Source: an uncultured Oscillospiraceae bacterium
GTDB lineage: Bacteria; Bacillota; Clostridia; Oscillospirales; JAAYXM01
Assembly (NCBI GenBank): GCA_934446465.1
Contig: CAKSEF010000002.1
Coordinates: 2,083 to 66,082, forward strand
Direction of reading: 5' to 3'
Length of the DNA stretch: 64,000 nucleotides
Shown: positions 1-64,000 of the stretch, in pieces
Layout of the letters: the number at the start of each line of letters is the position of its first letter
How positions within the stretch are numbered: the first letter of the stretch is position 1
Program-made: the position numbers and the translations under genes
Notes under the pieces: model-generated
The model's database searches: none
Seen by the model: only the letters and a program-made list of their open reading frames with translations
What the model was told of the DNA's origin: nothing

Positions 1-377
1 ATGAGCGGCTCGGAAAGCTCGCCAAGATTTGTTGCAAGAAGCTCGAATCCGAGATTGATGTTTATTATTTCGCTGTCAGTGTCGCATTTGAAAGTATGGA
101 TTTCCCCGGGAGGAACTATCACAAGCTCGCCCGCTCCTATATTGGTAATTTCTGTGCGGGTGATATGGTTAAAGCTTCCGACGGTGCAATAATAAAACTG
201 CGGGAAGTCGTGGGAGTGATATTCAGAAGAGGTTGAAACAACATAGCGCCCGTGTACCTGACGCTCAAACGCATAAAAATGCTCCGTTGCAAAGGTGATT
301 TCCGGATATTCGTCTTTTGGAACGCTCCCTCTCTTCATAAACTCCGCCTCCACAATGTTCTGAAAATATTTTATCAT
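1..377 (-). CDS. AraC-family transcriptional regulator, N-terminal cupin/effector-binding part only (gene continues past the left window edge)
   Basis: Absent from the ORF track because it runs off the edge. The reverse strand from ATG (377-375) is open to position 1. It reads MIKYFQNIVEAEFMKRGSVPKDEYPEITFATEHFYAFERQVHGRYVVSTSSEYHSHDFPQFYYCTVGSFNHITRTEITNIGAGELVIVPPGEIHTFKCD, an AraC_binding/cupin-type pattern. It is divergent from the downstream sugar locus. Confidence 0.55.
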   Translation of the reverse strand, partial: MIKYFQNIVEAEFMKRGSVPKDEYPEITFATEHFYAFERQVHGRYVVSTSSEYHSHDFPQFYYCTVGSFNHITRTEITNIGAGELVIVPPGEIHTFKCDTDSEIININLGFELLATNLGELSEPL

Positions 378-454
378 TACTTACGCTTTTAATCAACAAG
401 AATATGTGATATGACCGAGTAAATTATAATGTCCGTATTTTAGGTTGCAACAGG

Positions 455-746
455 TTTAATTGTAATGTGTGTTACAATGATTGCAAAAATGTTTGGAAGA
501 GATATTTGCAGAAACAAGGGCTGCATTAAATAAGCGAAGAATTCTAAAAAATCAGATGGAATGAAGGCAATAATTCATGAGGGCTTAATGGGCGCATAGC
601 AAAAGCAACCGCGCGCCTTTCGGGCGAAAAGCCTGCAAAAAACTTCAAGATATTTAAAGAAGATGAATATCTCTTGCGTCATGCAATGGAAACATACTTC
701 GATAAATCATATTTTGAAAAATTTGCGTTAGGGACAAATAATAGCA
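455..746 (+). pseudogene. Internally deleted, diverged tandem copy of the creatininase-family gene at 905-1798
   Basis: 455-556 aligns by eye with 851-955 (upstream region plus first codons). 571-746 aligns with 1659-1825 (last ~45 codons plus 3' flank, GLNERIAKATARLS.EK.AK..K.FKEDEYLLR.A.ETYFDKSYFE). About 700 nt of the gene body are missing and there are scattered substitutions. Confidence 0.7.
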
Positions 747-796
747 TTTGCAGGCATAAAACTTGCAGATGTTGCTTTTTTCATCACCATATACGC

Positions 797-818
797 AAAA
801 ATGTACAATATGGCGAAA
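797..818 (+). promoter_or_regulatory. Shared upstream motif AAAAATGTACAATATGGCGAAA, followed by a TGTTATATT (-10-like) element, upstream of the creatininase-family gene
   Basis: 21 of 22 nt are identical to 6578-6599 upstream of the giant lyase-like gene. Both copies are followed about 20-25 nt later by a TGTTATA(A/T)T extended -10-like element. Confidence 0.45.
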
Positions 819-904
819 GTGTGCTCTTATATATGTTATATTTAAAATAACTTTAATTGTAATGTGCGTTATAATAATCGTAAAAATATTAGGGAGAGAT
901 ATTT

Positions 905-1798
905 GTGGAAACAAGGTGGTTGTATTCAACAAGCGAAGAATTTGAAAAACTCAGAGAAAAAGCAAACAGAACCTGCGTAATACCTATGGGATGCGTTGAA
1001 AAGCACAGCTTGCACTGTCCGCTCGGCACGGATATAATAAAAGGAAGCCACGTTGCTCACCTCGCATCACAGCTTGAAACCGTATGTATTTTCCCTGACT
1101 TTGTGTTTGGTGATGTGCCTTGCGGTGCTCATGCGAAGCGTCCGGCAGGATCAATATGCCTTGATGTGCGCACACAGATGCTTCTGCTCGAACAGCTGTG
1201 CGATGAGATAGCGGCAAACGGGTTCAATAAAATTCTTGTAGCAAATTCTCATGGCGGAAATCTTCCCTGGCTCCAGACATTTTCAAGAAACCTTGGAGGC
1301 AAACCGCATAAGTATGTTTTTGCATATACGCACATTCCTGAAATGATCCCGCGCAAAATGGGTGAAATTCTCCTTGAAAAAGGAACGGGTTCGATCCCGG
1401 AACTTGCACCCGAGGACGAAGAACTTATAATCAAATATCATAAAGAAAATATGCTAACCGGACATGCATGCATGAATGAAGCTGCGCTGACGATGGCAGT
1501 GGCCCCCGAATCCATACATCTTGACAGGCTTGGAATTGAGAGCGGGGCGAAGCGTGATATTCCGGAACTCCAAAAACTTATTGATGCGGACGTGAGAATA
1601 GCATCGGACGGATGGAGACATTTCTTTCCCGATTGGTATGAAGGTGACGATCCATACGGGCTTAATGAGCGCATAGCAAAAGCAACCGCGCGCCTTTCAA
1701 GCGAAAAGCTTGCAAAAACCTACAAGGCATTTAAGGAAGATGAATATCTCTTGCGTTGTGCAAAGGAAACATACTTTGATAAATCATATTTTGAATAA
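905..1798 (+). CDS. Creatininase (creatinine amidohydrolase/formamide hydrolase) family protein
   Basis: 297 aa with a GTG start. The motifs VIPMGCVEKHSLHCPLGTD and VANSHGGN match the metal-binding signature of the creatininase family. Confidence 0.8.
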   Translation: METRWLYSTSEEFEKLREKANRTCVIPMGCVEKHSLHCPLGTDIIKGSHVAHLASQLETVCIFPDFVFGDVPCGAHAKRPAGSICLDVRTQMLLLEQLCDEIAANGFNKILVANSHGGNLPWLQTFSRNLGGKPHKYVFAYTHIPEMIPRKMGEILLEKGTGSIPELAPEDEELIIKYHKENMLTGHACMNEAALTMAVAPESIHLDRLGIESGAKRDIPELQKLIDADVRIASDGWRHFFPDWYEGDDPYGLNERIAKATARLSSEKLAKTYKAFKEDEYLLRCAKETYFDKSYFE

Positions 1799-2009
1799 TT
1801 TGCGTTAGGGACAGATAATGGCATCCTAAGCACGGGTCCCTGTATGTTATCTCCTCCTCTTTTGACGGTGCCTGTCCGCAGAAACGTTGACGCAGACTTG
1901 CCCGCGACGGAAAATTACCGCTGCGCGCTTATGGTACGCCTTATAATCAGAGAGAAAATCACAGTTTGTGATTTTGATTTTATAAAATTAAAACAGGAGG
2001 TTTTTAAAA

Positions 2010-3875
2010 ATGAAAAAGCTTTTTTCAATTATTCTTATCACAGTAATGGTTATTTCCCTTGCTCCGGGAGTTTTTGCAGACGGAACATCAGCAACGGATG
2101 GATCAAATCTTGTCCGTGCGTACAACTTTGATTTTGGCGCGGCAGGATACACGGGTGTGGCAGGGCAGACGGGAACTTCGGAGATCGGGTATGAGACGCT
2201 TAAAATCTTTGGTGACCCGGAAGGAGAAATAAATCCCACATGGTCAAAAGCAGACGCACCGCAGTGGGTTGTTGACGGTCATGCCCGCGCAACGAATATT
2301 GCGCTTACCACGGTTGAAAGCGGGAATAAGCAGGCAAACGCGCTGTATTGGTCTGCGTTTGGTACGCGGGCATATCAGAACGGTGTCGCAACAAATACAC
2401 ATGCTGTGGCAATAAGACTTAAAATCGACAAGCCCGGAACATACATTCCCGAGCTTACATACCACGCGCGCCCGGATTTGTGCATATTTGATATTTATCT
2501 TGTGCCGGCCAACTCCGAAATCATGACACCTGCGAATAAAGGCTATGTAACGATCCACCAAACTAAAGGAGAAAACAACGCAAACTTATTAAATCGGGTC
2601 ATAAACAATGCGGCCGCTTATAAGCTCGGAACTCTTGATATGTATGCGAAAGAAGCGGGAAGAGTTTCCACTTATCTCATAGGAGAGCACGCATTGAATG
2701 CGTTCACCGTTACAGAAGAAACCAAAGGAGAATATTATCTGTTCTTCCGTACCAACGGCGTAAATGATATCTTGAAGAAAGAATACGGTAACGGTAACGG
2801 CGCTGCGATTAACGTGAATCTCTTTTCTTTCGGTCTTTATACAGAGGATACAGGGACGGAAGAACCGACCGTGCAGGAAAAGACAGAAGCAGAATTTACT
2901 CCTTCAACCGATGATTCTTATATCGGAGCTCCCGAGAAGGTAACTGTAACAACGCTTGCCCGCTATGGCGAGACATCTGCCGTTATCGGAACAAAGGATG
3001 TCTCCTATGGCGAAATTGCAACAGTTGATGCTGTTCCGAAAACCGTAACAAGGGAAGATGGCACATACAGCTTTTTTTGCTGGGCAAAAGGTCTTGAAGA
3101 CGGTGCAAGCAGGCAGATTCTTTCCACAAGCAATGCCGAAATCTCTTACAAGCCGCACGAAGGCGCAAACTATCTCATTGCAGTTTATGAAAAAGAGGGC
3201 GGGGCGAAGGAAGCTTTCTATAACAACAACGGTCAGCTTCTTACCGACCTTGCAATTGCGGATGGCGTTCTCCCCGCTCTTCCGGCAATGGCAGGCAGAG
3301 GAAACGCAACATCATGGATACAGCGCGGTACAAACAATGAGTTTGCAGGCGGGGCAACTGCCCCGACAAGCGGCGACATGGTCTTTATGGCAAAGTATGA
3401 TGAAATTGAGAACAACATCACAATAAACGGCAAAAGCTATTCTTACGGCGATGTTGTTTCCTGCAAGGACATTGTTGACAGCATGGAAAACTTCAGCTGC
3501 TTCACAAGAAAAATCGGTGATGCCGATGCCGAAATCATAAGCATTGACGAGAATTACTCTTTTGCCGCATACACCGATTGCACAATCGAGGCAGTTTGCG
3601 AGGGCCCGGTAGAGATCGCCAGTCCGAAAAAGATTGCGCTTTCCACCTTCTCGGTGGGTGATAGGCTCACTGCGATTATGGCAGAGTTCATCGGCTTTGA
3701 GAATGCCAAGGAAAAGGGCATTATGTTCGGCAGCAAGAAAATTGCAATGATAAGTAACAAAGTACAGTTTACAATAACAAACGGTACTGCTGCTGACGTT
3801 ACCGTAACAGGCTATGCAATAGTTGGAAATGACAAATACATCGACGGTAAAATCACCGTTGACGCCGCAAAATAA
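2010..3875 (+). CDS. Secreted multidomain protein: signal peptide, unannotated ~230-aa module, then B-repeat-like C-terminal half
   Basis: 621 aa with AGGAGG upstream of the ATG and signal peptide MKKLFSIILITVMVISLAPGVFA. Residues ~40-262 are identical to the protein at 6680. The C-terminal half carries F/Y-x-F/C-W ... A-V-Y type repeats that resemble Listeria-Bacteroides (InlB B-type) repeats. These repeats are shared with 57690-59999. Confidence 0.8.
   Translation: MKKLFSIILITVMVISLAPGVFADGTSATDGSNLVRAYNFDFGAAGYTGVAGQTGTSEIGYETLKIFGDPEGEINPTWSKADAPQWVVDGHARATNIALTTVESGNKQANALYWSAFGTRAYQNGVATNTHAVAIRLKIDKPGTYIPELTYHARPDLCIFDIYLVPANSEIMTPANKGYVTIHQTKGENNANLLNRVINNAAAYKLGTLDMYAKEAGRVSTYLIGEHALNAFTVTEETKGEYYLFFRTNGVNDILKKEYGNGNGAAINVNLFSFGLYTEDTGTEEPTVQEKTEAEFTPSTDDSYIGAPEKVTVTTLARYGETSAVIGTKDVSYGEIATVDAVPKTVTREDGTYSFFCWAKGLEDGASRQILSTSNAEISYKPHEGANYLIAVYEKEGGAKEAFYNNNGQLLTDLAIADGVLPALPAMAGRGNATSWIQRGTNNEFAGGATAPTSGDMVFMAKYDEIENNITINGKSYSYGDVVSCKDIVDSMENFSCFTRKIGDADAEIISIDENYSFAAYTDCTIEAVCEGPVEIASPKKIALSTFSVGDRLTAIMAEFIGFENAKEKGIMFGSKKIAMISNKVQFTITNGTAADVTVTGYAIVGNDKYIDGKITVDAAK
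2126..2790 (+). repeat. Copy 1 of a 665-bp perfect direct repeat (partner 6790-7454)
   Basis: The nucleotide sequence reads identically line by line. The antisense track ORFs 2244-2561 and 6908-7225 encode the same 105 aa. The encoded protein segments (FDFGAAGYTGVAG...NDILKKEYG) are identical. Confidence 0.9.
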
Positions 3876-3894
3876 ACCAAACAAACAATAAGAC

Positions 3895-3932
3895 AACCGC
3901 TCGGGAGGAATTTCTCCCGAGCGGTTTGTTTA
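3895..3932. terminator. Bidirectional intrinsic terminator between convergent genes
   Basis: The 13-bp stem AACCGCTCGGGAG / CTCCCGAGCGGTT (3895-3907 / 3914-3926) is followed by TTGTTT on the plus strand. It lies between the stop at 3875 (+) and the stop at 4028 (-). Confidence 0.7.
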
Positions 3933-4027
3933 AGAAAAAGTTGAAAAAGCATACACTGTATGACAAAACAATTTTGTCAACAGCTTTTATTGATCAGATT
4001 AGTGCCGAGCACCTTTTAAAAGAAAAA

Positions 4028-5800
4028 TTACATCGTATGAATATACATAAAATCATTCGCGGAGAGCCATTTGCACTTCTGCCCCTGAATAAGCTCGGGC
4101 TCAAGTTCTTCTATCACACTTATCTTGCCGTCGAGGTAATCGTTTATAACTCTTCCGACATGGCGCAAGCGCTCAATTGCCGCACCGTAGCGGCACATGA
4201 TATTCTCAAAGCCGTGTGCCTTATAATCGCGGTACCACACTTCACGGTGGAGAGTATGAAGCTTTTCAAAATCCGCAATGATTTCGGGGAGTTTATTATC
4301 AGCAAAGCTTCGGAGATATTCTTTATCCCCTGCCTTATAGCGGTTACGGAGATTTAAGTGAATTTCACACTTATGCAAGCATGCGCGAAATGCAGCGAGA
4401 ATGTATTCCGTATTTTCATACTTTTCAATAACGGCAATTGCATCCGTAAGATACTTTTTAGCCGCAGAAAGGTCAAAATCAAAGCACAGAAGGTTAATCA
4501 GCGGATCGCTCCAGAGAATGTGCTTTCCGGCGCGGATTGCACCGTCCTCACGGAAGAAGAAATCGCTTATTGCATGGGAAAGCTCTTCCGTCATGCCGGT
4601 TGTAAAGTGCGCCATTTCCCATATATCTTCTTTCGTGCAGTCTTCTCCCTTCCAGCAGTATTCGGAGAAGAGCGAAAGCTGCGGAAGTGCCAGCATATGG
4701 CTGGTTTCACAGCCGTCGTTTGACCAGATGGTAACTATAACCTCGGGAACGCCGCCGCGAAGCACCTCTTCCATAGCGGGCTTCATTGTGTTGTAGGTGT
4801 GGTCATAGTTCGGAACAAAGCCGTCCCACGTCCAGATGCCGCCACCGAAAACAACCGGACGGTTGAAGTTTTTGTGTTTTTCTATATTTATCTTATAAAA
4901 CTCGTTGTTTGTGTGGTAATAATCCCAGAAAACCATATCCGCATCGGGCATTGCGTCTATTGCATACTGCGGAACAACAACATGGGGCATATAATCCTCT
5001 TCCTTGCTCTTTTCAACGAGCGAGAAGTACATATCGCTCCACATCAACGGGCGGAAGCCGTATTTTTTGCAAAGACCGCAAACTCTGCCGAGATGCTCGG
5101 AAAAGATTTCAAAGCGGTCGCGCATACCGTGCTTGACAAGATACTGCCCGAGGCCGAGCCCCGCGGTTTCGTCACAGCCGATATGAATACGATTTGTGCG
5201 GAACGCAGAGCGCATGGTTGCAATGCAGCTTTCAATAAATTTATACGTTTTTTCCTCACCGACAAGAAGAACCTTTGCATTCTCGGCGATTTCGTCGTTT
5301 ACGGAATAACGCAAAAACTGCTCCATATGGCCCAATGTCTGTATGCAAGGAATTACCTCAATGCCAAGCTGCGCCGCGAAATCGTCAATTCCGCGAAGTT
5401 CTTCAACGGTATATCTTCCGCGCTGATAGCCGAGATAAGGATAATCCTTTACCTCATATGTGTCTTCCGTATAAAGCATCAGCATATTATAGCCGTGGGC
5501 AGCAAGATATTTTATGTATGTCTTTACCGACTCCGGACGCATAACGCCGCCGCGCGACATATCAAGCATTGCGCCAAGCGTTTTAAGCGAGGGTTGCTCG
5601 CAAATTTCAAAGCTTTTCCCGCCTTCGGAAATCTCTTTGGCGAGAAGCGTATATGCACGGCACATTGCGGGGATTGTGTTGCCTCCAACAGTTGCGTTTT
5701 CGCCGTCGTATTTTACATAAACACCGTTATACTCGGTTTCTGTAATGTTCTGCGGAAACGCAACGTCAAAAAGCTCTGTTATCATATTTTTTATTTCCAT
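4028..5800 (-). CDS. Glycoside hydrolase family 20-like beta-N-acetylhexosaminidase (cytoplasmic)
   Basis: 590 aa with no signal peptide. GAMLDMSRGG...HGYNMLMLYTEDTYE...IPCIQTLGHME...RIHIGCDET resembles the GH20 TIM-barrel core with its HxGxDE acid pair. Confidence 0.75.
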   Translation of the reverse strand: MEIKNMITELFDVAFPQNITETEYNGVYVKYDGENATVGGNTIPAMCRAYTLLAKEISEGGKSFEICEQPSLKTLGAMLDMSRGGVMRPESVKTYIKYLAAHGYNMLMLYTEDTYEVKDYPYLGYQRGRYTVEELRGIDDFAAQLGIEVIPCIQTLGHMEQFLRYSVNDEIAENAKVLLVGEEKTYKFIESCIATMRSAFRTNRIHIGCDETAGLGLGQYLVKHGMRDRFEIFSEHLGRVCGLCKKYGFRPLMWSDMYFSLVEKSKEEDYMPHVVVPQYAIDAMPDADMVFWDYYHTNNEFYKINIEKHKNFNRPVVFGGGIWTWDGFVPNYDHTYNTMKPAMEEVLRGGVPEVIVTIWSNDGCETSHMLALPQLSLFSEYCWKGEDCTKEDIWEMAHFTTGMTEELSHAISDFFFREDGAIRAGKHILWSDPLINLLCFDFDLSAAKKYLTDAIAVIEKYENTEYILAAFRACLHKCEIHLNLRNRYKAGDKEYLRSFADNKLPEIIADFEKLHTLHREVWYRDYKAHGFENIMCRYGAAIERLRHVGRVINDYLDGKISVIEELEPELIQGQKCKWLSANDFMYIHTM

Positions 5801-6268
5801 TGCTATTCTCCTTTTCTGTTGTCAAGTACATTAAAACACATCTTATGGATTTTTTTCGCATTATCGTACATTTATCATAAACTGTGGGTCGATAACTTTA
5901 TCTGTCAGTGTATCCTTCATATACATATAAACGTTATACAGAGCAAGAAGATTCCATGCTTCCAAAGTATCCTGACTGCGCTGTACAAGGTTTACCGGCT
6001 CATAAACGCCACGAGGCCGAATAAGCTCAATATCGTTGCCGTGAAGCCCGCCGATCTAACCGCTTGCAGCAGGATCTGATTCGTTTGCGAAAGCACGGAG
6101 TTTATCCTACGGGGATTTACGATATTGCGCGCCGGTATATAACGGACGGCAACCGGGCGACAGAAGCCGCCGCTGTCTGCGGTTCCGGCGGCTGTTCATT
6201 CCTTTGCCGCGCATACGTAAAAAGTATGTCTCTGTTCTGTTATTAAAAATAATTTCAAGGAGATAAAA

Positions 6269-6490
6269 ATGCGAATTATTATAGATGCAGACGGGGATCT
6301 CGGTGTTGATGTTTCCGTTTCGGCCGCAAAAAATTACGGGCTTTAAGTTCGTATTCTCTGTGATACGACACACATTTGATAAAGACGGTGCGGAAACTCA
6401 TATTTTGTCGCAAGAGACCTCCGGCACCACGGGAAATATTGAAACTGTGCGCCTGTGAACACAGATTAGCATCTGAAATCACCATACCCC
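6269..6490 (+). pseudogene. Decayed YaiI/YqxD (DUF188, UPF0178) family gene
   Basis: AAGGAG RBS, then ATG and MRIIIDADGD (family start is M.I.VDADACP), with a stop after 25 codons. Shifted frames still read FSVIRHTFDKDGAETHILSQE, similar to the family core. There are several stops and frameshifts. Confidence 0.4.
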
Positions 6491-6577
6491 TAAAAAATAC
6501 AGTTCATTATATGGGCAACTAGGTGAAATATAAGAAAACAGCTTGTTTTTCATGACTCACACGCGGCTGCACTTCCT

Positions 6578-6599
6578 AAAAATGTACAATATAGCGAAA
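6578..6599 (+). promoter_or_regulatory. Shared upstream motif AAAAATGTACAATATAGCGAAA plus extended -10 TGTTATAAT, upstream of the giant lyase-like gene
   Basis: Near-identical to 797-818. It is followed by TGTGTTATAAT about 20-25 nt downstream, with only a weak -35, which suggests activator dependence. Confidence 0.45.
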
Positions 6600-6679
6600 T
6601 ATACATCTTCTCTGTGTTATAATTTAATAAACGATATTGATTTGAATTTAGAGCAATATGGTATAAGGGGGGAATACGT

Positions 6680-9600
6680 ATGAAAGGGAAAATGAAGCGT
6701 TTACTTGGCGCACTGCTTTCTGTTGCTGTGTGTGTATCACTGTTTCCGTCTGTAACCTTTGCGGTTGAGCCGACAACACCGGTGATAAGCTTTGATTTTG
6801 GCGCGGCAGGATACACGGGTGTGGCAGGGCAGACGGGAACTTCGGAGATCGGGTATGAGACGCTTAAAATCTTTGGTGACCCGGAAGGAGAAATAAATCC
6901 CACATGGTCAAAAGCAGACGCACCGCAGTGGGTTGTTGACGGTCATGCCCGCGCAACGAATATTGCGCTTACCACGGTTGAAAGCGGGAATAAGCAGGCA
7001 AACGCGCTGTATTGGTCTGCGTTTGGTACGCGGGCATATCAGAACGGTGTCGCAACAAATACACATGCTGTGGCAATAAGACTTAAAATCGACAAGCCCG
7101 GAACATACATTCCCGAGCTTACATACCACGCGCGCCCGGATTTGTGCATATTTGATATTTATCTTGTGCCGGCCAACTCCGAAATCATGACACCTGCGAA
7201 TAAAGGCTATGTAACGATCCACCAAACTAAAGGAGAAAACAACGCAAACTTATTAAATCGGGTCATAAACAATGCGGCCGCTTATAAGCTCGGAACTCTT
7301 GATATGTATGCGAAAGAAGCGGGAAGAGTTTCCACTTATCTCATAGGAGAGCACGCATTGAATGCGTTCACCGTTACAGAAGAAACCAAAGGAGAATATT
7401 ATCTGTTCTTCCGTACCAACGGCGTAAATGATATCTTGAAGAAAGAATACGGTAGCGGTAGCGGCGCTGAGATTAACGCGAATCTCTTTTCACTGAAGCT
7501 TTATAACAAAGCGGATGTCGCGGTTCCTGCGCTCGCTTCGGCAACACTTTCGCTTGAAAGCACAACTATGACAGAGGGTGAGAGTGTACTCCCGAAACTT
7601 ACGCTTTTCCTTGAAAACGGAGACAACCCAAGTGCCGAAATGCTTTCGGGATACGAGATAAAATACGAAAGCAACAATCCTACGGTTGCTTCGGTAAATG
7701 AAAATAGCGGCGAAATTACGGCACTCAAAACCGGAAACGCCACAATCACAGTAACAGAGACCAAGTCCGGCGTAGCGGGCAAGTTGGACATCACAGTTGC
7801 GGGAAAGCCTTATCTTGAACGCTTACAGCCGAAATGGGAAAACTTCGTTCTTTTTGCGAATGACGACAAAAACTCCACTGCAGATCTTGGCATTCTTGCG
7901 GTGATGTCAAACGGCAAGAATATTGTTCCGGATGAGTATAAAATCACATACATAAGCGCAGACGAGAACATAGTTACCGTGGACAAAGGAACTATAACAG
8001 CCGTAGGCGTTGGAAAAACAACTGTTACCGCATCGGCAACAAACGAAAACGGCGAGCCGGTAAGTGTTACGGTAAACGCAGAAGTGCGCGGAGAGCTTGA
8101 TGGACTTATATACAACTTCAATGCAGCTTCCTACGGCAAAGACAAAGAAATTGCAATGGCTGATTTAACAAAGCTCGGATATGCCGAAAACGGCTCTGAC
8201 CCTTGGAAGGTCTTAAGCGGGGCAAACACCGTTTATTGGTTGTCTGTAACGGCTGATGAGAAAGTTGACCATCCATACGGCGCAAATTCTGCAACTAACG
8301 TTCTTGCATGGGGGATATGGGGATATCGCGCTGCAAGATATACAGGCGCCGAGATGAACAAGGAAGAAGGAACTTTTGAGGGTGGAACATACTCGGCACG
8401 TCAGGATGCGGCGGTAGCTGCGCTTATAAATATTACAAGAGCAGGTACGCTTGTTCCGGCAATATCATATGAGGCACGCAACACACTTTCGATTTTTGAC
8501 ACATATCTTATTCCTAAAACGGTTGTTGATGCAAGCTCTCATCCTGACCTTTCTGTCGGAACGGAAATCGCAAAGCTTCTCAGCTCAATAGACAAGGAAA
8601 AATATTTGATTGCAAAACACGATATGTACGACGGTTCACTTGAAGAGCAAGTTACGATTAACAAGCTTGATCGTTTTGGAAATATCGAGATAACCGAGAC
8701 GGGCGAGTATTATCTTATCTGGCAGGTGAACGGCATTAACGAAGCCTTGCAGGGGCCGGAAAACTTTACTTATCTAAACAACAACGTAAACTACAAACAT
8801 ACTATTTACGTAAACATTCATTCTTTCGGACTTTATCCTCTGCCGAAGACCGAGCTTTCTTCAACCGGTGCGCATACGGAAACGGAAGAGGTGTTTGAGG
8901 GCGACATCGTGCGGCTCATTGCAACGCCGGAGCTTGCAGACGGAAAAACGGTAAACACACCTGCAATTATAAGCACATTTACTTCTCTTGATGAAGAAAA
9001 AGCAACGATAAACGGCGAATATCTCATTGCAAAAAAAGCAGGAACCGTTAAAGTCAAGGTTGATTCACGCATCAGCGGAAGCGAGGACGTTGTAACTGAA
9101 TATGTTGATATCGAAATTCTCCCCGAAAGCATAACAGACATCTCCGTTACTGCCGGCGGCAGTAAAAATATCCGACTTACGGACAAGAAGAATGATACCG
9201 TTCCGCTTTTTGTTACGCCTATAAGCAACCTCGGAAACAAACTTCCGACAGAAGAAATGATATTTACCGCAAACGCTCTCACTCCTGAGGTTGCAGACAT
9301 TATAAACGGAGATACAATCCTTCCCGTTACTGAGGGTGAGGCTAAATTCAATGTTATCGTAACAATAGGAGAAAGAACTATCGAACGCGAAGCAACGCTT
9401 CTTGTCGTAAAGGGCAAGAGCCGCGCATCGTACATGACAAAAGAAAAAGCAGAAGCCGCGCGCGAAAACATCAAGAAATACAATTGGGCGAAAAAGGAAG
9501 CAGACGGCGCAATAGCGCAGGCAGACAGATTTGTGGACAACTTGGATATTCTCTATAACCTTATAGCTTCCGAGGGTATTCCGCGAGGAATAGATGTTGG

Positions 9601-12600
9601 TGCCGTATCTGACCCGAATCTCGGATTTTGCCGCTTCTGTGGCGTGAAGATTTCCGCAAAATACGGTTCACCGCCATGGGTTGTCAATGCGATTTCCCGT
9701 CCGTGGAAGATTCAGTGTCCGGATTGCAAGCGGCTTTTCCCGTCAAATGATTTTAAAAGCTTTTACGAGCTTGGGCTTAACGAATACCGCGAATTTGAGC
9801 GTTCCCGCGCATTGGCACGACACCATGCGCTTATTCACCACGGCGATGCATATGCCGTTTGTGATTGTACACCACCGGCGGATGAATGGACAAACGAATG
9901 GTATTCATACTACGGATACGGTGATGAGAATGGATATCTCTATAACGCCCTTTACAAAAATGTTGACCTTTCAAAGGTGGATACATTAAATGCAAATCTG
10001 AGATTGCGCCCGGGAGAGACTCAGGAAACGTGGGGCGTTGATGACGGATACGGTTACGTTCCGCGAAAGGAAGACGGAACAGCATATCAAGCCGGCTCGC
10101 GCGAAGAGCGACATACATATATCGCGGAATATCTCCACTACGGTATATGGCGCGGCGGCGCGGTTGTAAACGCAATCCGCTATTGCTCGGATGCTTACTT
10201 CTATACCGGTAATATAAAGTACGGAAGAGTTGCGGCAATTCTTCTTGACCGCACGGCAGATTTTTACCGCGACTTTGACCGCTCGCACTGGGGTAACTGG
10301 GTTAATAACTCCGACGGAGGTTCGGGACTGGGAAAGATACTCGGTAACATCTGGGAAGGTACGAATATGAAGACATTCTTCGCCGCTTATGATAAGGTGT
10401 TCGAGTGTTATGACGATCCGTTTGTCGTTGAGTATTTGAGCAAAAAGTCAAAAGAAATAAAGATGAACTACGCGAAGAACACACCGTCGCAGATCAGAAC
10501 AAACATTGAGGACGGAATTCTGCGCGGCGCACTTGAAGCACTTCCCGGCTGCTTTATCTCCGGTAACTTTGGATACCCTCAGAGTGCAAATGCAATGGCA
10601 GCGGTAGTTCTCGATACTATGCCCGATACCAAATACTGGCTTGATTATCTTATGGCACCGGGCTGGTCGCGTTCCGCTCCGAGTCTCGGCGGCGGAATAA
10701 ATGCACAGCTTGTAAATGATGTTGATGCAGACGGTCAGGGAAATGAGGGCTCGAAATATAACATTGACTGGCATACAACACTCATCGGTATACAGGAATA
10801 TCTTAACGGTTATGATGCTTATGTTGCGGCAAACCTTTACAATAATCCGAAGTTTGTAAAGATGTTTTATTCCAACATCCCGCTTGTTACGGGTAACCAC
10901 TCTGCGAACATCGGTGATACGTTCACTACTATGAGTAAAGACCAGTGGTACAATAAGAATCAGCTTGTTATGGCTGTTAAGTACTTTGATGATCCGCGCT
11001 TTGCACAGTTGCTTTATCTTGTAAACGGTAAGACATCCGAAGGACTGCGTTATGACATATACGAAAGAGACCCGGAGCGCCTTGCGGACGAAGTTCAGGC
11101 AATTATTGACAGGCTGGGCGAGATATCGCTTGACTCTGAGGTTATGACAAACTTCGGATATGCAATATTGCGCGACGGTAATAATTACTCTGATTCTCTC
11201 ACTCCGACGGCAAAGGATACAACGAGAAATGTGTGGATGTACTTCGGAACAAGTGCCGGTCATGCCCACAAAGATACGCTTAATCTCGGTATGACGGCAT
11301 TCGGTCTTGAATATCTCCCGGATCTTGGTTATCCGGAGGAAACATCATATACACCTAACCGTCTTCAGTGGGTAGGTACGACGCTTTCGCACAATACTGT
11401 TACGGTTAACGAACAGGCAGTTAAATCTCTGGATGAACCGAGAGGAGAGTCTCTGCACTTTGACCACAACGAAACAATTCAGCTTATGGATGTTTCCGCA
11501 CCGTATGTGAGCGAGGAAACGGAGGAATACCGCAGAAGTGTTATAACCGTCCATGTTGATGACGACAATTCGTACGCAGTTGATTTCTTCCGCGTTCTCG
11601 GGGGAGATACTCACCTCTATTCTTTTCATGCCGCATCAAATGAGATAGCAAAGACAACGGGACTTGATTTCACGCTCACAGAGGACGAGAACGGAAACTA
11701 TATTTCCGGTTCTCAACTTGACGAAAACGGCAATTACAAAGGCACATATGCCGGACGTGACGCAAAGTATATTAAGGATGAGGTAACGGGAGCGGTTCGC
11801 GCATATACGGAGGATGCAAGCTTGAACGATAACGAGGTCATCCTTGAGGCTGAGTGGGGGAAGGATCCAAATTCACCAAACGAGTGGTTCTACAATACGA
11901 TTTTCCCACGCGGATACACATGGCTGAAAAACGTTGATCGCGACATCGAACCTGAGAATAAGGTTGAGGTCGATTTCAAAATAAAAGACTTCAATAAGCA
12001 CCTAAGAGACGGCTCTAACCTTCATTTGTATATGACGGTGCTCAACTCAGGAAATATAGCGAAAGGTGCAGATGCTGAAATTTCGATTGCTGACGGATTG
12101 CCGCCGGATAAGTCCGGAAACAAGAATATCGATAAATTGAAGTATGTTCTTATTAAAAATCGGGGAGAGAATCTTGACACAACATTCACTACTGTTCTTG
12201 AACCATACCGCAAGACGCGTTATATCAAGTCAGTAGACGAGCTTCCGATGACGGTTACAGGCGGTGAGGAACAGGCCGGCGATTCCAGCCGCGCTGTAAG
12301 AGTTGAGCATACAAGCGGCAGAGTTGACTATATCCTTTACGCGACCAATACCAACGTAACTTATGAAATAACGCTTAACGATGAAAGTAAGCTATCGTTC
12401 CGAGGCTTTGTGGGCGTATATACCGTGCAGAACGGAGTAATTACCTATAAATATCTCCACGATGGAGATATTCTCGGCGGAGAGTATGGAAAAGCATCAA
12501 TAGATGGTATTGTTTCCAAGTTTACCGATACGCTTGAACTTAAAAACTACATCTGGATTACGCCGAAAGCGCCTCTTTCTGATGATGAGCTTGCACTTCT

Positions 12601-13774
12601 CAGCGGTAAATACATATTTGTAAACAACGGCACAGAAAACAGAGGCGGAGCATGGCGCATCAAGGCGGCAGAGCGCGACGGAAACGATATTAAGCTTGAC
12701 GTAGGGGATGTTACGACAATCCGCAGATTCAAGGATGCAATTGACGAGGAGGCAGGCTTTAAATACACTATAGCAAAAAATCAGTCTGCGAGAATTCCGC
12801 TGACAACAATAGTAGATAACGATCCCGTGTTTGCACCGATAAGAGACAACCTTACGACAAATGCCGGAAGCACAATAGCAGTTACTGTCAGCGCCGCAAG
12901 TCCGGATACGGGAAACGCATCCGGTATAAGATACGTCGGCGAGACTATTCCGAGCGGTGCAAGAATAGATGCGCAGACCGGCGTATTCACGTGGAAGCCG
13001 GACAACTCACAAGTCGGAACAAGCCATGTTGCGATAACGGCAATTGACGATTACGGCAGGCAGAGTACAGCTCACTTCTATATTAAAGTTTATGGTTCCA
13101 CAACAGGCGGATCTGCAACAGACAGTGCGGAAAATCCGTCGGATGGCAGAGACGACAACAGCGGCGGCTCCGCACCTGCACCCGATAAGGAAGATACCAA
13201 TGCGGGGGACGGAGGTTCCGACGCCCACGACAAAATGCAATTCACAGACCTTTCCAACCACGCGTGGGCAGCAGATGCAATTAACGCTCTTGCCGCAGAC
13301 GGCATAATCCGTGGAACATCGGAAACAACATTTTCGCCTGCAGCCAACATTACGCGTGCGGACTTTGTACTGTTGCTTGTTCGTGCATTCAAGTTGACAT
13401 CGGATAACACGGAAAATTTCGCGGATGTTCAGGCTTCGGACTACTTTGCGTCTGAGATTGCAATAGCACGCAACAACGGGATTATCAGCGGAATAGGCGA
13501 AAATAAATTCGCACCTCGCAATTTCATCACCCGTCAGGATATGATGGTAATAGTATACCGCGTTATGCAGAAGCTCGGTGCAGAATTCGGCATTTATGAC
13601 AAACCGGAATATCCCGATTTCACCACCGTTGCCGATTACGCGCGTGTCGGGGTATCCGCGCTCATAGTCACCGGCCTTGTAAACGGTAAGGGCGGCAAAA
13701 TCGCGCCCACAGACTACACCACCCGTGCAGAGGTTGCGGTGCTCATCAAACGCATATTGGAACACATAAAATAA
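6680..13774 (+). CDS. Giant cell-wall-anchored heparinase II/III-like polysaccharide lyase family protein (2364 aa)
   Basis: RBS AAGGGGGG and signal peptide ...VTFA. The unannotated module occurs twice (aa ~36-275 and ~475-720), separated by Big_2-like Ig repeats (SVNENSGEITALKTGNATITV). The heparinase II/III-like region has an N-terminal helical part (NIKKYNWAKKEADGAI...) and a C-terminal signature (SAGHAHKDTLNLGMTAFGLEYLPDLGYPE...TLSHNTVTVNEQ). After that come a putative Ig/cadherin-like domain (GVFTWKPDNSQVGTSHVAITAIDDYG) and a low-complexity linker. Three SLH domains end the protein (13235-13771: FTDLSNHAWAADAINALAADGIIRG...). Confidence 0.9.
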   Translation: MKGKMKRLLGALLSVAVCVSLFPSVTFAVEPTTPVISFDFGAAGYTGVAGQTGTSEIGYETLKIFGDPEGEINPTWSKADAPQWVVDGHARATNIALTTVESGNKQANALYWSAFGTRAYQNGVATNTHAVAIRLKIDKPGTYIPELTYHARPDLCIFDIYLVPANSEIMTPANKGYVTIHQTKGENNANLLNRVINNAAAYKLGTLDMYAKEAGRVSTYLIGEHALNAFTVTEETKGEYYLFFRTNGVNDILKKEYGSGSGAEINANLFSLKLYNKADVAVPALASATLSLESTTMTEGESVLPKLTLFLENGDNPSAEMLSGYEIKYESNNPTVASVNENSGEITALKTGNATITVTETKSGVAGKLDITVAGKPYLERLQPKWENFVLFANDDKNSTADLGILAVMSNGKNIVPDEYKITYISADENIVTVDKGTITAVGVGKTTVTASATNENGEPVSVTVNAEVRGELDGLIYNFNAASYGKDKEIAMADLTKLGYAENGSDPWKVLSGANTVYWLSVTADEKVDHPYGANSATNVLAWGIWGYRAARYTGAEMNKEEGTFEGGTYSARQDAAVAALINITRAGTLVPAISYEARNTLSIFDTYLIPKTVVDASSHPDLSVGTEIAKLLSSIDKEKYLIAKHDMYDGSLEEQVTINKLDRFGNIEITETGEYYLIWQVNGINEALQGPENFTYLNNNVNYKHTIYVNIHSFGLYPLPKTELSSTGAHTETEEVFEGDIVRLIATPELADGKTVNTPAIISTFTSLDEEKATINGEYLIAKKAGTVKVKVDSRISGSEDVVTEYVDIEILPESITDISVTAGGSKNIRLTDKKNDTVPLFVTPISNLGNKLPTEEMIFTANALTPEVADIINGDTILPVTEGEAKFNVIVTIGERTIEREATLLVVKGKSRASYMTKEKAEAARENIKKYNWAKKEADGAIAQADRFVDNLDILYNLIASEGIPRGIDVGAVSDPNLGFCRFCGVKISAKYGSPPWVVNAISRPWKIQCPDCKRLFPSNDFKSFYELGLNEYREFERSRALARHHALIHHGDAYAVCDCTPPADEWTNEWYSYYGYGDENGYLYNALYKNVDLSKVDTLNANLRLRPGETQETWGVDDGYGYVPRKEDGTAYQAGSREERHTYIAEYLHYGIWRGGAVVNAIRYCSDAYFYTGNIKYGRVAAILLDRTADFYRDFDRSHWGNWVNNSDGGSGLGKILGNIWEGTNMKTFFAAYDKVFECYDDPFVVEYLSKKSKEIKMNYAKNTPSQIRTNIEDGILRGALEALPGCFISGNFGYPQSANAMAAVVLDTMPDTKYWLDYLMAPGWSRSAPSLGGGINAQLVNDVDADGQGNEGSKYNIDWHTTLIGIQEYLNGYDAYVAANLYNNPKFVKMFYSNIPLVTGNHSANIGDTFTTMSKDQWYNKNQLVMAVKYFDDPRFAQLLYLVNGKTSEGLRYDIYERDPERLADEVQAIIDRLGEISLDSEVMTNFGYAILRDGNNYSDSLTPTAKDTTRNVWMYFGTSAGHAHKDTLNLGMTAFGLEYLPDLGYPEETSYTPNRLQWVGTTLSHNTVTVNEQAVKSLDEPRGESLHFDHNETIQLMDVSAPYVSEETEEYRRSVITVHVDDDNSYAVDFFRVLGGDTHLYSFHAASNEIAKTTGLDFTLTEDENGNYISGSQLDENGNYKGTYAGRDAKYIKDEVTGAVRAYTEDASLNDNEVILEAEWGKDPNSPNEWFYNTIFPRGYTWLKNVDRDIEPENKVEVDFKIKDFNKHLRDGSNLHLYMTVLNSGNIAKGADAEISIADGLPPDKSGNKNIDKLKYVLIKNRGENLDTTFTTVLEPYRKTRYIKSVDELPMTVTGGEEQAGDSSRAVRVEHTSGRVDYILYATNTNVTYEITLNDESKLSFRGFVGVYTVQNGVITYKYLHDGDILGGEYGKASIDGIVSKFTDTLELKNYIWITPKAPLSDDELALLSGKYIFVNNGTENRGGAWRIKAAERDGNDIKLDVGDVTTIRRFKDAIDEEAGFKYTIAKNQSARIPLTTIVDNDPVFAPIRDNLTTNAGSTIAVTVSAASPDTGNASGIRYVGETIPSGARIDAQTGVFTWKPDNSQVGTSHVAITAIDDYGRQSTAHFYIKVYGSTTGGSATDSAENPSDGRDDNSGGSAPAPDKEDTNAGDGGSDAHDKMQFTDLSNHAWAADAINALAADGIIRGTSETTFSPAANITRADFVLLLVRAFKLTSDNTENFADVQASDYFASEIAIARNNGIISGIGENKFAPRNFITRQDMMVIVYRVMQKLGAEFGIYDKPEYPDFTTVADYARVGVSALIVTGLVNGKGGKIAPTDYTTRAEVAVLIKRILEHIK
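6790..7454 (+). repeat. Copy 2 of the 665-bp perfect direct repeat (partner 2126-2790)
   Basis: See the copy at 2126-2790. The offset is 4664 bp in direct orientation and the repeats bracket the GH20 gene. Confidence 0.9.
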
Positions 13775-13788
13775 GAAGGGGGCTCAAA

Positions 13789-14528
13789 ATGAAAAGCTTA
13801 TTGCATTTATCCTTGCAACCGTAATGCTTCCCGTGCTTTGTGCGTTCGGAGAGAAAAATGTCGGCATCTTCGGTGATGTGTCTTACGACATCCCGGACGG
13901 AAAGCGGATTTCCGATGATACAGTTCTCAACATAACGATTGCAAGCCATTCAAGCCGGCCATATAGCGAGAATTGGAAGGTATGGGAGTATATAAAAGAT
14001 GCAACTGGCGAAACTCTTAACCATAACGCCATCCCTGCATCGGATTTCGAAAGAAAGTTTCCGCTTATTATGGCAAGTTCCGAGTCCTTTTCGGATGCAA
14101 TAGGTTTTCGGGATGAGTCCTCCGGATTTGCAGACCACGCTCAACAAGGCACATTCCCTGCGCTTGACGATTATCCGGAATTTCTTGCGGATTACAATGA
14201 ATTCCGGAACTCTCTGCCGAGGATGAGCAGTGGATGAAGAACACGAGCCACGCCTCTGACGGAAAGATTTACTTCTCTCCGATATACGGAATGAACGGAG
14301 CGCGGCACAAACATTCGAGCATGGCTTTGCCATAAGGACTTTTTTGAAAACAACAATCTGACAACGCCAACAACCATAACCGAGGTTTATGAGGTTTCCG
14401 GTAAGCTTAAGAAGATATACCCCGATTCGTTCCAGTCCCGTATGCGCTCCGGTCTTGAAGACCTTGAGCGCGGGGGTATAACATCCGTTGGCGACAATAA
14501 CCATTTCACAATGAGCAAAGCGTTTTAA
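13789..14528 (+). pseudogene. Decayed extracellular solute-binding lipoprotein (ABC sugar transporter SBP, LplA/LipO-like)
   Basis: RBS GAAGGGGG, then ATGAAAAGCTT reads MKSLLHLSLQP-stop. One extra A in the A-run would give MKKLIAFILATVMLPVLCAFGE, a lipoprotein-type signal. Later frames read NITIASHSS..ENWKVWEYIKDATG, WMKNTSHASDGKIYFSPIYG and KDFFENNNLTTPTTITEVYEVSGKLKKIYPDS, which are typical of large family-1 SBPs. There are at least 3 frameshifts and the gene is truncated to about half length. No permease genes follow. Confidence 0.6.
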
Positions 14529-14595
14529 GCAGGAGTCAATGCTTTTAAGGCACTCATATAATTTATTACTTTAATAAAAAAAGGAGAGAAACAAC

Positions 14596-15381
14596 ATGCA
14601 GATCGGAGCACAACTTTACACAGTACACAACCGCATAAAAACTCTTGAGGATTTTTCAGCAGCCCTCAAAAAAGTAGCAGACATCGGATACAGATCCGTT
14701 CAGGTATCCGGTACTTGTCCGTATGAGCCGGAATGGCTCCGTGACGAGCTGGCAAAAAATAATCTCGTCTGCGCAATGACACACATCGCTCAGAAGCGTA
14801 TTATTGAGGAGACCGAGGATGTTGTAAAACAGCATGCGGTTTTCGGATGTAAGCACATCGGTATCGGCGGGATGCCGATTGAAATGCGTGGCAGTGTAGA
14901 AGGTTATCAGGAATTTAAAAAGACTTATCTTCCGGCAGCGGAGAAAATTCGCGATCTCGGTGCAAAGTTTCTTTATCACAACCACTCGTTTGAGTTTGAA
15001 AAATTAGACGGCAAGGACGTTATTGAGCGTATTTTAGAGGACTTCCCGGAGGACAGCATTGACTTTACGCTTGACCTTGGTTGGGCAGCAGATGCCGGTA
15101 AGGATGTTGTAGCGCTTATTGATATGCTCAAAGGTCGTCTTTCCCGTATTCACCTTAAGGACTTTGCAGACAAGCCGGAAGACGGAAGTATAGATACTTC
15201 TGTATATCTCCGCCCGATTTTTGAGGGAAAGCTCCCATATGAGGACTACATAAACGCCCTTTCAAAGGTTGGCTGTGAATATATGCTCGTTGAGCAGGAT
15301 TATTGCTATGACGAGGACGAGTTTGAATGTCTCAGGAGAAGCTATGAGAATGTAACAAAGCGTTTCCCGAACGTAAAGTAA
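14596..15381 (+). CDS. Sugar phosphate isomerase/epimerase (xylose isomerase-like TIM barrel)
   Basis: 261 aa with RBS AAGGAGAG. MQIGAQLYTV...IGYRSVQVSG...YHNHSFEFE...RIHLKD...LVEQD fits the AP_endonuc_2/xylose-isomerase-like barrel pattern. Confidence 0.8.
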   Translation: MQIGAQLYTVHNRIKTLEDFSAALKKVADIGYRSVQVSGTCPYEPEWLRDELAKNNLVCAMTHIAQKRIIEETEDVVKQHAVFGCKHIGIGGMPIEMRGSVEGYQEFKKTYLPAAEKIRDLGAKFLYHNHSFEFEKLDGKDVIERILEDFPEDSIDFTLDLGWAADAGKDVVALIDMLKGRLSRIHLKDFADKPEDGSIDTSVYLRPIFEGKLPYEDYINALSKVGCEYMLVEQDYCYDEDEFECLRRSYENVTKRFPNVK

Positions 15382-15448
15382 ATCAGTTATTTAAGCTTCG
15401 CCGCGGGGCGAAACATATAAAAACAGAGAATCGAAGGAGACATTAAAA

Positions 15449-16615
15449 ATGGATAAGGTAAGACTTGGTATTATCGGTTATGGCGCAATGGGTAAACCGG
15501 TTACTAAATGGCTCGTTTCGGAAAAGCAGAGCCCTGAAATTGATGTAACCGCAATTTGCGACTTTGATGCAAAAGCTCTTGACTCCGCAAAAGAAACGTA
15601 TAAGGATACATCGATTAAATTTTTCGCTGATGCGGAAGCAATGATGGATTCCGGTGAGATTGATGCAGTCTACATTGCAGTTCCCCACTATGACCATCCG
15701 GTTCTTGCAATAAAAGCTTTCAAGAGAGGACTCCATGTTATGCTTGAAAAGCCGGCAGGCGTTTATACAAAGGCAGTCCGCGAAATGAACGCTGAAGCAG
15801 AAAAAGCAGGCGTTAAGTTCGGTATGATGTTCCAGAGCCGCACTCAAGCTATTTATCGCAAGGCAAAAGAAATCCTTTCCTCCGGCAAAATGGGTCAGAT
15901 CAGAAGTGTAAACTGGCTCATCACAAAATGGTTCCGATCACAGAAGTATTACGATTCGGGCGTATGGCGTGCAACGTGGACGGGCGAAGGCGGCGGTGTT
16001 CTTCTTAACCAGTGTCCGCATCAGCTCGACCTTCTCCAGTGGTTCTGCGGTATGCCGGAAGAAATTTATGCAAAGTGTTCGGTTGCTCAGTGGCACGATG
16101 TTGAAATTGAAGATGATGTTGTTGCGATACTTAAATACAAGAACGGAGCAATGGGAAGCTTTATTACATCAACCGGTATCAATCCGGGAGCAAACCGCCT
16201 TGAAATTGCTCTCGATAAGGGATGCCTTATCATTGAGAATGGTAAGCTTACTGTCAAAGAACTTAATGTTGACCTTTCCACATACACCGGAAAGGAACCG
16301 GAACATAGAGTCCCGGCTCCAAAGGTTACAACAACAAACTACGAGTTTCCGGAAGAAAACACAGAAGGACACTCACTTATGCTCAGCGCATTTGCAAGCG
16401 CGATTATCCGCGGAACAGATCTTATTGCAGGAGCTCAGGACGGCTTAAATGAGCTTACTCTCTCCAACGCAATGTACCTCTCCTCATGGACAGATTCTAC
16501 AATCAAGCTTCCGATGGATGAGGATCTCTTCTACGAAAAGCTTAAGGCTCTTCAGGCAACCTCAAAGCACAAGGTCGCAGAGGGCGAAGCAATTGACGCT
16601 TCAAGCATTTTCTAA
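15449..16615 (+). CDS. Gfo/Idh/MocA family oxidoreductase
   Basis: 388 aa with an N-terminal Rossmann motif VRLGIIGYGAMGK and the EKP motif (VMLEKPAG). Confidence 0.9.
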   Translation: MDKVRLGIIGYGAMGKPVTKWLVSEKQSPEIDVTAICDFDAKALDSAKETYKDTSIKFFADAEAMMDSGEIDAVYIAVPHYDHPVLAIKAFKRGLHVMLEKPAGVYTKAVREMNAEAEKAGVKFGMMFQSRTQAIYRKAKEILSSGKMGQIRSVNWLITKWFRSQKYYDSGVWRATWTGEGGGVLLNQCPHQLDLLQWFCGMPEEIYAKCSVAQWHDVEIEDDVVAILKYKNGAMGSFITSTGINPGANRLEIALDKGCLIIENGKLTVKELNVDLSTYTGKEPEHRVPAPKVTTTNYEFPEENTEGHSLMLSAFASAIIRGTDLIAGAQDGLNELTLSNAMYLSSWTDSTIKLPMDEDLFYEKLKALQATSKHKVAEGEAIDASSIF

Positions 16616-16643
16616 ATATAGCTTACTAATCATCATTCACTGT

Positions 16644-16695
16644 AAGAAGAGGACTCGTGGATTTTTTTCGTGTGTCCTCTTCTTCTTATTATTTG
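16644..16695 (+). terminator. Intrinsic terminator-like hairpin after the oxidoreductase gene
   Basis: The 11-bp stem AAGAAGAGGAC / GTCCTCTTCTT (16644-16654 / 16674-16684) has a long loop and is followed by the T-rich CTTATTATTTG. Confidence 0.5.
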
Positions 16696-16761
16696 ATTGA
16701 TTTCGCGTGCATTCAAGCGTATAATAAGTACAATAATTACATATTGGAGGCAGATTCTGAA

Positions 16762-17631
16762 ATGAAATACGAAGAATATGTAACTCGGCTCGGGTTTACC
16801 CCGGAGGAGATGGAAATCATTTCGCGCACAGACAAAAAATGCAGGAATGAATTCTCGGATGTTTTTTCCCTCGCCCGCACGGAATACGACAAGGGAGACG
16901 AATCCTTTACCGAGTATCTTTTTGCGTTTGCAGAAAGAACAGACATTCCCGTAAATACGTTAAATCTCTATATTTACCTTCGTTTTATTGAGGATACTTA
17001 TAAAGAATATGAAAGGCGCGGAATAGGTGAGGACATACTCATTGAGACGATGAGCGGTTTTTCGACTGTCAGCCGCCTTGCGTTAGATGGAGGGCAGGAC
17101 TTCGGATTTCCGCAGCCGGTTTATCGCTCGTGGTTCCGCCGCGAGTTAGACTGCATGATATACCGACTGGGACGTCTTGAATTTGAAATAGTTGATGCGC
17201 CATGTGATATGGAGGTCGACGGGAAGAGCCTAAAAAAGGGCGAGACGTGTATTTCTGTTCACATTCCGCGTTCCGCAAGTTTTGATGAGGACGTTTGCGA
17301 AATATCATACGCCCATGCACGTGAATTCTTCAAAAAGTATTATAATATGGACAACATAATCTTTATGTGCCATTCATGGATGCTCCATCCGTGGCTGTGT
17401 GAGGTACTTCGTGAGACTTCTGCAATCGTAAAATTCCAAAAGAAGTTTAAAATTATACAGGTTGATGAAACTGATGTCGGCATCGGCTGGATTTTCAGCA
17501 CGGGAGTCGGTCTCGGGACGAAGGTTGAATCCATAGAGGAATATCCCGAGGATACATCGCTTCGCCGTGCGGCAAAGCAGAGACTGCGCGAGGGCAAAAT
17601 GCTCGGCGCAGGGCTTGGTATAAGGTTGTAA
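16762..17631 (+). CDS. Hypothetical protein, possibly a DUF5596/GNAT-like acyltransferase-domain family member
   Basis: The track ORF starts at 16657 inside the terminator. The ATG at 16762 (MKYEEYVTRLGFTPEEMEII) is the more plausible start. The pattern RLGRLEFE...HIPRS...FMCHSWMLHPWL resembles what I recall of this family. The function call is weak. Confidence 0.45.
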   Translation: MKYEEYVTRLGFTPEEMEIISRTDKKCRNEFSDVFSLARTEYDKGDESFTEYLFAFAERTDIPVNTLNLYIYLRFIEDTYKEYERRGIGEDILIETMSGFSTVSRLALDGGQDFGFPQPVYRSWFRRELDCMIYRLGRLEFEIVDAPCDMEVDGKSLKKGETCISVHIPRSASFDEDVCEISYAHAREFFKKYYNMDNIIFMCHSWMLHPWLCEVLRETSAIVKFQKKFKIIQVDETDVGIGWIFSTGVGLGTKVESIEEYPEDTSLRRAAKQRLREGKMLGAGLGIRL

Positions 17632-18006
17632 CGCAAAATCAAGGCTTCAAAACGCAACACATGAGAATGTGAGAATTTTTGAAAAAAGGTGCATTCGCCT
17701 GTCTTTGTTCATAATGTTGCATGGGATGTTGAATTTTGTTGTTAGAAACTGAAAAGTTATTGCACAGGAAGTTTTTGATGAAATCAAATTTCGCCGCAAT
17801 TCGCAGAGAGCTTTGGGTGTGTTGAGCCCGCTAATCCGAAGTATGCAGCACTTCTGACAAGAGAAGATGTCTGCACGGATCATACCGATGATAGCATATA
17901 TGCGGAAATATTTCTCGCCCGAATATAAGGTGCTTTCAGAGAGAGTTGGCGCAGATTCGGAACCGTATTTTATATATTTTTTCTCATCAACGGGAACATA
18001 ACCAAC

Positions 18007-18041
18007 AAGCAGCCGCCCGACGGCGACTGCTTGCTTTTTTA
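18007..18041 (+). terminator. Orphan intrinsic terminator
   Basis: The stem AAGCAGCCGCC / GGCGACTGCTT (one mismatch) is followed by GCTTTTTTA. It lies 375 nt downstream of the nearest plus-strand stop, at the end of a stretch with no convincing ORF. Confidence 0.5.
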
Positions 18042-18089
18042 TTCTGACTCTTTTTATAAACAATTGATAAAGAGCATTTTCTGTTATTG

Positions 18090-19163
18090 TCAATACTCCC
18101 CCAGCGCACGGGTAACAATTCTTCCTATTCCGCGCGCCATACGGAGAAAACCGAGGTCTGTCGGGTGGCAATCGTCAACCGTGCAGGAATTTGCAAACTT
18201 GCCGTCAAAAAGAGAACTACCGTAAACAAAATAAACATTTTCATCCCCGTTTTTTAACGCGTTGAGATAGGTTTCAAGAATTACCGAGCGCTGCGTCTTG
18301 CTCCGGAATCTTTTTGAGTCATTCGGAGCGGAAACAAATATAACGGGAAGGCTCGGATGCTTTTCGCGAATTTTAATGAATCCACGCTCATGCGTGCTTT
18401 TCAGATGGGCAACATCCGGTGCATTATAGTCATAATCATACACAAACGCACTCATCGAAAGCGAGGCAATATAATCCATTATCGCGTCCTCACCCTTTGC
18501 ACTTCCGGAAAAGCCGAGGTTTATGTAATCATAGTTGAGAGCTTGCGAAATAAGCGCCGGGTATGCATTTCCGGGGCGCGATGCACATCCGCCCCGGGTT
18601 ATGGACGAGCCGTAGTACACAACCGGTGTTTCGTATTTATATTTGCGCCCGTGGGTAAGCTTCGCTCCATTCCGTATCCCGACATACAGTTCGTTTACCG
18701 GATTATACAACGGGAAGTTGATTGTGATTTCCCGCATTTTTTTATCTCCAAAATGACAGATGGAAGTGTATCCGTCTGTCATGTCATAAGGCGGAACAAA
18801 CGTCTTTGTAAAGATATCGTGCCCGTCGCGGGAGACATACATATCAAAACCTGCAACACCCGTGAGCGGCATATGCGCAAAATGCGTAACGCTCGGAACG
18901 GATGCGCGGATTGCAATGTACTCTGAATCGGTAGAAAAGCGGACTCTACCGCCGGAAGTGTGGGTGTGAAGGATTGTAACCTCATCGCTTGTTGCACGGG
19001 CAACGGACTTTGGCAGACGGCGAAAAACGTCCTCGCCTTTTGCGTTGTAAAGTCCGTAAAGATCAAACGGATCTTCCTTTACGCTTCGGAAAATACAGTC
19101 CGGTGCGTCTATCTCCGCTGCAACTGCTAAATTTTTATCTACCTGAGAAATATCCTTTGACAT
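18090..19163 (-). CDS. SGNH/GDSL-type hydrolase (esterase) with N-terminal beta domain
   Basis: 357 aa. Block I is VVYYGSSITRGG, block II is LGFSGSAKGE and block V is DDCHPTDLGF (DxxH). Confidence 0.8.
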   Translation of the reverse strand: MSKDISQVDKNLAVAAEIDAPDCIFRSVKEDPFDLYGLYNAKGEDVFRRLPKSVARATSDEVTILHTHTSGGRVRFSTDSEYIAIRASVPSVTHFAHMPLTGVAGFDMYVSRDGHDIFTKTFVPPYDMTDGYTSICHFGDKKMREITINFPLYNPVNELYVGIRNGAKLTHGRKYKYETPVVYYGSSITRGGCASRPGNAYPALISQALNYDYINLGFSGSAKGEDAIMDYIASLSMSAFVYDYDYNAPDVAHLKSTHERGFIKIREKHPSLPVIFVSAPNDSKRFRSKTQRSVILETYLNALKNGDENVYFVYGSSLFDGKFANSCTVDDCHPTDLGFLRMARGIGRIVTRALGEY

Positions 19164-19966
19164 AGCAGGAACCCCCTTTAAAATATCTGTTATCTGCGAA
19201 CGATTAACAACCTATCCCCGGCAATCACTCACATATGATGAAAAATGAGTTCAAACGCGACACCGTCGGACGGACCGGCTCCGAACTTTTCCGCAACGCG
19301 GAGAAGCAATGTATCATCTGCCGTATAGAATTTTTCACAGCTCTCATCTGCAAGCAGACATTCCCGGGTGAGATTCGGATCTGTGGTATCTGCGCAGCAG
19401 GCAAAGTTTTTCGTTCTTTCGACAAGGAACATAGTATAAGTCGAATAAAACTTTATTCGGGCGGAACGGGTTTGATTGTTCGCGGCACAGATTCTTCATG
19501 TTTTGCGATTTGCGCGGATAAAACTTCATCTTAAACTCAACCGCTTTTCTAAATAACTCCGTATTGTCAAATGCGTTTTGCATATTCACGGAGTCGGCAA
19601 TACAATACAAATCATAATAGTGTACGGAATATCGCTTCGGTATTTAAGTTTTCGGGACGGTTTGCTTCGTGATGAAGTATAGTTACCTTTTTCCGAAAGG
19701 TTCTTTCTGCGGTTGGCAGTCAATATGTTTGTTTCACTTTGCTTAAATGTATTGGGATAACATGTGCAGCATACGAAGGAACAATCTTTTCGTTTATGGG
19801 AGTCCATGCGGCCAAAGAACCAATTTAAAGTCTGATGATTTGAAGCGCGGAAGCAGAGTTGAGTACATTGGGATTAATATGCTGCTTATTGCTAAATAAG
19901 AGCCGATGTGATATAATACATCTCGTTGCATCGGCTCTTTTTCTTTACAGGAGAGGAGTCAGTCAA

Positions 19967-20820
19967 ATGGGTAAAGCATTAAAGGTAAAGAATGTGGCAA
20001 AGGAATTTCTCAAAGAAAGAACGGGTTATACTGCGCAAGATTCGTTAATAAGCACGAAAAAGGCAAGAAAGATACTTCAATACACTTCCGAAAGCACGTA
20101 ATTGGTTGGAAAAAGCGAAATATAAAGATAAGTATGGCGAGATATCGGATCCGTCAGATAAGACAGCAGACAATTGGTGATTATCGGATAAACAATATCG
20201 TATGCGATTTGGCTCCGGACACACGGAGTAATTATCGCGAACGGTATGAACACAATATTCAACTGCTTATCGGCAATACGGAATTAGCAGATTGACCCAT
20301 TGCGTTGTAAAATGGTCCTAAATCAGATGAATGCAGATTATGCAGGCTCAACTAAAAGGCAAGCATACATTACGATGTGGACAATGTTAAAGTCAGCGCT
20401 TATGAATGACTTAATTACAAAGTATCCTATGAATGGAGTTTGATATACAAATCCGGTTCATGCAGTTAATGATATTAAGTTCCTTACAACGGAAGAACAA
20501 AGAGCGTAAAACATTCGCAAAACTATAATCAATATGCGTTGACTTTTGAAACCGGACCGAGAACAGGAAAAACGAGAAAGTTTTATATGTGTGATTTGGT
20601 ATTAGTCAATTGGCGTATCGGTGAACCCGCGAAAACAGTTCTTATGATACACACTTGTATAAGTTATGCGACGAGGCGTAAATCAAGAGGTTTTGTATGC
20701 ACGAACTTTTCCATACATATGAGCGCTGCTGAAAGCGGTATGCAGCCGAAGGCGTTACAAAAACTGCATGGTCATGCAGGCATTAAAACCACGACGGACA
20801 GATATGTCCCTGTCGGATGA
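19967..20820 (+). pseudogene. Tyrosine recombinase (phage-type integrase) pseudogene
   Basis: Fragments in all three frames read WLEKAKYKDKYG, NYRERYEHNIQLLIGNTELAD, GSTKRQAYITMWTMLKSALMNDLITKYPMNGV, KFLTTEEQ, LTFETGPRTG and the C-terminal AAESGMQPKALQKLHGHAGIKTTTDRYV (LGH..I.TT..Y motif with the catalytic Tyr). There are many stops and frameshifts and the catalytic core is shortened. Confidence 0.7.
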
Positions 20821-20930
20821 CTCGTTGTAGCAGTTTGAATGTAATTCAGTTACTGCTGCGGTTTGAAAAAATGGTGCAGAAATGGTGTAAACACCGCAAA
20901 CCCTTGAAAATAAAGGAGAAGTGAAGAAAA

Positions 20931-22025
20931 ATGAAATTAGGTATAGTAGGTTTGCCGAATGTCGGCAAGAGTACTCTTTTTAACGCAATAACAAACGCAG
21001 GTGCGGAGGCGGCAAACTATCCGTTCTGCACAATCGACCCGAATGTCGGAATGGTCAATGTACCCGATGCTCGGGTGGATACTCTTTCAAAAATGTACAA
21101 CACGCAGAAAACAACTTACGCAACAGTTGAATTTGTTGATATAGCCGGATTGGTAAAAGGTGCGGCGTCGGGCGAGGGTCTCGGCAACAAATTTCTTTCG
21201 CATATACGCGCGGTGGACGCGATAGTTCATGTGGTAAGATGCTTTGAGGACGAAAACATAGTTCATGTTGACGGAAAGATAGACCCCATACGCGATGTTG
21301 AAACTATAAATTACGAACTGATTCTTTCCGATATGGAGATGCTGGAGCGACGCCTTGACAGGACGCGCAAAGCCGCAAAGGGTGACAAGGGGCTCTTGCC
21401 TGAAATCGATTTGCTTGAGCGTCTGATGAAACATCTCGAAAACGGTAACAGCGCAAGAAGCTTCGAGGCAAACGATGAGGAGAGCGCGATTATATCAACG
21501 GCAGAGCTTCTCACCAACAAGCCTGTCATCTATGCCGCAAACCTGTCCGAAACCGATTTTTCCGACGGCATTGACAAAAACGAGAATTACAAAAAACTCA
21601 AATCCTATGCGGAAGCCGAGGGTTCGCAGATAATTCCGATATGTGCAAAACTCGAAGCGGAGATATTGGAGCTTGACGAGGAGGAACGCGAAATGTTCCT
21701 CGCAGAGCTTGGGCTCTCGCAGTCGGGGCTCGACAGAATGATTCAGGCGTGCTACTCGCTTTTGGGTCTTATATCGTATCTTACCGCAGGGACGCCCGAG
21801 GTGCGCGCATGGACGATTAAAAAGGGAACGAAAGCACCGCAGGCCGCGGGAAAGATACACAGCGATTTTGAACGCGGATTTATACGGGCGGAGGTTATCC
21901 GATACAATGACCTCGTAGAGTGCGGTTCTGCCGCTGCCGCGCGTGAACGCGGACTCATGCGCAGTGAAGGCAAGGACTACGTAGTTGAAGACGGTGATGT
22001 AATTTTGTTTAGATTCAACGTCTGA
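20931..22025 (+). CDS. ychF: Redox-regulated ATPase YchF
   Basis: 364 aa with the P-loop [13 protein letters not shown] and the characteristic C-terminus [17 protein letters not shown]. Confidence 0.95.
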
Positions 22026-22046
22026 TTGTTTTTTTGTATATTGCAG

Positions 22047-22087
22047 GCACCTTCGGGCTAAAATATGCTCGGAGGTGCTTTTAATTG
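22047..22087 (+). terminator. ychF terminator hairpin whose 3' arm contains the RBS of the next gene
   Basis: The stem GCACCTTCGGGC / GCTCGGAGGTGC (two G-U pairs) is followed by TTTTAATT. The GGAGGTG inside the 3' arm lies 6 nt upstream of the TTG start at 22085. Confidence 0.55.
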
Positions 22088-22855
22088 AAGGGATATTCTA
22101 ATTTTTTAAAAAAAGCAGCACGGGGCGGTTTCTATATCGTCTTGTTCCTGTGCTTATCGGCAATAGGAATTTCAAGCTATGTGATGCACAAAGCAAAGGA
22201 CTCGGCGGAAAAGGTTAAGGAGCAGATTGATGTACAGAGTGCGCTCACCATTCCGTTTCCGAAAGAAGACGAAATGTTGTATGATTCGGGAAAAGCGGTA
22301 GAGGAGAAGACACCGGCAAAGAAGAACACAGAGACAAAGCAGGTGCAGACAGAGAAAAAGACCGAACAGAAAACAACCGCAAAAACCACCAAAAAAGCGG
22401 CAGGCACTCCCGCCGTAAGTACCGCGGGGAACGCAAAAAGTACGTATACAATGGCGGTAAGCGGAGCGGTAATGTCGCCGTTTTCGGGCGATGAGCTTGT
22501 CAAGAGCAAGACCATGGGTGATTGGCGCGTACATTCCGGAGTAGATATCAAAGCTAACGTGGGAACGGACGTAAAATGTATTGCCGACGGTACGGTAATA
22601 AGCACGGAAAACGATACAATGATGGGAAATACCGTAAAAATAGAACATTCGGGCGGTATTGTCAGCATATATTCAAACCTCGATGAAAAGTTCGCCGTTA
22701 AAAAAGGTGAAACCGTAAAAGCAGGCGCCGTTATAGGCAAAGTCGGAGAGAGTGCACTTGCGGAATGTATGGAGGAAAAGCATCTTCATCTTGAGGTTAC
22801 AAAAAACGGGAAATGTATTGACCCGCTCTCCCTGTTTCCGGAAGGCAAGGAATAG
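22085..22855 (+). CDS. Membrane-anchored M23 family metallopeptidase (LytM domain)
   Basis: 256 aa with an N-terminal TM helix and a K/T/E-rich linker. The LytM motifs are HSGVDI, GNTVKIEHSGGIVSIYSNL and HLHLEV. Confidence 0.85.
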   Translation: MKGYSNFLKKAARGGFYIVLFLCLSAIGISSYVMHKAKDSAEKVKEQIDVQSALTIPFPKEDEMLYDSGKAVEEKTPAKKNTETKQVQTEKKTEQKTTAKTTKKAAGTPAVSTAGNAKSTYTMAVSGAVMSPFSGDELVKSKTMGDWRVHSGVDIKANVGTDVKCIADGTVISTENDTMMGNTVKIEHSGGIVSIYSNLDEKFAVKKGETVKAGAVIGKVGESALAECMEEKHLHLEVTKNGKCIDPLSLFPEGKE

Positions 22856-22923
22856 CATATTCAATTATTTTGTCAAAACGGAGGCAGAAAACACATTAAG
22901 CATATAGTATAATCTACAGTGTC

Positions 22924-22957
22924 AGGACGTGTGCATCAGCACACGTCCTTATTTTTA
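22924..22957 (+). terminator. Intrinsic terminator at the left boundary of the phage-like module
   Basis: The perfect 10-bp stem AGGACGTGTG / CACACGTCCT has a 6-nt loop and is followed by TATTTTTA. Confidence 0.6.
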
Positions 22958-22975
22958 GGAAAGGAGGTGTGTACA

Positions 22976-23254
22976 TTGGCGGAAAAAAACGCAACTATAC
23001 GCGGTGAGCTCTTAAAGATTATCCGCAGAAAGGTTGACCCGTCATATGCGGAAAATCTTGGGATTCTTGACGGCAGGAAAAAGAGCCTCAGCGTGTGCCG
23101 TGCGATAGCCTTGGCGCAGGTGAAAAAGGGACTCGAAGGCGACCTGAAGGCCGCGGAGTTCATCGAGAATGTGCTTTCCGACGATGTCGGGGAAGAAAAT
23201 AACGGCGCGGAGTTCAGAGTGGAACTGAAGGTGGTCGGAGATGATAGAGCTTAG
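22976..23254 (+). CDS. Small terminase-like protein (short, no obvious HTH)
   Basis: The TTG start lies 8 nt after AGGAGGTG, whereas the track start at 22919 lies inside the terminator. The gene overlaps the terL start by 14 nt. The helical segment ...SVCRAIALAQVKKGLEGDLKAAEFIENV resembles the C-terminal part of some TerS proteins. The call rests mainly on position. Confidence 0.35.
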   Translation: MAEKNATIRGELLKIIRRKVDPSYAENLGILDGRKKSLSVCRAIALAQVKKGLEGDLKAAEFIENVLSDDVGEENNGAEFRVELKVVGDDRA

Positions 23255-24557
23255 CATAACTCCGCGTCAGCGCGCTTTTATAAGCGCATCAGCGGGTGAA
23301 GTTCTTTTCGGAGGTGCGGCGGGCGGCGGCAAATCTTACGGACAGGTGATAGATGCGTTCCTGTTTTCGCTCAAATATCCGCGCTCAAAACAGCTTATAT
23401 TGCGAAGGACATTCCCGGAACTCGATAAGTCGATAATAAGAACGGTTCTCGGACTTTACCCGCAGTCGGTGTTTTCGTATAAGGCAGCGCGCCACGAGGG
23501 GATATTCAAAAACGGCTCAATCATAGATTTCGGGTACTGCGACAATGAACGCGATGTATACCGATATCAGTCGGCGGAATACGATGTCATCCGCTTTGAC
23601 GAGCTTACTCACTTTACCGAAGAAATGTATGTCTATCTCATTTCGCGCGTCCGCGGGACGAACGGATATCCAAAGCAGATAAAAAGCACGACAAATCCCG
23701 GCGGTATCGGGCACGGTTGGGTAAAGGCACGGTTTATCGATATCGGAGAGCCCGACTGCGAACATCTCGGACGCATTTTCATTCCGTCGCGTGTGTCGGA
23801 CAACGTCTTTCTAATGAAGAACGACCCCGGGTATAAGGCACGGCTTGAAATGCTGTCAAAAAAAGACCGCGAGGCGCTACTCTACGGAAACTGGGACATT
23901 TTTGACGGTCAGTATTTCACGGAATGGCGTCGCGAAATTCACGTGATAAGACCGTTTGAAATTCAGCCCGAGTGGCGCAGGTATTTCGTTATGGACTACG
24001 GCCTTGATATGCTCGCCGGGTATTGGATTGCACTGGATATGTACGGCAGGGCATACGTGTACCGCGAGGTTTATCGGAGCGGACTGATAATCTCGGAGGC
24101 CGCAGCAATGATACGCGAGTGCGGAAAGGGTGATAAGGTACATGCAAATATCGCCCCGCCCGACCTTTGGAACCGCCGTCAGGACACAGGTAAAAGCGCG
24201 GCGGAAATATTTGCCGAAAACGGGGTGCCGCTTGTCCGCGCGAATAACGACAGGGTCCAGGGGTGGTATAACCTTAAGGAATGGCTCGCGCCGTTCCGCG
24301 ACGAAACGGGTAAAATGTGTGCAAATCTCCGCATATTTTCAAACTGCGTGAATTTGATACGCACGCTTCCGAGCGTCAATATCGACAGCAAAAACCCGAA
24401 TGACGTTGCGGGAAGTCCGCACGAACTCACCCATGCCCCGGATGCAATACGTTATTTCGTGGCAGGGAGACCTGCTCCCGCAGTCCCTTCCGTTGTGCAG
24501 GACGACGATGCTCCGGAATTTGACAGGCAGGTCGAGGATATGCTCGGCTTTTGCTGA
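23241..24557 (+). CDS. terL: Phage terminase large subunit
   Basis: 438 aa with Walker A FGGAAGGGKS, Walker B/coupling YDVIRFDELTHF and a C-terminal nuclease half (FVMDYGLD...). Confidence 0.85.
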   Translation: MIELSITPRQRAFISASAGEVLFGGAAGGGKSYGQVIDAFLFSLKYPRSKQLILRRTFPELDKSIIRTVLGLYPQSVFSYKAARHEGIFKNGSIIDFGYCDNERDVYRYQSAEYDVIRFDELTHFTEEMYVYLISRVRGTNGYPKQIKSTTNPGGIGHGWVKARFIDIGEPDCEHLGRIFIPSRVSDNVFLMKNDPGYKARLEMLSKKDREALLYGNWDIFDGQYFTEWRREIHVIRPFEIQPEWRRYFVMDYGLDMLAGYWIALDMYGRAYVYREVYRSGLIISEAAAMIRECGKGDKVHANIAPPDLWNRRQDTGKSAAEIFAENGVPLVRANNDRVQGWYNLKEWLAPFRDETGKMCANLRIFSNCVNLIRTLPSVNIDSKNPNDVAGSPHELTHAPDAIRYFVAGRPAPAVPSVVQDDDAPEFDRQVEDMLGFC

Positions 24558-24573
24558 TTGTGAAAGGAGAATA

Positions 24574-24747
24574 ATGAATATAACTGTATCAAGAACAGAT
24601 AACTTGGAACTTTTAAAACAAATCCGCGCGAGGGAAAAGGAAATAGCCGTACTTGACCTGCGGATTAATGCGCTCGAGCGCGAGCAAAACGCAATACTGC
24701 GGAATATAGACACAATATTTGAAATGCTGGACGGCGCGGAGGTGTAA
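24574..24747 (+). CDS. Hypothetical 57-aa coiled-coil protein
   Basis: RBS AAAGGAGA precedes the ATG. The sequence is MNITVSRTDNLELLKQIRAREKEIAVLDLRINALEREQNAILRNIDTIFEMLDGAEV. The stop is 1 nt before the next start. Confidence 0.5.
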   Translation: MNITVSRTDNLELLKQIRAREKEIAVLDLRINALEREQNAILRNIDTIFEMLDGAEV

Positions 24748-24748
24748 A

Positions 24749-26815
24749 ATGGCAAGAAAAACACGGCTTTCATCGGTGAGCCCGAACAGCGTATACACAA
24801 AACGCTATGAGAAATTCCGAGGCGTTGACTTCTCCAAGGACGAGTCAAAGGTAGACGATGTCCACTCCCCGTCGGGAAAAAACCTGATATCAGACACTGG
24901 CGGTTTTCCCGAAAAGAGAGTGGGCTGGCGAAAAATACACTCCTTCGGAAACAAAATTAACGGCATATACGGCTTTGAAGGCGAAAACGGTTCGTACCTG
25001 ATAGTACATTCGGGAACAGGGCTCTTTAAATATGAAAACGGCGAAAGCACGGAGCTACTCAGCGGGATAACGGATAAAATCTCATGCGGAAAGTATTTCA
25101 AAGGGAAGATCTGCATACTCACGGGCGGAGAGTATATTGTGTACGACGGAGAGACCGCCTCAAAGGTTTCCGCAAGAGACGACGTTTACGCCCCGATAAC
25201 GCACATTTCGCGACAGCCAATGGCTATCGGCATTGCCAATTCACCGTCCTCCGACGATACGTTCAAGGCATGGAACAATGAGGGAAGTCTTTTGGACAGA
25301 AACTCAAAGGAGGTATACATGGGAAAGACTCCCGATGAGGTAATGATTAACCTCGTATCTCCGAGAAGAAGAAACTGCTTTGAGATTAAAGGGAGCTCGC
25401 GGGATGCAATAATTCTCGACAGTACGATTGACGCGGGAACGCGCGTCGTTATGAAATGTATCCTCACGGGGAAAACACTCTTCGATGTTGTGTACGACGG
25501 CAGCAAATATCAAAAATTTTGTACAAGAGATAACGGCTCAGAGGGCGTAAACCTTGACGGACTGAACATTATGGAACTCGGTGCGAATAATTTGCCTGTC
25601 AGTATAATAATAGGGAACTCGGAATACAACAAGGCGGGCTTTATAATATGCCAGATCAAACAGGGCATGAACGATATCTACGCATATACGGAAGGCGTCG
25701 ACAATTTCTCGGTGGAGTTTTCTCATACCGTAGAGGGATATGCCGACAGAATAGACAAATGCACTGTAATGGATGTCTTTGAAAACCGCATATTCTTTTC
25801 GGGAAACCCCGACTATCCGAATACGGACTGGTGCTCGGGCGTAAACGACCCAATGTTTATTCCCGATATAAACTACACGGAAATAGGAGTGGACTCCACA
25901 AAAATAGTCGGGTATCTGCGCACGGGAAGCGAACAGGCAATACTAAAGGAAGACGGCGAGGACGCGACAATTTATATGCGTTCGAGCACATCGCAGACGG
26001 ATGGCAGGGTGATTTTTCCGATAAGACAGGGCGTGTCAGGTATAGGTGCTGTGGCAGAACGGTCAGTATGCACCGTTCTCGACGACCCCGTTTATCTTTC
26101 GCGCAACGGCGTGTATGCGGTTGCGACACAGGATATATCAAAGGAACGCTCCCTTAACCCGCGCTCGACCCGCATAAATAACAGACTTCTCAGAGAAAAC
26201 GGACTTGAAAATGCACACATCTGCGAATGGGACGGAAAACTGCTTCTTGCATTGAACGGAGTCTGCTATGTCGCAGACACTTCACAAAAGGTCTATACGT
26301 CCAACTTCTCGAACGCCTTTGAGTATGAATGGTACTATTGGACCAATATCCCCGCACGGACTTTCTTTGAATGTAAAGGGGAACTGTTCTTCGGAACGGA
26401 GTCGGGATTTTTGTGTGAGTTTAATTCCGATATGCTCAATGAGAACGGAGAACTGAAAGCGGAAGCATATTCGGATGACGGACAGGCAATAGTTGCGGAA
26501 TGGTCAACCAACCTCTCCGACGACGGCGACTTCATGAGAGAAAAGACGCTCCAGAAAATAGGATCGGGCGTTTTTCTGCGGGGAAGGCAAACCTACACGG
26601 GAATTTCTGTATACGTCAGAACGGACAAGGAGAAAACAGAGCAGGTAAGCTGTGCGTCATTCTCCGGAAAAGGCTATATGGCAGTGCCCCTCAATACGCG
26701 CATTAAAAAATACGGAGCAATACAGGTCATATGCCGAAACGATAAGGTAAATGAGCCGTTCGGCATATGCGGAATAACGCGCAGATTTACCTGCGGACAC
26801 GCAATAAAGAAGTAA
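24749..26815 (+). CDS. Hypothetical 688-aa phage-module protein (beta-rich, propeller-like by eye)
   Basis: The ATG at 24749 follows GGAGGTG. I recognise no family. Repeated strand-turn motifs occur (NGIYGFEGENGSYLIVHSGTGLFKYENG, GKICILTGGEYIVYDG, GELFFGTESGFLCEF). Confidence 0.6.
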   Translation: MARKTRLSSVSPNSVYTKRYEKFRGVDFSKDESKVDDVHSPSGKNLISDTGGFPEKRVGWRKIHSFGNKINGIYGFEGENGSYLIVHSGTGLFKYENGESTELLSGITDKISCGKYFKGKICILTGGEYIVYDGETASKVSARDDVYAPITHISRQPMAIGIANSPSSDDTFKAWNNEGSLLDRNSKEVYMGKTPDEVMINLVSPRRRNCFEIKGSSRDAIILDSTIDAGTRVVMKCILTGKTLFDVVYDGSKYQKFCTRDNGSEGVNLDGLNIMELGANNLPVSIIIGNSEYNKAGFIICQIKQGMNDIYAYTEGVDNFSVEFSHTVEGYADRIDKCTVMDVFENRIFFSGNPDYPNTDWCSGVNDPMFIPDINYTEIGVDSTKIVGYLRTGSEQAILKEDGEDATIYMRSSTSQTDGRVIFPIRQGVSGIGAVAERSVCTVLDDPVYLSRNGVYAVATQDISKERSLNPRSTRINNRLLRENGLENAHICEWDGKLLLALNGVCYVADTSQKVYTSNFSNAFEYEWYYWTNIPARTFFECKGELFFGTESGFLCEFNSDMLNENGELKAEAYSDDGQAIVAEWSTNLSDDGDFMREKTLQKIGSGVFLRGRQTYTGISVYVRTDKEKTEQVSCASFSGKGYMAVPLNTRIKKYGAIQVICRNDKVNEPFGICGITRRFTCGHAIKK

Positions 26816-26827
26816 GGAGGCTAATAT

Positions 26828-27856
26828 ATGGCAGGACAAAAGGTAACTAAGGTATCTTACCGAACAAGAGACGGAAAAAACGAAACGGGATACATCATAA
26901 ACGGAAAAACATATAAGGACTCGGCGGGAAAAACGCGAATTGACGTCGGTTCAACAGTCGACACCGCGGGCGGAACATACACACTGACCGCAAACGGCAG
27001 TGTTAAGACTCCGTGGAGTGTGCGCGATGATTTAATAAGGGGTTACGAGGAAGCACAGAAAAATCTCGACAGCAGCTACAATCAGAAAAGGCGCGCAATC
27101 AAACTCGCAACGGATAATGCGCTGTATCAGATTTCAAGAAGCAAGTCTGCCGCAGAATCGGGATATGCCGACGCCAACAGAAGCGCGTATCAGGCGTATA
27201 TAAATGCGTCAAACCCCTACGGCGCGGCTGAGGAACAGCGCGCAAGAGTGGGACTTTCAAATTCGGGATATGCTGAAAGCTCAAAAATGAAGCTCGCCGA
27301 CACATACCAGCAGGCCCTAAACAACAACGCACGGGAGAAGAATGAATACCTTGCCGAGCTTGAGGACGCACGGCGCAATGCAATATATAACGGTGAGATT
27401 GAGGCGGCAAACGCAATAAGCGAGTATGCAAAGCTTGTGTACCGGCACGGTATACAGGCTGCGGAAAAAATTGCCGAGCAGTCAAACTATGCCTATAAAA
27501 CGGGTATTGAAGCAAACGATTCATTGGAAGAGCGCAGGCGTTACAGCGCGGAACAGGCGCGACTTGACAGAAAGGAAAAAACCGACCGCGAAAACGAACT
27601 GTGGGAACGCAATTTCAAAACGAATCAGGAAAATTTCGACAGGCAGTATAAAAACTCACAGCTCGCAATGTCAAGAGCGAGACTCGCAAGGAGCGGGTCG
27701 TCATCATCCAAGAAGGATGACGATAAATGGGAAAAGGCAAGAAAGCTCGCTTCACTCGGCATAGCTTCCGAGGAGATAGCTGCTGAGCTCGGCGTTACAT
27801 TGGAACAGCTCCGCGACGGTATATACGGAAGCAGAAAGAGAAGGTCGGCAACGTGA
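26828..27856 (+). CDS. Hypothetical 342-aa protein (small beta N-terminus, long Q/A/E/R-rich helical region, basic tail)
   Basis: RBS AAGGAGG. I recognise no family. The composition resembles phage scaffold or internal/ejection proteins, but that is only an inference. Confidence 0.55.
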   Translation: MAGQKVTKVSYRTRDGKNETGYIINGKTYKDSAGKTRIDVGSTVDTAGGTYTLTANGSVKTPWSVRDDLIRGYEEAQKNLDSSYNQKRRAIKLATDNALYQISRSKSAAESGYADANRSAYQAYINASNPYGAAEEQRARVGLSNSGYAESSKMKLADTYQQALNNNAREKNEYLAELEDARRNAIYNGEIEAANAISEYAKLVYRHGIQAAEKIAEQSNYAYKTGIEANDSLEERRRYSAEQARLDRKEKTDRENELWERNFKTNQENFDRQYKNSQLAMSRARLARSGSSSSKKDDDKWEKARKLASLGIASEEIAAELGVTLEQLRDGIYGSRKRRSAT

Positions 27857-28053
27857 GCATAGCTTTTTTGATTCTCGGGGCGGTGATATTTGCCGCCGGA
27901 GTTATGTTTGAAAGATTCGACCTCTCATCTCTGAATTACGGAAACGGACGAAAATATGAAAACATACCTAAGAATATAAACCTCACAAAACAGTGGGAGA
28001 ACCTTCTCGGATATGACGGAACGGCAAAGGAGGAAGAAAATGACAGTGAATAA
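27853..28053 (+). CDS. Hypothetical 66-aa single-pass membrane protein
   Basis: The GTG start overlaps the previous stop (GTGA). The TM helix is IAFLILGAVIFAAGVMF and the C-terminus is acidic. Confidence 0.4.
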   Translation: MSIAFLILGAVIFAAGVMFERFDLSSLNYGNGRKYENIPKNINLTKQWENLLGYDGTAKEEENDSE

Positions 28054-29557
28054 GGCGCCGGCCGATATTTGGCGCGAGTATAAGGAATGTGTTGCGTATA
28101 ACCGCTCGATAAATCTCTATGAAAACGTAAAGAAAAACGAAAACTTTTATATCGGCAAACAGTGGGAGGGACTCCGTGCGCCCGACCTCGCAAAGCCTGT
28201 CATCAATATACTCAGACGTGTGGTAACTTACTTCATATCCATGATAGTTGCCGACGATATAGGCGTATCGTTCACGCCGTTTACGGACACGCCCGAGCTC
28301 CGCCAAAAAGCGGATATCTGGGCGGGTGAGGCGGAAAAAGTAATAGAGCTTGCCTGCGTAAAGGAAAAATCACGCGAAATAATCAGAAACGCCGCGGTAG
28401 ACGGCGACGGGATAATGTATTTCTATTTTGACCCGAACGCCGAAACGGGTCAGCTCGCAAAGGGAAGAATAGAGTGCGAGGTGCTGGGAAACACAAGTGT
28501 CCTGTTCGCTAACCCCTATTCCTCCGACTTGCAGAAACAGCCGTATATAATAATCGAAATGCGGAAAGAAATAGAAAGCGTGCGCGATGAGGCAATAGAG
28601 TTCGGAATGAGTGAGGAGGAAGCCGAGGAAATAACGCCCGATAACGCGGAGGAATCCTTCGGGACACACTCGGGCTACGGTGACCGGCTCGTTACCGTAC
28701 TTATCAAATTCTGGCGCGAAAACGGAACTGTCCACGCGGTAAAGACGACGAAAAAGCATATCATACGAGAGGAATGGGACACGGGATATCACAGATATCC
28801 GCTGGCGTGCATGATGTGGGAGCGGGCAAAAAACTCCTGCCGAGGAATAAGCGCACTCGAAGCAATGATTCCGAATCAGATAAGCATAAACCAGCTCTAT
28901 GCAATGGCGATTCACTCGGTTAAGATGTGCGCTTTCCCGAAAATGATATATGACGCAACAAAAATTTCGGCATGGTCAAATAAGGTCGGACAGGCAATAG
29001 GCGTAATCGGAAACCCGAACGAGGCGGTTGCGTCGTCGTTCCGCGGGGCGGATATGTCGGGGCAGGTGCTTGAACTTATATCGCGCCTTATACAGGATAC
29101 AGTCGACTTTATGGGTGCGTCGGACTCGGCACTCGGGACGGTAAAACCGAACAATACATCGGCAATCATTGCAACGCAGAAAACAACGACAATGCCGCTC
29201 GAACTCCAAAAGCTTGAATACCAGCGCTTTACGGAGGACTACGTAAGAGTAATTATCGACATGATTGCAACAGACTACGGAATCCGCGAGACTGCATTAA
29301 CGGCGGACGGTGAGAAAACCACCGTATGCTACGACTTCTCCGCGGGAGAAACTGCCGGGCTTCAGATGCGCATAGACATCGGGTCGTCAGCGTATTGGAG
29401 CGAGCTTATGCAGGTCGAGACAATGGACAACCTTTTCTCAAAGGGAATTATAACGGATGTTTTGACATATCTTGAAAGCATACCCGAAAAATACCTCAGG
29501 AACAAGGAAAAGATTATTGCAAAAATAAAGAACGGCACAATGCAAAACGCCGAATAG
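28040..29557 (+). CDS. Phage portal protein (SPP1 gp6-like type)
   Basis: The ATG at 28040 follows AAGGAGGAAG. 505 aa with the N-terminal motif NENFYIGKQWEG and a length and overall pattern typical of portals. Confidence 0.7.
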   Translation: MTVNKAPADIWREYKECVAYNRSINLYENVKKNENFYIGKQWEGLRAPDLAKPVINILRRVVTYFISMIVADDIGVSFTPFTDTPELRQKADIWAGEAEKVIELACVKEKSREIIRNAAVDGDGIMYFYFDPNAETGQLAKGRIECEVLGNTSVLFANPYSSDLQKQPYIIIEMRKEIESVRDEAIEFGMSEEEAEEITPDNAEESFGTHSGYGDRLVTVLIKFWRENGTVHAVKTTKKHIIREEWDTGYHRYPLACMMWERAKNSCRGISALEAMIPNQISINQLYAMAIHSVKMCAFPKMIYDATKISAWSNKVGQAIGVIGNPNEAVASSFRGADMSGQVLELISRLIQDTVDFMGASDSALGTVKPNNTSAIIATQKTTTMPLELQKLEYQRFTEDYVRVIIDMIATDYGIRETALTADGEKTTVCYDFSAGETAGLQMRIDIGSSAYWSELMQVETMDNLFSKGIITDVLTYLESIPEKYLRNKEKIIAKIKNGTMQNAE

Positions 29558-29564
29558 AATTTAT

Positions 29565-29594
29565 GCACGGAGAAATTTTCTCCGTGCATTTTTT
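29565..29594 (+). terminator. Intrinsic terminator at the right boundary of the phage-like module
   Basis: The perfect 10-bp stem GCACGGAGAA / TTCTCCGTGC has a 3-nt loop and is followed by ATTTTTTA. Confidence 0.75.
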
Positions 29595-29611
29595 ACTCTC
29601 TGTAAAAATAA

Positions 29612-29640
29612 TTGTAAAAAGACAAAATATATGGTAAAAT
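29612..29640 (+). promoter_or_regulatory. Putative sigma-A promoter of tsaE-tsaB-rpiB-proB
   Basis: TTGTAA, a 17-nt spacer, then TAAAAT, lying 30 nt upstream of the tsaE start. Confidence 0.4.
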
Positions 29641-29669
29641 AGACAACATACGGAAACGGCGGTGGAAAG

Positions 29670-30098
29670 ATGAAGTATATATCACACAGCGAAAGCGAAA
29701 CGGAAAGGATAGGCGGGGAATTTGCAAAGAAGCTCTGCGCGGGAAGCATAGTCGCCATGCTCGGCGGTATGGGCTTGGGAAAGACCGCGTTTGTGCGCGG
29801 ACTCGCCCGCGGTCTCGGGACGGCGGAGCGCGTTACAAGCCCGACCTACACCATTGTAAACGAGTACGACACCGTTCCTCCTCTTTTCCACTTCGATTTA
29901 TATCGCCTCTCCGGCGCCGAGGATTTATTCGGAATCGGCTTTGACGATTACATTGCCCGCCGCGGAATCTGCGTAATTGAATGGTTTGAAAATGCCGAAG
30001 GGGAATATCAGCCCACACATACGGTAGAAATCTCCCGCGGTGAGGACGAAAACTCGCGCGTTATAAATATTACATTTGCTTCGGGGGTAGAAGAATGA
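29670..30098 (+). CDS. tsaE: tRNA t6A37 biosynthesis ATPase TsaE
   Basis: 142 aa with the P-loop GGMGLGKT and the motifs SPTYTIVNEY and HFDLYRL. Confidence 0.9.
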   Translation: MKYISHSESETERIGGEFAKKLCAGSIVAMLGGMGLGKTAFVRGLARGLGTAERVTSPTYTIVNEYDTVPPLFHFDLYRLSGAEDLFGIGFDDYIARRGICVIEWFENAEGEYQPTHTVEISRGEDENSRVINITFASGVEE

Positions 30099-30775
30099 AA
30101 GTTCTCGCAATAGATTCTTCGTCGAAATCGGCGTCCGTCGCCGTGTGCGAAGACGGAAATCTTGTCGGCGAAGTATTCCTAAACTGCGGTCTCACACACA
30201 GCGTTACAATAATGCCGTCGGTTGAATGGCTGTTTTCAATGCTCGGCATGAAGCCGTCGGACTTGGACCTGATTGCGATTGCGGCGGGGCCGGGGTCGTT
30301 TACGGGGCTCAGAATCGGCGCATCCGTCGCCAAAGGACTTGCGTTTCTGAGCAATATTCCGTGTGCCGCCGTGTCAACGCTTCGCGCGCTTGCGCAGAAT
30401 CTGGCGCACATTGACGGAATCATCTGCACAGTTATGGACGCACGCGCAAATCAGGTATATAATGCCATTTTTAAAGCCGAGAACGGAAAGATAATCCGAA
30501 TAACGGAGGACAGGGCAACTCTTGTTCCCGAGCTCTGCCGTGAGCTTTGCGGATATGAAAACGTAACCTTGGTAGGAGACGGCGCAGGCATTGTAAAAGA
30601 GGCCTCGGAGAAGACGCTTTCGACAGCGCCTGAAGGTCTTATGTATCTGAGAGCGGGGAGCATCGCCGCGGCGGCGGAGGAATGTGAAAAAATACCCGCA
30701 TCGGAGCTTGTTCCGATGTATTTGAAGCTTCCGAAAGCCGAGCGTGAAAGAATAGAGAAAAACAGAAAAGGATGA
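30095..30775 (+). CDS. tsaB: tRNA t6A37 biosynthesis protein TsaB
   Basis: 226 aa with MKVLAIDSSS and GPGSFTGLRIG. The start overlaps the tsaE stop. Confidence 0.9.
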   Translation: MKVLAIDSSSKSASVAVCEDGNLVGEVFLNCGLTHSVTIMPSVEWLFSMLGMKPSDLDLIAIAAGPGSFTGLRIGASVAKGLAFLSNIPCAAVSTLRALAQNLAHIDGIICTVMDARANQVYNAIFKAENGKIIRITEDRATLVPELCRELCGYENVTLVGDGAGIVKEASEKTLSTAPEGLMYLRAGSIAAAAEECEKIPASELVPMYLKLPKAERERIEKNRKG

Positions 30776-30782
30776 GTGTATT

Positions 30783-31235
30783 ATGAAAATTGCAATCGGC
30801 GCAGACAGCGCAGGTTATTCAATGAAGGAAAAAATAAAGAAACATCTTGCAGATCGCGGAGTTGAAACGGTTGATTTCGGAACTGATTCGGAAGCGTCCT
30901 GCCATTACCCGGAGTTTGCATATAAGGTATCGAAGTGCGTTTCGGAAAAAGGGGCTGATTTCGGAATACTCGTCTGCGGAACGGGAATCGGAATGAGCAT
31001 TGCGGCAAACAAGGTCCGAGGAATCCGTGCGGCGGTAGTAAGCGAGCATTTTTCGGCAAAGTGTACGCGCGTCCACAACGATTCAAACGTGCTTTGTCTC
31101 GGCGCGCGCGTAATAGGCGAGGGAATAGCGCTTGAGCTTGTCGATGTTTTTATTGACACTGCTCCCGAGGGCGGGAGACACGCAAAGCGCGTGAACATGA
31201 TAACGGAAATCGAAAACGGAACATATACGGAATAA
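30783..31235 (+). CDS. rpiB: Ribose-5-phosphate isomerase B
   Basis: 150 aa with MKIAIGADSAGY and the LacAB/RpiB signature VCGTGIGMSIAANK. Confidence 0.9.
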   Translation: MKIAIGADSAGYSMKEKIKKHLADRGVETVDFGTDSEASCHYPEFAYKVSKCVSEKGADFGILVCGTGIGMSIAANKVRGIRAAVVSEHFSAKCTRVHNDSNVLCLGARVIGEGIALELVDVFIDTAPEGGRHAKRVNMITEIENGTYTE

Positions 31236-31247
31236 GAGGGGATTTAA

Positions 31248-32030
31248 GTGTTTTCTTCAAGAGATATAAAGCGAATTGTTATTAAAATCGGAACTTCGTC
31301 TCTTACGCACAAGACGGGAAGACTCGACTTTGCGCGTTTGGAGAGACTCGCCCGCGCTCTTGCCGATATCAAGAATACGGGGCTTGACGTTGCGCTCGTG
31401 ACATCCGGTGCAATAGGCGTCGGAATGAGCAAGCTCGGCATGACGGCGAGACCGCGGGAGCTTATGTACAAGCAGGCGGCGGCGTCCGTCGGGCAATGCG
31501 AGCTTATGCACATTTACGATAAGTTCTTTCTTGACTACTCACAGGTTGTCGGGCAGATACTCATAACAAAAAATGACATAACTCAGCCGGAGCGCAGAAA
31601 AATGATAGAGGATACATTTGAGGCACTGTTTGAACTCGGGGCAATCCCCGTTGTAAATGAGAATGACTCGGTCGGGGTAGAGGAAATACTGTTCGGCGAC
31701 AACGACAGTCTGTCGGCAGAGGTTGCCGTGCTTGCAAAGGCAGACCTGCTTATAATTTTCTCGGATATCGACGGGCTTTACGACAGCAACCCGAATGAGA
31801 ATGAAAATGCAAAGGTAATCCCGCTTGTGAACGGGGTTGACGAGCATATACGCAGTATTGCGGGAGGGGCGGGAACGAGCCTCGGTACGGGAGGAATGGT
31901 TACAAAAATCCATGCCGCGGAAATCTGTCTTGAAAACGGGATTCCGATGGTAATAACAAACGGCGCGCATATTGAAAATGTATACGACATAATCGCAGGA
32001 AAAATCTGCGGAACTCTGTTTATGAAATAA
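31248..32030 (+). CDS. proB: Glutamate 5-kinase (short form without PUA domain)
   Basis: 260 aa with a GTG start and the motifs IKIGTSSLT, VTSGAIGVG and NENDSV. Confidence 0.9.
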   Translation: MFSSRDIKRIVIKIGTSSLTHKTGRLDFARLERLARALADIKNTGLDVALVTSGAIGVGMSKLGMTARPRELMYKQAAASVGQCELMHIYDKFFLDYSQVVGQILITKNDITQPERRKMIEDTFEALFELGAIPVVNENDSVGVEEILFGDNDSLSAEVAVLAKADLLIIFSDIDGLYDSNPNENENAKVIPLVNGVDEHIRSIAGGAGTSLGTGGMVTKIHAAEICLENGIPMVITNGAHIENVYDIIAGKICGTLFMK

Positions 32031-32034
32031 AAAA

Positions 32035-32075
32035 ACATCCTCCGCTTTATTTTAGCAGCGGAGGGTGTTTTTTTA
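32035..32075. terminator. Bidirectional terminator between proB and the convergent deacetylase gene
   Basis: The stem ACATCCTCCGCT / AGCGGAGGGTGT (one G-U pair) is followed by TTTTTTT and preceded by AAAAAA. Confidence 0.7.
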
Positions 32076-33389
32076 CATGGGCGGAACGGGGACGGGACGC
32101 GCCTTATCAAACACCTTGTTTACGTCAAACAGGTCGGAAAGATAGTCCTTTTTGTCATTTATCATATCATAGTACATTCGGTATCCGTCAAGATTTCTGC
32201 GGCCCTGACGCACATAATTACTGCCGATTTGAAGCCATGCCTTCGAGCTGTCCACGTTGCAGAAATAGTCAAAGCCCATTGATTTGAGGAAGGCAAAACG
32301 CTCGTTCGTGTCGGAATACTTATGCCAATCTCCGATATCGGAGCCGAACGGGAATATGAGAATGTCGGTGTCCCCGATTATCGATTCGACCTCGTTCTTC
32401 CAGCGTGTCGAGTCGGTTTTCAAATCCTCAAATTTCATTGTTTTCATATTTCGGTGGCCCCAACTGTGGCTTGCAAATTCCCAGCCGTCGGCGCGCAGGG
32501 CTTCGGCGACCTTTTTGGCATTTTCGCAGTCCTCGGCATATGTCGGATTGTCGTTGTAAGACGGGCAGGTGCGGTAGCCCATTACACCGTTGTACCCCGT
32601 AAATGCGAGGATGCCCTTCGCTCCCTTGTAGGAAAAGTCGGGATGCTCGCGAACGAAGGAATCAAGTATCGGAACAACGTCATATTCGCCGTATACAAAT
32701 GTTCCGTCGTCCTGTTTCATCGCACAGGTGGGGTTTCCGTCATCCCCGATGACTATGCGCGACGCGAACCCGTCGCCCTCCATATATTCGTAATAGCATA
32801 CATCATCGACGGAAAGTACAAACGGACGCTTGCCTGCGGGAAGCATAATTTTACCCGGCTTGAATGTTCCGTCGGGTTGTTTTTCCGCAATGTCATGCAG
32901 AGAAACGAGAACGTAGCCTTTCTGATACATCTGCTCGAGTATTGCACGAAATTCGGCTATCGTGGTCATGACCTGATTATAGCCGGCTTCCCTTGTGTCG
33001 CCGTCAAACGCCTTTGACGTGTCGGCGATGAGTGAATGGAAAAACACATGCGGTATTGAATAGATATCCGCGGGGGCGAGCTTGTTCTTCTCGGAGTTAA
33101 TCCGCTCATACGCGGAAATTGCTTCGTCGCTGTCGTATCTCCCGAGGAGCGCGAGCGCTTCGTCATATTCGTACTGCCGGCACATGCTGTCCGCGCGGTA
33201 TATCTCGTTTGCAATAAGAGAATCCTTTACGCTGACCCATGCGTCCAGGATTTTCGGAGGCCTTCTTTTATTTACCGTTATAAGAGAATTAACGGCGAGC
33301 ACAAGAGCATATACCGCCGCGGCGAGAATCAATGTTGAAACAATAATGAGTATGACACGGCTTTTCCTGTCAGATGAAACCAAACGCAT
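32073..33389 (-). CDS. Membrane-anchored polysaccharide deacetylase family protein
   Basis: The ATG at 33389 follows GGAGGGAG; the track start at 33476 has no RBS. There is an N-terminal TM helix. The motifs LSVDDV and FASHSWGHRNM are typical of the polysaccharide deacetylase fold. Confidence 0.7.
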   Translation of the reverse strand: MRLVSSDRKSRVILIIVSTLILAAAVYALVLAVNSLITVNKRRPPKILDAWVSVKDSLIANEIYRADSMCRQYEYDEALALLGRYDSDEAISAYERINSEKNKLAPADIYSIPHVFFHSLIADTSKAFDGDTREAGYNQVMTTIAEFRAILEQMYQKGYVLVSLHDIAEKQPDGTFKPGKIMLPAGKRPFVLSVDDVCYYEYMEGDGFASRIVIGDDGNPTCAMKQDDGTFVYGEYDVVPILDSFVREHPDFSYKGAKGILAFTGYNGVMGYRTCPSYNDNPTYAEDCENAKKVAEALRADGWEFASHSWGHRNMKTMKFEDLKTDSTRWKNEVESIIGDTDILIFPFGSDIGDWHKYSDTNERFAFLKSMGFDYFCNVDSSKAWLQIGSNYVRQGRRNLDGYRMYYDMINDKKDYLSDLFDVNKVFDKARPVPVPPM

Positions 33390-33471
33390 AAGAAACTCCC
33401 TCCGTTCGACATATTTTGCCTTTACTTTAGTATATAGCAAACACAGCGAATAAGTCAAATTACAATTTGGA

Positions 33472-33510
33472 AACAAAAAATATTCCCCGAAACCGAAGTT
33501 TTCGGGGAAT
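33472..33510 (-). terminator. glmS intrinsic terminator
   Basis: The 11-bp perfect stem ATTCCCCGAAA / TTTCGGGGAAT is followed on the minus strand by ATTTTTTGTTT. Confidence 0.8.
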
Positions 33511-33520
33511 GGTTTTGTAT

Positions 33521-35347
33521 TTATTCAACGGTAACGGATTTTGCGAGATTCCTCGGCTTGTCAACATTGCATCCGCGGTAAACGGCTATATAATAAGCGA
33601 ATATCTGCATCGCAACAACCGAAAGCGACGGCGAGAATTTCTCAAAGCAATCGGGAACAATGAAGAGATTATCGGAAACTTCTTTGAGCATCTCGGCGTT
33701 TGATTCGGACGCGATTGTGAGAACGTTCGCACCGCGCGCCTTAACCTCGCGTATATTGCTTATCATTTTTTCGGCAAGCTCGGACTGCGTAACTATCGCG
33801 ACAACAAGAGTGTCATCCTGTATGAGAGCTATCGTTCCGTGCTTCAGCTCGCCTGCGGCATACGCCTCGCTCCGTATATAGGAAATTTCCTTTAGCTTAA
33901 GAGAACCCTCAAGCCCCGCCGCATAGTCAACTCCGCGGCCGAGGAAGAATATATCCTTGTGATTGTGGAACTGCGATGCAAAATATTGCAATTTCTCTAC
34001 CTGAGATATTACGCTTTCTATCTTCTCGGGAAGAAGAAGCAGCTCGTTTGCAAGCGCCGCTTCGCCGTCGGCGGTTATGTAACCGCGCACGCCACTGAGC
34101 TTCACTGCGATAAGATAGAGGAGCGAAAGCTGAGTCGAATAGGCCTTTGTCGTCGCAACCGCGATTTCGGGGCCTGCCCACGTATACAGAACATAGTCCG
34201 CCTCGCGCGCAATGGTGCTTCCGACAACATTGATAATCGCAAGCGTTTTAACTCCGTGCTTTTTTGCTTCACGGAGCGCGGCGAGTGAATCCGCGGTCTC
34301 GCCCGACTGGCTGATAATGATGCAAAGGTCATTTTCGGAGAGAATGGGGTCGCGGTAACGGAACTCAGACGCAAGGTCGCATTCCGTCGGCACTTTCGCC
34401 ATGTTTTCTATTATATATTTGCCGACCATACCCGTGTGGTATGCGGAACCGCATGCCACTATGTGAATACGTGAAAGATTCTTGAAAAAATCATACGGAA
34501 TATCCGTATCAAGCGCAATGTGCCCGTTTTCGATGCGCGGGGAAATTGTATCGCGGACGGCTTTCGGCTGCTCGTGGATTTCTTTGAGCATGAAATGCTC
34601 ATATCCGCCCTTTTCCGCCGCTTCAACGTTCCAGTTAACGGTCATGCGTTCTTTCTCAATCGGTTCAAGGTCGGAATTGTAAACGGTAACCGAGTCTTTG
34701 GAGAGGCGGACGATTTCGCCGTCGTCAATCGTGTAGTAATCGCGCGTGCGGGCAAGAAATGCAGGTATATCCGACGCAATAAAGTTTTCGCCCTCGCCGA
34801 GTCCGACAATTAAGGGCGAGTCGCGGCGCGCGGCGATTATTTCGCCGGGAAGGTCCGCACACAAAACGCCAAGGGCGTAGGAACCGCGCACCTTTGATAT
34901 GACTTTGCAGAGCGCTTCCATAATATCGCCCTTGTAATAGTAATTGAGAAGATGAGCAATTACCTCCGTGTCCGTCTCGGAAAGGAAGTGATACCCGCGT
35001 TTTATAAGACGTTCTTTTATTTCGGCATAGTTTTCGATAATGCCGTTGTGAACTACCGCTATTCTTCCGTCCTCTGAGAGATGCGGGTGCGAGTTTTCGT
35101 CGGTGGGCTCGCCGTGTGTTGCCCAGCGCGTATGACCTATTCCGCAGGTAGAAGTGAGGTGTTTTGCTTCACTCAGCTTGCGTTCGAGGTCCGAAATTCT
35201 TCCGTGGGTCTTTACCACCTTGATATCGTCATTGTCAAAAACGGCGATTCCCGCAGAGTCATATCCGCGGTATTCAAGTCGCTTAAGTCCATTAACAAGT
35301 ACAGGGAGCGCATCTGCACTTCCTGTGAAACCAACTATTCCACACAT
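33521..35347 (-). CDS. glmS: Glutamine--fructose-6-phosphate aminotransferase
   Basis: The true start is MCGIVGF (N-terminal Cys) at 35347. There are two SIS domains and the C-terminus is KSVTVE. Confidence 0.95.
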   Translation of the reverse strand: MCGIVGFTGSADALPVLVNGLKRLEYRGYDSAGIAVFDNDDIKVVKTHGRISDLERKLSEAKHLTSTCGIGHTRWATHGEPTDENSHPHLSEDGRIAVVHNGIIENYAEIKERLIKRGYHFLSETDTEVIAHLLNYYYKGDIMEALCKVISKVRGSYALGVLCADLPGEIIAARRDSPLIVGLGEGENFIASDIPAFLARTRDYYTIDDGEIVRLSKDSVTVYNSDLEPIEKERMTVNWNVEAAEKGGYEHFMLKEIHEQPKAVRDTISPRIENGHIALDTDIPYDFFKNLSRIHIVACGSAYHTGMVGKYIIENMAKVPTECDLASEFRYRDPILSENDLCIIISQSGETADSLAALREAKKHGVKTLAIINVVGSTIAREADYVLYTWAGPEIAVATTKAYSTQLSLLYLIAVKLSGVRGYITADGEAALANELLLLPEKIESVISQVEKLQYFASQFHNHKDIFFLGRGVDYAAGLEGSLKLKEISYIRSEAYAAGELKHGTIALIQDDTLVVAIVTQSELAEKMISNIREVKARGANVLTIASESNAEMLKEVSDNLFIVPDCFEKFSPSLSVVAMQIFAYYIAVYRGCNVDKPRNLAKSVTVE

Positions 35348-35419
35348 AATTAAAAATCCTTTCAAAAAAAGGGGACAAAATTCCCCGACGGCAAGATATG
35401 AGTAGATTTAAGATGCCGT

Positions 35420-35612
35420 CTCTGCCGCAGGCATATCCGTTGTCCCTGTCGTTGCCGACAGTATTTGTGATATGCCCCCATCGACCCGCAGCAGGATGGG
35501 TCGGGGAGTATCCGCCGAAAACTTCGATACACAAGGCAAAGCGCTTTGTGCTTCTCCCACCTCGTCAACCCGAACAGTGTCTCCGCATACATCGGGTTCT
35601 GGCGCTGAACAT
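35420..35612 (-). ncRNA. glmS ribozyme: glmS ribozyme (GlcN6P-dependent self-cleaving riboswitch)
   Basis: The minus strand reads ...GTTCAGCGCCAGAACCCGATG...GGGTTGACGAGGTGGGAGAAGC...CGAAGTTTTCGGCGGATACTCCCCGACCC.... These segments contain the hallmark AGCGCCAGAAC cleavage-site core, the GACGAGG element and the UUCGGCGGAU element. The region lies directly upstream of glmS. Confidence 0.9.
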
Positions 35613-35659
35613 ACACCGCCTAACCGATAAACATCACTTCCTTTCTCAATGCTAAAAGA

Positions 35660-35688
35660 AGTATACAACAACCCGTCGTGTTTTGCAA
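35660..35688 (-). promoter_or_regulatory. Putative glmS promoter
   Basis: On the minus strand, TTGCAA, a 17-nt spacer and TATACT lie about 50 nt upstream of the ribozyme core. Confidence 0.45.
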
Positions 35689-35719
35689 CATAAATTTTCG
35701 TTTCGGGCGCAAATAGATG

Positions 35720-35748
35720 TTGTGTTTTGAAAAAAATTGTAATATAAT
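35720..35748 (+). promoter_or_regulatory. Putative promoter of the lipoprotein/two-component operon
   Basis: TTGTGT, a 17-nt spacer and TATAAT, divergent from the glmS promoter. Confidence 0.4.
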
Positions 35749-35808
35749 AAACGATGTATAGGAATGCGGAAAAACAATGATTTTTTATGCGGAAAGGTTT
35801 TAAAGCAC

Positions 35809-37119
35809 ATGAGAAAAAATGCGTGTTTGCTTATGCTCATAATTATGGTATTCGCGCTTTCGGGGTGCGGCACTTTCTCGGATGATATGCTGAGAGTGCC
35901 TGAGCTTCCGTCCGCACAGACGGCCTTGTTCGATGCCGCAGGGCATATAAAGGGCGAGGGATGCGAATACTCGGCACCGCGTGCGGGAATCAACCGCCAG
36001 CCGATACAGCTTATAGACCTTGACGGAGACGGTGAGGAAGAGGGAATCGTCTTTCTGCGCGATGTTGTGGAGACGTATAAAACGTCAATATATATATTAA
36101 AACGCTCAGGCGCGGGATATTCCTTATCCTCACAAATAACAGGAAAAGAAAATGAAATATATACGGTTGCTTATGCCGGACTGTCCGACACGGGATACAG
36201 AATGATTGTCGAGTGGGGCAGCGGCGAGGGTATGCACGATGTCTCCGTTTACGGCTTTGAGGGAGGGCAGATGAAACCCCTGCTGAATACAAGAATTTTG
36301 AAATATTCCGTAGCGGACATCGACGGAGACGGCAGGAATGAGTTCCTCGCAATATCCGAGAAGAACGGCAGGCACATCGCAGGCATGTACACATCAGACG
36401 GAGAGAAGCTCCAAAATGCGGGCGAGACCGCACTTTCTGCGGCAGACGGAAAAATACTCGGAATACGCTCGGGAAAATACTCCGGAGGCAAGACGGGCGT
36501 GTTCATTGAAAGAGAGGATAAAGACGGTGCCGTTACAGATATTATTGACGCGTCAAACGGCACATATTCGGATATCACACCCCAAGGCATAAAAAGAAAC
36601 ACGACCGCACTGTGCGACGACATAAACGGCGACGGCGTGGTCGAATATCCTATGTCTGCGGAGCCGTCGGCAAGCACGGCTTCGGCAAACGGAATGTATT
36701 CATGGCATAATTTTGCGCGCGGTGCATCTGCGGAAGCGTCTTTTTTAAGCTATCATTCATTTGCGGAAAGATGGTATTTGATTTTGCCGTCGTCATGGAA
36801 CGGGGCAGTCAAATGCGAGCGCAGCGTCAGCGGAAGCGGAGAGACAGTCATTCGCTTTTATTCGCGTGAAGCGCTCGGGAATAAAGAGGATGAGGAATTT
36901 CACGCATTGCTGTTTACAGTCTATGTGCTTACGGGAGATTTGCGTGAAGAGTATGCCGCAAAGGACGGCAGGTTCGAAATAGGCCGTCGTGGAGATGCGG
37001 TGTTTGCGGCCGAAATCGGAAGCTCAAGCTACTTGGGAACCGATATAACCGAGAACTCTCTGAAGAATTCGTTCAAGCTGCGCGCGGATACGTGGCTGCA
37101 AGACGTACTTTTTGCATAG
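35809..37119 (+). CDS. Lipoprotein with FG-GAP/VCBS-like Asp-rich repeats
   Basis: The start at 35809 gives MRKNACLLMLIIMVFALSGCG (lipobox LSGC). Repeats include DLDGDGEEEGIVF, DIDGDGRNEFLAI and DINGDGVVEYP. It lies 13 nt upstream of a response regulator gene. Confidence 0.7.
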   Translation: MRKNACLLMLIIMVFALSGCGTFSDDMLRVPELPSAQTALFDAAGHIKGEGCEYSAPRAGINRQPIQLIDLDGDGEEEGIVFLRDVVETYKTSIYILKRSGAGYSLSSQITGKENEIYTVAYAGLSDTGYRMIVEWGSGEGMHDVSVYGFEGGQMKPLLNTRILKYSVADIDGDGRNEFLAISEKNGRHIAGMYTSDGEKLQNAGETALSAADGKILGIRSGKYSGGKTGVFIEREDKDGAVTDIIDASNGTYSDITPQGIKRNTTALCDDINGDGVVEYPMSAEPSASTASANGMYSWHNFARGASAEASFLSYHSFAERWYLILPSSWNGAVKCERSVSGSGETVIRFYSREALGNKEDEEFHALLFTVYVLTGDLREEYAAKDGRFEIGRRGDAVFAAEIGSSSYLGTDITENSLKNSFKLRADTWLQDVLFA

Positions 37120-37132
37120 GAGGTAAGCTTTA

Positions 37133-37825
37133 ATGGGAAAAAAGAAGATTTTGGTGCTTGAAGACGAACCGAGCATCAGAAGCTTTGTGGTTATAAACTT
37201 AAGCCGTGCGGGCTACGAGGTGGCAGAGGCGGAAACGGGCGAGCAGGCGATTGATATACTCGAAAATGACTCGCGCATAGGAGTTGCAATTCTCGATATC
37301 ATGCTCCCGGGTATAGACGGCTTCGAGGTTTGCCGAAGAATACGCGCAGGAGGCTCGAAAATCGGAATAATAATGCTCACGTCAAGAACGCAGGAAGTAG
37401 ACCGCGTTACAGGGCTTATGACAGGTGCAGACGATTACGTTACCAAGCCGTTTTCGCCGACGGAGCTTATAGCGAGAATAGACGCTCTTTACCGCAGGCT
37501 TGACGGAGTTATAGGAGAAGATTCGGCAAGACTTGAGAGCGGACCGTTTGTTCTCAATACACGCACGAGAACACTTGAAAAAAACGGAGTGAGAATACGC
37601 CTTACTCAGGTTGAGTATACAATCATGAGATATTTCATAGAGAACCCCGAACGCGCAATATCGCGCGAGGATATGCTCTCGGCGGTATGGGGCAGCGACT
37701 ACGCGGGCGAGTTGAAAATTGTTGATGTAAACATACGCAGACTGCGCCTGAAAATTGAGGACGACCCCGCCTATCCCTCATTCATACAGACGGTCTGGGG
37801 ATACGGATATAAGTGGAACGCTTAA
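37133..37825 (+). CDS. OmpR/PhoB-family response regulator
   Basis: 230 aa with a receiver domain (LEDEP..., ILDIMLPGIDGF) and a winged-helix C-terminus (...RLRLKIEDDP...IQTVWGYGYKW). Confidence 0.9.
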   Translation: MGKKKILVLEDEPSIRSFVVINLSRAGYEVAEAETGEQAIDILENDSRIGVAILDIMLPGIDGFEVCRRIRAGGSKIGIIMLTSRTQEVDRVTGLMTGADDYVTKPFSPTELIARIDALYRRLDGVIGEDSARLESGPFVLNTRTRTLEKNGVRIRLTQVEYTIMRYFIENPERAISREDMLSAVWGSDYAGELKIVDVNIRRLRLKIEDDPAYPSFIQTVWGYGYKWNA

Positions 37826-39270
37826 AGGAGAAGCTGGAGAACATGCACGGAAAAAACGGCATTAAGCGAAGATTTGTCATTAAAAACTTAATATACATGA
37901 TGCTTGTTATCGGAATTTGTATTGCGGTTTTCTCTGTGAGTGCAATGAACTACTATTACATGAGCATTAAGCAAAGCCTTGAGAGCAGTGCCGAGGTAAG
38001 TGCGGAGTTTTTCGGGCGCGGGCTTTCGTCCGACGCCGAATCATTCTATAACCTCGCAAAAAAGAACTTCGGCGGAAACTCGGCGATTCGTGATGTCGAA
38101 AGCCAGATTCTGTTTTCAAACGGGCGTGTGGTGATATCCTCACGCGGGCTTGTGGCGGGAACAAAGCCCGCAACCCCCGAAATAGACGAGGCAATGGCTC
38201 AGAAGAAGCTCGCAAGCTTCGTGGGCAAAAACCCGCTGACGGGCGAAAGAATCATGAGCGTTTCAGCACCGCTTATCTCCGGCGATGATATGGTTGTCGG
38301 CGTGGTACGCTATGTTACAAGCCTTAAAAATGTAGACAAGCGTATAGTGATACAAACAGCGATAGCACTTCTTATCGGTGCGGTCATGGCACTCTATGTG
38401 TTCTTATCGAACAGATTTTTTGTAAAGTCGATTTTGTCTCCGCTCCAGGAAATCACCGATATAACAAAACAGATAACAAAAGGCAGTTACGGCGTAAAAA
38501 TAGATAAAAAATTCGACGATGAAATAGGAGAGCTTGCAGACTCGATAAATGAGATGTCAGCCGAAATAGCGCGCGTCGAAAAAATCAAAAACGAGTTTAT
38601 ATCGTCAGTTTCGCACGAGCTGCGAACTCCGCTCACGGCAATAATCGGCTGGGGCGAAACGCTTACGGCAGTCGGAATGGAAAATAAAGAAGAGGCAAGC
38701 CGCGGAGTTGAGATAATTCTGAAGGAAACACGCAGGCTGTCGAAAATGGTTGAAGAGCTCCTCGACTTTGCGAGAATGGAGAGCGGGAGGTTTACCCTGT
38801 ATATAGACACCGTAAATCTGAAAGCAGAATTTGAGGAGACTCTGTTTATGTACTCCGATACCTTCAGAAAAGCGGGTATTGAGATGAAGTACGAGCAGGA
38901 CGAGCTCGACGATATTATTATAAACGGAGACCGTGAACGCCTGAAACAGGTATTTTTCAATATACTCGACAATGCCGTAAAACACGGCAAGAGCGGCGGT
39001 AAAATAGATATCCGCGTGTTCAGAGACGGAAAAACGGCAAAGATTGAAATCCGCGACTACGGAGAGGGCATATCCCCGGAGGAACTCCCGTACGTCAAAA
39101 TGAAGTTTTATAAGGGAACGTCAAAAGCTCAGGGAAGCGGAATAGGTCTTGCGGTCAGCGACGAAATAGTAAATCTTCACGGCGGTGAGCTTGAAATATC
39201 AAGCACGGTCGGAGACGGAACGTGTGTTACAATCTCGCTCCCGATTAAAGAGACCGAACAGGAAGAATAG
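37813..39270 (+). CDS. Sensor histidine kinase (two TM helices, extracytoplasmic domain, HAMP, HisKA, HATPase; no cytoplasmic PAS seen)
   Basis: The H-box is SHELRTPLT, the N-box is LDNAVKHG and the G-box is GSGIGLAV. The GTG start at 37813 overlaps the RR stop; the ATG at 37843 is an alternative start. Confidence 0.9.
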   Translation: MERLKEKLENMHGKNGIKRRFVIKNLIYMMLVIGICIAVFSVSAMNYYYMSIKQSLESSAEVSAEFFGRGLSSDAESFYNLAKKNFGGNSAIRDVESQILFSNGRVVISSRGLVAGTKPATPEIDEAMAQKKLASFVGKNPLTGERIMSVSAPLISGDDMVVGVVRYVTSLKNVDKRIVIQTAIALLIGAVMALYVFLSNRFFVKSILSPLQEITDITKQITKGSYGVKIDKKFDDEIGELADSINEMSAEIARVEKIKNEFISSVSHELRTPLTAIIGWGETLTAVGMENKEEASRGVEIILKETRRLSKMVEELLDFARMESGRFTLYIDTVNLKAEFEETLFMYSDTFRKAGIEMKYEQDELDDIIINGDRERLKQVFFNILDNAVKHGKSGGKIDIRVFRDGKTAKIEIRDYGEGISPEELPYVKMKFYKGTSKAQGSGIGLAVSDEIVNLHGGELEISSTVGDGTCVTISLPIKETEQEE

Positions 39271-39285
39271 AAGAAAGGCAAGGAA

Positions 39286-40221
39286 ATGAACAAGAAAAAG
39301 AAAACGTCAATCGGCGGGCAGGCTCTCATAGAGGGCATAATGATGCTCGGGCCGAACAAAAGCGCCGTGGCGGTGCGCCGTGCCGACGGCACGATAGAAC
39401 TGAAAACGGAAAACATTAAGCTTCTGCGCGAAAGAAACAAGTTTTGCGCGCTTCCGTTCATACGCGGAATTGTAGGACTTTACGAATCAATGAAACGGGG
39501 AATCAAAGCGCTGAATTACACATCGTCTGTGGCTATACAGGATACGGACGAAGAACCCGATAAGTTTGAAAAATGGCTTTCCGAAAAGTTCGGAAATGAT
39601 GCGGTGGAAAAAGCAGTAATGGGAATTGCGACCGTTTTCGGAGTGGCAATACCGATTGTCCTCTTTATATTTCTTCCCACTCTCCTCGCCGGCTTTCTCG
39701 ACAGCTATATAGGCTCGGGGATATGGAGAAACCTCACCGAAGGTGCGCTTCGCGTCATTGTTTTTCTGCTGTTTATGTTCTCAATCTCGCGGATGAAAGA
39801 TATGAAGCGCGTATTCTCGTACCACGGCGCGGAGCATAAGTCGATATTCTGCTACGAAGCAGGTGAGGAGCTTACGGTAGAGAACGTGAGAAGATTTCCC
39901 AAGGAGCATCCGCGGTGCGGGACGAGCTTCCTGTTTTCGGTAATGATAATAAGCGTTCTCGTGTTCTCGGTTGTGAGATGGTCGAATCCGTTCGTAAGAA
40001 TGGCACTGCGCCTTGTGCTTCTGCCTGTCGTCGTCGGAATAAGCTATGAAGTAAACCGACTTGTCGGAAGGTACGACAACCCTGTTACACGGTTTTTGCG
40101 GGCACCCGGGCTTTGGTTTCAGACATTTACCACGTTTGAGCCGGACGACAGCATGATAGAAGTGGGAATCGCCGCGCTCTCCGCGGTAATTCCCGAGAAT
40201 GAAAATGACGATAATTGGTAA
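39286..40221 (+). CDS. DUF1385 (YqhQ-like) membrane protein
   Basis: 311 aa with IGGQALIEGIMM and YHGAEHK motifs and the conserved position upstream of prmC. Confidence 0.8.
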   Translation: MNKKKKTSIGGQALIEGIMMLGPNKSAVAVRRADGTIELKTENIKLLRERNKFCALPFIRGIVGLYESMKRGIKALNYTSSVAIQDTDEEPDKFEKWLSEKFGNDAVEKAVMGIATVFGVAIPIVLFIFLPTLLAGFLDSYIGSGIWRNLTEGALRVIVFLLFMFSISRMKDMKRVFSYHGAEHKSIFCYEAGEELTVENVRRFPKEHPRCGTSFLFSVMIISVLVFSVVRWSNPFVRMALRLVLLPVVVGISYEVNRLVGRYDNPVTRFLRAPGLWFQTFTTFEPDDSMIEVGIAALSAVIPENENDDNW

Positions 40222-40239
40222 GTTTGGGGTGCGGAAAGC

Positions 40240-41100
40240 TTGTTCACTACCTATAACGACGTTTACCTGGACATACGGCGGAAGCTGATATCCGCAGGCG
40301 TCTCCATGGCGGAGCTTGAGGCCTCGGAGATTATAAGATATGTAACGGGAAAGACAAAGGAAGAATTTGTACGCGATAAATATCTCCATGCGCCGAATGA
40401 TATAACCGCCTCGGCCGCAAGGATGGCGCAGCGGCGTCTCTCGGGCGAACCGCTTGCGTATATACTCGGAGAATGGGAGTTTTACGGAATAACGCTCAAG
40501 GTTACGCCCGATGTGCTTATCCCGCGCTCGGACACCGAAGCGCTCGTCGATTGCGGACTTCGTCGCGTACACGGCGAATTTCGCTTTCTCGACCTCGGCT
40601 GCGGGAGCGGGTGTGTCGGTATTGCCCTCGCTTCCATGCGCAACGGCGCGCACGGGGTTCTTGCCGATATATCGGACGGCGCACTTGCCGTTGCAAAAGA
40701 GAATGTTATCTCAACCCGTCTCGGCGGACGTATATCCTGTGTTCATGCGGATATGATGTCCGCTCCGCCAAAACAGCTCGGAAAGTTTGACCTCATAGTT
40801 TCAAACCCTCCGTATATAACAGAAAAGGAAATGACGGAGATAGATTCGTCCGTCCGCGATTTTGAGCCGTTCTCGGCTCTTTGCGGCGGCGCCGACGGGC
40901 TTGACTTTTATCGGGCAATCGCCAATAATTGGATGGACGCGCTGAATGACGGCGGAGTCCTTGCGCTTGAATGCGGAATATCGCAGAGCGCGGAAATTGA
41001 AAAAATACTATCGTCATCAGGCGGAAAAAATGTGCAGACAACGCGTGATACGGCGGGTACAAACAGAGTCGTGTCGTGCATTAAAGAAGAAATAAATTAA
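40240..41100 (+). CDS. prmC: Release factor glutamine N5-methyltransferase
   Basis: 286 aa with a TTG start, the SAM motif LDLGCGSGC and the catalytic NPPY (IVSNPPYI). Confidence 0.9.
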
Positions 41101-41117
41101 CAGGAGTGTATAAAGAT

Positions 41118-42197
41118 ATGGAAAAGAAAAACTCAGATACTCAAAAGGCACTTGAAACTGCAATTTCCCAAATAGAGAAGCAGTTCGGAAAAGGGTCGGT
41201 AATGCGTCTCGGCGAAAAACGCGAGATGAACGTTTCGTGTATATCGACAGGCTCGCTCACGCTCGACCTTGCGCTCGGTATAGGCGGCGTCCCGCGCGGA
41301 AGAATAATCGAAATTTACGGGCCCGAATCATCAGGTAAAACCACACTTGCGCTCCACGTAATCGCCGAAGCGCAGAAGAAGGGCGGAGAAGCGGCTTTCA
41401 TCGATGTTGAACACGCACTCGACCCCGTGTATGCAAGGGCGCTCGGCGTAGACATCGACAGCCTCCTGGTCTCGCAGCCGGACACAGGCGAGCAGGCGCT
41501 TGAAATCGCCGAGGCTTTGGTGAGAAGCAATGCAATAGATGTTCTCGTTGTGGACTCCGTTGCCGCACTCGTTCCGAGAGCGGAAATAGAGGGCGAAATG
41601 GGCGACGCGTTTGTCGGACTTCAGGCGAGGCTTATGTCGCAGGCAATGCGCAAGCTTGCAGGCGCAATTTCAAAGGGAAACTGCGTTGCGATATTTATAA
41701 ATCAGCTCCGAGAAAAAGTCGGGGTCGTTTACGGAAACCCCGAAGTTACCGCGGGCGGCCGCGCACTCAAGTTCTACTCGAGTGTCAGAATCGACGTAAG
41801 ACGCATTGAGGGACTGAAAAACGGCTCCGAGTTCATCGGAAACCGCACACGCGCAAAGGTTGTAAAAAATAAGGTCGCACCTCCGTTCCGTGAGGCAGAA
41901 TTTGATATTATGTACGGGAAAGGCATATCAAAGGTGGGAGAAATCCTCGACCTTGCAGTTAAACTCGATATAATCCAAAAGTCCGGCTCATGGTTCAATA
42001 TGGGCGAGACACGCCTCGGTCAGGGACGCGACAATGCGAAGCAGTACCTTTCCGATAACCCTGAGCTCTGCGATAAAATTGAAGCGCAAATCCGCGAGAA
42101 TTATGAAAACATAGCACAGCCGGCTTCGGCACAGCCATCGTCGGCAGTTGCGGCAAAGCGCGGAGTTAAAGTTGACGCCGACGAATTTGAAGGATAA
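41118..42197 (+). CDS. recA: Recombinase RecA
   Basis: GSVMRLGE and [17 protein letters not shown] (Walker A). The ATG at 41118 is preferred over the GTG at 41106. Confidence 0.95.
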
Positions 42198-42814
42198 TGA
42201 GAATCCAAAGAATCAGTGTCGGCAAGCGCGATAAGAACAAGCTCATTCTGCATTTTGAGGACGGAACATCAATCCCGGCTTCGGCGGATGATGCGTATAT
42301 GCTGAAAGCGGGAAGTGATATTTCCGAAGAAGAGGTATCGGCACTGCATAAAAAGTATACGGACAGACGCGCGAGAGCGAGCGCGGCGCGCACGCTTTCG
42401 CACCACTCTGTTTCAAGAGCACAGCTTTCCGATAAGCTGAAGGAAAGAGGATACTCCGAAAAAGACGCAGAGGAAACGGCGGATTGGTTCGTTGAAAAAG
42501 GACTTGTCGATGATGAACGTTACGCCGTAATGTGTGCGGAGTACTATAAAAAGCGCGGATACGGGATTCTCAAAATACGGGAGGAACTCCGCCGACGCGG
42601 TATTTCTAAGGAATTGTCGGAAGAAACTGTCGCTCGTCTCGGCGGATTTACCGATGAGATTGTTCCGCTTATAAAAAAGAAACTGAAATCATACTCGCCC
42701 GACCACGCGGAAAAGCAGAAGATAACATCGTATCTTCTGCGGCGCGGATATAAATATGACGAGATACGCTCTGCATTTTCGGAGCTTGAATTTGATACGG
42801 AGGATATGTTTTAA
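42197..42814 (+). CDS. recX: RecA regulator RecX
   Basis: 205 aa immediately after recA, with a three-repeat helical pattern (SRAQLSDKLKERGYSEKDAEETADWFVEKGLVDDERYA). Confidence 0.85.
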   Translation: MRIQRISVGKRDKNKLILHFEDGTSIPASADDAYMLKAGSDISEEEVSALHKKYTDRRARASAARTLSHHSVSRAQLSDKLKERGYSEKDAEETADWFVEKGLVDDERYAVMCAEYYKKRGYGILKIREELRRRGISKELSEETVARLGGFTDEIVPLIKKKLKSYSPDHAEKQKITSYLLRRGYKYDEIRSAFSELEFDTEDMF

Positions 42815-44139
42815 TGGCAAGGAAGATAGGCGTTGTTTCGCTCGGATGCTCAAAGAATCAGGTGGACTGCGAGCATATGCTGTCGCTTCTTGACGAAGCG
42901 GGGTATGAGCTCACGCTGGAGCTTAATGACGTTGACGCAGTTTTGATTAACACCTGCGGCTTTCTCTCAAGCGCGAGAGAGGAAGCTCACGAATACATAA
43001 AAGAGGCAATAACTCTGAAAAATGAGGGAAGCATAAAGAAAATTGTGGTAACGGGATGTCTTGCGGAACGCGACCGCGAAAAGCTTACGGACGAATTTCC
43101 CGAGATTGACGCACTTGTCGGATGCGGAAGCTATATGGACATTGTATCCGTATTGGAAGGTGTTTTTGAGGATGAAAAGCAGGCATTTTTTGCCAAAGCG
43201 GACACGGCACCGCTCGAATGCGGAAGAATATTGACCACACCCCAATACACGGCGTTTATCAAAATAGCCGAGGGCTGTGACAACAGATGTTCATATTGTG
43301 TTATTCCGTCCCTTCGCGGAAGGTTCAGAAGCCGTGATGAATCGGAAATTGTTAAGGAAGCGGAGGCACTGGCACAAACGGGCGTGCAGGAGCTCATAGT
43401 GATTGCTCAGGATATAAGCCGATACGGAATGGACCGCGGCGAAAAGGGCGCACTCTCGCGTCTTATCCGCAAGCTTTGCGGGATTGACGGAATCAAGTGG
43501 ATACGTCTGCATTACCTCTATCCCGATAAAATGGACGACGAGCTTATAGACACAATAGCAAGTGAGGACAAGGTAGTAAAGTATCTTGATATACCTATAC
43601 AGCATATAAATAACAGAATACTCAAGGCAATGAACAGGCACGGCACGCGCGAGGAGATAGAAACGCTGTTTAAGAAACTGCGCGAAAAAATCCCCGGTGT
43701 CGTAATACGCACAAGTCTGATAGTAGGCTTCCCGTCGGAAACGGATGAGGAATTTGAAGAACTGTGTGATTTCCTGAAGGAGTATAAAATTGAGCGCGCG
43801 GGTGTTTTCCCTTATTACCGCGAGGAGGGTACGCGTGCATATGATATGGACGGACAGGTTGACGAGCAGACAAAGATAAGGCGCGCGGAGCTTGTGGAGA
43901 TTTTGCAGTCGCGTGTTATGGACGAATACAACAGCCGTCTTATGGGAAAAACGATTGAAGTCCTGTGCGAGGGATTTGACCGCATAGGTGAAAATTACTT
44001 CGGAAGAAGCTTTGCAGATTCGCCGGAGGTTGACGGTAAGGTATTCTTTACCGGCAGAAAAGGCATTAAACCGGGTGAGTTTGTAAATGTTAAAATTATA
44101 GAAGAACTTGACGGAGATCTTGTCGGAAAGGCAGAATAA
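42814..44139 (+). CDS. rimO: Ribosomal protein S12 methylthiotransferase RimO
   Basis: 441 aa with the N-terminal VSLGCSKNQVDCE, the radical-SAM motif CDNRCSYC and a C-terminal TRAM domain. It occupies the usual position before pgsA. Confidence 0.85.
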   Translation: MARKIGVVSLGCSKNQVDCEHMLSLLDEAGYELTLELNDVDAVLINTCGFLSSAREEAHEYIKEAITLKNEGSIKKIVVTGCLAERDREKLTDEFPEIDALVGCGSYMDIVSVLEGVFEDEKQAFFAKADTAPLECGRILTTPQYTAFIKIAEGCDNRCSYCVIPSLRGRFRSRDESEIVKEAEALAQTGVQELIVIAQDISRYGMDRGEKGALSRLIRKLCGIDGIKWIRLHYLYPDKMDDELIDTIASEDKVVKYLDIPIQHINNRILKAMNRHGTREEIETLFKKLREKIPGVVIRTSLIVGFPSETDEEFEELCDFLKEYKIERAGVFPYYREEGTRAYDMDGQVDEQTKIRRAELVEILQSRVMDEYNSRLMGKTIEVLCEGFDRIGENYFGRSFADSPEVDGKVFFTGRKGIKPGEFVNVKIIEELDGDLVGKAE

Positions 44140-44150
44140 GGAGGCGCTGT

Positions 44151-44726
44151 ATGACAACGGCGAATATTATATCGATAATAAGGGTGCTTCTGATTCCGGT
44201 GTTTGTTGCGTGTGCGCTTATTGATTCGGATTTTACAAACAGTATGTGGGCAGCAATTATTGTCTTTACGGTCGCGAGCTGCACCGATTGGATAGACGGC
44301 TATATTGCGCGTAAATATAATCAGGTAACTACATTCGGAAAGTTTTTGGACCCGCTTGCGGATAAACTTCTCGTTATATCCGCCGCTCTCGTTCTCTGTG
44401 AAAAAGGGATAGTAGGAAGCGTGCCTGTTTTGATTATAATTGCGCGGGAGCTTCTTGTTACATCGCTGAGGACGGTCGCAATGGGCAAAGGAATAGTGAT
44501 TGCGGCTCAGAAGTCCGGAAAGGCAAAGACATTTATCCAGCTCATGGGACTTATCTTTTTAATGACGCCGTTCCGCAGTATAACCGTTTTCTCAAATATA
44601 ACCGCGGGAAGGATTGCAATTTGGCTCATGGTGATAATAACAGTAATCTCTGGCATTGAATATTTCAAGAGCTTCGGCGGTGTTCTTAAGATGTCTGCCG
44701 ACGGCAAAGACACGGAGGAAAAGTAG
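44151..44726 (+). CDS. pgsA: CDP-diacylglycerol--glycerol-3-phosphate 3-phosphatidyltransferase
   Basis: 191 aa with the CDP-alcohol phosphatidyltransferase motif DWIDGYIARKYNQVTTFGKFLDPLADK. Confidence 0.9.
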   Translation: MTTANIISIIRVLLIPVFVACALIDSDFTNSMWAAIIVFTVASCTDWIDGYIARKYNQVTTFGKFLDPLADKLLVISAALVLCEKGIVGSVPVLIIIARELLVTSLRTVAMGKGIVIAAQKSGKAKTFIQLMGLIFLMTPFRSITVFSNITAGRIAIWLMVIITVISGIEYFKSFGGVLKMSADGKDTEEK

Positions 44727-44727
44727 G

Positions 44728-46125
44728 ATGAAAGTTTATAACTCGCTCACAAGAAGAAAAGAAGAATTTAAGCCGATGGACGCAAACTCTGTTAAGATGT
44801 ATTCATGCGGGCCTACGGTCTATAACTATTTCCACATAGGAAACGCGCGTCCTTTTATAGTTTTTGACGTGCTCCGCAGATACCTCGAATACCGCGGGTA
44901 TAAGGTCAAATTTGTTCAGAATTTCACCGATATCGACGACAAGGTAATAAACCGCGCAAACGAAGAAGGCGTAACATATAAAGATATCGCCGAAAAATAT
45001 ATAGCCGAATATTTTAAAGACGCAAAGGGACTCGGAATACACGAGGCAACCGTTCATCCCCGCGCAACCGAGAATATCGACGCGATAATCGATATGGTAA
45101 AGACGCTTGTTGATAAAGGCTACGCCTATGAAGTGGACGGAGATGTTTATTACCGCGCCCTGAAATTTAAAGGCTACGGCAAGCTTTCAAAACAGCCGAT
45201 TGACGACCTCGTCGCAGGCGCAAGAATCAGCGTCGGAGAAAAGAAGGAGGACGCCGTGGACTTCGCGCTCTGGAAGGCCGCGAAGCCGGGCGAGCCTTCG
45301 TGGGATTCACCGTGGGGAAAAGGGCGCCCGGGCTGGCACATCGAGTGCAGTGCAATGGCAAACCGCTACCTCGGAAAGACGATTGATATACACAGCGGCG
45401 GTGTTGACCTCATGTTCCCGCACCACGAGAATGAGATAGCCCAGAGCGAGGCCGCAAACGGTTGCACGTTCGCAAACTACTGGCTTCATAACGCATTTTT
45501 GAATATCGATAATAAGAAAATGTCAAAATCCCTCGGCAACTTCTTCACCGTGCGCGATGCGGCAAAAGTTTACGGATATGACGCAATCCGTTTCTTCATG
45601 CTCTCGGCACATTACAGAAGCCCGATTAACTATTCGCAGGAATCCCTCATGCAGAGCAAAGCCGCGCTTGAGAGACTCCATAATGCTGACGGAAATATGG
45701 AATTTCTGTCCAAAAACGGCTCGGATGAACCGCTTTCGGACAAACAGAAGGAAATACTTGCAGGCTTTGACAAGTACCGCGAAAAGTTCATAACGGCAAT
45801 GGATGACGACCTCAACACGGCCGATGCAATAGCCGCAATATTTGAGCTTGTGCGCGATGTGAATACCTCGCTTGCGGATAACAAAACGCGCGCATTCGCG
45901 TCCGCGTGTCGTGAGCGCGTTCATGAGCTTTGCGATGTCCTCGGTGTTCTCGATAAAAAAGAGGATGAAACACTTGACACCGATATTGAGGAAATGATAG
46001 CAAAGAGGCAGACGGCGAGAAAAGAGAAAAATTTTGCGGAGGCAGACAGAATACGCGATGAACTCGGCAAAATGGGAATAATACTTGAGGACACACCCGA
46101 AGGCGTAAAGTGGCATAAAGCTTAA
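44728..46125 (+). CDS. cysS: Cysteine--tRNA ligase
   Basis: The start is MKVYNSLTRRKEEF at 44728. The HIGNARP (HIGH) and KMSKS motifs are present. Confidence 0.95.
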   Translation: MKVYNSLTRRKEEFKPMDANSVKMYSCGPTVYNYFHIGNARPFIVFDVLRRYLEYRGYKVKFVQNFTDIDDKVINRANEEGVTYKDIAEKYIAEYFKDAKGLGIHEATVHPRATENIDAIIDMVKTLVDKGYAYEVDGDVYYRALKFKGYGKLSKQPIDDLVAGARISVGEKKEDAVDFALWKAAKPGEPSWDSPWGKGRPGWHIECSAMANRYLGKTIDIHSGGVDLMFPHHENEIAQSEAANGCTFANYWLHNAFLNIDNKKMSKSLGNFFTVRDAAKVYGYDAIRFFMLSAHYRSPINYSQESLMQSKAALERLHNADGNMEFLSKNGSDEPLSDKQKEILAGFDKYREKFITAMDDDLNTADAIAAIFELVRDVNTSLADNKTRAFASACRERVHELCDVLGVLDKKEDETLDTDIEEMIAKRQTARKEKNFAEADRIRDELGKMGIILEDTPEGVKWHKA

Positions 46126-46132
46126 CATAACA

Positions 46133-46168
46133 TGGCGGAGACTATATCTCCGCCACTTTCCTATTTTT
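46133..46168 (+). terminator. cysS intrinsic terminator
   Basis: The 9-bp stem TGGCGGAGA / TCTCCGCCA is followed by CTTTCCTATTTTT. Confidence 0.65.
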
Positions 46169-46188
46169 AAAGACAGGCGGAAGAACAA

Positions 46189-48840
46189 ATGAAAATGATG
46201 GTAATAGACGGCAACAGCCTGATAAACCGCGCGTTTTACGGCATACGTCCGCTGACAAACGGCGAGGGACTGCACACAAACGCAATATACGGATTTATTT
46301 CCATTTACCTGAAAATGCTCGAGGACGAAAAGCCTGACGGCGTCTGCGTTGCGTTTGATTTGCGCGCGCCGACATTCAGACACAAGAAATATGACGGATA
46401 TAAGGCAAACCGCAAGGGAATGCCGGATGAGCTTGCCGAGCAGATGGAACCGCTTAAAGAGGTTCTGGACGCGATGAATATAAAGCGCATAGAATGCGAG
46501 GGCTATGAGGCTGACGACATTATAGGCACAATAAGCCGAATATGCGCGGAGACGGGCAACGAATGCGATATAGTAACGGGAGACCGCGACAGCTTCCAGC
46601 TCATAGAAAACCGGGGAACAAATGTCCTACTCGTAACGACGAGAATGGGACGCACGGAAACCGTTCGCTACAATTCCGAAAAAATACTTGAAAAATACGG
46701 AATTGAGGCATCTCTTATGCGCGATTTGAAGGCACTCATGGGGGATTCATCGGATAATATACCGGGCGTTGCGGGTATAGGCGAAAAAACGGCACTTTCA
46801 CTCGTTTTAAGGTTCGGAGATATAGATAATCTGTACGAGAATCTCAACTCTCCCGATATAAAGGACAGTGTCCGCAAAAAGCTTACCGAAGGCCGTGAGA
46901 ACGCATATCTTTCCAAATGGCTCGGAACCATTTGCCTTGAAGCACCGATAAACTTCACGTGTGATGACGCGCGGCTGATTGAAGCGGACAGGGAAAAGCT
47001 TTACCGCCTGTTCCTAAGGCTTGAGTTTAAGAACTTCATCAACAAACTCGGACTGCGCGGGGAACAGAGCGAAGAGATTGCAACACACAGTAAAAAGAAT
47101 ATTGCGCAAACAGTGCTGAAAAGCTCAGACGATGTCAAAAATGTCTGCGGGAAACTATCGGGAAAAACCGTTTCTGTAGTTCTTGCCGAGGATTTTGCGG
47201 GAATAGGCGTCTGCGACGGGGAAAGTACGTACTGTATGTCGAGAAATGATGCGGACGAAAATGATTTTGACGCATTTTGCCGTTTTGTCCTGTCGGACAA
47301 GACCGCAAAGATTATGCACAATATAAAAAAAGAAAAATATTCGGCTCTCGCCGAGGGCATATGTCTTGAAAATGCCGTGTTTGACACAGCGCTCGGCGCG
47401 TATGTCGCCGACCCGTCAAAGAAGAATTACAGCCTTGATTCCGTGGCACATATGTTCGGCCTTGAAATATCGGAAAGCGCGGAAAAGCTAACCGACGCGT
47501 CAAGCTTCTCCCCGCTCACGGGGAGCGAGGACGGGCTCTGTGCTTTGAGTGCCGTTTCCGACGCAATTTTTGAGATGCGCGGCGCGATTGAGGACAAGCT
47601 CGAAAAGGACGGCGGAAAGAAGCTCTACGATGATATTGAAATGCCGCTTGTCGACACTCTGTATAATATGGAGCGCAGGGGTGTTGCGGTTGACGGAACA
47701 GAGCTCCGCAGGTTCGGGGAGAACCTGTCGTCAGAAATAGCAAGGATTGAAGACGATATATATAAAGAGGCGGGCGAAAAGTTTAATATCCTCTCTCCGA
47801 AACAGTTGGGGGAAGTGCTTTTTGAACATCTCGGAATCCCTCCCGTCAAGAAGACAAAACGGGGATATTCTACCGACGCGGACGTGCTTGAAAAGCTCTC
47901 CCGCAAATATAGTATAATTCGCCCGATACTCGAATACAGAAAGCTTACGAAGCTGAAATCGACGTACACAGACGGGCTTTTGCGCTTCATATCGGACACG
48001 GACGGACGAATACACACAACCTTTAATCAGATGGCAACCGCGACGGGGCGTATCAGCTCAACCGACCCTAACCTGCAAAATATACCCGTAAGGTCAGAGC
48101 TCGGCGGTGAGGTAAGAAAAATGTTCGGGCCTAAAGGAAAGGATTACTGCTTTGTTGATGCGGACTATTCACAGATAGAGCTGAGAGTTCTTGCACATAT
48201 AACAGGGGATAAGGAGATGTGCCGTGCTTTTTCGGAGGGTGCAGATATACATTCACGCACGGCGTCGCAGGTGTTCGGCGTTTCGCAAAACGATGTAACC
48301 CCGGAGATGAGACGTGTTTCAAAAGCTGTCAACTTCGGAATAGTTTACGGAATATCCGAGTTTTCACTCGCCGATGACATAGGGGTGAGCCGTTCCGAGG
48401 CAAAAGCGTATATGGAAGCATACCTGAAACACTATTCGGGTATAGCCGAATATATGAAAAGCATAGTTGAAAAAGCGCATAGGGATGGATATGTAACAAC
48501 AATGTTCGGCAGGAGAAGATATATTCCCGAGCTGTCTTCAAAAAACTATAATCTGAGGGCGTTCGGAGAACGCGTCGCACTGAATGCGCCGATACAGGGA
48601 ACGGCCGCGGACATAATAAAAATAGCAATGAACAGCGCAGAAAAAAGCCTTTCCGAGAGCGGGCTCGATGCAGAGCTGATACTTCAGGTACACGACGAAC
48701 TTATAGTGGAAGCCCGCAGAGAAGACGCGGAAAAGGCGGCAGAACTGCTCACCGCTGCAATGGAGAACGCGTGCAGGCTGTCAGTTCCTCTTGTTGCCGA
48801 GGCAGGTATAGGAGATACTTGGTATGACGCAAAGAAATAG
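46189..48840 (+). CDS. polA: DNA polymerase I
   Basis: 883 aa with an N-terminal 5'-3' exonuclease. The polymerase motifs are A (DYSQIELRVLAH), B (RRVSKAVNFGIVYG) and C (QVHDEL). Confidence 0.95.
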   Translation: MKMMVIDGNSLINRAFYGIRPLTNGEGLHTNAIYGFISIYLKMLEDEKPDGVCVAFDLRAPTFRHKKYDGYKANRKGMPDELAEQMEPLKEVLDAMNIKRIECEGYEADDIIGTISRICAETGNECDIVTGDRDSFQLIENRGTNVLLVTTRMGRTETVRYNSEKILEKYGIEASLMRDLKALMGDSSDNIPGVAGIGEKTALSLVLRFGDIDNLYENLNSPDIKDSVRKKLTEGRENAYLSKWLGTICLEAPINFTCDDARLIEADREKLYRLFLRLEFKNFINKLGLRGEQSEEIATHSKKNIAQTVLKSSDDVKNVCGKLSGKTVSVVLAEDFAGIGVCDGESTYCMSRNDADENDFDAFCRFVLSDKTAKIMHNIKKEKYSALAEGICLENAVFDTALGAYVADPSKKNYSLDSVAHMFGLEISESAEKLTDASSFSPLTGSEDGLCALSAVSDAIFEMRGAIEDKLEKDGGKKLYDDIEMPLVDTLYNMERRGVAVDGTELRRFGENLSSEIARIEDDIYKEAGEKFNILSPKQLGEVLFEHLGIPPVKKTKRGYSTDADVLEKLSRKYSIIRPILEYRKLTKLKSTYTDGLLRFISDTDGRIHTTFNQMATATGRISSTDPNLQNIPVRSELGGEVRKMFGPKGKDYCFVDADYSQIELRVLAHITGDKEMCRAFSEGADIHSRTASQVFGVSQNDVTPEMRRVSKAVNFGIVYGISEFSLADDIGVSRSEAKAYMEAYLKHYSGIAEYMKSIVEKAHRDGYVTTMFGRRRYIPELSSKNYNLRAFGERVALNAPIQGTAADIIKIAMNSAEKSLSESGLDAELILQVHDELIVEARREDAEKAAELLTAAMENACRLSVPLVAEAGIGDTWYDAKK

Positions 48841-49291
48841 AATTATCCGTTTGGCTGTTCCGGCGGATGCGGAAGCTGTCGCCGAGCTTGAACGCGAATG
48901 CTTCTCATCGCCGTGGAGCGAGCGGGAGATACTCTCCACTATGTCGCAGGATAATGCTGTGTTCATTGTCTGCACGGATAGAAACTCCGTGTGCGGATAT
49001 TTGGGGGCATATTTCGCCGCAGACGAGGGCTATATAACAAACATTGCGGTAACCGAGGATTTCCGCAGGTGCGGCATTGCTTCGGCGCTCATAGAACGGC
49101 TGAAGGATGAGGGCAAAAAGCTCGGACTTGATTTTTGGACTCTTGAGGTGAGAAAATCAAATCTCGGTGCACGGGCGCTCTATGAAAATGTCGGATTTGA
49201 AACTGTCGGTATTCGTCCGAGGTTTTATTCAAAACCGACTGAGGACGCAGTGCTGATGACATATTCATATAGAAAGGAACGGAAAAATTGA
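48824..49291 (+). CDS. rimI: Ribosomal-protein-alanine N-acetyltransferase (GNAT)
   Basis: 155 aa with a GNAT core (ITNIAVTEDFRRCGIASALI) and the conserved position directly upstream of tsaD. Confidence 0.8.
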   Translation: MTQRNRIIRLAVPADAEAVAELERECFSSPWSEREILSTMSQDNAVFIVCTDRNSVCGYLGAYFAADEGYITNIAVTEDFRRCGIASALIERLKDEGKKLGLDFWTLEVRKSNLGARALYENVGFETVGIRPRFYSKPTEDAVLMTYSYRKERKN

Positions 49292-50295
49292 AAATTCTTG
49301 CAATAGAAAGCTCATGCGATGAAACCGCAATAGCCGTAATCGAGGACGGGAGACATATTCTGTCAAACGAGGTGGCGTCTCAGGCGTCGCTCCACGCCCT
49401 TTACGGCGGCGTAGTTCCCGAAATCGCTTCGAGAAAGCATATAGAATGTATATCGGCGCTTTGCTCGCGCGCAGTCGAAAATGCGGGCATAACATCAGAA
49501 GAGATAGATGCAGTTGCGGTTACATATGCTCCCGGACTCATAGGGGCGCTGCTTGTCGGAGTCGGGTTCGCAAAATCTTTGGCGTATTCGCTCGGAGTTC
49601 CGCTCATTCCCGTTCACCACATACGCGGGCATATCGCGGCGAATTATCTGGCATTTCCCGAGCTTGAACCGCCGTTTTTGTGCCTTGTGGCATCGGGCGG
49701 GCATACGCTGTTTGTCGATGTGCAGACATACACAAAATTTAAAATTCTCGGCTCCACGCGCGACGACGCCGCAGGGGAAGCTTTTGACAAATGCGCAAGG
49801 GTACTCGGAATCGGATATCCGGGCGGCTCCGAGATGGACAGACTCGCCTGCGTAGGGGATAAAACAAAATATAAGCTTCCTCGCGCTCATGTGGGAGAAA
49901 ATGAGCTTGATATGTCATTTTCGGGTCTGAAAACAGCGGTGATAAATCTCGTGCATACATCCGAAATGCGCGGAGAAGAAATAGAACGTGCGTCCGTTGC
50001 CGCGTGTTTCACCGATGCCGTGTGCGACGCGATAGTCCCGCGCGCATTTCAGGCACTCCGCATTTCCGGCAGAAAAAAACTTGCCGTCGCAGGTGGGGTA
50101 GCGGCTAATTCACATTTGAGGAAACGTCTCGAAAATGAGGCGAAAAGTGAAAAAATCGAGCTGTTCTTTCCGCCCGTTTCCCTGTGCGGAGACAACGGAG
50201 CAATGATAGGGGCGCAGGGTTATTACGAATTTATAGCGGGAAACACCGCAAAAAGCGATTTGAATGCAAAGGCGACTCTTTCCGTTGAATTATGA
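49288..50295 (+). CDS. tsaD: tRNA N6-adenosine threonylcarbamoyltransferase TsaD
   Basis: 335 aa with a TTG start, MKILAIESSCDETA, the metal site VHHIRGH and SGGHT. Confidence 0.95.
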   Translation: MKILAIESSCDETAIAVIEDGRHILSNEVASQASLHALYGGVVPEIASRKHIECISALCSRAVENAGITSEEIDAVAVTYAPGLIGALLVGVGFAKSLAYSLGVPLIPVHHIRGHIAANYLAFPELEPPFLCLVASGGHTLFVDVQTYTKFKILGSTRDDAAGEAFDKCARVLGIGYPGGSEMDRLACVGDKTKYKLPRAHVGENELDMSFSGLKTAVINLVHTSEMRGEEIERASVAACFTDAVCDAIVPRAFQALRISGRKKLAVAGGVAANSHLRKRLENEAKSEKIELFFPPVSLCGDNGAMIGAQGYYEFIAGNTAKSDLNAKATLSVEL

Positions 50296-50420
50296 CAAGA
50301 AAAGATACGGTGTTATGTAAACTAAGTTACCGACTCACAAAAGTACACAAGATAAGTTTGCGGACTTGCAAAAAAATTCCAAAAATGATTGAAACCGTTG
50401 GAAATAAAGGGATTAAGGCT

Positions 50421-50451
50421 TGTGGATAAAGTTGTGGAAATTGTGGATAAC
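50421..50451 (+). promoter_or_regulatory. Cluster of three co-oriented DnaA boxes
   Basis: TGTGGATAA at 50421-50429 and 50443-50451 are perfect complements of TTATCCACA. TGTGGAAAT at 50433-50441 has 2 mismatches. The boxes sit in a 515-bp AT-rich intergenic region downstream of tsaD. Confidence 0.55.
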
Positions 50452-50748
50452 TATTTGTAAAAAAATTATTTGCGGATTTTACGTAAACCAAATCGAGCTT
50501 TTTTTATGGAATGCGACGATGTTTTACGTGTTTCGGAAAACTGCCGAAATACAGCGATTTAAGCAGTACAGGCAGAAAAAAACTTTAAAAATTAAAATGG
50601 ACCTTTCGGGTTTAAAACTTGCGCGAAGCAGGTAAAAAATTGTCGTAAGAGGGCAGAGATAATTCATTGAATACTAACTGTAATATTTGTAACAAAAGAA
50701 GGAAAATAAAGAAAATGCAAAACTGTGTGTTACGGCGGGAGTAATGAG

Positions 50749-50777
50749 TTGACAAAAAGCCGTAAAAATATTAAAAT
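50749..50777 (+). promoter_or_regulatory. Putative sigma-A promoter of the icd-like/rex operon
   Basis: TTGACA, a 17-nt spacer and TAAAAT, lying 34 nt upstream of the ATG at 50811. Confidence 0.45.
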
Positions 50778-50810
50778 TATAGTATTACGAGAAAGGCAGA
50801 GTATTTACAT

Positions 50811-51956
50811 ATGGAACAGACAATGAAGCAGTTTAAAAAGATTATTGAGCTTCAGCTTAAGAGAGTTGAAGCGATGAAGAAAGATAATGAGTTTATTGAC
50901 TATTCAAAACTTCCAAAGATAGTAATAGGCGTCTGCGGCGGAGACGGAATCGGCCCCGCTATCACAGAGCAGGCACGACGTGTTCTCGAATTTCTCTTAA
51001 AAGAAAAGGTGGACGCGGGAAAAATAGAATTCAGAAATATTGACGGACTTACGATAGAAAACCGTGTGAAGGCAAATAAGGCTATCCCCGACGATGTGCT
51101 TGCCGAGCTTAAAGCGTGCCACATAATATTAAAGGGCCCGACAACTACACCGCGTGCGGGAGACCCGTGGCCGAATATCGAAAGCGCGAATGTTGCAATG
51201 AGAAAGGAACTTGACCTCTTTGCAAATATGAGGCCGGTAAAGGTTCCGAGCGAGGGCATCGATTGGATGTTCTTCCGTGAGAATACGGAGGGCGGTTATG
51301 CTGTCGGAAGCATGGGTGTGAATGTTACAGACGACCTCGCAATCGACTTTACGGTTGCGACAAGTCAGGGCTGCGACAGAATCGCAGAGCTTGCATTTTC
51401 ATACGCAGACCGCATGAAGAAAACTCGCGTTACGGCGGTAACAAAGGCAAATGTCATTAAAACAACGGACGGAAAGTTCCTTGACGCGTGCAAGAAGGTT
51501 GCGGCAAAATATCCGCACATCTCTTTTGATGATTGGTACATTGACATAATGACGGCAAAGCTCGTTGATACAAAGCGCCGCCGCGATTTCCAAGTAATGG
51601 TTCTGCCGAACCTCTACGGCGATATTCTTACCGATGAGGCGGCAGAGTTCCAAGGCGGAGTAGGAACGGCGGGAAGTGCAAACGTCGGCAAGAAGTATGC
51701 GATGTTTGAAGCCATCCACGGCTCTGCTCCGAGAATGGTAGAAGAGGGAAGAGCTAAGTATGCCGACCCGTGCAGTATGCTCAGAGCGTCTGTTATGCTC
51801 CTTGAGCACATAGGCGAGGTTGAGCTTTCAAAGAAGCTTGCACACGCACTCGATGTATGTATGTATGATGAAAAGAAGCTTGTCGTTACGGGCAGAAACA
51901 CAGGTGCAACATGCGCCGAGTTTGCCGACTATGTAATGTCAAAGCTTGAAAGATAG
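50811..51956 (+). CDS. Isocitrate/isopropylmalate dehydrogenase family protein (likely NAD-dependent isocitrate dehydrogenase)
   Basis: 381 aa with GDGIGPAIT and the family signature NLYGDILTDEAA. Confidence 0.8.
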   Translation: MEQTMKQFKKIIELQLKRVEAMKKDNEFIDYSKLPKIVIGVCGGDGIGPAITEQARRVLEFLLKEKVDAGKIEFRNIDGLTIENRVKANKAIPDDVLAELKACHIILKGPTTTPRAGDPWPNIESANVAMRKELDLFANMRPVKVPSEGIDWMFFRENTEGGYAVGSMGVNVTDDLAIDFTVATSQGCDRIAELAFSYADRMKKTRVTAVTKANVIKTTDGKFLDACKKVAAKYPHISFDDWYIDIMTAKLVDTKRRRDFQVMVLPNLYGDILTDEAAEFQGGVGTAGSANVGKKYAMFEAIHGSAPRMVEEGRAKYADPCSMLRASVMLLEHIGEVELSKKLAHALDVCMYDEKKLVVTGRNTGATCAEFADYVMSKLER

Positions 51957-51971
51957 GAGTGTTATAAGGCA

Positions 51972-52601
51972 ATGGGCGCGAGGTATATTTCTCCGTCAGT
52001 AATACGCAGACTTCCGAAATACCACAGACGCTTGCGCGAGCTTTTGAGCAACGGCGTGGTCAGAGTCTCGTCAAGCGTACTCGCGAATGACCTCGGATTG
52101 ACGGCATCTCAGGTTCGCCAAGACCTGAATTGCTTCGGCGGTTTCGGGCAGCAGGGCTATGGCTACAATGTGGAAAGCCTGCTGTCTGAAATAGCGTCAA
52201 TAATCGGAGTAGACCGGCATCATACGGCAGCGATTATCGGCGTGGGAAATCTCGGGCACGCTCTTATAAACAACTTCAATTTCAAAAACTGCGGTTTTAA
52301 CATAACCGCCGCATTTGATACAAACCCCGAACTCATCGGAACAGAAATCGGCGGTATTACGGTATCAGACGCCGGGAGGATTGCGGAAGCTTATGCGGAA
52401 AAACCGTTCGAGGTGGCCGTAATAGCAGTTCCGAAGGCATTTGCACGAGAGACGGCGGAACTCGCGGTAAAACTCGGAGTTCACGGCATTTGGAACTTTG
52501 CAAATGTCGATTTGAACGAATTTGAACTCGGCGTGAAAATAGAAAATGTACATTTTGCGGACAGTCTCATGACCCTGTGTTATAAGATTACCGAAGAATG
52601 A
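51972..52601 (+). CDS. rex: Redox-sensing transcriptional repressor Rex
   Basis: 209 aa with RRLPKYHRRL...VSS..LA..LG.TASQVRQDL..FG.FGQQGYGYNV and the Rossmann motif IIGVGNLG. Confidence 0.9.
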   Translation: MGARYISPSVIRRLPKYHRRLRELLSNGVVRVSSSVLANDLGLTASQVRQDLNCFGGFGQQGYGYNVESLLSEIASIIGVDRHHTAAIIGVGNLGHALINNFNFKNCGFNITAAFDTNPELIGTEIGGITVSDAGRIAEAYAEKPFEVAVIAVPKAFARETAELAVKLGVHGIWNFANVDLNEFELGVKIENVHFADSLMTLCYKITEE

Positions 52602-52612
52602 GAGGAAAAATT

Positions 52613-53755
52613 ATGCTGCGTAGAATTTCGGCATGCGCACTCGCGGTGATGATTGCATTATCGCTCATTATCGCAGTTTGCGCTTCGGGAGGAACAGCCG
52701 CAGACCCGGTCGTCTCCAAAAGCTATGTTGACGGCAGTTTCTTCGATAACGCGGTTGCAAACGCCGCGGCGAAGATAGATTCGGCAGCGGCAGCTCTTAG
52801 AACCAAATGTGAAAAAATAATAGAATCTCTGACTTTTGTTTCGCTGTCCGATGATGACATTGCCGACAAAACTTCGGAAAAAGTGCTGGCAGAGCTTCAA
52901 AAGAGCGGGAAGTATCTGTATTCGACGAGAACAATGACTCCGATTTCCCTGAAATCGGGTGATGTCATATGCGGAACGGCGGGTACGGAATTAATCGTTT
53001 TGGACGGCAGTTCATCGTGTTTTCTCGGAAGTGTTATAAATATTACAAAGGGAATCGAAGTCTCGCAGGGCACTGCGCTCGGAAGAAACACAACGTTTAT
53101 GTTTTCCGAGAAGACGGGGAAAATCAAAATTACATCCGATTCGGCGCGCGTCATGATAGACGGGAAATATTCGCTTGAAAGCTCCGTTTATTCTCCGAAA
53201 TACACTTCTGAGGCTTATGCCCTTAAAAACCTCGGGCTTGTAAAAGGTGCGGCAAACGGCTTGGAGCTCTCCCGCGGAAACACAAGAGCAGAAAGCATAA
53301 CAATGCTTATCAGGCTGCTCGGTGAGGAGGAATCCGCGCTTGCCTCTCTGCGCGCGCACCCGTTTACGGATGTTGACGCATGGGCGCAGAAGTATGTCGG
53401 GTATGCGTACTCAATGGGATATACAAACGGCGTTTCGCCCACACGCTATGACGGCAGCTCGTACACTACTGCAAATCAGTATGTAACATTTGTGCTCCGC
53501 GCGCTGGGCTATAACGACAGTATCGGAGATTTTAATTACAATACGGCCGTCAAGGATGCCGTAAGACTCGGCGTACTTACTTCATCCGATATGGCGGAAA
53601 TGGAGAAAACTCCGTTCTACCGCGATATGGTTATGCACATATCGTACCGCGCGATGTCGGCAAAGGTCAAGGGGAGCGATAAAACGCTCCTCGCACAGCT
53701 TGTGCTGAACGGTGCGGTGTCGGGAGATAAAGCGAACGAATTTTTGCAGAAATAA
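52613..53755 (+). CDS. Secreted protein with C-terminal SLH-like domains
   Basis: The ATG at 52613 follows GAGAGGAAA; the ATG at 52598, which overlaps the rex stop, is also possible. The signal/anchor is MLRRISACALAVMIALSLIIAVCASG. The C-terminal SLH-like repeats include HPFTDVDAWAQKYVGYAYSMGYTNG. Confidence 0.7.
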   Translation: MLRRISACALAVMIALSLIIAVCASGGTAADPVVSKSYVDGSFFDNAVANAAAKIDSAAAALRTKCEKIIESLTFVSLSDDDIADKTSEKVLAELQKSGKYLYSTRTMTPISLKSGDVICGTAGTELIVLDGSSSCFLGSVINITKGIEVSQGTALGRNTTFMFSEKTGKIKITSDSARVMIDGKYSLESSVYSPKYTSEAYALKNLGLVKGAANGLELSRGNTRAESITMLIRLLGEEESALASLRAHPFTDVDAWAQKYVGYAYSMGYTNGVSPTRYDGSSYTTANQYVTFVLRALGYNDSIGDFNYNTAVKDAVRLGVLTSSDMAEMEKTPFYRDMVMHISYRAMSAKVKGSDKTLLAQLVLNGAVSGDKANEFLQK

Positions 53756-53756
53756 G

Positions 53757-53798
53757 AAAATACCAAGGTTAGCTGCTAACCTTGGTATTTTTTTTACT
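53757..53798. terminator. Bidirectional terminator between convergent genes
   Basis: The 12-13 bp stem TACCAAGGTTAG(C) / (G)CTAACCTTGGTA is followed by TTTTTTTT and preceded by AAAA. Confidence 0.75.
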
Positions 53799-53812
53799 GA
53801 ATGCAGTGCCGG

Positions 53813-54448
53813 CTATTCCCTGCACAGCGCGGAAATATCACCGCGCTGAATTGCCGGTATATTTTTCTGTATTTTTTCCTTTTCCCAATCCCACCAACGC
53901 AGGTTCAAAAGCTTTTTCACAGTCTCGTCGTCAAAGCGCCGGCGAATCGGTTTTGCGGGAACCCCGCCGACAATGGTATAAGGCGGCACGTCTTTTGTTA
54001 CCACGGCGCGTGTTCCGATAATTGCGCCGTCTCCGATTTTTACGCCCGACATAATCACGGCTTCATACCCAATCCAAACATCATTTCCTATAATGATATC
54101 GCCTTTGTTGTCCCATGCTTCCGTGATGTTCTTCGGGTCAAGTCCCCATTCGTCGAAGAATATCGGGAACGTGTAGGAAGCGAGCGAACGCATTGTGTGA
54201 TTTCCGCTTGTAAAAAGAAATTTTGCACCGCATGCAACCGAACAGAATTTTCCTATTATCAGCTTATCTCCGTTTATGGGATAGTGATAAAGAACATTGT
54301 TCTTTTCAAATTTGCGCGGGTCGTGTACATAATCGTTGTATATCGTGTAATCGCCCGCTTCAATATTGGGTTTTGTTATGACGGATTTGAGATACACCGT
54401 CTCCCTGTCATTTTTTCTCGGATAAATGTTGCTTTCCGGAACCGTCAT
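53813..54448 (-). CDS. vat: Vat-family streptogramin A O-acetyltransferase (xenobiotic hexapeptide acyltransferase)
   Basis: 211 aa. NVLYHYPINGDKLIIGKFCS, GNDVWIGYEAVIMSGVKIGDGAIIG, VVTKDVPPYTIVGGVPAKPIRRRF and LLNLRWWDW closely parallel Vat/SatA-type sequences as I recall them. Confidence 0.8.
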   Translation of the reverse strand: MTVPESNIYPRKNDRETVYLKSVITKPNIEAGDYTIYNDYVHDPRKFEKNNVLYHYPINGDKLIIGKFCSVACGAKFLFTSGNHTMRSLASYTFPIFFDEWGLDPKNITEAWDNKGDIIIGNDVWIGYEAVIMSGVKIGDGAIIGTRAVVTKDVPPYTIVGGVPAKPIRRRFDDETVKKLLNLRWWDWEKEKIQKNIPAIQRGDISALCRE

Positions 54449-54530
54449 TGTTTTTCACTCCTGTAATTTATTTTTATAAGCGATTCCGGATAATACAATG
54501 CAGCGCTTCATCGCTCTCACCTCACTGGAT

Positions 54531-55262
54531 TTATCTCGCGCAGGAAGTCGTTTCTTTGTCGGACGTGAGGGAAGTCCATGGCCTGAGACTTCCGTGCCAG
54601 CCCATTTTCTCCCAGTATCCGTAGTCGGGCTCCGAGCGCGTTGAGTGCTTGTGGACAAAACGAATCAGTGAAAACCAGCGTTTTGCGCGGGCGTTGTATC
54701 CGATTTTTCCTATATTGCGCTTGATTTTTTCGGCGGTGCATGAAACTCGCTTCCCGATTTTACCTTTTATTCTTTCGGGAATTTCGCCGTGATTCGTTGC
54801 CTGAATACCCAGCCCTAATCGGTATACCTTATGTATACCCCACATTTCAAGGCTGTCCGCCATGTCCTTTATGGTTTCTTTCATTCCGCCTCCCGCTGCC
54901 GTGCAGACGGCAACCGCCTGCTTCCTGCTCATTTCGGGGCGCGGACGGTGTACAACCCACCACGTTCCGAGATGGTCAAGGAAACTCATCATCTGCCCCG
55001 TCGCATGGTATACGTATACGGGGCTGTCGAGTATGACAAGGTCGGATTCGAGAATTGCGTCCGTCAAACCTTTTATTTTTTCAAAATGCGGGCACTTTTT
55101 AAGGTCGTTCTTAAAGTATGAGTAACACCCGAGGCACGGCTCGTTAAAATCCCTCGGCAGAAAAAACTCGGACGTTTCGCCTCCGACCTCCTTTGCCAGC
55201 TCACGCGATATCATGCACGTGCTTCCGACGTGATTCTGACCGTGAATAATCACAGTTTTCAT
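54531..55262 (-). CDS. Flavodoxin-like fold NAD(P)H-dependent oxidoreductase family protein
   Basis: 243 aa with RBS GAGGTG. MKTVIIHGQNHVGSTC...DLVILDSPVYVYHATGQM fits FMN-reductase/flavodoxin-like proteins. It is co-oriented with and upstream of vat. Confidence 0.65.
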   Translation of the reverse strand: MKTVIIHGQNHVGSTCMISRELAKEVGGETSEFFLPRDFNEPCLGCYSYFKNDLKKCPHFEKIKGLTDAILESDLVILDSPVYVYHATGQMMSFLDHLGTWWVVHRPRPEMSRKQAVAVCTAAGGGMKETIKDMADSLEMWGIHKVYRLGLGIQATNHGEIPERIKGKIGKRVSCTAEKIKRNIGKIGYNARAKRWFSLIRFVHKHSTRSEPDYGYWEKMGWHGSLRPWTSLTSDKETTSCAR

Positions 55263-55320
55263 GACTTTTACACCTCAATCCAAAAGGTTTTCACCAATTG
55301 CTTTTAATTATATTCCCGGC

Positions 55321-55350
55321 AACTCCGCCTGTCAATAGACAGGCGGAGTT
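55321..55350 (-). terminator. Hairpin downstream of the AraC gene
   Basis: The 12-bp perfect stem AACTCCGCCTGT / ACAGGCGGAGTT is clear, but the T-tract on the minus strand is poor. Confidence 0.4.
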
Positions 55351-55365
55351 TAATGTTTTCTTTAA

Positions 55366-56277
55366 TTAGTTGCCGTATTTTTTTCGGTATTCTGTCGGCG
55401 GCATTCCGACGACCTTTCGGAATATGCGGGAAAAGGCGAACATCTCATATCCGACCGATGATGCAACAGTCTTAATTGCAGCGTCGGAGCTTTTTAAAAA
55501 ATCGCACGCCGCATTCATTCTCACGCGGATTAAGTAATCCCTGACAGACATGCCGAGCTCGTCCTTGAAAAGCGTGAACAAATAACTGCGGTTTATGCCC
55601 ACGCTGTCGGCAATTCCTTCGATGCTTATGTCAAGATGATAGTTCGTTTCTATGTATTTCATTGCCTGCGCCACATATTTTTTTGAGGATGACTGCGGCG
55701 GGGCAGTCTTTTTTGCTTTCCCGTGAATTTGCATCATGTCCGCCAGAAGTAGCGAAAAAAGCGCAGATTTGCGGAGGGACGACTCGCGGTGAAAAGAATC
55801 GGTGTACATTGCATTTTTGAGAAAAACAGGGTTTGGAACATCATCTCTGCTATCGACCGTCAGGACCGTGGACGTCTCAAGCGAGTTTAAGAGTTTTTCC
55901 AAATGCCCTACACAGTTTTCGTCAAGCTTGTGCCGAAAGACTATATTCTTATCGGAAAAATCAAGGGCTTTCAGATGACTTTTGAGCGCAAAACCGTTCA
56001 CTCCGAGCCATATTGTGGCGGTTTTGTCCGACGTGTACAGCTTTTCGATTTTTTTGTACGGCGAAACAACATAGAGGTCACCGGAAGAAATATCAAACGG
56101 CGTATCGTCAACAACGACCGTCAGAGAACCGTTGGCACAATATTCCACAACATAATAATCACGCATAAAAGGGCCGTAAACAAAACCGTTTGGCAATGAA
56201 ACGTTCCTTCCTCCGAGGTGTACGTTGATTTCTTGTGTGTTTTCAGCTCCGATTGTTTCTATGTCTATATTTTGCAT
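55366..56277 (-). CDS. AraC-family transcriptional regulator
   Basis: The C-terminal double HTH reads IADSVGINRSYLFTLFKDELGMSVRDYLIRVRMNAACDFL...VASSVGYEMFAFSRIFRKVVGMPPTEYRKKY. The start is either 56277 or 56307. It is divergent from the oxidoreductase/lyase locus. Confidence 0.85.
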   Translation of the reverse strand: MQNIDIETIGAENTQEINVHLGGRNVSLPNGFVYGPFMRDYYVVEYCANGSLTVVVDDTPFDISSGDLYVVSPYKKIEKLYTSDKTATIWLGVNGFALKSHLKALDFSDKNIVFRHKLDENCVGHLEKLLNSLETSTVLTVDSRDDVPNPVFLKNAMYTDSFHRESSLRKSALFSLLLADMMQIHGKAKKTAPPQSSSKKYVAQAMKYIETNYHLDISIEGIADSVGINRSYLFTLFKDELGMSVRDYLIRVRMNAACDFLKSSDAAIKTVASSVGYEMFAFSRIFRKVVGMPPTEYRKKYGN

Positions 56278-56440
56278 ATTTCCATAACCTACCTTAAAAT
56301 ATAACATACGGCTATATAATTATAACATTCGTGCATTGAAAATACAAGGTTTAAATGCGATAATATACATAGAATCGGAGGAGAATCGATGTTTTCGATT
56401 TTACTCTCGGGCATATCGAGCAAAAAGAGAGGTAATTAAA

Positions 56441-57640
56441 ATGGGATACGAAACAAATCTTGAGTGTACATATTTTGCGAGAAAGAATATTGGAATAATA
56501 GGGTGCGGCGTCCGAGCAAGAGACCTTTTGAAGCCGCTGCGCGAGATGGGCATGAACACAAGGATAACGGCAATCTGCGACCCTGAATATAAAAGCGTAA
56601 TTGAAAATCTTAAAGCTGACGGCGAAGATGTAAGCGAAATCAAGGTCTGGGACGATGCCGACGATATGCTCGACAATTCCGGCATTGACGGCGTAATAAT
56701 AGGAACAAGAAGCGAAACTCATGTCCACTTTGCGATTAAGGTTCTGAAGAGAAATATACCGATGATTCTCGAAAAGCCGATAACATTCTCAATGGAAGAG
56801 CTCATCGCACTGCGCGATGTTTATGAGAAGTCGGAAAAGAAGGTAGTTGTTTCTTTCCCGCTTCGCACAAGCCCGCTCATAACGCTGGTCAAGGAAATCC
56901 TTGATTCGGGAAAAATAGGAACGGTAGAGCATATACAGGCATTTAACTACGTTCCGTACGGCGGGGTTTACTTCCATAACTGGTATTGCAAGACAGGCCC
57001 TGCGGGACTGTTCTTTGAAAAAACAACGCACGATTTCGATTGGCTCAACTATCTTATCGGTGTTAAGCCCGAGACTATCGGGGTTATGACATCACAACAG
57101 ATATTCGGCGGAGACTTTAAGGACGGCAAGAGCTGTGTAGACTGCGAACGTCAGCTTGAGTGCATGGAAAGTCCGTTTATGCAGAAGAACTTCGTGTTCG
57201 ACAATCCGCAGGGAAGTTCATGTGCGTTCACAAACGCGGTTAAGACGTATGATTCGGCAGGAATCCTCATTCACTATCAGAGCGGTATGCACGTAAGCTA
57301 CGCCGAAAACCACTTCGCAAGAAAGGGCGCAGGTGCACGCGGCGCAAGAATTTCGGGCTACCACGGCACTCTCGATTTTGACTGGTATAAGGACATGATA
57401 ACGGTTCACCGCCACCACGCTCCGATTACGGAAACATATAAGATAGACGCATCCCTCGGACACTTTGGCGGAGACCGCGGACTTCTGTTTGATTTCGTAA
57501 AAATGATGAACGGGGTAAATGATACGACAGCAACTCTCGATAACGGCTTCCTCAGTACACTTATGTGCATGGCAGCACGTAAGAGCCTTGAGAATAAAAC
57601 ATTTGAGCCGGTTGTCTGGGGAGACGGCAAAAAGGTCTGA
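56441..57640 (+). CDS. Gfo/Idh/MocA family oxidoreductase
   Basis: The ATG at 56441 (MGYETNLE...) carries the Rossmann motif NIGIIGCGVRARD and the EKP motif (MILEKPITF). The longer track start at 56336 lacks support. Confidence 0.8.
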   Translation: MGYETNLECTYFARKNIGIIGCGVRARDLLKPLREMGMNTRITAICDPEYKSVIENLKADGEDVSEIKVWDDADDMLDNSGIDGVIIGTRSETHVHFAIKVLKRNIPMILEKPITFSMEELIALRDVYEKSEKKVVVSFPLRTSPLITLVKEILDSGKIGTVEHIQAFNYVPYGGVYFHNWYCKTGPAGLFFEKTTHDFDWLNYLIGVKPETIGVMTSQQIFGGDFKDGKSCVDCERQLECMESPFMQKNFVFDNPQGSSCAFTNAVKTYDSAGILIHYQSGMHVSYAENHFARKGAGARGARISGYHGTLDFDWYKDMITVHRHHAPITETYKIDASLGHFGGDRGLLFDFVKMMNGVNDTTATLDNGFLSTLMCMAARKSLENKTFEPVVWGDGKKV

Positions 57641-57689
57641 TTCGCGGGATTCCGCGTTCGGTAATAAATAGGGTAAAGGAGTAAACAGT

Positions 57690-59999
57690 ATGAAAAAGAC
57701 ATTGTTGGCAATACTTGTTATGGCGATGGTGATGTCCGTCATCACAGCTATCCCGTCAGTATCTGCTGAGGAAGTTTATACATATAACTTCACATCAACG
57801 GAAAACGGCGGAGTAAAGGGTGTGTTGGCACCCGTCTTTGCAGACTATGCAGAGGGAAGAAATTGGAAATATGTTGCAATGGAGGATTCGTTCTATACGG
57901 CGTATACGTCCCACAGCGACTATACGAGCAATCCGGATGCAGGATACTCACGCTATGCGCGTACCATGACTTACGGACTCCAGCTTCAGTCTGCAAATAA
58001 CCAATGGCTGGCGCTTGGTCTGAAAGTACCGACTAAGGGAACTTACAGGGTTGACCTCACTTATGCAACGCTTCAGTACGGAAAAACGGGAGATATCTAC
58101 GTGGCTCCGTTGAGTGTCGGCGCCGAAGGTGCAATAGCCGAACAGTATAAGCTCGGAAGCGTAAACTACAACGGAACGGGAGAGGCTTCTACGGCTGAGC
58201 TCGGAACGCTTGCGGTAACGTCTGACAACGAAGAGGTTGTTGTTGTCTTTAAATCGACAGGCGGAAATATGGCACCGCAGGAAGTCAGACTCACCTACGT
58301 CGGAAAAGTCATGCCCAAACAGACATACAGCTTCGTTCTTGGAAGCTCTGAACAGAACAAGGGCATAACTAATTATTCAACATACGATTCAACGGGCAAA
58401 AATTGGCGTTACTACGGAATGAGCGACAGCTTGTATGCAAAATACGAAACAAATTTCGCATATGCACGCACGCTCTATTACGGCGTTCAGATTCAGGCGG
58501 CAGCGGACGAGTACGTGCAGTTTGCCGTTAATGTTCCCGACGCGGGTGTTTATAAGTTCGACATCAAATTCTGGGCAACGCCTGTCTGCGCGAAGACTAC
58601 TTCGCTCTATTTTGCACCCGCTTCCTCGGAAAATAAAATGAGTGCGGATAAGGAGCTTGAAGGCGTAAGCATGCGCGGAGACGTGTCGGCAGGAGCGGAG
58701 GGTTCAGCTTTCGCAGGAACGGTAAATGTTCCGTCGCCGGGCGAATACGTAATTACGATGAAATCAAGCGCAGGCGCAATGCAGCCGAGAGAGATAACGC
58801 TCACGGGAGTCGAACCCACGGGAATCACGGCCGAAACGGAGAGCAAGACTATAAAGTTGGGCGGAAAATCCGCAATAACGGTAAAGTCGGTTGTCGACGG
58901 AATAAATTACATACTCGCAAATCACGGCGCAGACTTTAACGACTCAAATAATTGTGTTACAATAGGATCGGACGGAACGATTACCGCAAAGGCAGAGGGC
59001 GAGACGGTTATATCTGTATCCGCCGTCGGATTTAACACAAGTATACCGATAACCGTATACCATCCGAATGCAAAAATTGACGAAGCAACAACGAGTAAGC
59101 TCTACATTTCGGCACCTGTGGGAGCTGAAATTGACGGAGCGGGAATTGTTTCGGATGTTGCAATAGGAACAGCCAGAACAGTAACCGCACCCGAGAAAAT
59201 AGGCGAGCTTGAATTTAAATATTGGAAAGATATCATAACGGGCAGAGTTCTCTCAACGGATGCGGAATACTCATTCACGGTAGGAAGCAATACAAAGATA
59301 GAAGCGGTTTACGCGGAAAAAGCAAACGGCTATCTTGTTGAATTTGCAAACGCCAACGGCGAGGTAATATCAAGCAGTTACAAGAACACAGGCGACGCGA
59401 TAACAGCTCCCGCGCTCCCGAGCCTCACGGGCTTCGGCATGGCAAGGGAATGGAGCAGGTATCCGTCCGTTGTCGGAACAAGCAACGTACAGTCGGTGGC
59501 AATCTACGATGACCCCGCAGCCAATATTTCGATAACTGTCGAGAACGGAAGCGGAAGCGGAAATTACGCTTACAACGACAAGGTAACGGTAACGGCTTCC
59601 GACGGAAACTTCAGTTATTGGAAGCGCGGTGAACAGATAGTAAGCTTTGACAGCACATACAGCTTCTACGCATGGGACAGCGCAACGCTTACCGCGGTAT
59701 TCGGCGAAGATGTATCGGATGTTGACCCAAGCGTAATTCTTGACGACAGCGTAAGAACGGAAAACGGAAGATTCGCGTATATGTCCGAGCTTGTGGGCTT
59801 TGACGGAAAAACTGTCATTGAGCACGGAATCATCTTCGGAAGCGAAGGACTCGACATCGACCATTGCCAATATAAGGCAGTGGCAAAGGGAACATCCGGT
59901 CAGTTCTCGTCCTATACGGAAAGTTCTCTTAAGGCAAGAGCATATGCAATTTATCGGGACGGCGCAGATATAAGAATAGCTTACAGCGCGGAAAAGTAA
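57690..59999 (+). CDS. Secreted multidomain protein: two copies of the unannotated module, a Big_2-like domain and B-repeat-like C-terminal repeats
   Basis: 769 aa with RBS AAAGGAG and signal peptide ...IPSVSA. The modules span aa ~27-205 and ~206-375 (YARTMTYGLQLQSANNQWLALGLKVPTKGTYRVDLTYA...GDIYVAP...YKLGSVNY). The C-terminus is similar to the C-terminus of 2010-3875. Confidence 0.8.
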   Translation: MKKTLLAILVMAMVMSVITAIPSVSAEEVYTYNFTSTENGGVKGVLAPVFADYAEGRNWKYVAMEDSFYTAYTSHSDYTSNPDAGYSRYARTMTYGLQLQSANNQWLALGLKVPTKGTYRVDLTYATLQYGKTGDIYVAPLSVGAEGAIAEQYKLGSVNYNGTGEASTAELGTLAVTSDNEEVVVVFKSTGGNMAPQEVRLTYVGKVMPKQTYSFVLGSSEQNKGITNYSTYDSTGKNWRYYGMSDSLYAKYETNFAYARTLYYGVQIQAAADEYVQFAVNVPDAGVYKFDIKFWATPVCAKTTSLYFAPASSENKMSADKELEGVSMRGDVSAGAEGSAFAGTVNVPSPGEYVITMKSSAGAMQPREITLTGVEPTGITAETESKTIKLGGKSAITVKSVVDGINYILANHGADFNDSNNCVTIGSDGTITAKAEGETVISVSAVGFNTSIPITVYHPNAKIDEATTSKLYISAPVGAEIDGAGIVSDVAIGTARTVTAPEKIGELEFKYWKDIITGRVLSTDAEYSFTVGSNTKIEAVYAEKANGYLVEFANANGEVISSSYKNTGDAITAPALPSLTGFGMAREWSRYPSVVGTSNVQSVAIYDDPAANISITVENGSGSGNYAYNDKVTVTASDGNFSYWKRGEQIVSFDSTYSFYAWDSATLTAVFGEDVSDVDPSVILDDSVRTENGRFAYMSELVGFDGKTVIEHGIIFGSEGLDIDHCQYKAVAKGTSGQFSSYTESSLKARAYAIYRDGADIRIAYSAEK

Positions 60000-60008
60000 A
60001 TTGACAGC

Positions 60009-60044
60009 ATGGGACGGGGCAAGACTTCGTCCCATTCCGTTTTA
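60009..60044 (+). terminator. Terminator-like hairpin
   Basis: The 8-bp stem ATGGGACG / CGTCCCAT is followed by TCCGTTTT. Confidence 0.45.
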
Positions 60045-60082
60045 AACGGTGTTTTACGTATTTTCGGCAAAGGAGTACAGGT

Positions 60083-63000
60083 ATGAGAAAAATTTTATCT
60101 TTGGTTCTCGTATTCGCGATGGCTGTATCGCTTTTTGCAAACGTCCAGTTTGCATTCGGGGCAGATACACTGACATACAGCTTCAAAATCGAGAGCGGGA
60201 CCAAAATCGAATCCGTAAAGGGAGTTGCGGATTTCGATACATATGAGTCTACGGGCAGAAATTGGAAGTTCTGTTCCATGAATGACTCACTCAGAGAAAA
60301 GTATAACGGAAATTACGCATTTGCACGAACGATGACATACGGGCTGCAAATACAGTCGGAGGGGAACGAATGGCTTTCGCTTGCCGTCAAAATTCCGACC
60401 GCGGGAACATATTCCGTCGAATACAAATATTCAACCGTTTCGTGGGGCAAAACAGGGGATATCTTCCTTTCGCCTATGGAAGCGGGAATAGAAAAATCAC
60501 GGAACGGGGAGTATAAGCTCGGTTCGGTAAGCTACGCCGGAGGCGGGGAAATTAACTCATCGGATTTGGGCACAATAACGGTGGGATCGGATAACTCCGA
60601 GTATATACTCACGTTTGTATCAACGGGAAATACACAGCTTCCGTCCGAAATAGTTCTCAAACCCGTATCAGATGACCCCATAACCGAAAAATACGATTTT
60701 AAGAAATATAAATCGAGCTACTATGTCCCCGAAATAAAGTATGAGGACACAGACAACACGTGGGAATACCACTCGTGCGAAAGCTCACTTTGGGATTCCT
60801 ACAATACCTCGAAAAACTTCATCAGAAATCCCGCGGGTCTCGGCTACGGAATACAGGTACAGTCCGGTTATGTCGGGCAGTATCTCGCGCTGAAGCTGAA
60901 GGTTCGGAAGGCGGGAAATTATAACGTCAAGTTCACATATGCGAAGGCTTCGCTCGGCGGAGAGGCAGATGTATTCATAGCTCCGATTGCGGAAACCGAC
61001 ATAACAAATGAAAAATATAAGGTCGGAAGCGTTTCGTTCTACAACGAAACTCAGCAGAATCTGAATGAGAAAAAGCTTAAATCGCTGAATATAACATCAG
61101 CGGGCGAGTATGTTGTAACCTTCCTTGTAACAGGCAAGAATAAGAGCTGCAATATGTACCTTACGGGGCTTGAATTCAATCCGAATGAAGCTGCGCTTGA
61201 ATCCGTAACACTTACTGCGGAGAAGACAAGAATCAAAGTCGGAGAAGAAACGAAAACAACGCTTTCCGGAAAGTTGTCCGACGGCGCCGAAGATGACCTC
61301 TCGGCGGCGGATGTGGTATATGAAAGCAGCAACGAGGAGATTGCAAAGGTTGATGCCGACGGAAAAATTACCGCTATGGGTGCGGGAACGGCAAAGATAA
61401 CGGCGCGCGTAACGCTTTTGGGAATAACAAAGGAATCAAGCTGTCTTATAAGGGTGGAGACAGACGAAAATCCCCCGTATACAGGCGTTTCCGTATTGTA
61501 TGACCTAAAGCTCGGAGCGGGGAAGTATGAAGACAGCGATATGCGTCCGATAAAATACGCGGACACGGACGGTGTCTGGGAATTCGGCGGATATGACGAG
61601 AGCATGATTCCCGCAGACGCGCCGAAACCCGGAATTTATATAAGAAATAACCTCGCTTACGGCGTCCAGGTGCAGAGCAACCGTGAAAAAAATTGGTTTG
61701 CGGTAAAAGTCAATGTCTCCGATGTCGGACGTACAAAATTCGTACTCGATTACTCGGTATATAAGTACGGCGGAATCGGGAATATATACTTTGTCCCCGC
61801 GTCTTACGGCAAAGAGCATTGGCGCAGTGATGCTTTTAAGCTCGGAGAGGTGAATTTCTATGAAGATGTTTCGTCTCCGGCAGTTAAAAAAACAGAATAT
61901 GACCTGACGATAGAAAGTGCGGGCGAGTATGCGGTCGTATTTGAGGCGGCAAAAAGGCTTGGCGGGTGCAATATGTATATGTCGGGCTTTACGCTTGACG
62001 GACAAAACGGAGTAAAGACTGTTCCTGTTCTTCCGAAGAAAAGCCTCAAAATAGGGGAGAGTATGAAAATTTCATACGATCTCCGTGATTATAACGGCAA
62101 AAAAACAAGCCTTCCGAATATAAGCGTTTCGTACAACAGCATAACACCCGACATATTGGAAGTCTCCGATGACGGAACGGTATCGGCAAAGGCGCTCGGA
62201 ACGGGAATCATCGAAATAGGTGTCCTGAGCGAGGGAACACTCCGCCGTGCAAGATGCGAAGTCTATGTCGGGACGGGAAAGCGCGGAGTGAGCTTCTATA
62301 CAGAGGAAAAACGCAAAAATGCCGTTGAAAATGCAAAGAAATACGACTGGGCAAAAACTCTCCGCGACAAAGCTGTAAAAGAGGCTGATATTTACGTCGG
62401 TAACGAAGAAAAGCTTTGGAATCTCATTACACAGGAGGGGATTCCGAGAGGTATAACCGTGGGATATCAGGATGACCCCAATGCATATAAGTGTCGGTAC
62501 TGCGGAGAAGATCTACGCGCTCAGTACGGCGCATACCCATGGAAAATCAACGTTCTGACGCGCCCGTGGAAAATACAGTGCCCGAGCTGTAAGCGCGTGT
62601 TCCCGTCAAACGATTTCGGAAGCTTCTATAATCTCGGAATCGATGAAGAGGGAAAGTTTGATTATGAGCTTGCGCATAAAAGAAACGCGGAGATAGTTGC
62701 AAACGGCGGAGAGGGCTACCTCGTAAACAAGCTCTATCCGGAAGCCGAAGAAAAATTCGGCGATGCGAATTGGGGCGTTGATGACGGCTTCGGCTATATC
62801 GCAAAGAACCCCGATGGAAGCGTTAAAACGTATGCAAACGGAGTAGAAGAAGCTCACACATATATTGCATATTACAATCACTGGGGCATCTGGTTCGGAA
62901 AGACATTCACAACCGAATCCAAGAGCCTTGTCGGCGATGCGCTTACATCACTTCGCGATGCCTACCTCTATACGGGCGATGAAAAGTACGGCCGTGTAGG

Positions 63001-64000
63001 CGCAATCCTAATCGACAGGATTGCCGATGTTTATTCGGATATGTCTCTTACGCAATACGGCCGTGCACGCGGAAACGAGCGCAGATTCTACAATTCGCAC
63101 GGACTTTCCGATGAGGGAAAGGCAATAGGACGTATTTGGGAAACCGACCTTGCAAGGCTTCTCGCAACGTCATATGACGCTTTTTATCCCATGACGGAGG
63201 ACAGCGGAGTTATAAGATTCCTGTCGCAAAAGGCCGAAGAATATAATATGCCAAATAAGAAAACGGATGCAAACCTCATACGGGGCAACTGCGAGGACGG
63301 AATTTTGCGTTCGATATTCAGCGGTTTCAAGTCGGCCGATATAAACGGTAACTTCGGTATGCACCAGTCGGCGCTTGCAGCGGCAGCAGTTGCGTTGGAT
63401 TCACAGCCCGAAACAAAGGAATGGATAGACTATGTCATGCAGGACGGCACAAAGAGCATCGGCTTCTGCAGCGGCGGAAACGTCCAAAGACAGATTTACA
63501 ATGACGTAGACCGCGACGGCCACGGAAACGAATCGGCACCGGGATATAACGGACTGTGGGTAACGCGTATGATCCAAATCGCGGAATGTCTCGCGGGATA
63601 CGACGGATATCCGAGTGCAGACCTGTACAAAAACCCGCGCGTCATTAAGATGATGACGGCGCAGGGAGATATAATCACGACGTCTGATACTACACCTCAG
63701 ATAGGAGACCAGGGTGAAACGGCTGCCGTCGGAACGGGACTTGTCAGAGATAACCTGCTTCTTGAATATATCAGGACGGGAGAGAACAGTCTCGCACAGC
63801 TTCTGTATGCCATTAACGGCAATACAACAGACGGACTCCACGCCGATATATTCACAAAGAACCCGGAGGACGTAAAAAAAGATATAAAAAAGATAATAGA
63901 TGAGAACGGCGAGTACGATTTTACACGCACAGTCAACTATACGGGATACGGATTTGCCATTCTCCGCGACGGCGTGCTTTATAAAGACGCTCCGTCTGTA
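60083..64000 (+). CDS. Large secreted heparinase II/III-like lyase family protein, paralogue of 6680-13774 (3' end beyond the window)
   Basis: Absent from the track because there is no stop in the window. The ATG at 60083 follows AAGGAG and the frame is open for 1306 codons to position 64000. The signal peptide is MRKILSLVLVFAMAVSLFANVQFAFG. There are three copies of the unannotated module, at aa ~28-205, ~212-395 and ~480-665, separated by Big_2-like repeats. The lyase-like region begins YTEEKRKNAVENAKKYDWAKT. It contains the same CxxC-x25-CxxC segment at 62492-62590. Confidence 0.85.
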   Translation, partial: MRKILSLVLVFAMAVSLFANVQFAFGADTLTYSFKIESGTKIESVKGVADFDTYESTGRNWKFCSMNDSLREKYNGNYAFARTMTYGLQIQSEGNEWLSLAVKIPTAGTYSVEYKYSTVSWGKTGDIFLSPMEAGIEKSRNGEYKLGSVSYAGGGEINSSDLGTITVGSDNSEYILTFVSTGNTQLPSEIVLKPVSDDPITEKYDFKKYKSSYYVPEIKYEDTDNTWEYHSCESSLWDSYNTSKNFIRNPAGLGYGIQVQSGYVGQYLALKLKVRKAGNYNVKFTYAKASLGGEADVFIAPIAETDITNEKYKVGSVSFYNETQQNLNEKKLKSLNITSAGEYVVTFLVTGKNKSCNMYLTGLEFNPNEAALESVTLTAEKTRIKVGEETKTTLSGKLSDGAEDDLSAADVVYESSNEEIAKVDADGKITAMGAGTAKITARVTLLGITKESSCLIRVETDENPPYTGVSVLYDLKLGAGKYEDSDMRPIKYADTDGVWEFGGYDESMIPADAPKPGIYIRNNLAYGVQVQSNREKNWFAVKVNVSDVGRTKFVLDYSVYKYGGIGNIYFVPASYGKEHWRSDAFKLGEVNFYEDVSSPAVKKTEYDLTIESAGEYAVVFEAAKRLGGCNMYMSGFTLDGQNGVKTVPVLPKKSLKIGESMKISYDLRDYNGKKTSLPNISVSYNSITPDILEVSDDGTVSAKALGTGIIEIGVLSEGTLRRARCEVYVGTGKRGVSFYTEEKRKNAVENAKKYDWAKTLRDKAVKEADIYVGNEEKLWNLITQEGIPRGITVGYQDDPNAYKCRYCGEDLRAQYGAYPWKINVLTRPWKIQCPSCKRVFPSNDFGSFYNLGIDEEGKFDYELAHKRNAEIVANGGEGYLVNKLYPEAEEKFGDANWGVDDGFGYIAKNPDGSVKTYANGVEEAHTYIAYYNHWGIWFGKTFTTESKSLVGDALTSLRDAYLYTGDEKYGRVGAILIDRIADVYSDMSLTQYGRARGNERRFYNSHGLSDEGKAIGRIWETDLARLLATSYDAFYPMTEDSGVIRFLSQKAEEYNMPNKKTDANLIRGNCEDGILRSIFSGFKSADINGNFGMHQSALAAAAVALDSQPETKEWIDYVMQDGTKSIGFCSGGNVQRQIYNDVDRDGHGNESAPGYNGLWVTRMIQIAECLAGYDGYPSADLYKNPRVIKMMTAQGDIITTSDTTPQIGDQGETAAVGTGLVRDNLLLEYIRTGENSLAQLLYAINGNTTDGLHADIFTKNPEDVKKDIKKIIDENGEYDFTRTVNYTGYGFAILRDGVLYKDAPSV

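Follow-up and report, generated by a model that had tools for sequence, protein, structure and literature searches.

Two loci in a 64,000-nucleotide stretch of DNA from an uncultured gut Oscillospiraceae bacterium (the whole of this stretch is called the window below) encode four secreted proteins in which an unannotated module recurs. This raises the question of what the module does in these proteins, whether it belongs to one of the carbohydrate-binding module (CBM) families already described, and whether the copies at the two loci represent one domain or two.

Two loci with eight module copies

The four proteins, named O1 and O2 (locus 1) and O3 and O4 (locus 2), were delimited as follows.

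2010..3875, plus strand: O1, 621 aa, secreted and non-catalytic, with a signal peptide, one long-type module and a ~340-aa beta-rich tail (ORF list, translation)
6680..13774, plus strand: O2, a giant secreted enzyme of 2364 aa (translation, Pfam)
57690..59999, plus strand: O3, 769 aa, secreted and non-catalytic, with a signal peptide, two short-type modules, an Ig-like domain and a tail
60083..64000, plus strand: O4, a giant enzyme and paralogue of O2, running past the window end (translation; Pfam Big_2)

A typical Sec signal peptide, e.g. MKKTLLAILVMAMVMSVITAIPSVSA/EE, was read from the sequence at the N-terminus of each protein. In O2 it is followed by a module, a Big_2 domain, a second module, Ig-like domains, a heparinase II/III-like region, He_PIG and three SLH domains, with Pfam matches to Big_2, Hepar_II_III_C, He_PIG and SLH. 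The order in O4 is signal peptide, two modules, Big_2, a third module, an Ig-like domain and the catalytic region. No catalytic Pfam match was found in O1, and no catalytic region in O3. The tails of O1 and O3 are homologous (31% identity, E 7e-16), and the catalytic regions of O4 and O2 share 40% identity (E 3e-125); judged by these tails and catalytic regions, the two loci are paralogous pairs. The local genes belong to sugar metabolism and comprise GH20, GFO/IDH/MocA oxidoreductases, a xylose-isomerase-like TIM barrel, an SGNH esterase and an AraC regulator.

The first-pass annotation had counted eight copies of the module by eye. When all six reading frames of the window were scanned with a family HMM, it picked up precisely eight modules and no other segment; five are short (~170 aa, all in locus 2) and three long (~250 aa, all in locus 1). 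The HMM boundaries agree within a few tens of bases with those drawn by eye, and both strings that had been given as examples of the core occur in the translations.

2109..2852, plus strand: module copy 1, long, O1 aa ~34-281 (locus-1 HMM envelope, six-frame scan; 46.2 bits against the locus-2-only HMM)
6773..7516, plus strand: module copy 2, long, O2 aa ~32-279 (locus-1 HMM envelope, six-frame scan, locus-2-only HMM)
8093..8848, plus strand: module copy 3, long, O2 aa ~472-723 (33.1 bits against the locus-2-only HMM)
57762..58313, plus strand: module copy 4, short, first in O3 (family HMM 117.9 bits)
58305..58823, plus strand: module copy 5, short, second in O3 (family HMM 112.6 bits; near-threshold Pfam CBM_35 match)
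60158..60679, plus strand: module copy 6, short, first in O4 (family HMM 127.1 bits; AlphaFold model)
60671..61198, plus strand: module copy 7, short, second in O4 (family HMM 137.0 bits)
61478..62017, plus strand: module copy 8, short, third in O4 (family HMM 132.0 bits)
2126..2827, plus strand: 702-nt block, 99.4% identical to 6790-7491, with 4 mismatches and no gaps, the identity ending at both edges (blastn)

The 702-nt block shared by O1 and O2 has the size of a module, and its alignment points to a duplication or gene conversion. Because of this block, copies 1 and 2 are not independent observations.

Fold, placement and possible function

The first-pass annotation had expected a beta-sandwich, and this expectation was confirmed by the AlphaFold model of O4 copy 1 (pLDDT 95.6, pTM 0.91), an all-beta sandwich that also contains two short helices. 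For O2 copy 1, the model (pLDDT 67.8, pTM 0.72) shows a well-predicted beta-sandwich core and an inserted helix of 16 residues (model residues 159-174). According to these models, the short form is a ~170-aa beta-jelly-roll sandwich. The long form shares this core and has about 70 further residues, which are predicted to extend the N-terminal part and to form two helices, the one inserted between the 'D-I-Y-h-x-P' and 'Y-K-L-G' strands and a short one preceding the final strand. In the model, the positions conserved family-wide (Y-x-F, N-W, W-x-A, P-x-x-G-x-Y, Y-x-x-P and G-E-Y) fall in beta-strands, and they resemble a structural framework rather than a conserved ligand site.

Both models were matched by Foldseek, with probability 1.0, to one set of solved CBMs: CtXyl5A CBM6/CBM62 (5la2), GH26-CBM35 (3zm8), MiXBM (7ehg), CBM6 (5fui, 2cdo, 1gmm, 1uy0), CBM61 (2xom), CBM35 (2w1w, 2w47), CBM36 (1ux7) and the hyaluronan-binding module of the pneumococcal hyaluronate lyase (4d0q). 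The likeness is modest (TM 0.4-0.5 on the query and at most 0.65 on the target, 10-16% identity), and equally high scores are reached by domains of this fold class that do not bind carbohydrate: Eph receptor ligand-binding domains, MAM domains and Cry toxin domain III. A contiguous, independently folding and non-catalytic unit is indicated by the discrete, confidently predicted fold, by the module-sized block in O1 and O2, and by the recurrence of the module as a unit across differing architectures.

This recurrence was followed by an exhaustive profile search of 1.84 billion proteins, which returned 342 cluster representatives at E <= 1e-3; at the stricter limit of E <= 1e-10 there were 159. 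We located 537 modules in 150 proteins, which carry them in highly diverged arrays of 2-8 copies. The earlier statement that the module comes first after the signal peptide holds across the family: of 145 proteins, 132 have a first module that starts no more than 60 aa from the N-terminus. The interspersion with Big_2-type Ig domains was likewise recovered by Pfam, with Big_2 located between modules at aa 326-362 of O2 and aa 373-441 of O4. The modules themselves were rejected as Big_2/Ig domains, as these matches fall between the modules and none falls on them.

The module had also been said always to precede a lyase-like catalytic region. This is the case for O2 (PL17-like), its paralogue O4 and the family enzymes with the same catalytic region, in which 217 modules lie N-terminal to that region and 3 behind it. 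'Always' is wrong, since O1 and O3 have no catalytic region; these two, like many family members whose other domains are unrecognised, carry the module outside a recognisable carbohydrate-active enzyme. Three further features of O2 were located.

9629..9754, plus strand: four-cysteine motif CRFCG...QCPDCKRLFPSNDF, at the start of the O2 catalytic region and outside the module (regex on the translation)
11246..11644, plus strand: Hepar_II_III_C domain of O2, aa 1523-1655 (Pfam E 8.8e-8, 32.4 bits, cut-off 24)
13241..13771, plus strand: three SLH domains at the O2 C-terminus, a cell-wall anchor (Pfam SLH E 2.7e-28, 3 stretches)

A lyase-like region in O2 was borne out by the Hepar_II_III_C match, which lies above threshold, and by a profile of the region, which reaches the PL17 alginate lyases 9irq (E 2.3e-7) and 7bjt (E 9.4e-6). 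By these matches, the region is heparinase II/III-like and PL17-like. The resemblance is confined to its C-terminal beta-sheet part: the N-terminal ~600 aa are without a Pfam or PDB sequence match and bear the conserved four-cysteine motif. A single-sequence phmmer search of the region against PDB sequences found no relative. Among 62 homologues, 36 contain the strict four-cysteine pattern, the cysteines being invariant in alignment A7, and 33 have a C-terminal SLH anchor as in O2.

The relatives of the catalytic region are polysaccharide lyases, and the substrate of O2 and O4 therefore probably contains uronic acid. The fold class and placement of the module suggest that it binds carbohydrate, and we infer that its ligand would be the substrate of the enzyme itself. 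In the proposed mechanism, the C-terminal SLH domains would tie O2 and O4 to the cell wall, with the PL17-like catalytic region in the middle of the protein, the modules at the far N-terminal tip and the Ig-like domains as spacing. The modules would bind the polysaccharide substrate and keep it near the catalytic region. Each giant enzyme is accompanied by a small secreted non-catalytic protein (O1 or O3) with the same module subtype, which would bind the same glycan as the neighbouring enzyme. The subtype is common within a locus and different between loci (O1/O2 99.4% at the DNA level; first copies of O3 and O4 43%), which fits a module that sets the locus-specific target. We consider this explanation as a whole, including carbohydrate binding by the modules, to be reasonably likely. 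A further-reaching version is offered tentatively, as possible rather than probable: the module may be a new CBM family of uncovered specificity, probably for an acidic glycan degraded by uncultured gut Oscillospiraceae, and may act as an exchangeable 'address label' in a capture system with two components, a secreted binder and an SLH-anchored giant lyase, which would be matched within the locus by module-sized gene conversion.

Alternatively, the modules could be non-binding spacers, forming a rigid beta-sandwich stalk which, with the Ig-like domains, extends the catalytic region off the SLH-anchored surface. The alternation with Ig-like domains in arrays of up to 8 would suit such a stalk, as would the location of the family-conserved residues at strand and framework positions. 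Spacers have no need of the first-domain position, yet 132 of the 145 proteins start with a module, and O1 and O3 are small proteins with nothing to space. Moreover, the closest folds are those of binding modules, and the locus-specific subtype together with the 99.4% module-sized block joining O1 and O2 argues for a specific function. A purely structural role is accordingly considered unlikely.

The occurrence of one subtype in both the small protein and the enzyme of each locus is also what protein-protein contacts might produce, either by docking of O1 and O3 on the neighbouring enzyme through like modules or by adhesion to a surface protein of a host or microbe. The latter is a role known from Eph ligand-binding and MAM domains, which share the fold class and rank among the best structural matches, and many carriers are without a recognisable carbohydrate-active domain, for example proteins in which 5-7 modules are joined to a ~1020-aa tail with weak beta-propeller matches only. 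Against this, most of the top structural matches are carbohydrate binders, and the same applies to all of the sequence-level signals (CBM_35, the xanthan-lyase module and the CITase CBM35, as described below). The local genes are those of sugar metabolism, and a Pfam scan revealed no cohesin/dockerin-type signature. Protein contacts thus appear quite unlikely to be the function of the module, and carbohydrate binding is retained as the preferred reading.

Relation to known binding modules and between the two subtypes

The first-pass annotation recognised no named CBM or Pfam family in the module and suggested that the extracted segments be searched against Pfam. This search gave no match at a family threshold: no Pfam or NCBIfam model reaches its threshold on any module, and the NCBIfam scan returned nothing relevant. 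The statement needs qualification in that O3 copy 2 matches Pfam CBM_35 (PF16990) at 26.9 bits against a cut-off of 28 (E 6.5e-6; profile positions 30-79 of 121), and in that the fold falls among CBM6/35/61/70/84. The other seven window modules have no CBM match in Pfam. When 48 diverse family modules were compared with CBM_35, three gave E < 0.01 and none reached the cut-off, and CBM_6 was matched neither by the window modules at E <= 10 nor by the 48 members at E <= 0.01. Single weak Pfam matches to Shr-like_HID, Lipase, InlK_D3 and Y_Y_Y, each in one of the 48 modules, were set aside as noise.

Comparison with PDB sequences gave faint signals in the same direction. The family profile matches the C-terminal binding module of a xanthan lyase (6f2p residues 798-899, E 0.0024, 20.9 bits) and the CBM35 region of CITase (3wnk, E 0.003), and the central motif h-x-h-x-V-P-x-x-G-x-Y-x-h-x-h-x-Y aligns to the CBM35 regions of 5awo, 3wnk and 8zvk. 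As a single sequence, O3 copy 2 retrieved nothing from the PDB sequences with phmmer.

These signals could mean that the modules are ordinary divergent members of CBM35 (or CBM6) just under the Pfam cut-off, and hence nothing new. The near-threshold score of O3 copy 2, the entry 'CBM_35 (faint)' in the precomputed annotation and the resemblance of the central motif to the CBM6/35 strand pair are in line with this. The fold is that of the CBM35 beta-jelly roll (Foldseek probability 1.0 to 3zm8, 2w1w, 2w47 and 2w46; TM 0.29-0.56), the match to CBM6 is of the same class (5fui, 2cdo, 1gmm, 1uy0), and CBM35 and CBM6 are also appended to polysaccharide-degrading enzymes. In sequence, none of the modules attains the curated 28-bit threshold over most of the CBM_35 profile; the one near match spans about 50 of 121 positions, and the scarcity of CBM_35 matches and absence of CBM_6 matches extend over the 48 diverse family members compared. 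The module is also ~40-50 aa longer than CBM35 and CBM6 at the N-terminus, where a strand and two helices are predicted, and the long subtype adds about 70 further residues, including the 16-residue helix. Its TM to solved CBM35 and CBM6 structures is only 0.40-0.56 at 8-16% identity, and it occurs in arrays of 2-8 highly diverged copies. Simple membership of CBM35 or CBM6 is in our view very unlikely.

The MiXBM and Paenibacillus xanthan-lyase (PXL) modules are xanthan-binding modules of family CBM84, attached to a polysaccharide lyase that acts on an acidic, branched polymer (PMC10881899). MiXBM (7ehg) is the best target-normalised match of both subtypes (TMt 0.62-0.65, E 7e-6 to 1e-5), whereas TM normalised to the query reaches only 0.35-0.51. 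Residues 798-899 of 6f2p are aligned by the family profile over ~110 positions, but this sequence match is weak and would fall below a family threshold. It lies C-terminal to the catalytic part of 6f2p, whereas the modules described here are N-terminal, and xanthan would not be an obvious substrate in the gut. Another member of the beta-sandwich class is CBM70, the non-catalytic hyaluronan-binding module at the N-terminus of the cell-wall-attached hyaluronate lyase of Streptococcus pneumoniae (4D0Q; E 3e-5 and 3e-4, TM 0.34-0.49). Its structural score is lower and no sequence similarity to the module was detected. CBM70 occurs singly, and its enzyme is attached through LPXTG instead of SLH.

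Based on the near-threshold CBM_35 match and the fold search, the module appears to be a remote branch of the CBM6/CBM35/CBM84-type ('galactose-binding-domain-like') modules. The lack of any Pfam or NCBIfam model, combined with the CBM-like fold, indicates that the modules form a new family at the sequence level, in a CBM fold class that is already known. That we are dealing with a real, homologous domain family with a CBM6/35-like fold, unmodelled in Pfam and NCBIfam, is therefore regarded as very probable.

The first-pass annotation had allowed that the short and long subtypes might turn out not to be statistically homologous. Within locus 2, BLASTP relates the modules in pairs at E 4e-5 to 8e-42, the latter between the first copies of O3 and O4 (43% identity), and the two O2 copies share 28-30% identity (E 6e-11). 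Pairwise BLASTP between the subtypes is marginal (E ~0.03), and hhalign of two small window-only alignments gave a probability of 62%. A separate HMM was built from locus-2-type modules alone, taken from the window and from external sequences. Against this HMM the locus-1 modules score 46.2, 45.9 and 33.1 bits, whereas reversed and 200x shuffled controls do not exceed 7.7 bits. With deeper alignments, hhalign of the external-only alignment against the locus-1 alignment reached a probability of 96.5% (E 8.7e-10, 96 columns), a match that spans the C-terminal two-thirds only, from W-x-A-h-K-h-P-x-x-G-x-Y to G-E-Y-h-h-h-F. Further towards the N-terminus, only the iterated HMM and MAFFT align the Y-x-F and W-x-Y motifs of the two subtypes. 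The AlphaFold models of both subtypes also retrieve the same PDB neighbours in Foldseek. On this profile evidence the subtypes are homologous, and the proposal of one module in two subtypes is upheld. That two unrelated modules were instead brought together by chance matches of beta-strand-like motifs, as the marginal BLASTP and window-only hhalign values might suggest, is rejected as practically negligible in view of the deep hhalign result, the HMM scores against controls and the shared structural neighbours.

Distribution and annotation of the family

By its profile matches, the module family is real but rare. It is detectable only by exhaustive profile search and not by word-indexed searches with single modules: O4 copy 1 alone found no relatives in a word-indexed homologue search, and the long subtype alone found two short fragments only (P0001, P0152). 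The literature search retrieved no description of the module or of its four proteins. Uncultured Oscillospiraceae of ruminant and other guts have giant secreted proteins by the hundreds that bear no more informative name than "hypothetical", "SLH domain-containing" or "Ig-like domain-containing", as do the carriers in public Oscillospiraceae MAGs. A profile of the module would annotate 2-8 domains in each such protein and flag probable glycan-targeting. If binding is confirmed, the module would constitute a new CBM family for CAZy, and would provide an entry point to the substrate on which a large, uncharacterised group of heparinase II/III-like enzymes acts. Its practical value lies in improved annotation and in candidate glycan probes; the general understanding of how CBMs work is unchanged by it.

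A related locus was found by single-protein search in one genome, the goat-rectum Oscillospiraceae MAG RGIG3057, at 58% identity. A variant of O3 that differs by one residue (P0002) is present on three metagenome contigs, with conserved gene order.

Eight module copies in four secreted proteins

The first-pass annotation was correct in its observation of an unannotated module in secreted proteins and largely right in its interpretation, to which three corrections are made where the respective results are described. The four open reading frames (ORFs) that it had named were all present, and a classical Sec signal peptide was read from the sequence at the start of each:

2010-3875, + strand: O1, ORF of 621 aa
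6680-13774, + strand: O2, ORF of 2364 aa
57690-59999, + strand: O3, ORF of 769 aa
60083 onward, beyond the window end, + strand: O4, ORF

O1 and O2 form locus 1, with three modules of a long subtype (~250 aa), and O3 and O4 form locus 2, with five modules of a short subtype (~170 aa). A six-frame scan of the whole 64 kb with the family HMM recovered exactly the eight copies counted by eye and none further. Pfam domains were found in O2 (Big_2, Hepar_II_III_C at 32.4 bits with a cut-off of 24, He_PIG and three C-terminal SLH domains) and O4 (Big_2), none of them overlapping the segments designated as modules, and nothing exceeded the Pfam thresholds in O1 and O3. The window's own proteins are present in NCBI and ENA, where they are nameless.

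All-against-all BLASTP of the eight segments connected the locus-2 modules with each other (E 4e-5 to 8e-42) and the first O2 copy with the second (E 6e-11), and gave only marginal matches between the long and short subtypes (E ~0.03). Comparison of the two small window-only alignments by hhalign (62% probability, E 7.5e-5) was suggestive of homology, short of being decisive. A test HMM was then built from modules collected with a short-type profile, with locus-1 sequences excluded. The locus-1 modules scored 38.8, 36.1 and 26.2 bits per domain against it (46.2, 45.9 and 33.1 bits full-sequence for the excised segments), whereas reversed and 200 shuffled versions reached at most 7.7 bits. When only external sequences were aligned, hhalign matched them to the locus-1 alignment with 96.5% probability (E 8.7e-10) over 96 columns, which represent the core from 'W-x-A-h-K-h-P-x-x-G-x-Y' through 'G-E-Y-h-h-h-F'. 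The N-terminal 'Y-x-F' and 'W-x-Y' motifs were aligned in MAFFT and the iterated HMM and contributed a smaller share of the score. Because of the HMM scores above the controls and the second hhalign match, the two subtypes are, at the level of sequence, homologous as first proposed, and a chance likeness is rejected. Tandem copies inside one protein share 25-33% identity, indicating that they are old and diverged, so recent amplification does not account for the arrays.

Paired loci and their enzymes

The catalytic regions of O2 and O4 (40% identity, E 3e-125) and the tails of O1 and O3 (31% identity, E 7e-16) are similar between the loci, which from these comparisons are paralogous pairs, each thus encoding a giant enzyme together with a small module protein that is non-catalytic. 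Divergence of the modules far exceeds that of the remaining parts, with only remote similarity between loci and a common subtype within each. O3 copy 1 and O4 copy 1 share 43% identity, and the O1 module and O2 copy 1 share 96% (BLASTP). At the nucleotide level, the latter two lie in a 702-nt block (2126-2827 and 6790-7491) of 99.4% identity, with 4 mismatches, 0 gaps and sharp ends at the module boundaries. This block spans almost exactly one module and suggests a recent module-sized duplication or gene conversion that involved O1 and the giant enzyme next to it. The O1 module and O2 copy 1, as a very recent duplicate, do not count as independent copies.

A profile of the catalytic region matched PL17 alginate lyases (9irq, E 2.3e-7; 7bjt, E 9.4e-6) in its Hepar_II_III_C part, which supports the label "lyase-like" for this putative enzyme. 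The neighbourhood contains genes for GH20, GFO/IDH/MocA oxidoreductases, a xylose-isomerase-like TIM barrel protein, an SGNH esterase and an AraC regulator. The GH20 glycoside hydrolase (catalytic domain and GH20C C-terminal domain; 4028-5800, - strand) is located between O1 and O2 and might indicate that locus 1 acts on hexosamine-containing substrates. Where the catalytic region begins, O2 (9629-9754) and O4 (62492-62617) carry a four-cysteine motif, C-R-F/Y-C-G ... W-K-I-Q-C-P-x-C-K-R-x-F-P-S-N-D-F, which resembles a zinc ribbon in sequence. All four cysteines are conserved without exception across an alignment of 7 sequences, and 36 of 62 homologues keep the pattern in its strict form; the surrounding ~600 aa gave zero Pfam or PDB sequence matches. 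Between the loci, phage-type genes (23241-29557), including a terminase large subunit (23241-24557) and a P22-like portal (28013-29557), suggest a prophage or remnant, and elsewhere in the interval the genes are of housekeeping type (YchF, GlmS-like, histidine kinase).

Fold and relation to known families

AlphaFold gave a very confident model of O4 copy 1 (pLDDT 95.6, pTM 0.91), in which about twelve strands form a sandwich and two short helices lie close to the N-terminus, in agreement with the expected beta-sandwich. The model of O2 copy 1 was less confident (pLDDT 67.8, pTM 0.72), with a well-predicted core, poor N-terminal 90 residues and an inserted helix at model residues 159-174. Foldseek searches against the PDB returned identical neighbours for both models with probability 1.0 and modest scores (TM 0.4-0.5 on the query and at most 0.65 on the target; 8-17% identity). 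The carbohydrate-binding neighbours were CBM6, CBM35, CBM61, CBM36, the CBM84 module MiXBM (7ehg), the CBMs of the arabinoxylanase CtXyl5A and the hyaluronan-binding module of pneumococcal hyaluronate lyase (4d0q). Members of the fold class that are not carbohydrate binders were returned as well, namely Eph receptor ligand-binding domains, MAM domains and Cry toxin domain III. These models assign the module to the CBM6/35-like jelly-roll fold class.

When the window modules were scanned singly against Pfam (E <= 10), O3 copy 2 matched CBM_35 (E 6.5e-6) over profile positions 30-79 of 121 and the other seven had no relevant match. Among 48 diverse family modules, CBM_35 appeared at E < 0.01 in three and Golvesin_C in two, none reaching the gathering threshold, and NCBIfam gave zero matches for the module. 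A search of all PDB sequences with the 48-sequence family profile yielded weak matches with a common theme: xanthan lyase 6f2p residues 798-899 (E 0.0024, ~110 positions), the CBM35 region of cycloisomaltooligosaccharide glucanotransferase 3wnk (E 0.003), AaBglC 8zvk and the mannanase CBM35 2bgo (E 0.18). MiXBM and the xanthan-lyase modules belong to the xanthan-binding CBM84 (PMC10881899). The link to CBM35 and its relatives is faint and real, so the module is a new branch within a known fold class. The view that it is simply a divergent CBM35 fails at that family's membership threshold, O3 copy 2 as the best window module scoring 26.9 bits against a cut-off of 28. Unlike the modelled CBM families, the module has an extra N-terminal extension and, in the long subtype, ~70 inserted residues on top. 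It is a new sequence family, outside every family modelled in Pfam and NCBIfam by each family's own criteria. That it was not recognised earlier as any named CBM or Pfam family holds at threshold level and is amended by these relatives.

Distribution and proposed role

An exhaustive search that used a profile of the five short modules returned 342 cluster representatives at E <= 1e-3; 159 of these lie at E <= 1e-10 and 28 at E <= 1e-30, and most representatives have several matched stretches. The best 150 proteins contain 537 modules (2-8 per protein). The first module lies within 60 residues of the start, right behind the signal peptide, in 132 of the 145 Met-starting proteins among them, in line with the placement first described. 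An O2-type catalytic region is common to 62 of the 150, with 217 modules N-terminal and 3 C-terminal of it, and 33 of the 62 have SLH-type C-termini. The proposed placement before a lyase-like region does not extend to O1 and O3, which have no catalytic region. An architecture like theirs, with 2-3 modules followed by a ~400-aa tail, is recurrent (tail matches in 25 sequences for O3 and 8 for O1, window proteins included). Another combines 5-7 modules with a ~1020-aa tail that has weak beta-propeller matches (Reg_prop, SGL, PQQ_2) and no recognisable catalytic domain (P0021, P0028-P0030, P0032, P0040, P0043, P0048, P0054 and others). Public names, where given, are "hypothetical protein", "S-layer homology domain-containing protein" or "Ig-like domain-containing protein" (Oscillospiraceae/Ruminococcaceae MAGs). 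The nearest reference genome, an Oscillospiraceae MAG from goat rectum, encodes an O2 homologue (58% identity) with two long-type modules positioned as in O2.

Because the giant enzyme is anchored by SLH domains at its C-terminus, the modules make up its distal tip, where they would bind glycan and capture its substrate, and the small companion protein (O1 or O3) would bind the same glycan. Glycan capture is the best-supported reading, drawn from fold class, placement and locus-specific pairing. A role in protein-protein contact or adhesion is a less probable alternative, to which the fold neighbours Eph and MAM could point, as could the pairing of each small protein with an enzyme. Pure spacers are disfavoured, since the modules come first at the N-terminus, occur also in the non-catalytic O1 and O3, and share a subtype within a locus that differs between loci. 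For glycan capture, a ligand surface can be proposed speculatively. Residues conserved family-wide occupy strand or framework positions, and the short subtype has a conserved polar set of K, S, R and the Q-x-Q within 'A-R-T-x-x-Y-G-h-Q-h-Q'. The two Gln are expected to point outward because they alternate with hydrophobic residues in the strand, making these two residues a candidate. The module is mechanistically unsurprising; it is a candidate new CBM family, whose profile would help annotate hundreds of dark giant proteins of uncultured gut Clostridia.

Locus 2 was near-identical on three independent metagenome contigs (L002-L004), which carry P0002, a one-residue variant of O3, in the order AraC, GFO/IDH/MocA, O3, O4. 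On all three, as in the window, the O4 homologue reaches the end of the locus sequence or stops one base short of it. In P0113, a related protein, a ~110-aa insertion inside the heparinase-like region (…AFSFSVDTAGEYEVALRPIRAQSYGIYNVYIDDQFV…LSEGEHSIKFVN…) resembles a conventional CBM6/35-type module in an internal position.

Follow-up and report, generated by a model that had tools for sequence, protein, structure and literature searches.

Probable gene conversion of an N-terminal module between neighbouring genes for a small secreted and a giant wall-anchored protein in an uncultured Oscillospiraceae bacterium

Two neighbouring, co-oriented genes of very different size share 665 bp of coding sequence, letter for letter, in the stretch of DNA analysed here (64,000 nucleotides; hereafter the window). 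This raises the question of how the shared segment came to lie in both, and in which direction it travelled. We propose interlocus (ectopic) gene conversion between homologous N-terminal modules of the two genes, to which we assign a probability of roughly 0.8. The features of the locus are as follows.

2010..3875, plus strand: gene for a small secreted protein of 621 aa (open reading frame); proposed conversion recipient
2126..2790, plus strand: repeat copy A, perfect tract; aa 40-261 of the small protein
2127..2837, plus strand: the small protein's N-terminal module in full, aa 40-276, motif to motif (FDFGAAGY to NLFSFGL)
2791..2827, plus strand: 3' decay zone of copy A, differing from copy B at four positions in the window
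3895..3926, no strand assigned: GC-rich, palindromic hairpin in the gap between the small gene and the GH20 gene, which converge; probably a bidirectional terminator
4028..5800, minus strand: GH20 beta-hexosaminidase-like gene (Pfam Glyco_hydro_20 and Glyco_H_20C_C), bracketed by the two repeat copies
6578..6632, plus strand: promoter-like 55-nt element upstream of the giant gene
6680..13774, plus strand: gene for a giant cell-wall-anchored protein of 2364 aa (open reading frame, domain matches); proposed conversion donor
6790..7454, plus strand: repeat copy B, perfect tract; aa 38-259 of the giant
7455..7491, plus strand: 3' decay zone of copy B
8111..8833, plus strand: module 2 of the giant, aa 478-718; an old second copy of this type of module

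The repeat and its two genes

Compared in register, 2126-2790 and 6790-7454 form a single perfect run (665/665 bp, offset 4664), and a BLASTN alignment of the window against itself extends the match through the decay zone to 2126-2827 and 6790-7491 (698/702 bp, 99.43%). The base-for-base identity reported in the initial annotation is thereby borne out, and the self-alignment it proposed revealed no mismatches spread through the tract. Its account of the edges, abrupt at the 5' side and decaying at the 3' side, likewise holds: the sequences upstream of 2126 and 6790 bear no relation to each other, all four mismatches between the copies (2791, 2797, 2806 and 2815) fall in a 37-bp zone at the 3' end, and past that zone in-register identity is at the random level. 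Other paralogous segments in the window are far more diverged, as had been stated, the runner-up repeats reaching 87% (191 bp) and 82% (104 bp) in the same self-comparison. By our own estimate the longest chance match expected in 64 kb is about 16 nt; an exact match of 665 bp cannot arise by chance in such a stretch. The antisense open reading frames at 2244-2561 and 6908-7225, previously offered in support of the identity, are present but are alike because the repeat is identical, and so are a mere consequence of it.

The layout of the three genes is as earlier described (2010-3875 plus, 4028-5800 minus, 6680-13774 plus). The small protein consists of a signal peptide (called by eye from its hydrophobic N-terminus), an N-terminal jelly-roll module, a linker and a conserved beta-rich C-terminal part. 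At full length it has no Pfam or NCBIfam match; full-length orthologs are 34-53% identical, and its relatives bear an InlB B-repeat-like domain, Flg_new_2. The giant runs from a signal peptide through module 1, Big_2, module 2, an Ig-like region, a heparinase II/III-like region and He_PIG to three SLH domains. Its core is a putative heparinase II/III-like polysaccharide lyase by virtue of a Hepar_II_III_C match at aa 1523-1655 (32.4 bits vs a Pfam gathering score of 24); a sequence search of the core against the PDB found no solved relative. The 55-nt element upstream of the giant gene recurs at 797-851, upstream of a creatininase-family gene, and at the giant ortholog of L002. The earlier statement that the rest of the two genes is unrelated holds for the flanks of the repeat, which are at random identity, but not for the giant as a whole, which harbours module 2; this copy is about 28-30% identical to module 1, with 30% identity at aa 536-719, and had no part in the conversion.

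The perfect tract covers most of a beta-jelly-roll module of about 237 aa. An AF2 model of the full-length small protein was mediocre (pLDDT 67) with diffuse Foldseek matches, and a model of the module alone was used instead (pLDDT 93.5, pTM 0.92). Its Foldseek matches comprise MiXBM (7ehg), CBM4/6/35/36, xanthan lyase (6f2p) and MAM or Eph ligand-binding domains, with probabilities up to 1.0, E-values of about 2e-4 and TM scores of 0.55-0.66 as normalised to the small targets. The module itself has no Pfam-A or NCBIfam match and hits just 28 clusters among 1.84 billion protein representatives (E<=1e-3). Judged by the predicted model it is CBM/MAM-like in fold, and by sequence it lies outside the described CBM and Pfam families; probably it binds glycans. 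It also evolves far more rapidly than the remaining parts of the two proteins, with identities of 22-53% vs 43-75% for the remainder in the small family and 42% vs about 70-75% in the giants. Turnover at this pace hints at diversifying selection for the choice of ligand.

A mosaic small gene and the direction of copying

Different parts of the small protein have different affinities. Its signal peptide and the 'NLVRAYN' stretch match the small orthologs P0002 and P0003. Over residues 40-261 it shows 100% identity to the giant of its own genome and 75% (aa) to the L002 giant ortholog, but only 43% to the nearest small ortholog. After 'EYG' the protein reverts to the small type, with 'NLFSFGLY' resembling 'NLFSFELY' of P0002 where giants have 'NLFSLKLY'. 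The tract thus groups with giant modules, and the signal peptide and C-terminal part group with small orthologs. At the nucleotide level the small gene of the window aligns with that of L003 at 70% (1866-2185) and 75% (3063-3859); between these stretches, over the module, the two show no nucleotide similarity. These affinities make the 621-aa gene, on alignment, a mosaic with small-family ends and a giant-type segment at aa 40-261. The module is, by comparison, native to the giant, because nucleotide identity to the L002 giant is equal inside the module (73.5%) and across the whole aligned stretch of upstream region and giant N-terminal part (72.2%); L002 enters this comparison through its giant ortholog alone. 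A tblastn search with the module found no small-type module in the 64-kb window. Since it is the small gene that is the mosaic, the copying ran from giant to small, non-reciprocally and with the donor locus unchanged.

Every small-family and giant ortholog examined has a module at this position. The transplant of a module claimed in the initial annotation is therefore better described as the replacement of a pre-existing homologous module than as an insertion, both gene families having already possessed one; its reading of recent gene conversion is supported by the mosaic small gene and by the same layout in three assemblies. An abrupt 5' edge and a patchy, rare module family might also be produced by non-homologous domain shuffling, or by horizontal gain of a small gene that was already chimeric. 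We regard either as extremely unlikely: the segment sits at the homologous position of a pre-existing module, both junctions fall at homologous motifs with neither length change nor filler, and the same genome offers a donor of 100% identity at a distance of 4.7 kb.

Under gene conversion, the ancestral state of both families would have been a signal peptide followed by a jelly-roll module, and in this lineage module 1 of the giant would have been copied onto the small protein's own. The junctions would fall in two islands common to all modules, FxFxAAGY on the 5' side and N-L-x-S-F-x-L on the 3' side. The module that was replaced was probably only about 45% identical to the donor in amino acids. 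Since this is too diverged for ordinary RecA exchange, the founding event would need short-homology junctions. Later, the 665-bp tract would probably have been re-homogenised repeatedly by homologous recombination, presumably dependent on RecA and without crossover, such that any new mutation is either shared by the two copies or lost. As a consequence, a soluble small protein and a wall-anchored, lyase-like giant would carry one binding module and may recognise the same ligand.

Crossover between the copies would instead remove the 3' part of the small gene together with GH20 and leave an in-frame hybrid giant. The geometry of this deletion, predicted earlier as a product of RecA-mediated recombination, is sound: both tracts are in codon phase 2, so the deletion is in frame, and the predicted hybrid has 2366 aa. 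The allele itself was absent from all three strains compared below, and presumably it is selected against.

Strains, assemblies and related genomes

Comparison with related strains, as had been suggested for detecting conversion tracts, found that two further strains share both the architecture and the 3' boundary: L001 (72 mismatches over 13.9 kb, 99.5% identity) and L014 (19 mismatches, 99.9%). A scan of GTDB species representatives gave only distant relatives (31-42% identity), and a JGI metagenome scan for more strains gave one irrelevant 1-kb fragment and nothing else. All five strain-variable sites in the tract (2206, 2253, 2585, 2324 and 2735) have the same base in both copies of a given strain, a pattern from three strains that bubble-popping in short-read assemblies would also yield. 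SNPs confined to one copy occur only just beyond the tract (2801 and 2806), and SNP density within it, 0.45%, equals the background. Shared strain SNPs would be the signature of concerted evolution. The words 'perfect' and 'ongoing' are nevertheless unproven, because, should the assemblies derive from short reads, de Bruijn collapse combined with SNP bubble-popping would render the copies identical and any single-copy SNP would seem shared or missing; such a collapse does, however, presuppose near-identical copies. The earlier warning of short-read collapse is thus a valid one that limits what perfect identity can prove, all three assemblies appearing to be metagenome scaffolds or contigs.

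This opens the way to a different history, in which one older conversion preceded the split of the three strains, a few SNPs of drift followed, and bubble-popping during assembly then produced both the identity and the shared SNPs. The differences between copies at 2791, 2797 and 2815 are fixed across all three strains, so the founding event is older than the strain split. The tract is free of single-copy SNPs, as collapse guarantees, and by our own estimate an artefact would give about 3.5 and 0.9 tract differences against the 3 (L001) and 2 (L014) observed; it fits these counts about as well as true concerted evolution does. Yet three independent assemblies of this kind cross both copies without a contig break, and equal-coverage bubbles often break contigs. 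The assemblers also retained single-base differences between the copies 1-25 bp past the tract, and the tract differences, small in number, scale with genome-wide divergence. On balance we think this history unlikely, if well short of negligible.

A more radical artefact would be a chimera, in which one gene alone truly has the module and the other copy was misthreaded. Repeats that exceed the read length are classic sites of misassembly, but here both open reading frames are unbroken and read through the tract in frame, a module stands at exactly this position in every ortholog of both families, each copy has flanks on both sides that belong to the expected family, and the same structure recurs in three assemblies from different samples. 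We find a chimera barely credible.

Gene conversion at this locus gains from related genomes, in which two more independent module replacements have breakpoints at the same two motifs. L012 and L013 are 82-86% identical in nucleotides everywhere except at aa 47-270 of the small protein; their small-protein modules are 36% identical and the C-terminal parts 90%. In L016, module 1 of the giant is of the small type, with 68% amino acid and 73.5% nucleotide identity to the small protein of L015, whose own small and giant modules are about 28% identical. The homology between the L016 giant and the L015 small protein spans exactly motif to motif, and the L016 replacement ran from small to giant. A reciprocal swap between L015 and L016, suggested by crossed nucleotide matches, was only half supported, as the L016 small module is just 44% identical to module 1 of the L015 giant. 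Module exchange looks recurrent, both within this species and across the family.

Three independent exchanges at the same two breakpoints, in a module that evolves so fast, might indicate programmed cassettes that switch specificity in the manner of pilE/pilS or vlsE, with conserved flanking DNA directing frequent exchange. This we judge very unlikely. The window holds no silent donors, tblastn returning two expressed-looking genes and one internal copy of 30% identity; the locus has neither an adjoining invertase or recombinase nor inverted repeats. The codons of FDFGAAGY and NLxSF differ at synonymous sites among loci. Because these sites vary freely, the motifs are conserved at the protein rather than the DNA level, and a DNA-level recombination anchor was rejected. 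Intense nucleotide skew of the GRINS type was also rejected, GC skew (<=0.27) and AT skew (<=0.25) over the repeat being similar to those of surrounding genes.

Gene conversion here is a fresh instance of a known process, ordinary in bacteria, and leaves the understanding of recombination unchanged; the value of the locus is that of a well-documented case, a clean natural one with donor, recipient, both junctions and three strains at hand. It illustrates how the targeting module of secreted glycan-degrading proteins can be altered in Gram-positive gut bacteria with catalytic and anchoring parts untouched, and it draws attention to a rare, uncharacterised family of CBM-like domains. It is also a trap for short-read assembly and SNP calling, and a built-in deletion hotspot. 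More speculatively, the module may serve as a cassette for ligand specificity that passes repeatedly, either way and with domain-precise breakpoints, between the small secreted partner and the wall-anchored giant lyase of a single glycan-utilisation locus. We consider this doubtful; if true, selection would employ conversion to maintain or restore a match in what the two co-operating proteins bind, even as the module diversifies fast, and gut Oscillospiraceae would have an uncharacterised domain family in which conversion matches specificities.

Comparison with known systems

A literature search on gene conversion of CBMs returned nothing pertinent, and the closest parallels come from the fold on the one hand and from other converting loci on the other. 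CBM4/6/35/36, MiXBM, xanthan lyase and the MAM/Eph domains have the same predicted jelly-roll fold as the module, which, like known beta-jelly-roll CBMs, is an N-terminal appendage on a polysaccharide-lyase-like enzyme. It differs from them in sequence (8-13% identity), in being about 100 aa larger and in its helical insertions.

In Neisseria pilE/pilS and Borrelia vlsE, a variable segment of a surface protein is repeatedly replaced via gene conversion between conserved flanks. The present locus is similar in that a variable segment of a secreted or surface protein is swapped repeatedly by gene conversion, but it has no silent cassette arrays, no flanks conserved at the DNA level and no sign of high-frequency switching.

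Gene conversion also acts between modules of multimodular enzymes in assembly-line PKS, where GRINS, skewed repeats that promote gene conversion, are found (PMC8256042). There, as here, paralogous modules cluster with one another rather than with their orthologs, and exchange keeps to domain boundaries; the present case lacks the nucleotide skew and involves two separate genes of a glycan-degradation locus rather than one synthase.

For the Salmonella tuf genes, experiments have shown that conversion is limited by the bounds of homology (PMC5485169). The present locus departs from tufA/tufB in that conversion affects a single domain, in multidomain genes that are otherwise unrelated, rather than whole duplicates, in that direct repeats 4.7 kb apart bracket a third gene, and in that the founding event replaced a module of probably such low identity. 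It shares with them non-reciprocal homogenisation on one chromosome, a tract bounded by the limits of homology, and copies in one genome that resemble each other more than orthologs from different genomes do.

The repeat tract and its encoded module

In-register comparison at an offset of 4664 gave a single unbroken run of identity between 2126-2790 and 6790-7454 (665 bp), as the initial annotation had read it, and BLASTN of the window against itself found one near-identical repeat, 702 bp long and 99.43% identical, its mismatches falling at 2791, 2797, 2806 and 2815. Matching between the copies is at random level upstream of 2126/6790 and again beyond ~2828/7492, in keeping with the abrupt 5' edge and gradually decaying 3' edge described earlier. 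Other paralogous segments are, as had been remarked, far more diverged, every other repeat in the 64 kb being at most 87% identical. The twin antisense ORFs noted in the copies do exist, but are by-products of the repeat. The tract occurs in the first and last of three genes, whose layout is as originally described:

2010-3875, plus strand, small gene (621-aa ORF)
4028-5800, minus strand, GH20 gene (Pfam Glyco_hydro_20 and Glyco_H_20C_C)
6680-13774, plus strand, giant gene (2364-aa ORF with Big_2, Hepar_II_III_C, He_PIG and three SLH domains)

In the small protein the tract corresponds to aa 40-261, in the giant to aa 38-259; in each it follows immediately on the signal peptide, and the two signal peptides are unrelated. 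It encodes most of a ~237-aa module that extends from FDFGAAGY to NLFS(F/L)xL. A second, old copy, about 28-30% identical, occupies aa 478-718 of the giant. No Pfam or NCBIfam model matches the module, and HMMER, run exhaustively against 1.84 billion cluster representatives, picked up only 28 clusters at E<=1e-3, made up of small proteins (~520-650 aa), giants (~2400-2900 aa) and a few others. Modelled on its own, the module is confidently predicted by AF2 (pLDDT 93.5, pTM 0.92) as a beta-jelly-roll with helical insertions. Foldseek linked this model weakly but consistently (E about 2e-4, 8-13% identity) to PDB structures of MiXBM, which is a xanthan-binding module (TM 0.55-0.66 of target), of a xanthan lyase from Paenibacillus, of CBM4/6/35/36, and of MAM and Eph ligand-binding domains. 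As modelled, this is a probable glycan-binding module from an undescribed family.

Module replacement and its recurrence

Full-length orthologs of the small protein (34-53% identity), from uncultured Oscillospiraceae, all carry the module at the same position, and in a giant ortholog from a different sample (on contig L002) this module comes behind a signal peptide of giant type. Aligned with its orthologs, the small protein of the window is a mosaic. Its start (MKKL...NLVRAYN) agrees with the small orthologs P0002 and P0003; aa 40-261 are 100% identical to its own giant, 75% to the L002 giant and 43% to the nearest small ortholog; and from NVNLFSFGLY on it is again of small-protein type (NLFSFELY in P0002 versus NLFSLKLY in the giants). 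At the nucleotide level, the window and L002 are 73.5% identical in the module and 72.2% over the whole aligned stretch (the upstream region and the N-terminal part of the giant), whereas L003, a contig with a small ortholog, aligns only at 1866-2185 (70%) and 3063-3859 (75%), with no nucleotide alignment across the module. The even identity to the one and the gap in the other show that the module belongs originally to the giant, from which the small gene received its copy. Thus, by these alignments, the direction of copying is giant to small, and the event a replacement of an existing module, not an insertion. The earlier suggestion that an N-terminal module had moved between the genes by recent gene conversion therefore stands as to conversion, while the transplant is rather a replacement, and a recurrent one.

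Across members of the small family, identity is much lower in the module (22-53%) than in the C-terminal part (43-75%), and among the giants it is 42% in module 1 versus about 70-75% in the core. Two closely related loci, L012 and L013, share 82-86% nucleotide identity through GH20, the 5' end and C-terminal part of the small gene, and the giant, with no nucleotide similarity between aa 47 and 270 of the small protein; similarity stops at FDFGAAGY and resumes at YVN(L/I)DSF. Between the two loci, identity is 36% for the small-protein modules, 90% for the C-terminal parts and 89% for module 1 of the giants. In a further pair, L015 and L016, the signal peptide of the L016 giant is still of giant type, but module 1 behind it is of small type. 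Against the L015 small protein, this module 1 reaches 68% identity in amino acids and 73.5% in nucleotides, in a homology that spans exactly motif to motif; the small and giant modules of L015 itself are only about 28% identical. These comparisons indicate that the module has been exchanged between and within both families at least three times, in both directions and at the same breakpoints. Because the boundary motifs vary at synonymous codon positions, these common breakpoints are attributed to protein-level conservation and selection for intact domains, and not to a DNA recombination signal.

Differences between L015 and L016 show that module number and gene integrity are likewise variable in the family: the L015 giant (L015 3243-11798, 2851 aa) has three module copies and its L016 relative two (2407 aa), and the L016 small gene (L016 4070-5917) is split into 493-aa and 73-aa ORFs. 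In the L002 giant ortholog (Logan contig, 1159-3398), a TAG interrupts module 1 in frame (after ...PNALY) and the reading frame shifts near 3090, which marks either a pseudogene or a misassembly.

Identity of the copies across strains

Cluster look-ups identified colinear metagenome scaffolds from two other strains, sampled in SAMEA4765846 and SAMEA4765669: L001, with 72 mismatches to the window in 13.9 kb, and L014, with 19. Both have the two-copy layout, and in each the 665-bp copies are mutually identical. Among the three strains, sites vary inside the tract at 2206, 2253 and 2585 (L001) and at 2324 and 2735 (L014), and at all five the two copies of a strain have the same base in these metagenome assemblies. 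SNPs confined to one copy occur only at 2801 and 2806, a short way beyond the tract. SNP density in the tract (0.45%) equals background. At 2791, 2797, 2815 and from 2828 onward, all three strains show the same differences between the paralogs, and thus the founding event and its 3' end are older than the strain split.

It is not credible that identical mutations arose independently in both copies, which leaves either continued homogenisation or assembler collapse; the perfect identity may be biological, or partly an assembly product. Had assemblers collapsed the repeat and popped SNP bubbles, the copies would look identical, and about 3.5 and 0.9 visible sites would be expected where 3 and 2 were observed, although continued homogenisation gives the same estimates. 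However, three assemblies pass through both copies unbroken, and the assemblers kept the copy differences immediately beyond the tract. For these reasons we favour real identity, at roughly 3:1, and with it homogenisation that would have gone on after strain divergence through at least two further conversions.

Surrounding locus and proposed mechanism

A remnant copy of a creatininase-family gene (905-1798) occurs just upstream of that gene, at 455-747, in all three strains: 455-556 match the gene's 5' end (852-955, 82%) and 557-747 its 3' end (1634-1824, 87%), about 680 bp of the middle being missing. It looks like an old tandem duplication with subsequent internal deletion, a further sign of recombination activity at the locus. 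A conserved ~55-nt element (AAAAATGTACAATATrGCGAAA...TGTTAyAAT) with a TGn-extended -10-like box lies 50-100 nt upstream of the creatininase-family and giant genes (797-851, 6578-6632) and also upstream of the giant ortholog from another species (L002 1056-1101), but does not precede the small gene. This element may act as a promoter common to these genes or as a regulator site, with the adjacent AraC-type regulator as a possible partner. Strain SNP density in the GH20-giant intergenic region (5801-6679) is about four times that of the genes (19 differences, 2.2%), and the SNPs include a cluster at 6662-6667, immediately ahead of the start codon of the giant.

After the giant, 14596-19163 encode a xylose-isomerase-like TIM barrel, a GFO/IDH/MocA oxidoreductase, a GNAT-like acyltransferase and an SGNH/GDSL esterase, a set that fits processing of acetylated amino-sugar glycans. 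Downstream of this glycan locus comes a probable prophage or phage-like island (22085-27856 and beyond): an M23 peptidase gene, then one for a phage terminase large subunit (23241-24557), then large ORFs without Pfam matches. Between convergent ORFs, a near-perfect palindrome of 41 nt (93%; 53754-53794) is probably a terminator.

The best-supported mechanism is non-crossover homologous recombination, with the paralogous module 4.7 kb away as template. As the module that was replaced probably had only about 45% protein identity, the founding event would have relied on short stretches of homology, at the two motif islands. Both tracts are in codon phase 2. A crossover between them would therefore preserve the frame and yield a 2366-aa hybrid, with loss of the 3' part of the small gene, the terminator hairpin at 3895-3926 and GH20. 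The geometry of the GH20 deletion and gene fusion proposed in the initial annotation is therefore sound, but the allele is absent from all three strains looked at. The small gene, GH20, the giant and an AraC-type regulator co-occur in L012 and L016 too, which suggests a functional unit maintained by selection.

GRINS-like skew (PMC8256042) is absent. The window case adds one more instance of a process already known, here acting on a CBM-like domain that is rare and undescribed.

Follow-up and report, generated by a model that had tools for sequence, protein, structure and literature searches.

We propose, with a probability of roughly 0.6, that the seven-gene block in the window (the whole 64 kb stretch of DNA analyzed here) is locus I of a domesticated, podovirus-derived, two-locus GTA-like particle system carried by a clade of gut Oscillospiraceae. 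Locus I would contribute DNA packaging (p1 and TerL), the portal, the tail hub (p4, p5 and p6) and, in most species, a variable fibre. GTA-like elements are very rare outside Alphaproteobacteria, and the analysis yields a concrete two-locus gene set, a recognizable common operator and defined carrier genomes, which makes the question directly testable.

The block (22976-29557, plus strand) is called as seven co-oriented, intact ORFs that overlap or are separated by at most 17 nt, with ychF and an M23 peptidase gene on its left and tsaE, tsaB, rpiB and proB on its right (Table 1). An earlier description made from the letters alone, here the sequence-only reading, had the same seven packed ORFs between core genes, and its coordinates and junctions hold. 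Its observation that the 64 kb contain no capsid gene is likewise correct: scaffold and capsid protein are missing from locus I and from the entire window, and when proteins of related phages were compared with the 64 kb, only the block gave matches. Terminator-like hairpins are present at both proposed bounds of the block (22924-22949 and 29563-29589); the left one, however, is not simply a boundary, because it lies downstream of the promoter, inside the 5′ leader.

Table 1. Features of the block and its control elements in the window.
Feature	Position	Strand	Basis
p1, TerS-like, 92 aa	22976..23254	+	weak profile matches, position
TerL, large terminase subunit, 438 aa	23241..24557	+	Pfam, PHROG, motifs
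p3, 57-aa helix-rich ORF, doubtful gene	24574..24747	+	window species only
p4, podovirus tail nozzle/hub with beta-propeller, 688 aa	24749..26815	+	phrog_3287, Foldseek
p5, partner of the nozzle gene in phages, 342 aa	26828..27856	+	homologues in phage relatives
p6, small putative membrane protein, 66 aa	27853..28053	+	hydrophobic N-terminal segment, by eye
Portal, P22/podovirus type, 505 aa	28040..29557	+	PF16510, phrog_156
Operator and promoter	22870..22913	+	direct repeats, spacer, -10
Leader hairpin with T-run	22924..22957	+	resembles intrinsic terminator
Operon-end bidirectional terminator-like hairpin	29563..29594	.	12 pairs, T-runs on both strands

First, we examined the packaging genes. 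TerL is complete, as anticipated, with matches to Pfam Terminase_3 (1.7e-12) and phrog_979 (6.6e-49) and with Walker A, Walker B and nuclease motifs that are invariant in 18 of 18 orthologues; it is 76-81% identical to same-site orthologues and 74% identical to the TerL of phage C. The portal had been taken for an SPP1-type protein, whereas its profile matches (PF16510, 2.3e-9; phrog_156, 2.5e-22) and its 30% identity to Pagevirus portals place it with the P22/podovirus type. Its identity to orthologues is 62-68%, and the closest phage portals are those of L038, L060 and L031. The product of p1 is conserved across 18 loci at 40-85% identity and gives weak matches to DUF5681 (E 0.02), to phrog_2412 (3e-4) and, by hhalign, to the C-terminal third of phage Terminase_2-type TerS (E 0.004, probability 8.5%). 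It contains no recognizable DNA-binding domain and shows no relation to the small proteins whose genes precede TerL in phages L038 and L089; judged by its position, we tentatively assign it as TerS.

Between TerL and the portal gene, what had been described as 3.5 kb of unknown genes encodes a tail nozzle and two conserved phage proteins. The p4 protein matches phrog_3287 (6e-30) and, with its C-terminal half, Pagevirus gp15. Its AlphaFold model (pLDDT 65) retrieves podophage tail-complex chains in Foldseek, namely VP1 (5e-11), Pa223, Sf6, GP4, SU10, the T7 tail complex (2e-8) and Kp9; by their length, we take these chains to be the nozzle/hub proteins (T7 gp12, Sf6 gp8). Across 28 orthologues, 100 columns of p4 are invariant. 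In phage relatives a p5 homologue follows the nozzle gene. The p5 protein begins with a small beta domain, continues in long helices and ends in a three-helix domain, and is missing from L005; a fold search with its model gave no significant match, and the idea that it forms a tail needle consequently found no support. The small p6 protein combines a hydrophobic N-terminal segment that appears transmembrane-like by eye with a conserved KQWENLLGYDG motif; it is kept in 19 group A loci (group A takes in the window locus), and related phages encode weak homologues right before their portal gene.

The remaining ORF, p3, has no homologue in any other locus and was found in the window species alone, where it is intact in three other strains. 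Its position is occupied in most other group A loci by an unrelated tail-fibre gene of 150-642 aa, and these fibre genes vary strongly between species; that locus I of the window species has no fibre gene counts against the GTA-like reading. The genes that follow the portal gene in L004, L020 and L007 were considered as capsid or scaffold candidates and rejected: they give no PHROG capsid matches, are variable, and some are fibre-like.

Second, we evaluated how the block is maintained. Carried by about 20 species-level Oscillospiraceae genomes from ruminant and human guts (Hadza/Nepal samples), it occupies the same site in relatives, with the full order ychF-M23, block, tsaE-tsaB-rpiB-proB seen in L004, L005, L015, L017 and L020 and the left flank in 13 loci. 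Human gut metagenomes contain three more strains of the window species, which are colinear with it at 99.7-99.9% identity and keep all ORFs intact. For unsaturated pairs, dN/dS is about 0.04 for TerL, 0.05-0.08 for the portal, 0.11-0.15 for the nozzle, 0.08-0.14 for p5, 0.17-0.24 for p1 and about 0.21 for p6, as compared with 0.10-0.17 for the flanking tsaB, and within-species pN/pS is about 0.13. The conserved genes of the block are under purifying selection, at values (0.04-0.24) far below 1. The block thereby has two properties by which a GTA is recognized: (i) phage-derived structural and packaging genes are fixed in the chromosome and retained across species and (ii) they are held there by purifying selection.

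For TerL and the portal, the chromosomal copies form a monophyletic group, and so they do in the nozzle tree, except that one phage lineage is nested inside; the nesting of this phage nozzle among host alleles shows compatibility and past exchange of the parts. Divergence of the module genes tracks that of ychF only moderately (Spearman 0.43-0.47). Since L005 and L019 are 97% identical in ychF, but only 54% identical in their nozzles, alleles have been exchanged and inheritance is not purely vertical, which speaks against the GTA-like reading; we reject a model of strictly vertical inheritance and prefer vertical descent plus allele exchange.

Third, the missing head and lysis functions are found in relatives at a second chromosomal site, locus II, which lies away from locus I, beside two tRNA genes. 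Locus II was recovered on five contigs, four of them with called core genes around it, and encodes a scaffold-like protein in shortened form, a major capsid protein of the N4-gp56 type, a head protein of 114-128 aa, a holin, a lysin and a 64-aa protein that is weakly XhlA-like. Its capsid proteins group in a single clade (about 35 clusters) that is sister to the phage capsid proteins. In these relatives the two loci do not overlap in gene content and together make up a full podovirus set plus lysis genes. Both occur in one assembly in three relatives, JAZSOS01 (L010, L247), JAZTYJ01 (L016, L253) and ERZ27227494 (L005, L248), and it is in these assemblies that the complete head, tail, packaging and lysis set is present; ERZ27227494, however, is a metagenome assembly without binning, and errors of binning are possible in MAGs. 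Genes for replication, integration and repressor or lysogeny control are absent, as judged by Pfam and PHROG, from all locus I genes and from those of the L247 locus II. Because only 64 kb of the window genome are visible, we infer the presence of locus II in this genome from its relatives (3 of about 20), a point against the GTA-like reading. The sequence-only reading had called the block an orphan. It is not really one, because capsid, scaffold and lysis genes stand elsewhere in the relatives' chromosomes behind the same operator, and this second locus supports the option, also raised in that reading, of a retained, domesticated packaging unit that needs capsids encoded elsewhere.

The two loci are connected by their control regions. 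In the window, the operator repeats TTGTCAAAA (22870-22878) and GAGGCAGAA (22881-22889) have an 11-nt period and are followed by an 18-nt spacer and the -10 element TATAAT (22908-22913), an architecture that occurs at a single site in the 64 kb. Loci I and II have in common this arrangement of TTGGCA direct repeats with an 11-nt period and then an extended -10; L248 (locus II) and the L005 locus I even share one operator sequence, AAGTTGGCAAAAACTTGGCAAAA. Two or three copies of TTG(G/T)CA are present in 15 of 15 group A loci holding both M23 and p1, and the number upstream of loci I and II ranges from two to nine, with six to nine repeats in L247 and L249; for the locus I copies in L004, L005, L007, L016, L020 and the window, manual inspection confirmed the distance of 18 nt to the -10. 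The window operator is partly degenerate, in that its second repeat deviates and the TG extension is missing, which counts against the GTA-like reading. The genes upstream of the operator differ between the sites: an M23 peptidase gene at locus I and tRNA genes at locus II.

Between the -10 and the ribosome-binding site, the window leader forms a hairpin of 11 pairs, seven of them G-C. All 14 group A leaders that were folded, window included, form such a hairpin (-19 to -34 kcal/mol; z -2.3 to -8.2), with stem sequences that differ between loci while the pairing is kept; in L008-L010, outside the folding set, it is visible in the sequence. Phage C has a hairpin at the same position upstream of terS. 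An Rfam scan of the leaders returned nothing besides the tRNAs adjoining locus II.

In late operons of Gram-positive phages controlled by Ltr-type activators (RinA, ArpU, LtrA, LtrB (DUF1492) and LtrC), the ltr gene closely precedes terS, direct repeats at the terS promoter are the binding site of the activator, and such activators are specific for their own repeats (PMC3753634). The host loci resemble these operons in that direct repeats stand right before the operon promoter, but differ in retaining repeats and promoter without an ltr gene. No activator gene was found near locus I, near locus II or in the window, which also counts against the GTA-like reading. A search with phage LtrB for a host activator gave seven proteins, apparently all on phage-type contigs, and an HMM of these seven phage regulators matched neither the host loci nor the window. 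A scan of JGI metagenomes and IMG/VR with the operator pattern revealed no further regulon member, returning two unrelated short contigs and one locus I copy that was known before.

Based on these observations, the GTA-like system may work as follows. The control region of both loci would be an inheritance from the ancestral phage and, when a matching activator is present, both loci would be transcribed together. Procapsids would form on the portal and be filled by the terminase in a headful manner; since p1 lacks a DNA-binding domain, the cargo would probably come from the host genome, with little preference as to sequence. Nozzle, p5 and fibre would then close the particle, and holin and lysin would release it.

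A different source of the activator leads to the foremost rival explanation, which we regard as possible yet unlikely: the two loci would respond solely to an LtrB-type late activator supplied by an infecting or induced phage of the related 36-kb lineage, whereupon host portal, terminase and nozzle would compete with or poison phage assembly, lowering phage yield and/or redirecting capsids to host DNA. Phage L087 has the same architecture upstream of terS, directly after its DUF1492/Sigma70_r4 gene, with an operator (aTGGCAAAAAGTTGGCACAC...TGTGGTATAAT) nearly identical to that of the host loci. An ltr gene just upstream of terS, with repeats at the terS promoter, is found in phages L087, L023, L018, L037 and L259, and other related phages have different repeats matched to their own regulators, in keeping with the repeat specificity of these activators (PMC3753634). 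The lack of a regulator gene near either host locus, the phage nozzle lineage among host alleles, a turnover of module alleles faster than that of flanking genes, and four cases of related phages sharing a MAG with locus I point the same way. Against this, the capsid, scaffold and lysis genes of the system would be superfluous for a pure decoy, and a host activator may have been missed by a word-index search that covered no whole genomes; moreover, phage triggering and the GTA reading do not exclude each other. It is conceivable, though unlikely, that the particle loci obey a late activator made by co-circulating phages instead of a host regulator, acting as a phage-triggered "last-gasp" defence and a gene-export GTA that swaps nozzle alleles with phages. 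If so, infection or induction by an LtrB phage of the TTGGCA type would both sabotage phage assembly and export host DNA in particles. The operator common to related phages allows a simple experiment on phage triggering of host particles.

Less probable still is a PBSX-like killer particle, whose benefit would lie in killing competitors or lysing the producer, with the packaged DNA incidental and undelivered. Known killer particles of the PBSX kind work via contractile or long tails, and we know of no killing mechanism for a podovirus stub. The strong conservation of the catalytic residues of the terminase also argues that DNA packaging matters. On the other hand, the holin, lysin and weakly XhlA-like protein of locus II recall the PBSX lysis cassette, the fibre genes are highly variable between species, and the authors of the FpGTA study raise the same possibility for that system (PMC12946183).

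A recent prophage truncation with genes still undecayed, one of two explanations offered by the sequence-only reading, could draw on the capsid-free window and on a supposed integrase 2 kb upstream, yet it is very improbable: the same intact genes persist at the same site across species with saturated synonymous sites and dN/dS far below 1, the integrase is a weak fragment (20539-20817, E 0.008) separated from the block by ychF and M23, with none called upstream of ychF in L004 or L005 (the two relatives whose gene tables were read), and no relative carries the block inside, or as one end of, a complete prophage. The link between block and integrase that the sequence-only reading implies was wrong. 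The marks of a decaying remnant, namely neutral evolution, strain-specific gene loss and a deletion junction, were not seen.

Finally, we compared the proposed GTA-like system with known ones. RcGTA-type agents (Rhodobacter, Caulobacter, Bartonella) consist of domesticated phage structural and packaging genes that are vertically kept in several loci and co-regulated under host control, and their TerS has no DNA-binding domain; they are siphovirus-like and depend on host regulators such as CtrA and GafA. The block differs in being podovirus-like, unrelated in sequence, and preceded by a late promoter of the kind that Ltr activators serve in phages. Phage satellites (PICI, cf-PICI, PICMI) similarly own some virion or packaging functions, borrow others and answer phage signals, but they are mobile elements equipped with integrase, replication module and att sites. 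The block has no such genes in or beside it and its position is fixed; for the satellite-like unit also suggested from the letters, there is no sign of satellite-type mobility.

Among viruses, Pagevirus (Bacillus megaterium phages Page, Pony and Palmer) has the same podophage gene set, with the portal and nozzle similarities given above. Uncultured gut Oscillospiraceae podophages of 33-37 kb are much closer, at 63-74% identity for TerL, 51-60% for the portal and 71-79% for the capsid protein of locus II. The viruses of both groups are complete: they possess genes for replication and for a regulator and encode a giant protein of 2000-2400 aa, none of which the host loci have.

The closest known system is FpGTA of Faecalibacterium prausnitzii, a two-operon podovirus-like GTA that has been shown to make DNA-filled particles (Nat Commun 2026, PMC12946183). 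By gene content, the resemblance lies in a chromosomal, podovirus-like, two-operon split in a gut member of Oscillospirales, with (by description) a TerS without DNA-binding domain, TerL, portal, N4-gp56-family capsid protein and nozzle, and with holin and lysin in the second operon. The FpGTA proteins (RCH50844-RCH50852) were compared with the block by gene content and description, and the parallel between the abundant "TolA"-annotated protein of FpGTA and p5 is our guess. The 80 nozzle relatives retained, out of 94 found, include no Faecalibacterium genome, and the accessible text mentions no operator of the Ltr type for FpGTA (PMC12946183). The genes are also partitioned differently. FpGTA operon I comprises TerS, TerL, portal, scaffold and capsid, and operon II baseplate, fibre and lysis genes (PMC12946183), whereas here portal and nozzle go with the terminase, and capsid and scaffold, absent from locus I, go with the lysis genes in locus II of the relatives. 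According to the same paper, PBSX and FpGTA are the only two Gram-positive GTA-like cases, Oscillospiraceae chromosomal DNA is widely packaged into capsids in the human gut by genes that are mostly unidentified, and the DNA in FpGTA particles measures 8.4-8.9 kb by experiment (PMC12946183).

The reading that fits the block best is that it forms locus I of a domesticated system, split over two loci, that resembles a gene transfer agent (GTA); the block itself is a real, conserved feature under selection. Its seven co-oriented ORFs and their junctions match the sequence-only reading exactly; the two bounding hairpins are terminator-like, and Pfam bears out the core-gene flanks, with ychF and an M23 peptidase gene before the block and tsaE, tsaB, rpiB and proB after it. 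TerL is complete as described (Terminase_3, 1.7e-12; phrog_979, 6.6e-49), whereas the portal, previously called SPP1-type, proved to be of the P22/podovirus type (PF16510, 2.3e-9; phrog_156) and shares 30% identity with Pagevirus portals annotated 'podovirus-type'. p4 matches phrog_3287 ('virion structural protein'), its C-terminal half is matched by Pagevirus gp15, and a profile search against solved structures detects beta-propeller repeats. The AlphaFold model of p4 (pLDDT 65, moderate confidence) matches podophage tail-complex chains: VP1 (5e-11), Pa223, Sf6, GP4, SU10, the T7 tail complex (2e-8) and Kp9, which we read, from chain length, as probable nozzle or hub proteins. p5 consists for the most part of long helices and gave no fold match; p6 has a hydrophobic N-terminal segment resembling a membrane helix, and in related phages weak homologues of it directly precede the portal gene. 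TerS-like signals in p1 are weak and no DNA-binding domain was found in it; for p3, no homologues were found outside the window species.

Features of locus I, locus II and related phages. L-numbers are DNA loci of relatives or of related phages; locations without one are window positions. Identity is amino-acid identity to the window; dN/dS is from pairs unsaturated at synonymous sites.
Feature	Location	Size	Identity	dN/dS	Remark
ychF	20931-22025		81-87%
M23 peptidase	22085-22855
Control region	22870-22957
Left hairpin	22924-22949
p1	22976-23254 (+)	92 aa		0.17-0.24
TerL	23241-24557 (+)		76-81%	0.04
p3	24574-24747 (+)	57 aa
p4 (nozzle)	24749-26815 (+)	688 aa	49-56%	0.11-0.15
p5	26828-27856 (+)	342 aa		0.08-0.14
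p6	27853-28053 (+)	66 aa		~0.21
Portal	28040-29557 (+)		62-68%	0.05-0.08
Right hairpin	29563-29589
tsaB			54-61%
Integrase-like ORF	20539-20817	93 aa
Surface protein	6680-13774	2364 aa
Locus II scaffold-like	L247 9462-9965; L248 9298-9978	167-231 aa			C-terminus in common with phage scaffolds
Locus II capsid		351-353 aa			phrog_422, 6e-49
Locus II head protein		114-128 aa			homologue of phage 137-aa head protein
Locus II holin					present in module
Locus II lysin					NAGPA+SH3
Locus II 64-aa protein	L247 12617-12811; L248 12595-12789	64 aa			in at least 3/5 copies
tRNA pair	L247 8871-9057; L248 8738-8925; L249 4833-5018				beside locus II, opposite strand
Phage repeats upstream of terS	L087 6230-6340				TTGGCA
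Phage repeats upstream of terS	L023 6340-6460; L018; L037				TGAGACA
Phage repeats upstream of terS	L259 730-790				TGGACA
Phage repeats upstream of terS	L085 about 5950-6010				ATGCAAA
Phage nozzle gene	L085 10001-12046; L165 12-1646				56% to window p4
Repeated phage element	L023 6470-6560 and 7060-7170	~100 nt			flanks terS on both sides
Split locus I TerL	L029 5546-6849

Searching with p4 gave about 90 homologues of full length (43-74% identity); some of them sit on contigs as long as 227 kb, and those whose source is named come from Oscillospiraceae or Clostridia MAGs. Context look-ups, together with a scan covering one genome from each species, place the block in about 20 species-level genomes, the relatives compared being MAGs or metagenome contigs, and its position is fixed: ychF - M23 - p1 - TerL - (0-2.4 kb) - p4 - p5 - p6 - portal - (0-4.4 kb) - tsaE - tsaB - rpiB - proB. 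The window species is represented by three further strains, recovered from human gut metagenomes; they are colinear with the window at 99.7-99.9% identity, with every ORF intact. Pairwise dN/dS values (Nei-Gojobori) are comparable to those of tsaB and tsaE, and the Walker A, Walker B and nuclease motifs of TerL are invariant in 18/18 copies. This conservation, the low dN/dS and the invariant motifs therefore exclude a recent prophage truncation, one of two explanations offered from the sequence. A decayed integrase had also been noted upstream; an ORF there that weakly matches the C-terminal end of Phage_integrase (E 0.008) does look decayed, but it is separated from the block by ychF and M23, and no integrase was called upstream of ychF in the locus I relatives L004 or L005. 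The proteins of related phages gave no match in the window outside 22900-29600, and no tRNA genes were found within its 64 kb. Locus I TerL is split over two reading frames in one relative, by a frameshift or an assembly error.

The divergence of module genes tracks that of ychF only moderately (Spearman 0.43-0.47), and some hosts with 97% identical ychF have nozzles that are only 54% identical; alleles have therefore been exchanged at locus I. The M23 gene, a possible member of the system, matches the module genes in speed of divergence (51-58% amino-acid identity), with synonymous sites saturated in a pair whose ychF dS is 0.46, and no homologue of it was found in related phages.

The same genes occur in uncultured gut phages of about 33-37 kb. 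Lineage C, complete in IMG/VR contig 3300031555_010914, has the order replication genes - DUF1492 regulator - TerS - scaffold - capsid protein - 137 aa - 84 aa - nozzle - p5 - 2406-aa giant protein - portal - two small genes - fibre - TerL - holin - CHAP lysin, and its TerL is 74% identical to that of the window; other lineages are ordered TerL - portal - ... - capsid - nozzle, or TerL - nozzle - x - portal. Neighbour-joining trees place the chromosomal copies in a single clade, whose sister is phage C for TerL and phages L038, L060 and L031 for the portal. The chromosomal nozzles also fall in one clade, interrupted only by that of phage L085/L165, which is nested among them and is as close to the window's p4 as orthologues are; as read from the tree, this nesting indicates that the domesticated chromosomal locus and a phage have exchanged genes. 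Most species have a variable gene of 150 to 642 aa between TerL and p4, which has an N-terminal domain of about 60 aa in common with the phage fibre protein and matches tail-fibre PHROGs; the window species is without it.

The other early explanation, a domesticated packaging unit with capsids encoded elsewhere, was essentially right, and a capsid locus was found in relatives. Among homologues of the capsid protein of phage C, which one source labels 'N4-gp56 family', is a clade of about 35 clusters; each of five members looked up lies in a compact module, locus II, around which core genes were called on 4/5 contigs. The scaffold-like protein, corresponding only to the C-terminal part of the phage scaffolds, is far shorter than these (279-289 aa), which might, as in other GTAs, alter the size of the capsid. 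The 64-aa protein has a weak match (E 0.0095) to XhlA, a member of the PBSX lysis cassette. The pair of tRNA genes, found in 3/3 Rfam-scanned copies, may be a trace of an old prophage integration site. Three of the five copies come from an assembly that also has locus I: JAZSOS01 (L010 and L247 for loci I and II, respectively), JAZTYJ01 (L016 and L253) and ERZ27227494 (L005 and L248). The two loci share no content and together hold a full podovirus gene set plus lysis, without the replication genes, regulator genes and giant protein of the phages. For the window genome 64 kb was covered, and locus II is known from the relatives.

The two loci also have an operator in common. The interval from the M23 stop to p1 has one layout in all 15 loci holding both genes: two to three direct repeats of TTG(G/T)CAAAA with an 11-nt period; a spacer to the -10 that measures 18 nt in all six hand-checked copies; an extended -10, TGnTATAAT (TGGTATGAT in L008-L010); and, about 10 nt on, a strong leader hairpin with a T-run (-19 to -34 kcal/mol in 14 folded leaders), with the ribosome-binding site next. 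The hairpin stems differ in sequence and keep their pairing; they could act as a terminator needing antitermination, a 5' stabiliser or a terminator of the upstream gene. In the window, where this is the only such site in 64 kb, the spacing is kept, the second repeat is altered and the TG extension is absent. The same operator opens locus II in 3/3 copies with upstream DNA read: that of L248 (AAGTTGGCAAAAACTTGGCAAAA...GTGCTATAAT) is the same as at locus I of L005, and those of L247 and L249 have 6-9 repeats.

Phage C has this layout upstream of terS, directly 3' of a 143-aa gene (DUF1492, 1e-5; Sigma70_r4_2, 3e-4). In phages of Gram-positive bacteria, DUF1492 (LtrB) proteins encoded directly upstream of terS are late activators, such direct repeats are their binding sites, and each activator works on its own sites only (Quiles-Puchalt et al., PMC3753634). 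The repeats vary among the related phages in a layout kept in all but L085, which suggests that regulator and operator may evolve together. No DUF1492/LtrB-type gene was found at locus I or locus II; the activator could be a host gene that escaped the search. Alternatively, a related phage could supply its LtrB, which would make the system phage-triggered. Related phages occur in the same MAGs as locus I in four cases. In phage L023, the repeated element beside terS (…AAAGCCTGCTTT..GAAAGAGGAGAGACCGCCG.TAAAGCGAAGCTT.TTGCG…) might relate to the packaging site.

We propose that loci I and II would be expressed together, that their products would form particles into which host DNA is packaged, and that holin and lysin would release them. 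Packaging of host DNA is suggested because p1 is without a DNA-binding domain, as is TerS in known GTAs. A phage satellite was rejected, since the block is without integrase, replication module or mobility; a relationship to RcGTA was rejected too. By described gene content, the closest known system is the Faecalibacterium GTA (FpGTA), podovirus-like and in two operons; its TerS is without a DNA-binding domain, and it has a nozzle, a capsid protein of the N4-gp56 family and an abundant protein annotated 'TolA' (PMC12946183). The partition differs, however: in FpGTA the portal, scaffold and capsid genes lie with the terminase, and fibre and lysis genes are in operon II. FpGTA particles, with a DNA content of about 9 kb, have been demonstrated (PMC12946183), whereas the particles proposed here are predicted from genes. 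The system would join the few GTA-like elements of Gram-positive gut bacteria, and it offers a candidate link to late regulation in phages. An Oscillospiraceae chromosome packaged evenly in 34.9-kb pieces by an agent not identified (PMC12946183) is a lead towards the block's system, not evidence for it.

Elsewhere in the window, a surface protein has SLH, Big_2, He_PIG and heparinase II/III-like domains. The window species was found in human gut metagenomes (L255, L256 and L257; ERZ4567920, ERZ27286970 and ERZ27287071), including a Hadza/Nepal sample, and the named source animals of other carriers are ruminants (goat, sheep and water buffalo).
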